Shown here: positions 1 to 32,000 of the stretch, in pieces
Numbering within the stretch: position 1 is the stretch's first letter
Layout: every line of letters begins with the position of its first letter
Assembly (NCBI GenBank): GCA_026016245.1
Contig: CP061211.1
Location: 510,001-542,000, forward strand
Length of the DNA stretch: 32,000 bases
Direction of reading: 5' to 3'
Origin: Candidatus Pacearchaeota archaeon
GTDB taxonomy: Archaea > Nanobdellota > Nanobdellia > Pacearchaeales > UBA284
Translations under genes and position numbers: made by a program
Notes under the pieces: model-generated
The model's input: the letters and a program-made list of their open reading frames with translations, nothing else
The model's database searches: none
What the model was told of the DNA's origin: nothing

Positions 1-485
1 CCTGTTCTTTGTGCAATATCACTATAAGTTACTTTTTCTAGCTCTTCTTCTAATGTATAGAGAACTGAGAAGATCAGGAATTCTTTGTTTGTTAATGTTT
101 TGAATTTTTCTCCTAGATCCTGTCTTAATGTGTCAAGAATATCAGAAAGCTGGTTGATTTCTTGTGAATATTCTGGCCTCTTAGAAGCTGTTTCAGGAGT
201 TCGTTTTAATGGTGTTATTTGTCTGTCGTATGTGTGCTGTCTGTCTGCTGGAACCCCTTCATTTCCTATGGAACTCTGGAAATTTGCTTGTTTTAGGCTG
301 TAATTCATTAGATTATCTGCCGTATTATGTGTCGTATGTCTGGCTTGTGCTGGAGGTGTGCTGGATAATAGAATTCGCTTAATTTCCTCAATTTCTTGTT
401 TAAGAATCATAATTTCTTGTTGAAAAAAAAGCATGTCTTCTTTGATTTTTGAGAAAGATTCTCTAACTTTATTTTCATCTATCAT
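1..485 (-). CDS. DNA-binding protein with an N-terminal coiled coil and a winged-helix-like C-terminal part. It is partial: the 3' end runs off the window, and it is absent from the ORF track.
   Basis: ATG at 485-483 (minus strand) opens a frame with no stop down to position 1. Translation: MIDENKVRESFSKIKEDMLFFQQEIMILKQEIEEIKRILL ... KEFLIFSVLYTLEEELEKVTYSDIAQRT. The N-terminus is heptad-like, followed by a low-complexity linker and an HTH-like segment. The plus-strand ORF 85..303 looks like its shadow. Confidence 0.5.
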   Translation of the reverse strand, partial: MIDENKVRESFSKIKEDMLFFQQEIMILKQEIEEIKRILLSSTPPAQARHTTHNTADNLMNYSLKQANFQSSIGNEGVPADRQHTYDRQITPLKRTPETASKRPEYSQEINQLSDILDTLRQDLGEKFKTLTNKEFLIFSVLYTLEEELEKVTYSDIAQRT

Positions 486-527
486 TTTAGTTAGGGATAT
501 GTTAAGTAATTTAAATAGATTTTTGTG

Positions 528-836
528 TTATAAAATCCTAGAATCAATTATAAATTTCTGGCTGGCATTATTGATCTTTTTGTAGGCATCATAGACTTTT
601 GAATCTAAGCGCCACCTTATGCGTCTGCTATAGTCCTGACCTTTTGGATTCTTTTTTATTGCTATGACCAAGCCCTTAGCCTCTAGTCCAAGAAGCAGCT
701 TTTTCATGTATTCTTCATCTCTGGCCAGTTCTTGAGCTATACGGCATGTGAAAAGGGCTTTTGGGGAGTGTTGGAAAAGGAAATGAAGTATTGATTCTTT
801 TATCTTTTCCTCTTTTCTTATTGATATTCTTGGCAT
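528..836 (-). CDS. Small winged-helix transcriptional regulator
   Basis: 102 aa. The segment ILHFLFQHSPKALFTCRIAQELARDEEYMKKLLLGLEAKGLVIAIKK fits a helix-turn-helix plus wing pattern of the MarR/TrmB-like small archaeal wHTH type. Confidence 0.55.
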   Translation of the reverse strand: MPRISIRKEEKIKESILHFLFQHSPKALFTCRIAQELARDEEYMKKLLLGLEAKGLVIAIKKNPKGQDYSRRIRWRLDSKVYDAYKKINNASQKFIIDSRIL

Positions 837-886
837 GTTTCTGTTTATGTAAAAATGTTTATAAAGATTATTGTGTTCTTCGGTTT

Positions 887-1795
887 ATGATTTCAAAAGA
901 AGTGACTAGGAGAGCGTTTCTAAAGTATATGATTGCAGGAGGGGCTGCTTTAGCTGCTAAACCTTCATTATTATGGGGTGAGACACTTGAAGATAAAATT
1001 AAAAGAAGAAGAATTGATGCCTTGCATCCTGGTCCAAGAGGACAACATATTGCAGGCTATCGGTTTCCTCTTAAGATTAAAGATAAGATTTTTCCTTATA
1101 TGAAAGGCGAGGAAATAAAATTTAATGTGCGTTTTGAGTATTTTCAGGGCCCAAAAGGTGTTGGAGGAGCTTTAAGGACTTTTGTTTATTTAGATGAAAA
1201 AGATTGGTATTCTAGAAAAGCTATACGCAATCTTAAACTCATATTCTATAGTACAAAGAAAACAAGTGTATCAAAAGAGATATATGAAGTTAATGTGGAT
1301 CGGCATAAAGGAAGAGTAACACACTGTTCTCTTGATTATGTCATACTTCCAGGAGATTATTTTGCTAAAAAATTTGAGAGTAGTGTTTACACAATTTTAA
1401 AAAAAGCGAAAATAAACAAGAAGGATATAAAAAAGGTGTTTTGGGTAAAAGATTTATTTGAAGATATCAAGGATCAGGATTTATTGGAAAAGATTATTGA
1501 AAAAGGTAATGATATAACTGGCCAAAGTGTGCATATAAAAACTGCTGATTATAATGGTTTTGGTCTTCTTGATGATAATCTTCTGAATGGAGAGAAAAGA
1601 AATCCAAAACTAGTGAGGGTTGAGTTGTTGAGAGGCGATCAGAGTGTTGAAGCAGTGGGTATTATTCTTAAGGTTGTTGATTTCAGGGAGACTAAAATGG
1701 GCACAGGAAATTTATTTGGTAGTGCTGATTATTTCTTTGACTTTAATGTGAAAAAACTTAGTAAAGACATAAATATTCCAAAAGGGGAAGATTAA
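887..1795 (+). CDS. Secreted protein of unknown function with a twin-arginine (Tat) signal peptide
   Basis: The internal ATG at 887 gives MISKEVTRRAFLKYMIAGGAALAAKPS. TRRAFLK matches the (S/T)RRxFLK Tat consensus exactly and is followed by a hydrophobic h-region. A TATA-like tttataa lies about 25 nt upstream. The track ORF start at 761 overlaps the divergent gene 528..836 and is rejected. Confidence 0.6.
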   Translation: MISKEVTRRAFLKYMIAGGAALAAKPSLLWGETLEDKIKRRRIDALHPGPRGQHIAGYRFPLKIKDKIFPYMKGEEIKFNVRFEYFQGPKGVGGALRTFVYLDEKDWYSRKAIRNLKLIFYSTKKTSVSKEIYEVNVDRHKGRVTHCSLDYVILPGDYFAKKFESSVYTILKKAKINKKDIKKVFWVKDLFEDIKDQDLLEKIIEKGNDITGQSVHIKTADYNGFGLLDDNLLNGEKRNPKLVRVELLRGDQSVEAVGIILKVVDFRETKMGTGNLFGSADYFFDFNVKKLSKDINIPKGED

Positions 1796-3120
1796 ACAAG
1801 ATCTTTAAGCTCTTCTTTGTAAATGCTCAGAATTTTTGGTTTTAATTTTGATGGAATTCTTGAAGCATAGATTCTAAAGAATTTTTTTCTTAGTTCATCT
1901 TCTCTTGTTAGGGCTTCTTTTAGATATTTTTTCCTGAATTTATCTATAATATATCCTTTTTCTTTATTTCTTAAGGCAAATAAAAGCATTAAAAGTTCTT
2001 GTTCTTTTGAGAAAATTAAGTCATAAATAGTTGGACATTTTGGATTAAATAGGGTATAGTGTTTTCTGTTTTTTTTGCTGAAAAATTTTCTCAGACCCAC
2101 TCTTCTTGGATTTATTCCGAAGGCAGTCATGAATAAAGAGCAACCCATACAAGAACTACAATCATGACACCATCTCTTTCTTGTTGAAGCATCTAAACCA
2201 TAACAAGAATGCTGGTATTTTGCTATGTTTGGATATCTAGAATGAAGGATTTTTGTTATTGCTAAATCTGTTATAGGCCTAATTACACTAAAAACTTTAA
2301 CATCTGCGAATTCTTTTACCATTTTATCTAACTTTTTTGTCCATTCTGTTGTTTGATCATAAGAAGGATAAATTTTCTCTCCATTTTTTCTAATATAGAA
2401 GTCAAAATTCTTTTCATTTCCTAGAATAATATGATGGGAGTTGTAAAAATGAGCTAAAGGTAGAGCAATAAAACCAAATCCAGTTACCATATGAGCATAG
2501 TTGAGGGACATTTCTGCTCTGTTCCATGTCTCAAAATCATTTAATTTCTCAATAGAATTTGTTATGATATGCCCTTTCAGATTATTTTCTTTTGTTAGTT
2601 TCTTCATGAATTTTATCTTTAGTTTATTTTCAGAAGGTGAGACAGTATCATTAATATGTAAGGCTATAGGATTTAAGCTGATTTCTTTGGCTATTGCTAG
2701 ACTAAGAAGACTATCCTTTCCAAATGAAAGAAGGGAAATAGCTTCTGAATCTATTTTTATTGGTTTTTTTGTTTTAATTGGTTTTTTAGAGAAATTTATT
2801 TTTAGAGAGAGAAATTGTTTTTTATATTTTTTAAGATCTTGTTTATATTCGAAAGTAGATGATGGAAGATCCTTTAACATCAATTTCTGGAATGGTCTTT
2901 TGAATTCTGGTTCTGGTGTATTATAGAAGATTTTTTTAAATCTTGCAACTAAAGGTAAAGGGAGAGTTAGAAGATAAGCTAGATTTCTAATTAATTTGTC
3001 TTTTTTATCATATGTTTGCCAAATTTGTTTTGGGTAGCTAAGTTCTGTATTGATTATTTTTTTATGTTTTAATTTTAGAGAAAATCCTTTTTTTGTTAGT
3101 TTGGTTGTTATCTCTGGCAT
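1792..3120 (-). CDS. QueC/ExsB-like PP-loop ATPase (adenine nucleotide alpha-hydrolase superfamily) with long N- and C-terminal extensions
   Basis: A variant PP-loop, LLSFGKDSLLSLAI (nt 2710-2727), is present. A QueC-like zinc motif, SCY-x11-CHDCSSCMGC, lies at nt 2140-2205. The core between them is about 210 aa, the size of QueC. The ATG at 3120 is preferred over the TTG at 3141 used by the track. Confidence 0.45.
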   Translation of the reverse strand: MPEITTKLTKKGFSLKLKHKKIINTELSYPKQIWQTYDKKDKLIRNLAYLLTLPLPLVARFKKIFYNTPEPEFKRPFQKLMLKDLPSSTFEYKQDLKKYKKQFLSLKINFSKKPIKTKKPIKIDSEAISLLSFGKDSLLSLAIAKEISLNPIALHINDTVSPSENKLKIKFMKKLTKENNLKGHIITNSIEKLNDFETWNRAEMSLNYAHMVTGFGFIALPLAHFYNSHHIILGNEKNFDFYIRKNGEKIYPSYDQTTEWTKKLDKMVKEFADVKVFSVIRPITDLAITKILHSRYPNIAKYQHSCYGLDASTRKRWCHDCSSCMGCSLFMTAFGINPRRVGLRKFFSKKNRKHYTLFNPKCPTIYDLIFSKEQELLMLLFALRNKEKGYIIDKFRKKYLKEALTREDELRKKFFRIYASRIPSKLKPKILSIYKEELKDLV

Positions 3121-3210
3121 GTTTAAATCAAGATAGAACAATTTAAAATATTTCTTATCCTATAGTTTTATAAATATTTATGAAATATAAATTGGGCTAA
3201 GGGAAGTAAA

Positions 3211-5844
3211 ATGATTAAAAAAGCTGATTTGAGAAGCAGGGAGAAAATTTTGCAAGCTCTAGACCCAATTGTAAAAGAATGGTTCTTTTCTCAATTCAAG
3301 GAATTTAGCATGCCTCAGCTTTATGGGGTTATGCCAATCTATGAGAGGAAGAATATTCTGATTTCTGCGCCAACTGGTGGAACAAAAACATTAACTGCTT
3401 TTTTATCTATAATTAATTATCTTGTAATTCTTGCTAGGAAAAATGAGTTAGAAGATAAGGTATATTGTGTTTATATCTCACCACTTAAGGCCTTGAGTAA
3501 TGATATTTACATTAATCTTGAGAAGCCTTTAAGTGAGATTAAAGAGTTGGCTAAGAAAAAAGGTGTGAAATTACAGAATATAAAAGTAAGTGTAAGGACA
3601 GGTGATACTGCAGTAGAAGAAAAAGCTAAGATGTTGAAAAAGCCGCCACATATCTTGATTACAACTCCTGAAAGCTTGGCCATAGTTCTTTCAAGTAAAA
3701 AGTTTATTGAAAAATTAAGTGCTGTTGAATATCTGATTATTGATGAAATTCATGCTCTTGCTTGCAACAAAAGAGGTGTTCATTTAAATTTAAGTGTTGA
3801 AAGACTTGAAAATTTGTCTTGTATTGTTCCTGTACGTGTTGGTTTAAGTGCTACGATTGCTCCTATTGAAGAAATTGCAAAATATTTGGTTGGTTATGAA
3901 AAGAAAAATGGGGAATGGAAAGTAAAAGATTGTCTTATTGCCGATGTTCATTTTGTTAAGAAAACTGATTTGAAAGCTTTAAGTCCTATTCCTGATTTAA
4001 TTGATACAACTGCTGAAGAAATGAAAAAGGGTTTGTATTCTTTGCTTGATGATTTAATACAGAAACACAAGACAACCCTAATCTTTACAAATACAAGATC
4101 TGCAACAGAGAGAGTTATAAATCATCTTAAAGAGATGTTTCCAAAAAATTATCAAACTTTGGAAGAAAAAATTGGAGCACATCATTCCTCATTAAGCAAG
4201 GCTTTGAGATTTAAGATTGAACAGCAATTAAGAGAAGGAAAATTAAAGGCTGTTGTTACAAGCACTAGTCTTGAGCTTGGAATAGATATTGGTTATATTG
4301 ACCTTGTTATTTTATTAGGAAGTCCAAAATCAATTGCAAAAGCATTACAGAGAACAGGGAGGGCTGGCCATAGAATGCATAGTATCAGCAAGGGCCGTTT
4401 AGTTGTTTTGGATAGAGATGATCTTGTTGAGTGTGCTGTTATGTTAAAAGATGCTTTGGAAAAGAAGATTGATAGAATACAAATTCCTAAAAACAGTTTG
4501 GATGTTCTCTCTCAACAAATTTATGGGATGGCTATACAAAAGAAGTGGAATGTTGATGAACTTTTTGAGTTGATAAAAAAAAGTTATTGTTATCATGAAT
4601 TAAGCAGGGAAGATTTTCTTTCTGTTTTAAGTTATCTGGCTGGTGAGTATAGTGGATTAGAAACAAAAAATGTTTATGGAAAGATATGGTATGATTTAAA
4701 AACAAAGGAGTTGGGGAAGAGGGGAAGGCTAGCAAGAATGATTTATATGACAAATATTGGCACAATTCCAGAGGAAAGCTATGTTAATGTTATTATTGCA
4801 CATCCTAGAGAAAGAAGAGATGAAAAGATTGGTATGATTGATGAGGCTTTTTTAGAACGCTTAAAAAAAGGAGATGTTTTTGTTCTTGGTGGCTCTAAGT
4901 ATCAGTTTTTATATAGTCGTGGAATGAATGCTTATGTTAATTCCTCTGTTTACAGGCCTCCAACAATTCCTTCTTGGTTTTCAGAGATGCTGCCCCTCAG
5001 TTTTGATCTTGCTTGCTCTATACAACATTTTAGAAAATTAATAGATGATCTGTTTAGGAAAAAGAAGAATGAAAAAGAAATCAAGAATTTTATTAACTCT
5101 TATCTTTATCTTGACAAAAAAGCTGTTAATGCTATTTATAATTATTTTTATGAGCAGTATCATTATGCCAAAATTCCTCATGAAAAAAGGTTTTTGATTG
5201 AAAGATGGAAGGATGAGAATAACAAACAGTATGTAATCTTTCATTCTCTTTACGGCAGAAGGATTAATGATGCTTTGTCTAGGGCTGTGGCTTATCTTGT
5301 GGCTAAACACGGAAGAAGGGATGTTGAGATAGGAATTAGTGATAATGGTTTTTATATTGCAAGCTATCATCCAATGCAAGCTGAAAAAGCTCTCAAGCTT
5401 TTGTCTGAAAAGCCTGAATCTTTGCGTAAAGTTCTTGAAGATGCTGTAGAGAGGACTGAAGTTTTTAAAAGAAGATTCAGACATTGTGCCACAAGAAGTT
5501 TAATGATCTTAAGAAGATATAAAGGCAAGGGTAAAACAGTTGGCAAGCAGCAAATGAAATCTGTTTTCTTGTTAGGCGCTGTAAAAAAAATATCACAAAA
5601 CTTTCCTATTTTAAAAGAAACAAGGCGTGAGATCTTAGAAGATTTGATGGATGTGGAGAATGCCATACAACTTTTGAGTGGAATAAAAAACAAGAAAATT
5701 AATGTAGAAACAATTTATGTTGATCTTCCTAGTCCTTTTTCATTTAACTTGATAACACAAGGACATTTTGATTTGATGAAGATTGAGAACAAAATTGAAT
5801 TTTTGAAGAGGATGCACAAAGCTGTTTTAGAAAGAATAAAATAA
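3211..5844 (+). CDS. lhr: Lhr-type ATP-dependent DEAD/DEAH-box helicase (Lhr-core)
   Basis: 877 aa. Motif I is ISAPTGGTKTLTAF, motif II is IIDEIHALA and motif VI is QRTGRAGHR. A long C-terminal DEAD-associated region typical of Lhr follows. Confidence 0.85.
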   Translation: MIKKADLRSREKILQALDPIVKEWFFSQFKEFSMPQLYGVMPIYERKNILISAPTGGTKTLTAFLSIINYLVILARKNELEDKVYCVYISPLKALSNDIYINLEKPLSEIKELAKKKGVKLQNIKVSVRTGDTAVEEKAKMLKKPPHILITTPESLAIVLSSKKFIEKLSAVEYLIIDEIHALACNKRGVHLNLSVERLENLSCIVPVRVGLSATIAPIEEIAKYLVGYEKKNGEWKVKDCLIADVHFVKKTDLKALSPIPDLIDTTAEEMKKGLYSLLDDLIQKHKTTLIFTNTRSATERVINHLKEMFPKNYQTLEEKIGAHHSSLSKALRFKIEQQLREGKLKAVVTSTSLELGIDIGYIDLVILLGSPKSIAKALQRTGRAGHRMHSISKGRLVVLDRDDLVECAVMLKDALEKKIDRIQIPKNSLDVLSQQIYGMAIQKKWNVDELFELIKKSYCYHELSREDFLSVLSYLAGEYSGLETKNVYGKIWYDLKTKELGKRGRLARMIYMTNIGTIPEESYVNVIIAHPRERRDEKIGMIDEAFLERLKKGDVFVLGGSKYQFLYSRGMNAYVNSSVYRPPTIPSWFSEMLPLSFDLACSIQHFRKLIDDLFRKKKNEKEIKNFINSYLYLDKKAVNAIYNYFYEQYHYAKIPHEKRFLIERWKDENNKQYVIFHSLYGRRINDALSRAVAYLVAKHGRRDVEIGISDNGFYIASYHPMQAEKALKLLSEKPESLRKVLEDAVERTEVFKRRFRHCATRSLMILRRYKGKGKTVGKQQMKSVFLLGAVKKISQNFPILKETRREILEDLMDVENAIQLLSGIKNKKINVETIYVDLPSPFSFNLITQGHFDLMKIENKIEFLKRMHKAVLERIK
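5691..5801 (+). repeat. Direct repeat copy 1 (111 nt, inside the Lhr 3' end)
   Basis: Hand alignment shows it is identical, with 0 mismatches, to 11696-11806. The flanks on both sides are unrelated or diverged. Confidence 0.9.
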
Positions 5845-6750
5845 TTAAATCAAGCTGGCTGCTCCTAACAAGCCAGCATTTTCTTGCAACTTAGAGATAA
5901 CAATTTTAACTCCTTTTTGCGAAACTTTAAAAGATCTTTTTTTCATTTCTTTTATTGCTGGCTTTAAAAGCAAGTTGCCTGCTTTAGAAATGCCACCATT
6001 TATTACAATCATCTCTGGATTGAAAATATTAATAATGTTAGCTAAACCAACACCAAGATATTTTCCAACTTCACTGTAGAGTGCTATGGATTTTTTATTT
6101 CCTTTTTTTGCTTGTTGTTGCAGTTTTATTAATTGATATTGCAGCTTTTGCGGTTCAAGGCTAAATTTAAAACTTTCCTCTTTTGCAACTCTAGCTATTC
6201 CTCTTGCTGAAACAAACTCTTCGAGACAGCCATGATTGCCACAATGACATTTTGGCCCATTTAAATCAATGGCCATATGGCCAAGTTCACCAGCGGTACC
6301 TTGGCCATGATAAATTTTACCATCTATAATAATACCGCTGCCAACTCCTGTTCCGAGACTTAAGCAAATTAAATTCTCGCAATGAAAGAAATGACTTTCA
6401 GCAAGAGCAGCACAATTTGTATCATTTTCTATTCTGGTTTTTAATTTAAACTTTTTTTCAATTATTCTTTTGATAGGAACATTTTTCCAGCCAGGCAAAT
6501 TTGGTGGCTGAAATACAATACCTTTTTCAGAATCAAGAGGGCCCGGCATACCAAGAGCTGTTCCAAGAATGTTTTTTTTATTAAGACCTTCAAGAAGCAA
6601 CGATATAATAGAAAAAATTCTTTTTATAACAAATTTTTTTCCTTTTTTTGCCTTAGTTGAAAATTTTATTTTTTTAATAATTTTATTATTTTGAATTAAA
6701 GCTCCTGCTATTTTAGTTCCACCAACATCTAATGCAATAACATAACTCAT
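5845..6750 (-). CDS. glk: ROK-family glucokinase
   Basis: An N-terminal ATP-binding motif ALDVGGTKIAGAL and the ROK zinc motif CHCGNHGCLEEF are present. The gene is 301 aa. Confidence 0.85.
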   Translation of the reverse strand: MSYVIALDVGGTKIAGALIQNNKIIKKIKFSTKAKKGKKFVIKRIFSIISLLLEGLNKKNILGTALGMPGPLDSEKGIVFQPPNLPGWKNVPIKRIIEKKFKLKTRIENDTNCAALAESHFFHCENLICLSLGTGVGSGIIIDGKIYHGQGTAGELGHMAIDLNGPKCHCGNHGCLEEFVSARGIARVAKEESFKFSLEPQKLQYQLIKLQQQAKKGNKKSIALYSEVGKYLGVGLANIINIFNPEMIVINGGISKAGNLLLKPAIKEMKKRSFKVSQKGVKIVISKLQENAGLLGAASLI

Positions 6751-6751
6751 C

Positions 6752-7228
6752 TTAGAATTTTTTTCTAAAACTTTTTTTTTCTATTTTTTTATAAGAATGG
6801 CCAGCTTTGGCTAGCTGAATTGTTAGTAGCTCTAGCCTTATTTTCCCCAGATTAACTGTTCTATGTGCTTGTTTTTTTGCAGGAAGATAATATGGCTTGT
6901 TTTTTTCTAGTTTAATTACTTCAAAATGTTTTTTATTTTGAATTAAAAGTAGGCCTTTACCTCTTAATAAAACATAAATTTCAGGATAAAGCTTAAGATG
7001 ATAATGGCCCCTAGTCATAAAATGTTCTTTTCCAATTTTGCCTGGCTCAAGAATTGTCAAACTATAATCTGTTCCTTTTTCCTGTTTTCTAAAAACGGTG
7101 TAAATTAATGGATTTTGTTTTAGTTTATTTTTTACTGCTGCCTTATCTGAAAAAAATCTTTGCATGTCACGCAACTTTATAATACTTTTTTTATTATAGT
7201 GCTTTTTAATATATTCTTTAAGTTCCAT
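6752..7228 (-). CDS. pgiA: Cupin-type glucose-6-phosphate isomerase (cPGI)
   Basis: The sequence ILEPGKIGKEHFMTRGHYHLKLYPEIYVLLRGKG, together with AHRTVNLG and AGHSY, matches the metal-binding cupin motifs of Thermococcales cPGI (TxGHxH ... HRxxN). Confidence 0.85.
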   Translation of the reverse strand: MELKEYIKKHYNKKSIIKLRDMQRFFSDKAAVKNKLKQNPLIYTVFRKQEKGTDYSLTILEPGKIGKEHFMTRGHYHLKLYPEIYVLLRGKGLLLIQNKKHFEVIKLEKNKPYYLPAKKQAHRTVNLGKIRLELLTIQLAKAGHSYKKIEKKSFRKKF

Positions 7229-7248
7229 TTTTTAAATTTTATATAATG

Positions 7249-7815
7249 CTATATATTAGCGTGTCTTTTTCTAAGTTCTTTAAAACTTTTATGTTTCTTT
7301 TTTATCATGTCTAGAATAATAGAATCAAGATAAATTAATGCTGATTGCTCAAAAAGCGAAGCAAGGGGTTCTATTTTGCCATTTAATTCTGTTTTAAGTT
7401 CAATAATGAGATCTGCTTCTTTTGCTACTTTTGATTTTGGTTTTGCTGTTATTAAAACAATAGTAGTATTCTGTTTTTTGGCTTCTTTTACTATGTCATA
7501 AGTCAAGGTAGTTTCTCCTGAGCCAGAAATTGCTACAACAAGATCTTTAGAACCAATAGCTGGTGTTATAACTTCGCCAACAACATAGCTTTCAAGACCA
7601 AACTGCCGCAAGCGCATGGCAAATGCCTGAGCAATAAGGCCGCTTCTTCCTGAACCAACTAAAAAAAGATGTCTTTTTTTAAGAAGCAAGGTAACAAATT
7701 CTTTAGTTGTTTTAATATCTATTTTATTGAGGATTTTTGTAATCTCTGTAACAATTTTTTCTGTTTCTTTCGGGGGGGCTGCCCCCTTCGAACCAGGAGA
7801 TTTCTTTTTTTTCAT
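7249..7815 (-). CDS. phi: 6-phospho-3-hexuloisomerase (PHI, SIS domain) with a Lys/Pro/Gly/Ala-rich N-terminal tail
   Basis: SIS motifs LVGSGRSGLIAQAFAMRL and VVAISGSGET are present. The start codon overlaps the hps stop (ATGA). The N-terminus reads MKKKKSPGSKGAAPPKETEK. Confidence 0.8.
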   Translation of the reverse strand: MKKKKSPGSKGAAPPKETEKIVTEITKILNKIDIKTTKEFVTLLLKKRHLFLVGSGRSGLIAQAFAMRLRQFGLESYVVGEVITPAIGSKDLVVAISGSGETTLTYDIVKEAKKQNTTIVLITAKPKSKVAKEADLIIELKTELNGKIEPLASLFEQSALIYLDSIILDMIKKKHKSFKELRKRHANI

Positions 7816-8459
7816 TTTAAAATTTCTTTTATTTTTCTAGCAATAATTTCTGGATTTTTTGCTTTTGTTATAGCTGATCCAACTATAACAATGTCTGGTT
7901 TTTCTTTTAACGCCATAATTTGCCTGGCAATTTTATCATTAATGCTTCCTGCAACAGCAATCTTCACTTTATTCTTTGTTAGTCTTTTGATATCTTTGAT
8001 ACAAGCAAGAAGATTTGTAATGCTTTTATGTAATTTTTCGTCAATTGCTCTGTGCAAGCAGATATATAATGGCCTCTTTTTGAGCTGTTTTAATTTTATG
8101 AGGATTTCTTTTTTGTTCAGGCCAATTGTATCAAGCATTACTTGTTTGTTTTTTTTAGCTGAATTTATAGCAGAAAGGATAGTTTCTTTGGGTGCAGAAA
8201 GACAAACTGTTGTAATATCTGCTCCTGCATCAAAGGCAAGCTTTGCTTCAAGAGCTCCAACATCCATTGTCTTCATATCAGCGAGAATCTTTTTTTTGGG
8301 AAATCTTTTTTTGAATGTTTTAACAATATGTAAGGATTCTTCTTTAATTAAAGGGGTTCCAGCTTCAATGATGTCAATAAACTTGGCTGTTTGATTGGCT
8401 ATTTTAATTGCTTTTTTTTTGTTTGGCATATCTAATGCAAGCTGTAACTGGATTTTCAT
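7812..8459 (-). CDS. hps: 3-hexulose-6-phosphate synthase (HPS, OMP-decarboxylase fold)
   Basis: The N-terminus MKIQLQLALDMP...IDIIEAGTPLIKEE is typical of HPS/HxlA. The gene is 215 aa and overlaps both rpiB and phi by 4 nt. Confidence 0.85.
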   Translation of the reverse strand: MKIQLQLALDMPNKKKAIKIANQTAKFIDIIEAGTPLIKEESLHIVKTFKKRFPKKKILADMKTMDVGALEAKLAFDAGADITTVCLSAPKETILSAINSAKKNKQVMLDTIGLNKKEILIKLKQLKKRPLYICLHRAIDEKLHKSITNLLACIKDIKRLTKNKVKIAVAGSINDKIARQIMALKEKPDIVIVGSAITKAKNPEIIARKIKEILK

Positions 8460-8932
8460 TTTGAATATCTTTTTTCAATTGCTTTAATTTTATTTATTCT
8501 TCTAATATGTCTTTTTTCTTTAGATAAAAAAAGCGTTTCTAACCACGCCACAACTAATTGTTTGGCAAGTTGTAAGGAGATATCCCCAAGACATAAGACA
8601 TTTGAATTTAAATGTTCTGATGCATGAACTGCAGTTTCTTTATTCCAACAAAGTGCTGCCCTGATTCCAGGAAATTTATTTGCTGCTATAGACATGCCCT
8701 GGCCAGTTCCGCAGATTAAAATTCCCTTACTTTCAGTCTTTGCTTTTAAAACTGCTCTGCAAACTTTTAGAGCATAATCAGGATAATCATCTGTTTTGTT
8801 ATATTTATAGGATCCAATATCCTCAGCCAAATAACCTTGGCTGGCTAGAAATTTTTTAATTTCTTGTTTCAGGGCAAAACCGGTGTGATCGCTTCCAATA
8901 AAAATCTTGGTTTTCTCACTTCTTTTTTTCAT
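8456..8932 (-). CDS. rpiB: Ribose-5-phosphate isomerase B (RpiB/LacAB family)
   Basis: The motifs IFIGSDHTGFALK and GILICGTGQGMSIAANKFPGIRAA (catalytic Cys motif) are present. The gene is 158 aa. Confidence 0.9.
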   Translation of the reverse strand: MKKRSEKTKIFIGSDHTGFALKQEIKKFLASQGYLAEDIGSYKYNKTDDYPDYALKVCRAVLKAKTESKGILICGTGQGMSIAANKFPGIRAALCWNKETAVHASEHLNSNVLCLGDISLQLAKQLVVAWLETLFLSKEKRHIRRINKIKAIEKRYSK

Positions 8933-8939
8933 TTTAATT

Positions 8940-9809
8940 TTATTTTAATTTCTTAATAGCAGCTGCAACAGCGTCTGAAAGGTCTATTTTTGACGCTGCT
9001 GAAGGAATGCTGTTTGTACTGACAACAATTCCAATTTTTTTTAATTTATTTAAAGCATTTTTAGCAAAAATTCCATGGATTCCAATAAAACAAACCTGCT
9101 TTGCAAGTTTTTTCGCTTCTTTTGCTGCCTCCAGCATTGTGCCGCCTGTTGAAATGATATCATCAATTATTATTGCTGTTTTTACTTTTTTCTTCTCTGC
9201 CTTAATGTTTGAAATTTTAACTTTTTCTGGAGTTAATCTTTTCTTTTTTAGAATTATAGATTTTGTTTTTAGAATATCTGCAATTGGCTCGACCCATTGC
9301 GCACTTTCCTGGTCAGGACCAATCAAAACGAAATCCTTAAAATTCTTTTTAATATAAGCAGATATTTCTTTAGTTGTACTTATTTTTTCTGTATTTGGAA
9401 AAAAAGCCCTTAATCTCTTAAATCTGTGAAGATGTGGCTCAACAATGAAAACCTTATCAAAAATTTTATGAAACTTGGCAATGATCTTTGCACTGATACT
9501 TTCATGCTTTTCAAATCTTTTATCTTCTCTTAAATAAGGGAAATATAAAGCCATAAGAATTAATTTTTTTGATTTTAATTCTTTGGCAGTATGGGCTACC
9601 AATAACATTTCTGTTAATTTGTCGTTTACAGCTGGAAAATAAGATTGTATAAAAATTATTGTTTTTCCCTTGACAGAACTTTTGAATCTGACCTTTAATT
9701 CACCATCTGGAAATTTTTCAACTATTAAATCTGAATAACTTAGCTTGGATTTTTTTGCGACTGCTTTTGCCAGGTTCTTAGCACCTGAACAGCCAATAAT
9801 CACCCCCAT
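8940..9809 (-). CDS. prs: Ribose-phosphate pyrophosphokinase (PRPP synthetase)
   Basis: The PRPP-binding loop AIIIDDIISTGGTM is present. The gene is 289 aa, with the archaeal Prs length and layout. Confidence 0.85.
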   Translation of the reverse strand: MGVIIGCSGAKNLAKAVAKKSKLSYSDLIVEKFPDGELKVRFKSSVKGKTIIFIQSYFPAVNDKLTEMLLVAHTAKELKSKKLILMALYFPYLREDKRFEKHESISAKIIAKFHKIFDKVFIVEPHLHRFKRLRAFFPNTEKISTTKEISAYIKKNFKDFVLIGPDQESAQWVEPIADILKTKSIILKKKRLTPEKVKISNIKAEKKKVKTAIIIDDIISTGGTMLEAAKEAKKLAKQVCFIGIHGIFAKNALNKLKKIGIVVSTNSIPSAASKIDLSDAVAAAIKKLK

Positions 9810-9821
9810 TTTTTTATTTTA

Positions 9822-11045
9822 TTATTTTGCTTTTTTCTCTTTTTCAAAAACCTGATTTAAGAGGTTTATCCAATTTAATAAATGTGTTGTAATTAAAAAT
9901 TTATTTTTTACAGTTTCCCTGCCTTGTTTTCCCAGTGTTGCCCTTAATTTTGAATCTTTTAACAGTTTGACTATTCTGGCTGCAAAGCCGTCAAAATCAT
10001 AGGGGCTCAATAAGTAGCCATTCTTTCCGTTAATAATTTGTTCTGTAATGCCACCAACGTTTGATGCCACAACTGGTGTGCCTTTCCAAAGGGCTTCACT
10101 TACAGTTAAACCAAAACCTTCCATAATGGATTTTTGAATAATAACTGAGGCTTTTCTTTGTAATGCATTAACAAGTATATCATTAACAACATTCAAAATA
10201 ATAATGTCTTCCTGGCCACTTACTTTTTTTATTATCTTTTCATAAATTTGCTGACCCATCGGATCATCAAGGGCCATGCACCCTATCAACACAAGTCTAC
10301 AGTCTACTTTTTCCCTGACTTTTTTGAAAATCTTAATCATGCCAAAATGGTCCTTCCATTTGTCAAACCTGCTCACTTGGCAGACAAGGGGTTTATCTGT
10401 CGGAACTCCAAATTTATTAAGATAATGATTGACTGTTCTCTCAGTCAATTCTTTATTTTTTATATCTAAGGGATCAATAGAGGGCTGCATAATTACTTGT
10501 TTTGGTTTTAGGCCTGGCTGTAAAAATTTTTTTGATAAGAATACTGAATAATCATAATGATTGATGAAATTCTTTTTAAGATAATTAAAGACTTCTTTAT
10601 TTGGGTGGCTTGCATCAGAATGACATCGCCAGATCCATGGCTGCCTTTTTTTATAAAATTTGACCAGGGGAAGTGGCTGTATATCATGGATAATAACTGC
10701 ATCATGATGTATGTGTGTGAAAGAACTAAATCTCTCGCAGTTTTCAAGATAAATTTTTTGCTTTTGCTTTGTAAAATGTATTTTTTCACCCTGTATGGCA
10801 TTATAAAATTTTTTTGTTGTTATAAAAAAATCTGGCGGGCCATGCAAAATGCGCCAGCCAACATCTATTCCCAAATTATTCATTAAAGGAATTAAAGAAT
10901 TAAGAATTACAGCAACACCACCCCCCTGATAAGTTGAGTTAATATTCAGAATATGTTTATCACCAAGCTTTTCAGCCCTTTCATGAATCTGACCAAGCTT
11001 TTCAGCTCCAACAAATTTCTTATATTTCTTTAGATTTTCCACCAT
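9822..11045 (-). CDS. treT: GT4 glycosyltransferase, TreT-like trehalose glycosyltransferring synthase
   Basis: The motifs INSTYQGGGVAVILNSL, QPWIWRCHSDASHPN, VSRFDKWKD and EGFGLTVSEALWKG match my recollection of Thermococcales TreT almost motif for motif. The gene is 407 aa. Confidence 0.75.
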   Translation of the reverse strand: MVENLKKYKKFVGAEKLGQIHERAEKLGDKHILNINSTYQGGGVAVILNSLIPLMNNLGIDVGWRILHGPPDFFITTKKFYNAIQGEKIHFTKQKQKIYLENCERFSSFTHIHHDAVIIHDIQPLPLVKFYKKRQPWIWRCHSDASHPNKEVFNYLKKNFINHYDYSVFLSKKFLQPGLKPKQVIMQPSIDPLDIKNKELTERTVNHYLNKFGVPTDKPLVCQVSRFDKWKDHFGMIKIFKKVREKVDCRLVLIGCMALDDPMGQQIYEKIIKKVSGQEDIIILNVVNDILVNALQRKASVIIQKSIMEGFGLTVSEALWKGTPVVASNVGGITEQIINGKNGYLLSPYDFDGFAARIVKLLKDSKLRATLGKQGRETVKNKFLITTHLLNWINLLNQVFEKEKKAK

Positions 11046-11111
11046 TGGACCCCTTTTTATTTATTCAGCTAACAAATTATTTAAAACTTTCTAGCCCCTG
11101 TTTATTAGAAA

Positions 11112-11138
11112 ATGGAGATCTTACCTGGAATTGAAATT
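11112..11138 (+). pseudogene. Stranded 5' fragment A of a metallophosphoesterase gene (9 codons, MEILPGIEI)
   Basis: The sequence atggagatcttacctggaattgaaatt encodes the same 9 residues as the intact gene start at 12341. There are 4 differences and all are synonymous. Homology ends where the 3' end of the minus-strand gene 11137..11520 begins. Confidence 0.45.
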
Positions 11139-11520
11139 ATTCCTTTCTTGATTTTGCTCCTTCAGAAAGAATTTTCCAAAATTCATTAGTTACAACAATA
11201 TCAAAATCATTGGAGTTATTATAAGAAAGATAATAATATAATTTAGGGTTATAGTAATGTCCCTCTTTACCATAAAGTGACAAATCAAGACCTACAAATT
11301 TACTATAGCAATTATGGGTCCTCCATCCACACGTAGGACAGATACCCTGTACAGCATAATTCTTGGTTTCACTAGTACCTACCCCATCACCACATAATTT
11401 ATGGGTACAATCAAGAATACGCAATTCTATTATTTTTTTATTAATTTGTTTTTTACATTTTACACATATTCCAGATACTAAAGAGGATAGTGTTCTTAGA
11501 GCTTCTTCGTGACCACCCAT
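11137..11520 (-). CDS. Cys-rich hypothetical protein (putative zinc ribbon)
   Basis: 127 aa, with the Cys motifs CVKC ... CTHKLC ... CPTC ... HNC and a Tyr/Asn-rich C-terminal half. I recognise no family. Confidence 0.45.
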   Translation of the reverse strand: MGGHEEALRTLSSLVSGICVKCKKQINKKIIELRILDCTHKLCGDGVGTSETKNYAVQGICPTCGWRTHNCYSKFVGLDLSLYGKEGHYYNPKLYYYLSYNNSNDFDIVVTNEFWKILSEGAKSRKE

Positions 11521-11563
11521 ATTAGAATAAAACCTTTAAACCTGATATTATTTATTGTGATTA

Positions 11564-11707
11564 ATGGAACTTTTACCTGGAATAAAGATCATAAATAAAG
11601 CCCTGTGGCTTTCAAAGCATAAAATTCTGATCATTGCAGATCTTCATCTTGGTTATGAAGAAGCCCTGAACCAGCAGGGAATTAAATGTTTTACTCAAGA
11701 AAATTAA
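11564..11707 (+). pseudogene. Stranded 5' fragment B of a diverged metallophosphoesterase gene (about 40 homologous codons, then a premature stop)
   Basis: MELLPGIKIINKALWLSKHKILIIADLHLGYEEALNQQGI aligns with MEILPGIEIKGKSLWLPKRKILIIADLHIGYEEALVGEGF of the intact gene at 12341. The frame then runs into the Lhr-derived repeat out of frame and stops at the TAA at 11705-11707. Confidence 0.6.
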
Positions 11708-11806
11708 TGTAGAAACAATTTATGTTGATCTTCCTAGTCCTTTTTCATTTAACTTGATAACACAAGGACATTTTGATTTGATGAAGATTGAGAACAAAAT
11801 TGAATT
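11696..11806 (+). repeat. Direct repeat copy 2 (111 nt)
   Basis: Identical to 5691-5801, with an offset of 6005 nt in the same orientation. Confidence 0.9.
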
Positions 11807-11852
11807 CCTGAAAAGAATGCATGAAAAAGTTCTGAGGAAAATTAAAAAATAG
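11697..11852 (+). pseudogene. Stranded 3' fragment of an Lhr helicase gene (last 51 codons plus stop)
   Basis: It encodes KKINVETIYVDLPSPFSFNLITQGHFDLMKIENKIEFLKRMHEKVLRKIKK*, compared with the intact Lhr C-terminus ...KIEFLKRMHKAVLERIK*. The first 111 nt of homology (from 11696) are identical to 5691-5801. No upstream helicase body is present. Confidence 0.85.
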
Positions 11853-12282
11853 GTTGATAGGTTGGTTTTTTGAAGATTTGTCTATGTTTGTTTATATAAA
11901 GTCTAGCATATTCCCCTATTCTTTTTTTGAATTTATGATTAAAAATAGGTAATAAATCAAACAAGGATTTGTAGTCTTCTATATCATAACATATTGTCTT
12001 TTCATTTGGTATTTTAAATTCTCTTCTTAGTTTGTAATATATTTCTGGGGCAGCTATAATAATCTGATTACTTTCATTAATCATCTTTTGTGTTAAGCGC
12101 GTCATAAACATATATGCTAAAAATTTTGGTGGGTTAAAATAAGGGCTCTTTTCTTTATTTCTGTAACCTGCTTTAACAACTCTTGCCTTTATTTTTTGTT
12201 TTTTAAAACCTATAGAGATTTCTCTTGCGAGATTTCCACTTCTCCAGTGTCCAGCTTCGCAAATAATAAGTAAGGTTTTCAT
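11842..12282 (-). CDS. Low-molecular-weight phosphatase-like protein (CX5R(S/T) P-loop)
   Basis: The N-terminal MKTLLIICEAGHWRSGNLA contains C-x5-R-S at the position where LMW-PTP/ArsC-type enzymes carry their P-loop. The rest of the protein is not recognisably conserved by eye. Confidence 0.4.
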   Translation of the reverse strand: MKTLLIICEAGHWRSGNLAREISIGFKKQKIKARVVKAGYRNKEKSPYFNPPKFLAYMFMTRLTQKMINESNQIIIAAPEIYYKLRREFKIPNEKTICYDIEDYKSLFDLLPIFNHKFKKRIGEYARLYINKHRQIFKKPTYQPIF

Positions 12283-12340
12283 AATAAATTAGGAAATGGA
12301 ATATATTTAAATTTAATTGGATTATAAAATAGGAAATAAA

Positions 12341-13048
12341 ATGGAAATTTTGCCTGGAATTGAAATCAAAGGCAAGTCTTTATGGTTGCCAAAAAGAAAA
12401 ATTTTGATTATAGCAGATTTACATATAGGCTATGAAGAAGCTTTGGTTGGGGAAGGTTTTCTTGCACCAAGAACAATGTTTAAAGAGATGAAGAAAGAAC
12501 TACAAGAATTATTAAAATTAAAGCCAAAAATTATTATTATTGATGGCGATTTAAAACATGAGTTTGGTTTGATATCAAGACAAGAATGGCATGAAACATC
12601 AGCTATTTTAGATCTATTGTTGAAAAAATGTAAGGTCATTCTAATTAAAGGAAATCATGATACAATTTTAGAACCAATTGCAAAGAAAAAAGAGCTTTCT
12701 GTTAAAAATTTTTATTGTTTTAATGATGTTTGTGTTTTACATGGGCATAAAATTTTGCTTGATGAAAAGGTTCATGATTCTAAAACTTTGATTATTGCTC
12801 ATGAACATCCTGCTGTAAGTATTAAGGAAGATGTAAAACAAGAAATTTACAAATGTTTCTTGCTTGGGAAGTGGAAAAATAAAAAGTTGGTAGTTATGCC
12901 TTCTTTTTTTACAATTTTTGAAGGAAGTGATGTTAAAAAGGAAAAACTTTTGAGTCCTTTTTTGAATGAGAGAAAAATTAAAAATTTTAAGGTTTTTGTT
13001 TTAGGAGATAAAGTTTATAGATTTGGAAAATTGAAAAATATAAAATAA
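12341..13048 (+). CDS. Metallophosphoesterase (calcineurin-like, of the MPE type often linked to Lhr)
   Basis: The phosphoesterase motifs IIADLHIGYEE, IIDGDLKHEF, KGNHD, LHGH and AHEHP are present. The ATG at 12341 is preceded by aggaaataaa. The track start at 12317 is a TTG. Confidence 0.75.
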   Translation: MEILPGIEIKGKSLWLPKRKILIIADLHIGYEEALVGEGFLAPRTMFKEMKKELQELLKLKPKIIIIDGDLKHEFGLISRQEWHETSAILDLLLKKCKVILIKGNHDTILEPIAKKKELSVKNFYCFNDVCVLHGHKILLDEKVHDSKTLIIAHEHPAVSIKEDVKQEIYKCFLLGKWKNKKLVVMPSFFTIFEGSDVKKEKLLSPFLNERKIKNFKVFVLGDKVYRFGKLKNIK

Positions 13049-13072
13049 ATAAAATAAAATAAAAAAGAAAAA

Positions 13073-13792
13073 TTATTTTATCCCAATAACAGCAATATTA
13101 TCATAATAAATGCTTCCATCAGGATCTGTTGCTAAACCTATTGCCCCACTTGTTAATTTAGTAACAGGTTCGAATTCAAAAGCTGTTTGGTCATCAATAT
13201 CTAATTTTCCTTCTTTGACATTGAGTTTTAAAGAGTGCCATTCATCATTATCTATTATTTTATTGTAATCTACCCTCTTTTTTATCTGTGTTCTAGAGCC
13301 ATCACTAACTCTGTAAAGTGTATATTCGACACCTGTTGGTTCTATCTCTGAAGAAATAATATAATAATCTTTGTTATCTCCTGAAACATAGAATGCTATT
13401 TCTGGTCCTATTCCTTTACCTGCTGTATTTATTCTGAAATCCAAGCTTATTGTATAATCTTTCCAAGACTGGCTTCCTGTTGTTAGAATCCTTCCTTTTA
13501 TATTAACCACATTTCCATACTTGCCGCTATCTTGAGCTGTTCCTTCTATAGATGCTTGAAGTTTATCTTCCATAACTGAAGTCCATTTATCTGGTGATGA
13601 ACCTTTGTTGTCATCTGAAAAATCATCTGAAAAAAGCATCTCTATTTGTGGTTGTTGTTGCTGTCCATTGCTTGGGGGTGTTTGTCCGTTTGTTTGGGTT
13701 TCTTCTTCACATCCCGCACCTATCACAAACATGGCTGTTATGAGAATTGTTGCTATCAGTAAAACACTAAAGATTCGTTTTCCCTTAACCAT
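13073..13792 (-). CDS. Probable lipoprotein with a ConA-like/LamG (DUF1080-like) domain
   Basis: A signal peptide with lipobox-like VIGAGC is followed by a Gln/Pro-rich linker. The pattern WKDYTISLDFRI ... WHSLKLNVKEGKL ... GAIGLATDPDGSIYYDNIAV is typical of ConA-like beta-sandwich domains. Confidence 0.5.
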   Translation of the reverse strand: MVKGKRIFSVLLIATILITAMFVIGAGCEEETQTNGQTPPSNGQQQQPQIEMLFSDDFSDDNKGSSPDKWTSVMEDKLQASIEGTAQDSGKYGNVVNIKGRILTTGSQSWKDYTISLDFRINTAGKGIGPEIAFYVSGDNKDYYIISSEIEPTGVEYTLYRVSDGSRTQIKKRVDYNKIIDNDEWHSLKLNVKEGKLDIDDQTAFEFEPVTKLTSGAIGLATDPDGSIYYDNIAVIGIK

Positions 13793-13842
13793 AAAATCTT
13801 TGAGGAGAAGAAATTTAAATAACTTTCCTTTCTGTTTGTTGT

Positions 13843-13925
13843 GCTAGGATACCAGAAAGGTAATGGGCCCGGCTCGAACCCGGGTTGGCTTTTAGCCTAT
13901 GGAGGTTCGAATCCTCCTCCTAGCG
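13843..13925 (+). tRNA. tRNA-Ser (anticodon CGA), class II with a long variable arm and no encoded CCA
   Basis: Hand-folded cloverleaf. The acceptor stem is GCTAGGA/TCCTAGC. The D stem is CCA(G)/(A)TGG with GG in the loop. The anticodon stem is CCCGG/CCGGG with loop CTCGAAC. The variable arm is GGCT-TTT-AGCC. The T arm is GGAGG-TTCGAAT-CCTCC and the discriminator is G. Confidence 0.85.
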
Positions 13926-14219
13926 TTTCTTAAAAAGAGTTGAAATAGTACAAGCTAAGATATAAGGAATTAGAATGATCAAAACAAAATATAAAATATA
14001 AGCTATTGGAGAGTAAACTACCTCTACTCCAGCTAATGCTGATCCAAATATAGAAATTGGCGGCAAACATAAATCACTTACAAATTCTGGAGGATTTGGT
14101 ATTACTGGTCTTACATTGCATGGGAATATCTTAAGATTCATGGTAAGAAGAAAAGTTATAATGATTAACCCTATAAAAATTATAATCTTTAATGTGTTTG
14201 GTTTAAAAAATTTCCACAT
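13920..14219 (-). CDS. Small integral membrane protein (2-3 TM segments)
   Basis: The ATG at 14219 gives MWKFFKPNTLKIIIFIGLIIITFLL... It lies 2 nt after the stop of the upstream gene at 14222. The longer track ORF (to 14396) overlaps that gene and is rejected. Confidence 0.45.
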   Translation of the reverse strand: MWKFFKPNTLKIIIFIGLIIITFLLTMNLKIFPCNVRPVIPNPPEFVSDLCLPPISIFGSALAGVEVVYSPIAYILYFVLIILIPYILACTISTLFKKR

Positions 14220-14221
14220 CT

Positions 14222-14671
14222 TTACTTTTTCTTTGGTTTTTCTTCTTTTTTTCCTTTTTCCTGGAATCTTGGTAAGGGAATATGTGGTGGTAGGCCTAGA
14301 TCTTCTTCTAAAACCAAAGCTTTTATGTTGCATTTTGCTAGGATTGTATTTAGAATTCTTATCCTGACATCTGCAGGAATTTCTTTTTTCTTCCAAGCAT
14401 CTAGAATTTGGGTTGTGTCTTTTGGATCTGTAAGATAAAGGACATTTCCTTCAAATATGATATCTGCCACACCCCCAATATGATCTGCAACCCCTTTATA
14501 GAATATTGCAAAGTCAAAATCAAAAGAGAGAACGTCTTTTCCTTTTGTGATTTTTACTGGTTGTTTTTTAACGTCTGTAATATTCATTTTAGTATTTACT
14601 TTAACTTCTCCCCTAACTAACTTCTTTCTCTCTACTAAAATCTTTTTTATATTAAAACCAATTATTGCCAT
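14222..14671 (-). CDS. Conserved-looking hypothetical protein, possibly with a SecB-like fold, and a Lys/Glu-rich tail
   Basis: 149 aa. The strand/helix pattern FNIKKILVERK ... VKVNTKMNITDV ... LSFDFDFAIFY ... ADIIFEGNVLYL ... ILNTILAKCNIKALVLEEDLGLPPHIPLPRF resembles the SecB family layout. This is a by-eye judgement only. Confidence 0.35.
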   Translation of the reverse strand: MAIIGFNIKKILVERKKLVRGEVKVNTKMNITDVKKQPVKITKGKDVLSFDFDFAIFYKGVADHIGGVADIIFEGNVLYLTDPKDTTQILDAWKKKEIPADVRIRILNTILAKCNIKALVLEEDLGLPPHIPLPRFQEKGKKEEKPKKK

Positions 14672-14738
14672 CTTTAAAATTGGAAATTTGTACTTTTAAA
14701 TTTTTGCTTGAAAAAGAAAGGAAAAGCATGCCTTAGCT

Positions 14739-14996
14739 TTATCTCATATCCTCTTCACTTACAACAACAAAGTCGCCAATAGCAAGAATCGCTGAATAAG
14801 GCACTAGTAATTCATTGCCTTTTCCTTTTTCAAGGTTTAGCGAAGAAGCATATGCTGTTGGTGAAGTCATAACTATTTGTATTAATTCACCACTTCTTGT
14901 TTCAAAGGTTATGTCTTTTACAATACCTAATCTCTTACCTTCTTTTGTTACAACAAGCTTACCAACAACGTCTTTAGTTGGTTTTCTTTCAACCAT
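14739..14996 (-). CDS. PRC-barrel domain protein
   Basis: 85 aa. VVGKLVVTKEGKRLGIVKDITFETRSGELIQIVM ... LLVPYSAILAIGDFVVV is the typical small archaeal PRC-barrel pattern. Confidence 0.7.
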   Translation of the reverse strand: MVERKPTKDVVGKLVVTKEGKRLGIVKDITFETRSGELIQIVMTSPTAYASSLNLEKGKGNELLVPYSAILAIGDFVVVSEEDMR

Positions 14997-15066
14997 TTTT
15001 TAAAAACTAAACTATATTAACTCTAATGGAAACTTTATATTATTTATAAATTTTTCTCTTTCAGAA

Positions 15067-15093
15067 CACCACCCCCTTCCCTTCTTATGGAAA
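15067..15093 (-). promoter_or_regulatory. Origin recognition box ORB1 (inverted relative to ORB2/3)
   Basis: The minus strand reads TTTCCATAAGAAGGGAAGGGGGTGGTG. It has the TTTCCATA core followed by a G-string after a 9-nt spacer, as in ORB2. Confidence 0.7.
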
Positions 15094-15128
15094 TATTAAA
15101 AAGATTTAAAAAAGGATTTGTTTTTCGG

Positions 15129-15204
15129 TTTATTAAATATTATTTATAAATATTTATATTATATATTATTATTATAAAAAATATATATTATATATTATAT
15201 ATTT
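15129..15204. other. Duplex unwinding element (76 nt of uninterrupted A/T) of oriC
   Basis: There is no G or C between 15129 and 15204. The stretch is rich in tatatta/ttataaa repeats and lies between the inverted ORB boxes. Confidence 0.7.
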
Positions 15205-15226
15205 CCATAGGAAACGTAGGGGTTAC
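15202..15226 (+). promoter_or_regulatory. Origin recognition box ORB2
   Basis: TTTCCATAGGAAACGTAGGGGTTAC has the dyad TTTCC..GGAAA plus a GGGG string. It matches the archaeal ORB architecture (TCCA-N-TGGAAA ... GGGG). Confidence 0.7.
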
Positions 15227-15272
15227 TTTTGTTTCGTGACGACGCTTTTTTAACAAGCTTTTTAAAATATTA

Positions 15273-15295
15273 TTTCCATAGGAAATATAGGTCAC
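15273..15295 (+). promoter_or_regulatory. ORB3 / mini-ORB (G-string degenerate)
   Basis: TTTCCATAGGAAATATAGGTCAC has the same 13-nt core as ORB2, with the G-string replaced by GGTC. Confidence 0.6.
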
Positions 15296-15373
15296 TATGT
15301 GGTTGTTTTAGGACAAAAATATTTATAAGAATGTTTTTGTTAGATAAATATTATTAAGAAAAGACTAAGGAAA

Positions 15374-16612
15374 ATGGTCAAAAAAAGAGGACAAAATAAT
15401 CAAAATAATAATATAGATCAAATTTTTGATTCTTTTATTAATCAAACTATTTTTAGGAATAAACTAATTTTACAAACAAATTATACTCCTGAAACAATAC
15501 CACATAGAGAAAAACAGATAACACAAGTTGCTTCTATAATTGCTCCAAGCTTAAGAATGGAGAAACCTAGTAATCTTTTTATCTATGGCTTGACAGGAAC
15601 TGGAAAGACATTAGTTATTAACTATGTTAAAAGTGAACTACTTAAGAGGGCTTCTAAACAAAAGATTCCACTTTTAATCCCTTATATAAATTGTAAATTA
15701 AGGAAAGTAGCAGATACAGAATATAGGATTCTTGCAGAATTATTGAATAAGTTAGGAGAGAAAGTTCCTGCAACAGGGCTTCCAACAGATAAGCTTTATC
15801 ATAAATTCATTGAACTTATTGATTCTAAAAAACAAATCATCATTATTATTTTAGATGAAATTGATCAGGCTGTTAAGAAAATTGGTGATGACTTTTTGTA
15901 TAGTTTTACAAGACTTAGTTCTGAATTGAACAAGGCACAAATAAGCATTATAGGAATATCTAATGATTTAAAATTTATAGATGTTTTAGACCCTAGAGTA
16001 AAGAGTTCGTTAAGTGAAGAAGAAATCTTGTTTCCCCCTTATAATGCATTACAACTTCAGGATATTTTGAAGAAAAGGGCGAAAGAGGCATTTAAACCAA
16101 AAATTGTTGGTGAAGGTGTTATTGAGAAATGTTCAGCTTATGCTGCCCGTGAACATGGTGATGCTAGACGTGCTTTAGATTTATTGAGAATTGCTGGTGA
16201 GGTTGTTGAAAGGGATAGTAAAAACAAGATCACATTAGAATATATAGACAAGGCCAAAGAAAGAATAGAATCTGACAAGATTTTAATGGCTGTTGAAACA
16301 CAACCAAAGCAATTCCAGATCACACTTTTGGCTATTCTTAACTTATATAAAAAATTGAAAGATAAAAATAGCCCTATTTTTACAGGAGATATTTATAATG
16401 TTTACAGAGATTTTTGTCATAAAACAAAGACAGAATGCTTAACACAGAGACGTATTTCAGATATTATAGCTGAATTTGATATGTCTGGTGTGATTAATGC
16501 TAGAGTTATTAGCAAAGGAAGATATGGGAGATGTAGAGAAATAAGAATTGATCATCCTTCAAATTTAATTGAAAAAATCAATCGTCTTTTAATGGAATCC
16601 TTAAATTTATAA
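15374..16612 (+). CDS. cdc6: Orc1/Cdc6 replication initiator
   Basis: AAA+ Walker A YGLTGTGKT, Walker B IILDEIDQ and sensor motif GDARRALDLLR are present, with a C-terminal winged helix. The gene lies immediately downstream of the ORB/DUE region. A TATA-like tttataa is at 15322-15328. Confidence 0.9.
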   Translation: MVKKRGQNNQNNNIDQIFDSFINQTIFRNKLILQTNYTPETIPHREKQITQVASIIAPSLRMEKPSNLFIYGLTGTGKTLVINYVKSELLKRASKQKIPLLIPYINCKLRKVADTEYRILAELLNKLGEKVPATGLPTDKLYHKFIELIDSKKQIIIIILDEIDQAVKKIGDDFLYSFTRLSSELNKAQISIIGISNDLKFIDVLDPRVKSSLSEEEILFPPYNALQLQDILKKRAKEAFKPKIVGEGVIEKCSAYAAREHGDARRALDLLRIAGEVVERDSKNKITLEYIDKAKERIESDKILMAVETQPKQFQITLLAILNLYKKLKDKNSPIFTGDIYNVYRDFCHKTKTECLTQRRISDIIAEFDMSGVINARVISKGRYGRCREIRIDHPSNLIEKINRLLMESLNL

Positions 16613-16628
16613 TCAAGGCTAAAGTAAA

Positions 16629-18191
16629 ATGGAAGAGGGGGATATTAAAAATTTAATGAAGAGAGGTTATTTAGTTGAACCTACACTTACAGAAATTTTA
16701 TCCAATAAATCTCTTTCTTCAGTTCCCCTTATAAACTTGATAATGAATTTAGAACCACCAAAATTAATTTCTAGAGATTTTTTTCTAATAAATGTTCCAA
16801 AAATTATTGGACAAATTAACAATCTCAATATCGATAAAAAACTCATGTTTGAAGCAAGCAGTTATCTTATGACTTTTATTGAGAAAGAACCAAAATTAGA
16901 GATTAAAAAAGAGGAGAAAGAAAAGTTAGAAGCTGAAATTAGTAAAAGGAGAGTTGTTGTTACAGAAATTATAGAGCCACAGGTTAAGAAGATAGAAGTA
17001 AAGGATTTTGTGAGGTGTTTTCGAGACAGATTTTTAACAATTAAAAATTTTATTCAAGAGCATGATTTAAAAGGCCTGACTAGTATAGGAAAAATCTCTA
17101 GCAATAGGCGTTTTCTTTCTGTTATCGGTCTTGTAAATGCTAAAAGAATAACTAAGAACAAGAATCTGTTGCTTACAATAGAGGATATGACAGGTAAGAT
17201 TAATGTTATTGTTCATCATGATAAGACTGATTTATTTGAGAAAGGGAAATATGTTGTTTTGGATGAGGTAATTGCTGTAACAGGGTCTGGTTCTAATGAA
17301 ATAATATTTGCAAATGATATTATTTTCCCTGATATTGCTGCTGTTGAAAAGAAGAGATCAGATAAAGAAGAGTATGCAGCTTTTACTTCTGATATACATC
17401 TTGGTTCAGTTAAGTTTCTTGAAGAGAATTTCCTTAAATTTATTGATTGGTTGAATGGAAAAATAGGTTCAGAAAAACAAAGGGAGCTATCTTCAAAAAT
17501 AAAATATCTTTTTATTGCTGGTGATAATGTGGATGGAATTGGTGTTTATCCAAAACAAGAAAAGGAACTCATTATTAGGGATATTAGGGAGCAGTATAAA
17601 AAATTAGCAGAGTTTTTAGGAAAGATACGTAAAGATGTTACAATTATCATGTGTCCTGGAGGGATGCACGATGCTGTCAGGCTTGTAGAACCACAACCAA
17701 AAATACCAAAAGAAATAGCTCCAGAGTTATATGAACTAGAAAATTTAATCCTGACAACAAATCCATCAATAATTAAGATAGCGCACTCAAGAAATTTTCC
17801 TGGGTTTAATGTTTTGATGTATCATGGAGATTCTTATGACTATTATGGAGATGCTGTTGATCCTTTAAGACAGAATAATGCTAAGTTAAGACCAGATATG
17901 ATAATCCATTTTTTACTGAAGAAAAGACATCTGGCGCCAACACATACATCAACAACTTATTATCCTGGAGAAAAAGATTATCTTGTTATCAGGAATGTCC
18001 CAGACATTTTTGTTTCAGGCCATATTCATAAGAGTGCTATTTCATCTTATAACAATATTCTAACCATCTCATGCTCGTGCTGGCAATTAAAAACAGCATT
18101 TCAAGAAAAATTTGGTCATGAGCCTGATCCTTGTAAAGTTCCAATATTAAATTTGAAGACAGGCAAGGTTAATATGCTTGATTTTAGTTGA
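16629..18191 (+). CDS. dp1: DNA polymerase II (PolD) small subunit DP1
   Basis: An OB-fold region is followed by the phosphoesterase motifs FTSDIHLGS, IAGDNVDG, MCPGGMHD, YHGD and SGHIHK. Confidence 0.9.
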   Translation: MEEGDIKNLMKRGYLVEPTLTEILSNKSLSSVPLINLIMNLEPPKLISRDFFLINVPKIIGQINNLNIDKKLMFEASSYLMTFIEKEPKLEIKKEEKEKLEAEISKRRVVVTEIIEPQVKKIEVKDFVRCFRDRFLTIKNFIQEHDLKGLTSIGKISSNRRFLSVIGLVNAKRITKNKNLLLTIEDMTGKINVIVHHDKTDLFEKGKYVVLDEVIAVTGSGSNEIIFANDIIFPDIAAVEKKRSDKEEYAAFTSDIHLGSVKFLEENFLKFIDWLNGKIGSEKQRELSSKIKYLFIAGDNVDGIGVYPKQEKELIIRDIREQYKKLAEFLGKIRKDVTIIMCPGGMHDAVRLVEPQPKIPKEIAPELYELENLILTTNPSIIKIAHSRNFPGFNVLMYHGDSYDYYGDAVDPLRQNNAKLRPDMIIHFLLKKRHLAPTHTSTTYYPGEKDYLVIRNVPDIFVSGHIHKSAISSYNNILTISCSCWQLKTAFQEKFGHEPDPCKVPILNLKTGKVNMLDFS

Positions 18192-18199
18192 AGGAAAAG

Positions 18200-21100
18200 A
18201 TGTACAAATATTTTAAAGAAATAGAAAATGGAACAAGAACAGCATATTCTGTGGCTGAAGAAGCAAGAAAGAAAGGCCTTGATCCTAAATCAGTTGTGGA
18301 AATAAAGATAGCTACAAACCTTGCTCAGAGAGCCATTGGTTTGATTGCTTCTAAATATCCCCAAGTTCAAAATGAGAAGATAGAAAGGAGAATTAAGGAA
18401 TTAGAGAAAGAGCATGGCTTTCTTGATCATGCTGTTTGTTTAAAAATAGCTGAAGAAATTGCAAAAGAGAGATTCTGTAAGTTTAAGGATTTGCACGAGG
18501 CAATAGATGCTGGCATCAGAGTAGCTTTTGCTTATTATACTCTTGGGGTAGTTGTTCCACCCCTTGAAGGATTCACCCATTTTGAAATTAAAAAGACAAG
18601 AAATGGAAAAGATTTTTTTGCAGCTTATTATTCTGGCCCTATTCGTTCAGCTGGTGTTACTGCAGCATTTTTTTCACTTGTTATTGTTGATTACCTAAGA
18701 GAAGTTTTTGGTTATGCTAAATATGATCCTACTGAAATTGAGACTAAGAGGGGGATCACAGAAGTATATGATTATCATGAACGTGTTACAAACTTACAAT
18801 ATCTTGCGACACCAGAAGAAATAAAGTTGGCATTAAGTAATGTGCCAATCCAGATTGATGGGCTACCTACAGAAGAAAGAGAAGTGAGTAATTATAAAGA
18901 TCTAGAAAGAATAGAAACAAATAGAATAAGAGGGGGTTTTTGTTTGATTTTAAGCGAATCACTTTGCCAGAAAGTTCCTAAATACTGGAAAATAATTATT
19001 AAATTAAGGAATAAAGGATTTAAACTTAGTGGCTGGGATTTTTTAGAAAAATTAATTGAACTTAAGGAAAAGATTCAGGAAAAAAAGAAGAAGCAAGAAG
19101 CTGCAGCCACATACATTCAAGATGCTGTTGCTGGTAGACCTATATTTGGACACCCTTCCCGATCAGGAGCTTTCCGGTTATGTTATGGTAGATGTAGGTT
19201 TAGTGGTTATAGTGCTGCAGCAATTAATCCAGCTACCATGAAAATCTTTGATGATTTTATAGCAGTAGGAACACAATTAAAATTAGAAAGACCAACTAAG
19301 GGTGCCTCAATAACTGTCTGTGATGATATTGATGGGCCAATAATTAAGTTAGAAGATGATTCTGTGGTTGAAGTTAAAACATTAGAACAAGCAGAAGAAG
19401 TGAAAGACAAGATAAAAGAGATAATTTATTCAGGGGACTTGCTTGTTTCTTATGGAGATTTTATTAATAGGAACCACCCTTTATTGCCTTGTGGATATAA
19501 CCCAGACTGGTGGCTGACAGAATTGAAGGCAATTGCAGTAAAATATGGAGACCCAGAAAAATTAGCTGGGAAAAGTCCAGAGGAATTAGAAAAAATACAA
19601 AATCTTTTGAAAAATATTGATAAAAAAAATGTTTCTATTGAAAATGCTATTAAAATAAGTGATTTATTTAGATTGCCTTTACATTCAAATTTTATTTTTT
19701 ATTGGTCCCAGATAAATTTTGAACAATTTCTTTCTTTGATTGAATGGTTTTCTGAGTCAAACTTAAGAGAAGGCAAGTTAAATCTACCTTATGAAACTCA
19801 CAGAAGAGAAAAATTTAGTAAAGCAAAAAGAACATTGGAATTATTAGGAATAGAACATCAAGTTACCACAGCGAATGTAGTGGTTGAATCTATAATTACA
19901 AAAGCCCTGGCAGTTAATCTTGATGTTAATCTAGAAAACTTTCTACGAGATTCAAAAAATTTATTAGAAAAAGCAAGAAAGAAGAACAAATCAACCAAAG
20001 TTCTTGATTTTGTAAATAAAACATCAAGATTTAAAATAAAAGATAAGGCAGGAAGTTTTATTGGCGCTAGAATGGGGAGGCCTGAAAAAGCTAAACCAAG
20101 AGAATTAACTGGCAGCCCCCATGTTCTATTTCCTGTAGGGGAACAAGGTGGAAGATTGAGAAGTTTTCAGGCAGCGATTAAAGAGGGTTATGTTGAGGCT
20201 GATTTCCCTCTTTATTATTGTGAAAATTGTAAAAAAGAAACAATTTATTTTATTTGTGAAAATTGTAAAAAAAAGACAAGAAAAATATACTATTGTCCAG
20301 AGTGTATCAAGAAGATTCATACTGAAAACTGCCCCTTACATGGAAAAGCAATGTCTTATTCAAAAACAAAACTAGATATCAAACATTATTTTGATGCTGC
20401 GACAAAACAATCAAGAATCAGGAATGAAGGTTCTGTTTTGGTAAAAGGAGTTAGAGGGACAAGCTCTAAAGATCATACTCCTGAAAATTTGGCTAAAGGT
20501 ATTTTGAGGGCAGCTTTTAATTTACATGTTAATAAGGACGGAACCATAAGGTATGATTCAAGCGAAGTTCCAATGACACAATTTAAACCAAAAGAAGCAA
20601 ATGTCAGCATAGAAAAGTTAAAGGAGTTAGGTTATTTTAAAGATATAAACGGCAGAGAGCTTAAAGATAAAGGCCAGATTTTAGAGTTAAAGCCGCACGA
20701 TGTTATTCTACCTTGTTTGCCACATTCTTCAGATGAACCAGCAAATGAGACTTTTTTTAGAGTGTCAAAATTTATGGACGCTTTGCTTGTAAATTTTTAT
20801 GGGATGAAACCTTTTTATGATTTAAAATGCAAGGAAGATCTTATTGGACACTTACTTTTATGCGAAGCCCCCCATAATTGTGCGGGGGTAGTTGGTAGAA
20901 TCATAGGTTTTAGTAATACCCAAGGTTTTTTTGCCTCTCCTTATATGCATGCAGCTATGAGAAGAGATTGTGATGGAGATGAAGCTGCTATGATGTTATT
21001 GCTTGATGCATTAATTAATTTCTCTAGAGAATATCTGCCAGCTCATCGTGGAGCAACACAAGATTCACCATTGATTTTGAACTCAAGAATAAGAGCACAA

Positions 21101-21721
21101 GAAGTTGATGATATGATATTTGATATGGATGTTGTTAAGAACTATCCTCTTGAACTTTATATGGCTGCAGAGAAATCTATGATGCCTAATACTGTTAAGA
21201 TAGAACAAATAAGTGACAGATTAAAGGATGAAGAACTTTTTTCTGCATTCAAAAATCTTTATTACACTCACGAAACTAGTAATCTAAATGATGCTACTCT
21301 TTGTAATTCTTATAAGACATTAATAACAATGCAGGATAAGGTTAATCATCAGATGGCTCTTGCTGAGAAACTAAGAGCAGTAGATACGGCAGATGTCGCA
21401 AGACTTGTTATAGAAAGGCATTTTATAAGAGACATCAAAGGAAATTTCCACAAGTTCACGAGGCAGAGGTTTAGATGTGTTAAATGTAATGAAAAATACA
21501 GAAGACCTCCTTTATCAGGTAAATGTAGATGTGGTGGGAGGATTATTTTTACAATTGCTGAGGGCTCTATAATTAAATATCTTGAGCCAGCAATACAATT
21601 AGCTAAGAAATATGGTGTTTCAGATTATGTGAAGCAATCTTTAGATCTTGTGAAGCAGGCTATAGAAAGTATCTTTGGTAAGGAGACAGAAAAACAGCAA
21701 GAATTGAAACAATGGTTCTGA
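18200..21721 (+). CDS. dp2: DNA polymerase II (PolD) large subunit DP2
   Basis: About 1170 aa. The catalytic acidic motif MRRDCDGDEAAMMLLLD is present, with zinc fingers CENCKK..CENCKK..CPEC..CPLHG and a C-terminal CVKCNEKYRRPPLSGKCRCGG. The ATG at 18200 is preceded by aaggaaaag. The alternative TTG at 18188 overlaps the dp1 stop. No intein is seen. Confidence 0.9.
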   Translation: MYKYFKEIENGTRTAYSVAEEARKKGLDPKSVVEIKIATNLAQRAIGLIASKYPQVQNEKIERRIKELEKEHGFLDHAVCLKIAEEIAKERFCKFKDLHEAIDAGIRVAFAYYTLGVVVPPLEGFTHFEIKKTRNGKDFFAAYYSGPIRSAGVTAAFFSLVIVDYLREVFGYAKYDPTEIETKRGITEVYDYHERVTNLQYLATPEEIKLALSNVPIQIDGLPTEEREVSNYKDLERIETNRIRGGFCLILSESLCQKVPKYWKIIIKLRNKGFKLSGWDFLEKLIELKEKIQEKKKKQEAAATYIQDAVAGRPIFGHPSRSGAFRLCYGRCRFSGYSAAAINPATMKIFDDFIAVGTQLKLERPTKGASITVCDDIDGPIIKLEDDSVVEVKTLEQAEEVKDKIKEIIYSGDLLVSYGDFINRNHPLLPCGYNPDWWLTELKAIAVKYGDPEKLAGKSPEELEKIQNLLKNIDKKNVSIENAIKISDLFRLPLHSNFIFYWSQINFEQFLSLIEWFSESNLREGKLNLPYETHRREKFSKAKRTLELLGIEHQVTTANVVVESIITKALAVNLDVNLENFLRDSKNLLEKARKKNKSTKVLDFVNKTSRFKIKDKAGSFIGARMGRPEKAKPRELTGSPHVLFPVGEQGGRLRSFQAAIKEGYVEADFPLYYCENCKKETIYFICENCKKKTRKIYYCPECIKKIHTENCPLHGKAMSYSKTKLDIKHYFDAATKQSRIRNEGSVLVKGVRGTSSKDHTPENLAKGILRAAFNLHVNKDGTIRYDSSEVPMTQFKPKEANVSIEKLKELGYFKDINGRELKDKGQILELKPHDVILPCLPHSSDEPANETFFRVSKFMDALLVNFYGMKPFYDLKCKEDLIGHLLLCEAPHNCAGVVGRIIGFSNTQGFFASPYMHAAMRRDCDGDEAAMMLLLDALINFSREYLPAHRGATQDSPLILNSRIRAQEVDDMIFDMDVVKNYPLELYMAAEKSMMPNTVKIEQISDRLKDEELFSAFKNLYYTHETSNLNDATLCNSYKTLITMQDKVNHQMALAEKLRAVDTADVARLVIERHFIRDIKGNFHKFTRQRFRCVKCNEKYRRPPLSGKCRCGGRIIFTIAEGSIIKYLEPAIQLAKKYGVSDYVKQSLDLVKQAIESIFGKETEKQQELKQWF

Positions 21722-21733
21722 AAATGATTTATT

Positions 21734-22936
21734 CTAGATCAAATACCAAATTATAACAGGCAATATTAAACAGCCCATCAGATACATTTTCCTTATTCCA
21801 AGCATAGAGGTTGAAATTCCTAAAGCTGTTGCTGTTATAAAAACCAAAAGAGCAAGCCAACCACTTAAGATAGGCACGAGAATTGTTAAAAATACCAATA
21901 TAGCCAAACAGAGCTTTTTATAATCTATTTTTGCGATGTTTTTGGAAAAGATTCTTGCAAAAATAAATGTTATAAAAACAGCAAGAGAACCTGCTAAAAG
22001 AGCAACAGCTAAAAAAAGCCATAATTGTTGCTCAGAGAAGATTCCAAGAAAACGCCCAATAAAAACAGCAATTCCTGTTCTTGGTCTACTTACAGAATAA
22101 AGAACAATAAAGCTTAATATCATAACTATTGTATTTATTGCCCCTAGTAAGATGAGAAAAGTTTTTTCATCTATTTTTTTCAATCCAGATGAAATCACAG
22201 CAGCTTGACTAGAACCAACACCAGGTAAAAAAGAAACAAGAGATGATGAAAATATACCTAAACCAAGAGCTTGTAAAATATTTTTTCTTTTGATTTTTAT
22301 AGGTTTTATTTTTTGTTCTGGGAGTTTAACATTTTTAACAATACTAATAGCTAATAAAGAAGCTCCAAATAAACCAGTGAAAAGAGGAAAGAGGGGTTGT
22401 TTTATAAGAGGAAAATTTAAAGTGGCATAACCTAAGATACCTGCAAGTAAAAAAAGGAAGAGGGCAGGAATTCTTTTTGATTTTTCTTCTTTAAAAATAA
22501 GGAAAATGACGATGGCAATAAGAAGAAAAACAATTATTTTTATTAAGAAAGGATAGAAATAAGGTAAAGTAACAATGAAGAAAGGGGCAAGAGCCAAAGC
22601 TATAAGTAAACCAAAAAAAGATCCTACTACAGTGAGTTTTACAGCACCATAACCTTTTCCTTTAAGTAATAAACGATGGCCTGGTAAAACACTTAAAGCA
22701 GTATCTTCATCAGGGGCGCCAAGGAAAATAGATGGAAGAAAATCAAGAAAAGTATGGGTTACTGCCATAGATATAATGAAGACTACAAGTATGGATGGAT
22801 CTGTGAACTGTAGGAAGAAAGCTGAACTTGAAAATAAAAGCAAAGCTAAAAGATTTATATGAATTCCAGGGATTAGGCCTGTTAGAGTTCCTGCTACAAG
22901 ACCGAGAAATATAGCTATCAGAATATATTCTATCAT
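21734..22936 (-). CDS. Polytopic membrane protein, TctA/DUF112-like permease
   Basis: 400 aa with about 10-12 TM segments. The Gly/Pro-rich motifs AGTLTGLIPGIHINL and FLPGVGSSQAAV resemble TctA-family repeats. Confidence 0.45.
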   Translation of the reverse strand: MIEYILIAIFLGLVAGTLTGLIPGIHINLLALLLFSSSAFFLQFTDPSILVVFIISMAVTHTFLDFLPSIFLGAPDEDTALSVLPGHRLLLKGKGYGAVKLTVVGSFFGLLIALALAPFFIVTLPYFYPFLIKIIVFLLIAIVIFLIFKEEKSKRIPALFLFLLAGILGYATLNFPLIKQPLFPLFTGLFGASLLAISIVKNVKLPEQKIKPIKIKRKNILQALGLGIFSSSLVSFLPGVGSSQAAVISSGLKKIDEKTFLILLGAINTIVMILSFIVLYSVSRPRTGIAVFIGRFLGIFSEQQLWLFLAVALLAGSLAVFITFIFARIFSKNIAKIDYKKLCLAILVFLTILVPILSGWLALLVFITATALGISTSMLGIRKMYLMGCLILPVIIWYLI

Positions 22937-23277
22937 CTCACAACTTCTATTTTATTTATCTCTATTTCAATTTCATCTTTATATTCAAAAATTTTTCCAA
23001 GAATAATAACTTCAGCTCCTTCAAAATTTCCAACATCTTTGTATATAACTGCGCGAATCCCTGCTGTACCATCATAAACAGTGAATATTGTTAAACCATT
23101 AATGTTTCTTTGATTTGTCACATCCCCCTTAATTCTAACCCACTCATCAATCATATTTTCGTTTATATCAGAAATTTTAGTAATATTAGGCTCGAGATTA
23201 TTGGCAAGAACGATTACAAGATAAATACCAATTAAGGTAGTTATTAAAGAAAACTTAAGTAGAGTACGGGTTTTCAT
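22933..23277 (-). CDS. Membrane-anchored OB-fold protein
   Basis: An N-terminal TM segment (LITTLIGIYLVIVLA) is followed by an OB-fold-like pattern, WVRIKGDVTNQR..LTIFTVYDGTAGIRAVIY...VIILGKIFEYKDEIEIEI. The gene overlaps the downstream permease gene by 4 nt. Confidence 0.5.
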   Translation of the reverse strand: MKTRTLLKFSLITTLIGIYLVIVLANNLEPNITKISDINENMIDEWVRIKGDVTNQRNINGLTIFTVYDGTAGIRAVIYKDVGNFEGAEVIILGKIFEYKDEIEIEINKIEVVR

Positions 23278-23328
23278 ATTATCCCTTATTACGAAAACTA
23301 TAAAAAACTAAGCTACTATTGTTGAATA

Positions 23329-24423
23329 ATGGATACTCAAAAGAGGCTTGAGTTGATAAAGAGGAATACAGAAGAGATAATTACAGAGGATAGACTAAAA
23401 GAATTATTGAAATCTGGCAAGAAAATCAGGCATTACATTGGATTTGAGATCTCTGGTTTTGTACATCTCGGGACAGGTTTAGCAAGCATGCATAAAGTAG
23501 CTGATTTTCAGAAAGCAGGAGTAGAATGTATCATCTTTCTAGCTGATTGGCATAGTTGGATTAATAATAAATTAGGAGGAGATTTAGAGGTTATTAAGAA
23601 GGTAGCAGTAGGATATTTTAAAGAAGCTATGAAAATTTCTTTAAAATGTGTTGGGGGGAATCCAAATAAAGTAAAATTTGTTTTAGGTTCTGATTTATAT
23701 CATAATAATGATGATTATTGGAGAAAAGTTATTAAAATTTCTAAAAATTTAACTTTGAGCAGAGTCAAGCGTTCTATTACTATAATGGGTAGAAAACTTG
23801 GTGGGGAGATGCCTTTTGCTTGGTTAATTTATCCTCCAATGCAAGCAGCAGATATTTTTGCTTTGAATGTCAATCTTGCTCATGCAGGTATTGATCAGAG
23901 AAGCGCTCATGTTATTGCAATAGAATCAGCAAATAAAATAAAAAAAGAGAAGCCAATAGCAATTCACCATCATTTATTGCTCGGAGCTCAAAAACCTAAA
24001 ACGTGGCCTGTTAAAGATATTAAAGAAATTCTTTCTGAAATTAAAATGTCTAAATCTATTCCTAAGACAGCTATCTTTATTCATGATTCTTCAGAGGAAA
24101 TTAAAAATAAAGTAAAAAATGCTTTTTGTCCTGAAAGAGAAGTTGGATTTAACCCTGTTTTAGACTGGACAGAGTGGCTTATTTTTCCAATATTAGATAA
24201 AATTAAAATTGAACGCCCAAAAAAATTTGGCGAAACTATTATTTTTGATAATTATAAAAAACTTGAAAAAGAATATGCATCTGGAAAAATACATCCTCTT
24301 GATTTAAAGAATGCAGTTGCAGATTCTTTAATTAAAATTCTTGAACCAGCTAGAAAACATTTCTTTAAACCAAAAATAAGAAAGATGAAAGAACAATTAG
24401 AGAAATTAAGAGTTAATCATTGA
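23329..24423 (+). CDS. tyrS: Tyrosyl-tRNA synthetase (archaeal type)
   Basis: LIKRNTEEIITEDRLKELL ... YIGFEISGFVHLGTG is a HIGH-type motif, and KMSKS is present. HPLDLKNAVADSLIKILEPARKHF closely parallels Methanocaldococcus TyrRS. Confidence 0.9.
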   Translation: MDTQKRLELIKRNTEEIITEDRLKELLKSGKKIRHYIGFEISGFVHLGTGLASMHKVADFQKAGVECIIFLADWHSWINNKLGGDLEVIKKVAVGYFKEAMKISLKCVGGNPNKVKFVLGSDLYHNNDDYWRKVIKISKNLTLSRVKRSITIMGRKLGGEMPFAWLIYPPMQAADIFALNVNLAHAGIDQRSAHVIAIESANKIKKEKPIAIHHHLLLGAQKPKTWPVKDIKEILSEIKMSKSIPKTAIFIHDSSEEIKNKVKNAFCPEREVGFNPVLDWTEWLIFPILDKIKIERPKKFGETIIFDNYKKLEKEYASGKIHPLDLKNAVADSLIKILEPARKHFFKPKIRKMKEQLEKLRVNH

Positions 24424-24431
24424 TTTTAATT

Positions 24432-24656
24432 TTATTCTGTTTTCTTCTTCTCAATCTTTGTACCGCACTCTGGGCAAAATTTTTCATCTCCTACCAATTG
24501 ATAATTACAGTTAGAACAAACTAGGATTTCTTCTCTTTTTTCTACCACTGTTGTATAGCCAGATCTCCCACTAATTAGTTTGCCAAAAGCTTCTCTAACT
24601 CTAGGGTCATTCATGTACTGTCTCAAATCACGGCAACCACCTGATGTAAATACCAT
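24432..24656 (-). CDS. Small zinc-ribbon protein
   Basis: 74 aa with CSNC-x13-CPEC at the C-terminus. A strong GAGGAG lies 5 nt upstream of the ATG. Confidence 0.5.
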   Translation of the reverse strand: MVFTSGGCRDLRQYMNDPRVREAFGKLISGRSGYTTVVEKREEILVCSNCNYQLVGDEKFCPECGTKIEKKKTE

Positions 24657-24887
24657 TTATCTCCTCGCCTTAACCCGAGTTCTCACTTCTTTTTTTACTT
24701 CTCACTATTTCCTATGAAAATTTTTAATTAACTATGTTTTTAAATCTTTCCTTCGGTATTTTCCCTTATTTTTCATTTTATCGTCGGAAAATTAATGGAA
24801 AATACAATATTTTGTATGCTTCTTTCTCTAACCACAATTTGTAGACGGAAACGAAAGGCTTATATCTTATTTTTGATTGATTTTGTG

Positions 24888-25580
24888 ATGAAAAAAGCAG
24901 CAATTCTTTTTACTGGAGGGAAGGATTCTTGTTTAGCTTTGATGATTTCTAAGAAAAAAGGTTTTGATGTAAAATATCTCCTAACAATAATTCCAAGCTC
25001 TTATGATTCCTATATGTACCATAAACCTTCTTTAATTCTTTTGAAAGCTCAATCAAAATCTTTAGGAATTCCTTTAATAATTCAGAAAAGTAAAACAGAG
25101 AAGGAGAAAGAAGTTGAAGATCTGGATAAGTTATTTGAAAAAATTAAAAGGAAAGTTGATTATATTATTACAGGAGGAATAGTTTCAAAATATCAGAAAG
25201 AGAGAATTGAAAAAATTGTTAGGAAATTTGATCTTAAAATTTTTAATCCTCTTTGGGGAATGAAAGCTAGGGATATTTGGAAAGAATGTTTGAGAAATGA
25301 TTTTAAAGTCATCCTTACAAAAATTTGTTGTGAGGGATTAGATAAAGAATGGCTAGGAAAAAGAATTAGTAAGAAATTATTTGAAAATTTGATCGGGAAA
25401 AGTAGAAAATATGGTTTTAATCTTGAATTTGAAGGAGGGGATGCTGAAACAACTGTTCTAGACATGCCTTTATTCAAAGAAAAAATAGAGATAGATAGTA
25501 AAATTAAAAGTGAAAGCCTTTATAGGCATTTTTTAATCATTAAAAAAGTAAAAAAGAAAAAGAAAGAAATTAGAAAATAA
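24888..25580 (+). CDS. MJ0570/Dph6-like PP-loop ATPase (diphthine-ammonia ligase family)
   Basis: The ATG at 24888 gives MKKAAILFTGGKDSCLAL (PP-loop). The C-terminal EFEGGDAETTVLDMPLF matches the family EGGE(Y)ET motif. The track start at 24795 adds an implausible hydrophobic leader. Confidence 0.7.
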   Translation: MKKAAILFTGGKDSCLALMISKKKGFDVKYLLTIIPSSYDSYMYHKPSLILLKAQSKSLGIPLIIQKSKTEKEKEVEDLDKLFEKIKRKVDYIITGGIVSKYQKERIEKIVRKFDLKIFNPLWGMKARDIWKECLRNDFKVILTKICCEGLDKEWLGKRISKKLFENLIGKSRKYGFNLEFEGGDAETTVLDMPLFKEKIEIDSKIKSESLYRHFLIIKKVKKKKKEIRK

Positions 25581-25746
25581 ATGAAATACATAAAGAAATT
25601 AACCTTTTTTAAACATTTCTTTCCCCCGAAAGCCTATCTTTTCTTGGGTTTTCTGATTTAAATACATTATGATACTATTTTATAACGTTTTTATAAGATA
25701 TTTTGACAGGGGAAAATAATTTAAAATATCCTTTTTTGATATTATC

Positions 25747-26949
25747 ATGGTTGAATTTTATAAGATCAAACAAAAAAGTGGTTTAACAATATTATTTGAA
25801 AAGAGAGATCTGCCTATCGTTGCTATAATGGCTGCTGCAAGAACTGGAGCAGCTTATGAAACTATAAGAAACAAAGGAATTGCACATTTTTTTGAGCATA
25901 TGGTTTTTAAAGGGCCAACAAAAAAAAGAACTACTAAAGAAATAAGTTCAGCAATAGAAAAAGCAGGAGGGATCTTAAATGCTTTTACAGCAGAACAAGT
26001 AACTAATTTTTGGACTAAAATTCCTTCTAAACATTTTGAACTTGGAACAGACGTCATATTTGATATCTTAGAAAATCCAGCATTTACACCTAAAGAATTA
26101 GAAAGAGAAAGGGGGGTAGTTTTATCTGAGATAGATCGCTATCACGATCTACCAGAAGAATACCTGTTTGATAAAATAAAAGAATTCTTGTATGCCAAAC
26201 CTTTTGGTACATCTATTCTTGGACTTAAAGAAACTGTATCTAAACTTAAGAGATCTGACTTGTTAAATTGGCACAAATATTATGATCCCAAAAATATGAT
26301 TATTTGTATTGTTGGAAGTGCAAATTTAAAAGAAATAGATAATATGGCTAAGAAATATTTTGGAAAAAATAAAGGAATTAAAATTCCAGAAGCCAGGATC
26401 AAACTATTAATGAAAAATAAAGAAGTAATAGAGAGAAGACAGGGATTAGATCAAACACATTTTGCTTTAGGATTTCATAGACCTTCACTTTCTAATAAGA
26501 TGAGATATGCTAGTGAAGTTTTTAATGCAATTCTTGGAGAAGGGATGTCTTCTGTTTTATTTCAAGAAGTTAGAGAAAAAAGAGGGTGGGCTTATCTTAT
26601 TCATAGTTATCTTCAAAGGGAAAAGGATTATGGATATTGTACAGTTTATGCTGGTGTAGAAAAGAAAAATATAAAGAAAGTTAAAGAAATAATCCTCAAA
26701 GAAATCAAAGGTATGGCAAAAGCCAAAGCAAGAGATCTAGATGAAGCCAAAGAACAAAAGATAGGTAATTGGCAGTTAAGTCTAGAATCTTGTAATAACA
26801 CTGCAACGAATCTAATTTTCCAAGAAATGGCTACAAAAGCAGAAGATTTTTATGATTATCCTGAAAAAATTTATGATGTTAAGCTTCAAGATATCAAGAA
26901 GCTAGCAAAAATAAAAAATTATTGTAATATGGTTCTTGTTCCAGATTAA
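25747..26949 (+). CDS. M16-family (pitrilysin/insulinase-like) zinc peptidase
   Basis: The inverted zinc motif HFFEHMVFKG (HxxEH) sits near the N-terminus, with a downstream ERERGVVLSEI glutamate region. The gene is 400 aa. Confidence 0.8.
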   Translation: MVEFYKIKQKSGLTILFEKRDLPIVAIMAAARTGAAYETIRNKGIAHFFEHMVFKGPTKKRTTKEISSAIEKAGGILNAFTAEQVTNFWTKIPSKHFELGTDVIFDILENPAFTPKELERERGVVLSEIDRYHDLPEEYLFDKIKEFLYAKPFGTSILGLKETVSKLKRSDLLNWHKYYDPKNMIICIVGSANLKEIDNMAKKYFGKNKGIKIPEARIKLLMKNKEVIERRQGLDQTHFALGFHRPSLSNKMRYASEVFNAILGEGMSSVLFQEVREKRGWAYLIHSYLQREKDYGYCTVYAGVEKKNIKKVKEIILKEIKGMAKAKARDLDEAKEQKIGNWQLSLESCNNTATNLIFQEMATKAEDFYDYPEKIYDVKLQDIKKLAKIKNYCNMVLVPD

Positions 26950-26952
26950 AAA

Positions 26953-27699
26953 ATGTTGGTTGTTAAGATTCCTGCAATAAATGGCTTAGGTAAGACAGGA
27001 GGATGCGAGAAAGCTCCTAATTTATTATGTAAGGAATTAAATATTTCTTGTGATGAAATTGAAGTTAATAATGATGATATTGAAGAAAATATTAAGATTA
27101 TATCAGAAAAAGCTACTGATTTTTTAAATAAGGATTTTGTTGTTTTTTTAGGAGGAGATCATTCTATATCTTTTCCTTTGGTAAGAGCTTTTAGTTCTTT
27201 AAACAAAAATGTAGGAATTATTATTTTTGATGCTCATGCTGATTGTATGAAACCAATGAAAGAGCCAACACATGAAGAATGGCTAAGAGCTTTAGTTGAG
27301 CAAGGCTTTGATCCCAAAAATATTACTCTTATTGGTCTTAGAAAAGTTGAGCAAGAGGAGATGGATTTTTTGAAAGAAAAGGGAATAAAATGTTTTTTCA
27401 TGAAAGAATTATTTTCTGATTTTAAAGAAACAGTTGATTTGATAATAGAGAAAGCATATAAGTTTGATTCTTTATATTTAAGTATAGATATTGATGTTAT
27501 TGATCCTACTTTTGCTCCTGGAACAGGCTATATTGAACCTGGTGGCTTGTCTAGCAAGGAATTTTTATATATGATTCAAAGACTTGTTTTGCTAAAAAAT
27601 TTAAAGGCTGTTGATTTAGTAGAAATTAATCCAGATAAAGATATAAATAATCTTACTATTAAATTAGGCACTAAAATTATAGAAGAATTGAAAAAATGA
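26953..27699 (+). CDS. Ureohydrolase-family enzyme (agmatinase/arginase-like, short form)
   Basis: The Mn-binding motifs LGGDHSISFP, IFDAHADCM and LSIDIDVIDPTFAPGTG are present. Confidence 0.75.
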   Translation: MLVVKIPAINGLGKTGGCEKAPNLLCKELNISCDEIEVNNDDIEENIKIISEKATDFLNKDFVVFLGGDHSISFPLVRAFSSLNKNVGIIIFDAHADCMKPMKEPTHEEWLRALVEQGFDPKNITLIGLRKVEQEEMDFLKEKGIKCFFMKELFSDFKETVDLIIEKAYKFDSLYLSIDIDVIDPTFAPGTGYIEPGGLSSKEFLYMIQRLVLLKNLKAVDLVEINPDKDINNLTIKLGTKIIEELKK

Positions 27700-28238
27700 G
27701 GTGTTTTATTGCCATAGATATACCCTCTGAGGTCAGGGAAGAATTGGCGAGGGCAGAAGAAGTAATTAGAGGATTTGATAAAAGAGCAAAATTAAAGATA
27801 GTAGAGCCAGAAAATTTACATATTACTATAAAATTCTTAGGTGACTTGACAGATGATCAAGTAAACAAAGCAAAAGAAGTTCTTAGAGAAATTAAATTCG
27901 AGCCATTTAAAGTTAAACTTAATTCTTTTGGTATTTTTCCATCTCTAAATTTTATTCGTGTAGTTTGGGTAGATGTATTACCAAAGGAACAACTTATAGA
28001 ACTGGAGAAGAAAATTGATGATGTTATAAGTGAGAAATTAGGATTTAGAAGAAATAGAAATTTTGAGACACACATCACCTTAGCTAGAGCCAAATATATT
28101 GGGGACAAACAAAAGTTTGTTGAGGGTTTGAAGAATATAACTGTCAGCCCAATTGAATTTGAAATAAAGAATTTTTCTCTTAAAAAATCAACTCTTACAA
28201 GAGAAGGGCCTATTTATGAGGATATTATTAAATTTTAA
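27696..28238 (+). CDS. thpR: RNA 2',3'-cyclic phosphodiesterase (2H family, LigT/ThpR)
   Basis: Two HxT/S motifs, HITIKFLG and HITLAR, are present in a 180-aa protein. Confidence 0.85.
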   Translation: MRCFIAIDIPSEVREELARAEEVIRGFDKRAKLKIVEPENLHITIKFLGDLTDDQVNKAKEVLREIKFEPFKVKLNSFGIFPSLNFIRVVWVDVLPKEQLIELEKKIDDVISEKLGFRRNRNFETHITLARAKYIGDKQKFVEGLKNITVSPIEFEIKNFSLKKSTLTREGPIYEDIIKF

Positions 28239-28874
28239 TCACTTTTTCTTATATTTTGCATTAATAATTTTTTTCATTGATTCTACTTTCTTTTTTTGAA
28301 GTTTTACCTTTTCTAGATCTTTTTCTTTTGCGTTAATTACTTTTTTAATTGTTTTAAACTTTCTAAGCAATTTTTTTGCTGTTGCTGGGCCTATACCAGG
28401 AAAGGCCTCAAGAATAAATTGTTGTTGTTCTGCAAGATTGTAGGCTTTTTTCTTTATTATTAGGGATATTTCTTTTGGTTTCTTTTTCTGCTTTTTTTCT
28501 AAAAGGATAAGGAACCCGGCAGTATCTTCATAATTTTTTGTCAAGATTATTGGTATCTGGAAGTCTAACATTATTGATAACATCATTCCACGAATGGCAT
28601 TTGGATTAACTTTTCCAAATTCATATAGGGGAAAATCATCTGTACCTTCTATAATTAAGGCTTGTTGAGGATATTGTTTTAATTCTTCAAGTTGTCTTAA
28701 TAATCTTTTATTTAACATGGAACTAATAAAATCAGATATTGTTTTTCTTTCTATACCTATATTTCCAATAATATAATCAGCCACCTTTAATTGTTGGAGT
28801 TTTATCTGTTGTTTTCTTTCTATAAGTTCAGATAAGACCATAGAATTCTTTTCTCTCTTGTCTATTATTATCAT
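28239..28874 (-). CDS. ERCC4-type structure-specific nuclease, short-form XPF/Hef (nuclease plus HhH2, no helicase domain)
   Basis: IIIDKREK ... VADYIIGNIGIERKTISDFISS carries the GDxn-ERKxxxD motif. A C-terminal HhH2, LEAFPGIGPATAKKLLRKF, follows. The ATG at 28874 is preferred over the GTG at 28892. Confidence 0.8.
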   Translation of the reverse strand: MIIIDKREKNSMVLSELIERKQQIKLQQLKVADYIIGNIGIERKTISDFISSMLNKRLLRQLEELKQYPQQALIIEGTDDFPLYEFGKVNPNAIRGMMLSIMLDFQIPIILTKNYEDTAGFLILLEKKQKKKPKEISLIIKKKAYNLAEQQQFILEAFPGIGPATAKKLLRKFKTIKKVINAKEKDLEKVKLQKKKVESMKKIINAKYKKK

Positions 28875-28907
28875 TAATTTTAAAAATAACACTATCTTTT
28901 AATATTT

Positions 28908-29186
28908 ATGTTAGTAAAGATATTAGGTATTTTTGATCTTTTTGTAGCTTTAATTCTTTTTCTGCTTGCTCTTGAAGTTGGTATACCTTTAGTGTTAATT
29001 TTGATAATCATTATATTATTAGCTGTGAAATCCTTGCCATTTATTCTTAGTTTTGATATTGCCAGTATTATTGATCTTTTTGTTGCTATATTCATACTAA
29101 TAAATTTAATTTTTGGGCTGCCTACTATTTTACTTATTATAGCAGCTTTGGCTATTGGGCAGAAAGGTGTATTTAGTTTATTATGA
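28908..29186 (+). CDS. Small hydrophobic membrane protein (3 TM segments, internal repeat)
   Basis: 92 aa. IFDLFVALILFLLAL and IIDLFVAIFILINLI are repeated segments. The gene overlaps the next ORF by 4 nt. The competing minus-strand ORF 28892..29095 is a Lys/Asn-rich shadow. Confidence 0.4.
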   Translation: MLVKILGIFDLFVALILFLLALEVGIPLVLILIIIILLAVKSLPFILSFDIASIIDLFVAIFILINLIFGLPTILLIIAALAIGQKGVFSLL

Positions 29187-29473
29187 GTCTTTTAAAAAAA
29201 ATATTAATTTTAGAAGTGGTGTTTTTAGCGGGAAATGTTTTTATTTTACATCAACAAAAACAAAATCATTACCAAATCAAACAAAAAATTAGAGATGCTG
29301 AAGCTGAGAATGATAGCCTACAAAATTATCTAAAGTCTATAAATCCCTATGATAGTTTAATTAATAAAATAAAAAAGCTCTATCAAAACAATGAGTTGTT
29401 TTGGGAATTTTATAAAGAACAGCAAAGACAACAGAAATCGAAGGAATATGAAAAAAGATGTAAGTTTATATAA
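29183..29473 (+). CDS. Small protein with an N-terminal TM anchor and a Gln/Lys-rich helical region
   Basis: 96 aa. LKKILILEVVFLAGNVFIL is followed by a charged helical segment. The gene appears translationally coupled to the upstream ORF. Confidence 0.35.
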   Translation: MSLLKKILILEVVFLAGNVFILHQQKQNHYQIKQKIRDAEAENDSLQNYLKSINPYDSLINKIKKLYQNNELFWEFYKEQQRQQKSKEYEKRCKFI

Positions 29474-29474
29474 A

Positions 29475-31568
29475 TTACATAGAACATTCAGAACATGCTA
29501 ATCCACCAGCATAATGAAGTTCAGCTTTTGTGGGTTTCTTTCCTTTTCCAAGATAAAGTACTTGTTGTGGCTTGCTTCCATATCTGTAAATAGTTATCCC
29601 TTTACATTTTAAGTCCCAGGCTAGAAGATAGGATTTCTTAACTTGCTCTATTGATGCTTTTTCTGGGAAATTTATTGTTTTGCTAACTGCATTATCTGTG
29701 TATTTCTGGAATATTGCTTGCATCCTTATATGCCATTCTATTGAAATTTCCAAGGCTGTTATGAATAGTCTTTTCATTTCTTTTGGCAGGTATGTTTTTT
29801 GTATTGAACCTGTGAAGGCTATTTTTTTTATTAGATCATCTGTATAAAGATCTTTTTTGATTGTTTCAATTTTGAAATCATTGTTTATCTCAATAAGTCT
29901 TTTTCCTTCCATGATTTCTCTGACATATACTATTGCAAACAAAGGCTCGATTCCTGAACTACAACCAGCAATAATGCTTATTGAACCAGTTGGGGCTATT
30001 GTTGTTCGTGTCGCATTTCTTAGATATCTGAAATTTTTATATTTGCTTTTTTTGAGATTGGGAAAAGATCCTCTTTTCTTTCCAAGATAAATACTTGCAT
30101 TTCTTGCCTCTATGTTGATGAAAGACATGATTCTTTTTGCAGTCTTTAATGCTTTTTTTGAATTGTAAGGAATCCTTAATTTTATTAACATATCAGCAAA
30201 ACCCATTATCCCTAAACCTATTTTTCTGTTTGCTTTGGTTATCTGTTCTATTTCAGGAAGAGGATATTTGTTTTTTTCTATCACATTGTCTAGAAAATGG
30301 ATTGCTGTGTGGATAACTTTTCTTAGTTTTGTGTAGTTGATTTTTTCCTTCTCAACAAATTTTGACAAATTGATTGAGCCAAGATTACAAGATTCATATG
30401 CAAGCAACGGAAGTTCCCCGCAAGGATTTGTTGCTTCTATTTTATCTAGTTTTGGTGTTGGTTGTTTTCTGTTAATTTCATCAATATATATCATCCCTGG
30501 ATCCCCTGTTTTCCAGGCAGCTTTGTATATTTCGTTAAATAGTTTTTTTGCATCAATTTTTTTTGCTACTTTTCTTGTCCTAGGATTTATTAGATTAAAG
30601 GTTTTGTTTTTTGTAGCGGCATTCATAAAAGAATCTGTTACAGCCACGCTTATGTTAAAGTTACTAAGCTGTCTTTCTTTTCCTTTTGCATGAATAAATT
30701 CTTCTATGTCTGGATGTGTACAATGCAAGACAGCCATATTCGCCCCCCTTCTTTTACCACCTTGTTTTATTACATCTGTTGTCGCATCATAAATTTTGAT
30801 AAAGCTGACTGGTCCTGATGCAACTCCTTTTGTGCTTTTAACTATGTCCCCTTTTGGCCTTAGGTTTGAGAATGAAAAGCCAGTGCCACCTCCAGATTGC
30901 TGTATTTTTGCCATATCTTTAAGTGTTGTGAAAATGCTATCTAAACTGTCTTCTATTGGCAAGACAAAACATGCACTTAACTGTCCAATAGGTGTTCCAG
31001 CATTCATTAAAGTAGGGCTGTTAGGCAGGAATTCCAGATTTTTCATCATTTCTAAAAATTCTTTTTCAGTTTTTTTGGGATTCTGTCTAAATTTTTTGTC
31101 TGCACTTGCAACTGCTTTTGCAATTCTTTTAAACATTTGAGTCGGTGTTTCAATAATCTTGCCTTTATTATCCCTTAACAAATACCTTTCCTCCAAAACT
31201 TTTAATGCATTAGCACTGAATTTCATATCATCTTTAATTTTGAAGAAATTTCTAATTTCTCTTGCAGGATGTCTTGAACGCCTGTAGAGAGAATAGACTT
31301 TGAAAAGCCTTTCATTGTACTTTTCTAAAACTTCTTCTACTATCTCTTGTATCTGTTCAACTGTTGGTGTTTTTCTTTCCCATTTATTTATTCTTTCATT
31401 AAGCAAGAAAATAACATCAAAGGTAATTCTTCTAGCAGCTCTTTTGTTATCAAGGTCAAAAACTTTCATTGCTTTTATGATAGCATTAGTAATTTTTTTT
31501 GAATTGAAAGACACTATAGAACCGTCTCTTTTTCTTATTTTCTTGATTCTATTTTTCCTCTTTTTCAT
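29475..31568 (-). CDS. nrdJ: Class II (adenosylcobalamin-dependent) ribonucleotide reductase with an N-terminal ATP-cone
   Basis: The ATP-cone is IRKRDGSIVSFNSKKITNAIIKAM. The active-site motifs LSACFVLP and ATNPCGELPL are present, with a C-terminal redox tail GGLACSECSM. The ATG at 31568 is preferred over 31610. No intein is seen. Confidence 0.85.
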   Translation of the reverse strand: MKKRKNRIKKIRKRDGSIVSFNSKKITNAIIKAMKVFDLDNKRAARRITFDVIFLLNERINKWERKTPTVEQIQEIVEEVLEKYNERLFKVYSLYRRSRHPAREIRNFFKIKDDMKFSANALKVLEERYLLRDNKGKIIETPTQMFKRIAKAVASADKKFRQNPKKTEKEFLEMMKNLEFLPNSPTLMNAGTPIGQLSACFVLPIEDSLDSIFTTLKDMAKIQQSGGGTGFSFSNLRPKGDIVKSTKGVASGPVSFIKIYDATTDVIKQGGKRRGANMAVLHCTHPDIEEFIHAKGKERQLSNFNISVAVTDSFMNAATKNKTFNLINPRTRKVAKKIDAKKLFNEIYKAAWKTGDPGMIYIDEINRKQPTPKLDKIEATNPCGELPLLAYESCNLGSINLSKFVEKEKINYTKLRKVIHTAIHFLDNVIEKNKYPLPEIEQITKANRKIGLGIMGFADMLIKLRIPYNSKKALKTAKRIMSFINIEARNASIYLGKKRGSFPNLKKSKYKNFRYLRNATRTTIAPTGSISIIAGCSSGIEPLFAIVYVREIMEGKRLIEINNDFKIETIKKDLYTDDLIKKIAFTGSIQKTYLPKEMKRLFITALEISIEWHIRMQAIFQKYTDNAVSKTINFPEKASIEQVKKSYLLAWDLKCKGITIYRYGSKPQQVLYLGKGKKPTKAELHYAGGLACSECSM

Positions 31569-31674
31569 GTTTAAGAAAAGGTATTTGATTTTAAAAGCCT
31601 TTTCTATCACATACTTTCTTTTATATTTTTTAAATTATAATGATACTTATAAATCTGATAAATTTCTATAGAGA

Positions 31675-32000
31675 ATGAAAAGGCCTGAAAAAGATATTTA
31701 CTATTTGGGTATTGCGAGGCAGATAGCTAGAAGAGGAACTTGCCTGAGAAGAAGGATTGGGGCTATAATTGTTAAAAATGATGCTGTTATTTCTAGTGGC
31801 TATGCTGGGGCTCCTAGAGGAACCCCAAATTGCATAGACTTGAAAGAGTGTGTAAGAGATAAATTAAATATAAAAAGGGGGCAGAGATATGAATTATGCA
31901 GAAGTGTTCATGCTGAAGCAAACACGATAATAAATGCTGCAAGAACTGGAGCTAATATTCTTGGAGGTATGATGTATCTTTTTATGGAACACCCTGATGG
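31675..32000 (+). CDS. dCMP deaminase (cytidine/deoxycytidylate deaminase family). It is partial: the 3' end is off the window.
   Basis: MKRPEKDIYYLGIARQIARRGTCLRRRIGAIIVKND ... CRSVHAEANTIINAA carries the zinc-binding HAE motif. It is not in the ORF track because it runs off the edge. Confidence 0.8.
   Translation, partial: MKRPEKDIYYLGIARQIARRGTCLRRRIGAIIVKNDAVISSGYAGAPRGTPNCIDLKECVRDKLNIKRGQRYELCRSVHAEANTIINAARTGANILGGMMYLFMEHPD

Follow-up and report, generated by a model that had tools for sequence, protein, structure and literature searches.

The Lhr-MPE slot and its cargo

The locus was found in a metagenome-assembled genome of an uncultivated Pacearchaeota (DPANN) archaeon, on a deposited contig of 710,724 bp, from which a stretch of 32,000 nucleotides was analyzed (the window). 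An intact Lhr-core helicase gene was followed by a block of about 5.9 kb carrying a sugar-to-PRPP operon, a second, partial Lhr 3' end, a convergent gene (g146), and an intact Lhr-associated metallophosphoesterase (MPE) gene (Table 1). The pairing of Lhr and MPE in a two-gene cluster is known from bacteria and from archaea, DPANN among them (PMC7826289, PMC8301817), and among 16 relatives the two genes were next to each other, or nearly so, in 12; the intact MPE therefore places the insert in a conserved repair-gene slot. The closest sampled relative, L001, had the empty site, with Lhr converging directly on a 146-aa gene followed by MPE, in the order QueC-like gene, Lhr, g146, MPE, g239 and, further on, cdc6, DP1 and DP2. 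The slot of a second relative, L002, had the same content, with a 143-aa g146 homologue. The insertion proposed in the initial annotation was therefore borne out by synteny, as both flanks were collinear in L001 without the block. The g146 product had no Pfam or PDB match, but its CX5R-S motif resembles that of low-molecular-weight phosphatases.

Table 1. Features of the locus in window coordinates, with strand and supporting details
Feature	Coordinates	Strand	Details
Intact Lhr-core helicase	3211..5844	+	877 aa; Pfam DEAD, Helicase_C, WH_Lhr, DEAD_assoc; NCBIfam PRK13767, 1202 bits
Repeat copy 1	5691..5801	+	Native-type Lhr codons about 827-864; 0/111 mismatches to copy 2
Tail 1, foreign Lhr 3' end used by the intact gene (…FLKRMHKAVLERIK, stop)	5802..5844	+	Left edge of the foreign block
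glk, ROK-family glucokinase, last operon gene	5845..6750	-	Pfam ROK, 1.4e-67; TIGR00744
pgiA, cupin-type glucose-6-phosphate isomerase	6752..7228	-	Pfam GPI PF06560, 4e-19
phi, 6-phospho-3-hexuloisomerase	7249..7815	-	TIGR03127 RuMP_HxlB, 1.8e-51, exceeds cutoff
hps, 3-hexulose-6-phosphate synthase	7812..8459	-	TIGR03128 RuMP_HxlA, 1.7e-55; Pfam OMPdecase/HUMPS exceeds cutoff
rpiB, ribose-5-phosphate isomerase B	8456..8932	-	TIGR01120, 2.2e-44, exceeds cutoff
prs, ribose-phosphate diphosphokinase (PRPP synthase)	8940..9809	-	TIGR01251, 1.2e-59, exceeds cutoff
treT, trehalose glycosyltransferring synthase, first operon gene	9822..11045	-	Pfam TreT_GT1, GT1
Bidirectional promoter region, then MPE' relic	11046..11138	+	Relic at 11112-11138, MEILPGIEI
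Cys-rich orphan ORF, IB618_03140	11137..11520	-	127 aa; between two MPE 5' relics
MPE'' fragment, codons 1-40 of a diverged MPE allele	11564..11683	+	Own upstream region 11521-11563
Junction zone, 12 nt (AAATGTTTTACT)	11684..11695		Illegitimate joint ends at 11695/11696
Repeat copy 2	11696..11806	+	Start of the displaced native Lhr 3' remnant
Tail 2, displaced native Lhr end (…FLKRMHEKVLRKIKK, stop)	11807..11852	+	Overlaps g146 by 11 nt
g146, native slot gene outside the insert	11842..12282	-	79% identical to the L001 orthologue, same position
Intact native MPE	12341..13048	+	TIGR00024 SbcD_rel_arch, 3.6e-46, exceeds cutoff; PdeM-like match

All cargo assignments made earlier were confirmed by Pfam and NCBIfam, with the hps match to TIGR03128 scoring 187.9 bits, slightly under the curated cutoff of 200. 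No recombinase gene was encoded in the block or the window, in keeping with the absence of integrases and transposases noted previously; the locus is a clean gene-transfer scar that lacks a mobile-element gene, and not a new kind of system. The composition of the block was only marginally atypical, with a tetranucleotide r of 0.960 versus 0.962-0.989 and an RSCU distance that reached the upper limit of the range without exceeding it. Outside the source genome, the nearest relatives of the treT product were Pace- and Nanoarchaeota proteins (66-73% identical), and the same operon occurred in other members of these groups in different contexts (L022-L024). In L025 a treT operon was directly divergent from MPE. 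A donor genome was not found: the best TreT relative was 73% identical, the orphan ORF was without a homologue, and a search with the MPE fragment returned only itself.

The 111-nt repeat and the two Lhr tails

The perfect direct repeat described in the initial annotation was recovered exactly, with both copies in the same orientation and offset by 6,005 nt. Its identity began abruptly on the left, where flanks were unrelated (A at 5690, T at 11695), and ended as abruptly on the right, where 17 of the following 44 positions differed. The second-longest exact repeat in the window was 19 nt, and the longest produced by chance in 30 first-order Markov simulations was 18 nt; the 111-nt repeat is far beyond chance.

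Both core copies were native in type, with an identity of 0.83 to L001 versus 0.68 to L003, and so were the 111 nt upstream of the core (0.77 versus 0.64). The tails beyond the core were 60% identical to each other at the nucleotide level. Tail 2, ending in EKVLRKIKK, had an identity of 0.77 to the L001 tail (EKILKKIKK) and matched it in stop position and in convergent neighbor. Tail 1, ending in KAVLERIK, had an identity of 0.77 to L003 (KAVLARIK, same stop position) versus 0.58 to L001. Affinity switched exactly at 5801/5802: the Lhr body, both cores, and tail 2 were L001-like and tail 1 alone was L003-like, the call for the tails being made on 43-47 nt of sequence. Across its length the intact Lhr was 85% identical in amino acids to that of L001, with no internal mosaic step. 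Judged by these affinities, the intact gene is a chimera, native up to 5801 and foreign in its last 14 codons, and the repeat is duplicated native sequence from one genome, not a donor copy set against a recipient copy.

The five differences reported earlier (ttt/ttc, ttg/ctg, aag/aaa, agg/aga, cac/cat) fall within the six codons that follow the core, which encode F L K R M H; all are synonymous, and both tails thus evolved as parts of functional genes. The view that the downstream copy is the orphaned 3' end of another Lhr allele also held, and comparison with relatives identifies tail 2 as the displaced native end and tail 1 as the foreign one. As had been noted, the downstream stop (11850-11852) lies within the 3' end of convergent g146, and that of the intact Lhr (5842-5844) touches the glk stop (5845-5847).

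Metallophosphoesterase fragments and the right-hand joint

The right end of the block was formed by the 5' fragment of an MPE gene, MPE'', as proposed in the initial annotation. From its ATG at 11564, its 40 codons were 62-75% identical in amino acids to N-terminal MPE segments from nine relatives and 47.5% identical to that of L003; in nucleotides, it was 67% identical to the intact MPE in the window, which was itself 76% identical to the L001 MPE and forms the right-hand partner of the slot. MPE'' lay within an annotated 47-aa ORF ending at 11707 (hypothetical protein IB618_03145), in a frame different from that of the Lhr remnant. The 12 nt between them may be filler, or they may belong to MPE'' (…QMF) with 13 nt deleted; in the MPE consensus, G-I is followed by xxPRxMF. 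No microhomology can therefore be named at the joint. The junction 13-mer had no other copy in the window.

A third MPE start, MPE', was located beside treT, and the foreign block is therefore itself composite. This relic comprised 9 codons from the start of an older MPE allele and differed from the intact MPE at 3 nt, all synonymous; its back-translated pattern matched only at the relic and at the intact MPE start, with 0 matches in 100 shuffles. The intergenic region containing it aligned with the treT-MPE intergenic region of L025. With the block ending in an Lhr tail on one side and an MPE 5' end on the other, and with the arrangement in L025, the donor order of Lhr, operon, and MPE suggested earlier is a sound inference. 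The orphan ORF retrieved itself alone among 5.8e9 clustered proteins, and itself with one weak match among 1.84e9 representatives; it had no Pfam match and an AF2 pLDDT of 42. Additional to the initial annotation were the intact MPE, the Lhr-MPE pairing, the affinity switch, and the MPE' relic.

Proposed course of insertion and alternative explanations

We estimate at roughly 0.6 the probability that this archaeon gained the operon from a related, clearly diverged lineage by recent recombinational insertion, probably through one in-register Lhr/Lhr junction and one illegitimate MPE/Lhr junction. The structure, the sorting of its parts into native and foreign, the vacant site in relatives, and the non-homologous character of the right joint are established by the data, whereas integration into the chromosome, the succession of molecular events, and the form in which the donor DNA arrived are given here as we infer them. 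The ancestral order would have been Lhr, convergent g146, and MPE, a conserved repair-gene pair with one small gene between. The donor, a related but diverged lineage, would have carried treT-prs-rpiB-hps-phi-pgiA-glk in the same slot, where an older event would already have rearranged the MPE 5' end, leaving the 9-codon relic by treT, then the orphan ORF, and beyond it another MPE start. Junction 1 would have been guided by homology, in register within Lhr at 5801/5802, with the donor's last 14 codons used thereafter. Junction 2, at 11695/11696, is illegitimate and would have joined donor MPE codon about 40-44 to the recipient's own Lhr. Its entry point in Lhr precedes junction 1 by 111 nt, so that this length of native Lhr would be doubled, and the displaced native 3' end (core and tail 2) would survive before g146. 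The resulting topology is that of a Campbell "pop-in", and the intermediate may have been a circle whose core was of native type, an ends-in event involving two copies of the chromosome, or a replicative template switch to donor DNA and back.

The initial annotation had proposed Campbell-type integration of a circle from a divergent relative, closed at 11695/11696. The single-crossover topology agrees with our data, but a donor circle bearing its own Lhr core is very unlikely (P<1e-5). Such a circle would leave reciprocal donor/recipient hybrid copies, differing wherever donor and recipient differ, and the cores had no differences in 111 positions. With donor-recipient identity near 60% for the tail and at 67% for the MPE 5' end, 111 identical bases shared by the two are very unlikely (P about 1e-5 even assuming 90% identity). 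The right-hand joint is either that of donor MPE with the recipient's own Lhr or the closure of a circle from a conspecific strain, the latter only if that strain already had the 5801/5802 breakpoint.

A conspecific origin of this kind, the only form in which the initial model is viable, is possible though doubtful. A strain whose slot had earlier been replaced by the foreign allele through ordinary double homologous exchange, leaving the left breakpoint at 5801/5802, would have supplied a circle that began at Lhr 5691, took in the operon, and ended near MPE codon 44; illegitimately closed, this circle would have recombined by a single crossover within the core. This predicts the same final structure, accounts for a perfect core followed by abrupt divergence, and suits a core and block of exactly 6,005 nt. 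However, it requires more steps (earlier replacement, circularization, transfer, integration), homologous integration would have only 111 nt to work with, a short target, and no clean-replacement strain was found, the organism's exact proteins occurring in one read set only. An independent Logan assembly (k=31) of run DRR463595 bears on this, its graph being compatible with a circle, and on a further, unlikely explanation, in which the block is unintegrated. Three Logan contigs matched the window without mismatches (5772-7955, 7935-11725, and 11777-22282+) and broke exactly 30 nt (k-1) into the repeat; the MPE/Lhr joint and both repeat exits are therefore present in the raw reads. The k=31 graph, in which a single repeat node is entered by two paths and left by two, and whose contigs break at the repeat as would be expected, suits the integrated form and an empty chromosomal site (Lhr, core, tail 2, g146) plus a 6,005-bp circle or tandem molecule (core, tail 1, operon, MPE'') alike, and an assembler could have threaded both together. 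Yet the deposited contig crosses the repeat twice, which normally needs reads, pairs, or k-mers longer than 111 nt backing the path from Lhr body through core to tail 1, and the 6-kb unit carries no replication gene. The joint and the rearrangement would be real regardless, with location alone differing.

Slightly less probable still is an old structure with secondary identity, in which a diverged Lhr 3' remnant from an ancient rearrangement was homogenized, from its left end up to 11806, by recent gene conversion from the intact Lhr. The left end of identity is also the end of homology, where a conversion tract must stop, and the block has an older scar (MPE') and possibly a 13-nt deletion in MPE''. 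Against this, a native tail 1 should resemble L001, yet the tail that resembles it, and shares its convergent neighbor, is tail 2; the structure was absent from L001 and L002, frames were still open in both pseudogene pieces, and one more event is needed than for insertion from a diverged donor. Deletions from an MPE 5' end to the next Lhr 3' end, in a tandem of two or three full Lhr-slot-MPE units of different lineages, would naturally give MPE/Lhr joints, as both genes lie on the same strand, and three MPE starts are stacked serially. Such an origin is highly improbable, as it leaves the perfect 111 nt and the chimeric Lhr unexplained and requires a prior, unexplained assembly of whole units, and no relative had tandem units or extra fragments. 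We give the least credence to a chimera of assembly or amplification that joined the slot alleles of two co-occurring strains through an artefactual read path from MPE'' to Lhr. The genome is metagenome-assembled and typical reads exceed the repeat in length, but an independent assembler recovered the joint from repeatedly seen k-mers, and MPE'' and Lhr share no k-mer able to cause a graph misjoin. Logan contig L029 ran through the right joint without a branch, so this read set held no competing, intact continuation of MPE''.

If the block was integrated through the two junctions that we favor, Lhr remains intact despite the insert, and the genome gains a self-promoted route from glucose and trehalose to PRPP (the reverse ribulose-monophosphate pathway). 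As the initial annotation had pointed out, the 111-nt repeats would permit scarless loss of the block.

The repeated Lhr core and the extent of the foreign DNA

The perfect 111-nt repeat proposed in the initial annotation was real: its two copies (the core), one within the intact Lhr helicase gene and one in a displaced Lhr remnant, were identical, in direct orientation and offset by 6005 nt (coordinates are collected in the table). Directly 3' of the core the two copies, held in the same register, differed at 17 of 44 positions, and the five differences previously noted in the first six post-core codons (F L K R M H) were indeed each synonymous, the frames ending …KAVLERIK and …EKVLRKIKK before the stop. 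Once one core copy was dropped, the longest exact repeat in the window was 19 nt, and in 30 first-order Markov simulations the longest repeat never exceeded 18 nt. Nucleotide identity to the closest related locus (L001) and to a more distant relative (L003) was 0.77 vs 0.64 for the 111 nt upstream of the core, 0.83 vs 0.68 for the core itself, and 0.58 vs 0.77 for the end of the intact gene (tail 1; KAVLARIK before the stop in L003). Affinity flipped from L001-like to L003-like at 5801/5802, in frame, so that intact Lhr is a chimera whose body and core are native and whose tail is foreign. When identity to L001 and L002 was scanned along Lhr, no mosaic boundary appeared in the body, both relatives being too diverged at third positions. 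Tail 2, the end of the remnant, had 0.77 nucleotide identity to the L001 tail (EKVLRKIKK vs EKILKKIKK, each before the stop) and shared its stop position and convergent neighbour. The remnant, an orphan 3' fragment made of a core piece and tail 2 and lying downstream of the new tail and cargo, is native throughout.

The two tails were about 60% identical at the nucleotide level, and a fragment (MPE'') of the gene for an Lhr-associated metallophosphoesterase (MPE), left of the second core, was 67% identical to the intact MPE gene over the first 120 nt. For a donor core matched against a recipient core, the probability of 111 straight matches would be 8e-6 if the two were 90% identical and 2e-11 if they were 80% identical. 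Given this low donor/recipient identity in tail and MPE beside 111 identical nucleotides, the foreign DNA begins at 5802 and ends no later than 11695; the repeat is native Lhr sequence that was duplicated, and 11695/11696 joins donor MPE to native-type Lhr.

Features of the Lhr-MPE locus and its surroundings (window positions)
Feature	Position	Strand	Remarks
Two genes left of Lhr	761-3141		344-aa ORF and QueC-like 449-aa protein
Intact Lhr-core helicase gene	3211-5844	+	NCBIfam PRK13767, 1202 bits
Core, copy 1	5691-5801		in intact Lhr
Tail 1	5802-5844		foreign Lhr end
Inserted block	5802-11695		maximum extent of foreign DNA
Operon for TreT, Prs, RpiB, HPS, PHI, cupin-type PGI, ROK glucokinase	5845-11045	-	gaps -4 to 20 nt
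MPE' relic	11112-11138		9 codons
Candidate decayed Lhr 3' tail	11145-11189		14 codons
MPE'' fragment	11564-11683		40 codons
Sequence between MPE'' and repeat	11684-11695		12 nt
Lhr remnant	11696-11852		core piece and tail 2
Core, copy 2	11696-11806		in remnant
Tail 2	11807-11852		native, displaced Lhr end
g146	11842-12282	-	slot gene
Intact MPE gene	12341-13048	+	TIGR00024
tRNA-Ser(CGA)	13842-13926
Putative replication origin	14997-15373		upstream of cdc6
OB-fold gene, class-I aaRS, M16 peptidase	22933-26949

The Lhr-MPE slot and its cargo

Lhr-Core and MPE are known as a two-gene DNA-repair cluster, reportedly described by Ejaz and Shuman in 2018. Such clusters occur in bacteria and archaea, including DPANN (PMC7826289, PMC8301817). 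The initial annotation had overlooked the intact MPE gene to the right of the insert, which matched TIGR00024 above cutoff and is PdeM-like, of the Lhr-associated type. The genes framing the event are therefore that pair, a PRK13767 helicase and a TIGR00024/PdeM-like phosphoesterase, but inserted genes separate its two members in this lineage, and the cluster is the landing site and not the mechanism. Among 16 related loci retrieved using Lhr as the query, MPE lay 3' of Lhr in 12; together with the intact MPE right of the insert, this conserved pairing places the event in the slot between Lhr and MPE. The slot was empty in L003, L005 and L006 (Lhr-MPE spacing 1-22 nt), held a g146-type gene in L001 and L002 and a 174-aa ORF in L004, and in L007 contained a gene for a 337-aa Prs-like protein of the PRPP synthase family (6135-7148, co-oriented with Lhr and MPE); in L025 a treT-gapdh operon adjoined MPE. 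These loci show that a conserved Lhr-MPE pair frames a variable slot in Pacearchaeota.

The synteny comparison called for by the initial annotation yielded the empty site in L001 (Lhr 85% identical), which was collinear on both sides and lacked 5802-11695. Its order was QueC-like, Lhr, g146 homologue, MPE, g239, g158, g149, g85, Cdc6, DP1 and DP2, the g146 homologue being convergent on Lhr and overlapping the Lhr stop. In L002 (82%), Lhr likewise converged on a 143-aa g146 homologue in the g146 position, followed by MPE; here the homologue overlapped the Lhr 3' end by 53 nt. The window and L001 were about 80% identical at the nucleotide level vs 100% for the repeat copies, indicating that the event took place long after the split from L001. 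None of the 16 related Lhr loci contained extra Lhr or MPE fragments, or the block. The products of g146 and of its L002 homologue (3322-3753) carried an N-terminal C-X5-R-S (ICEAGHWRS and FCDSNVVRS), a motif typical of low-molecular-weight phosphatase or ArsC P-loops; both proteins had zero matches in Pfam, NCBIfam and PDB.

The eight ORFs of the block comprised seven metabolic enzymes and one 127-aa orphan. Judged by annotated gene identities, the earlier label of a sugar-to-PRPP operon is reasonable: we take the cargo to be the reverse ribulose-monophosphate pathway, which leads from hexose to ribose-5-phosphate, with an extension to PRPP and with TreT as a possible entry for trehalose. The claim that integrases and transposases are lacking was borne out by a scan for recombinase families, which had zero matches in all 8 block ORFs and all other window ORFs. 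GC3, codon usage and tetranucleotides of the block gave at most a marginal signal. Homologues of the seven-function operon were found in L022-L024 in other contexts, with rpiA replacing rpiB and hps-phi fused.

Junctions, origin of the block and assembly support

The MPE 5' fragment described left of the second core was also recovered, as an ATG at 11564 and 40 codons in a frame other than that of the Lhr remnant. Against the N-terminal MPE sequences of nine relatives, these codons showed 62-75% identity (47.5% for L003); they represent a second allele of the gene that is intact 650 nt further on. The joint at 11695/11696 is non-homologous, lies between unrelated genes and closes a 6,005-nt unit. 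Twelve nucleotides (AAATGTTTTACT) separate codon 40 from the repeat; it is plausible, though unproven, that the first eight of them (11684-11691, AAATGTTT) are the conserved MPE QMF codons after a 13-nt deletion. Copying of this filler from elsewhere in the window was rejected, a second copy being absent. GGAAT was common to MPE'' (11678-11682) and Lhr (5680-5684). Searches for a donor found none: TreT had a best match of <=33% identity in JGI metagenome contigs and a best non-self match of 73% among 5.8e9 proteins; the 40-aa MPE fragment matched itself and one weak hit only, and no viral contig matched the junction sequence.

An older scar lies inside the foreign block. The sequence ATGGAGATCTTACCTGGAATTGAAATT (MEILPGIEI), oriented divergently from treT and separated by 66 nt from its start, shared 9/9 residues with the start of intact MPE and differed from it at three nucleotides, all synonymous. 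Its back-translated pattern occurred at two window sites only, this relic (MPE') and intact MPE, and in 0/100 shuffles. The region preceding it (11046-11111) aligned with the sequence between treT and MPE in L025. This locus holds the TreT most similar to that of the window (73%), and in it treT is directly divergent from MPE and beside a g239 homologue. The relic and the L025-like intergenic region together indicate that the operon stood directly beside an MPE gene in the donor lineage. That gene was later cut after codon 9-10 by a 425-nt piece carrying a Cys-rich orphan and the promoter and start of another MPE allele; the allele start in this piece was 74% identical to MPE' over 27 nt. Three MPE starts thus stand in series: one of 9 codons, one of 40 and that of the intact gene. 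The MPE 5' end has served as a breakpoint at least twice, and the foreign block is itself a composite from an older rearrangement. Homologues of the Cys-rich orphan amounted to one weak match among 1.84e9 representatives, and its structure prediction was uninformative (pLDDT 42). Directly after MPE' and antisense to the end of this orphan, 14 codons (FLILLLQKEFSKIH before a stop), equal in length to tail 1, form a candidate decayed Lhr 3' tail. Its nucleotide identity to 15 Lhr tails, 0.45, exceeded the null value of 0.29 (p about 0.002), but a protein HMM built from such tails did not pick it up, and the assignment is unconfirmed.

Logan contigs of run DRR463595 (k=31) covered 5772-7955, 7935-11725, and 11777-22282 and beyond, all three with 0 mismatches to the window. 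They ended exactly k-1 = 30 nt inside the repeat, as expected for a 31-mer graph, and their coverage places the MPE''-Lhr joint and the exits from the core into tail 1 and into tail 2 in the reads. This independent reproduction of the joint and both exits led us to reject an assembly artefact or simple chimera. One of these contigs (L029) crossed the joint without a competing branch, so an intact MPE'' is absent from DRR463595. Exact look-ups of Lhr, the 406-aa TreT and the QueC-like protein returned zero matches, and the fourth graph edge, from Lhr body to core, was therefore not seen directly. An empty site accompanied by a separate 6,005-bp circle would give the same 31-mer graph as the integrated form, and the graph does not distinguish the two; against such a circle, the deposited 710-kb contig passes through the repeat twice, which usually requires spanning evidence. 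We put integration of the block in the chromosome at roughly 85-90%. The Logan contigs also broke inside hps (7935-7955, a 21-nt overlap whose 21-mer is unique in the window), for which a local drop in coverage or strain variation could be responsible.

Comparison with known systems and genomic setting

The initial annotation read the layout as Campbell-type integration of a circularised segment, and the topology fits: direct repeats of the target flank the insert, the target gene is intact on one side with a truncated copy on the other, and repeat plus insert form a closed 6,005-nt unit with one closure joint, the repeats permitting scarless pop-out. Unlike the Campbell case, this was a natural event without vector or replicon, its closure joint connects two chromosomal genes (MPE 5' to Lhr 3'), the repeat is just 111 nt and recipient-type, and the circular intermediate is putative. 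For Campbell integration an uninterrupted site is expected in relatives, and one is present in L001 and L002; the two repeat copies should also be reciprocal donor/recipient hybrids wherever donor and recipient differ. Here both copies are identical and native-type, which fits only a circle with a native-type core, and the part of the proposal in which the circle brought its own donor core is very unlikely. We prefer a joint made directly to the recipient's own Lhr. A circle from a conspecific strain in which the 5801/5802 breakpoint was already present would rescue the annotated model and is less preferred; topologically, both direct joining and the conspecific circle are Campbell-type 'pop-in' events, comparable to insertion-duplication and to the intermediate used in archaeal and bacterial pop-in/pop-out genetics. 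A simple tandem duplication was rejected because only 111 nt are common to the two units, one of which has the operon and the other g146, with tails 60% and MPE 5' ends 67% identical. Tandem duplication followed by allelic replacement with the right crossover in MPE was likewise rejected, MPE'' being unlike native MPE right up to the joint.

Homology-facilitated illegitimate recombination (HFIR) was reportedly described by de Vries and Wackernagel and by Prudhomme et al., both in 2002. PMC3240628 describes HFIR as producing one homologous and one illegitimate joint; in the classical form the recipient DNA between them is replaced or deleted. The illegitimate joint of HFIR is expected at a few bases of microhomology; here it connects unrelated genes, with the 12 nt described above at the joint. 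The locus resembles it in having one end in register (Lhr/Lhr) and the other joined illegitimately, and an insert without a recombinase gene, but the illegitimate joint falls upstream of its homologous counterpart, so that 111 nt were duplicated and nothing was lost. Classical HFIR, demonstrated in transformable bacteria and not known from archaea, is excluded by this duplication in place of a deletion. Integrase-mediated islands that enter the 3' end of a gene and supply its replacement, flanked by att direct repeats, share the order of gene body, repeat, element tail, cargo, repeat and displaced native tail, but neither block nor window has an integrase, and the right end is a neighbour-gene fragment and not an element end. 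Membership of that class was rejected for lack of a recombinase and because the block is at this site in none of 16 relatives, the operon occurring elsewhere in other contexts. PMC5361080, discussing Jackson et al. 2009, describes C-terminal displacement at rhs, CDI and T6SS loci: the old end is shifted downstream by an incoming 3' end with its cargo. Here too a conserved gene gained a new 3' end and cargo, the old end and a core piece were orphaned downstream, the shared core can recombine later, and successive relics stack, with three MPE starts. Lhr, in contrast, is no polymorphic toxin but a helicase that acts in DNA repair; the exchanged tips are homologous Lhr ends of 14-15 codons that bring no new function, and the cargo is metabolic and not an immunity gene. 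The locus reveals no new system type; it is a new, unusually legible case of a known kind of event, whose scars are rarely resolved in this group.

DPANN archaea combine very small genomes with a patchy metabolism, and gene transfer probably shapes their capabilities; to our knowledge, its molecular route can almost never be traced. At this locus a 5.9-kb acquisition has kept its two junctions at base resolution, one homologous and one illegitimate, with no mobile-element gene. By annotation, the acquired genes make up a complete route from glucose/trehalose to PRPP; the native gene end is still present, and the 111-nt repeat could reverse the event. If reads confirm integration, and perhaps excision, the locus would be a natural test case for recombination-only gene acquisition in uncultivated archaea. 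A bolder and improbable reading is that the Lhr 3' end and MPE 5' end form a recurrent, integrase-free docking pair for exchanging and stacking slot modules in Pacearchaeota. Every transfer would deliver an Lhr tail, cargo and an MPE start, pushing the earlier occupant downstream to give the 9 codons of MPE', the 40 codons of MPE'', and then the Lhr remnant and intact MPE; the 6-kb unit would pop out through the 111-nt repeats as a circle and serve as transfer intermediate. If true, this would mean cassette exchange by host recombination only, near a replication origin.

Cdc6, the two PolD subunits and further archaeal markers are encoded in the window, whose GC content is about 31%. Right-hand genes were 76-90% identical to L001; the two genes left of Lhr were far more diverged (344-aa ORF 42%, QueC-like protein 51%), with synteny retained. 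The tRNA-Ser(CGA) gene, some 2 kb to the right of the remnant, had no visible role in the rearrangement; it is flanked by g239 and by a 158-aa ORF, the predicted 3' end of which extends a few bases into it. An intergenic region of 21% GC upstream of cdc6, only some 3 kb away from the Lhr remnant, is a likely replication origin; it contains three ORB-like TTTCCATAGGAAA elements, of which two are direct and one is inverted. In L022, a more distant Pacearchaeote, treT-prs-rpiA-hps/phi-pgiA-glk (8248-19034) adjoins an OB-fold gene, a class-I aaRS (72% identical) and an M16 peptidase, a block that here lies about 11 kb downstream of the slot. L026 and L027 carry treT operons <=3 kb from PolD DP2, and sugar operons recur near the origin.
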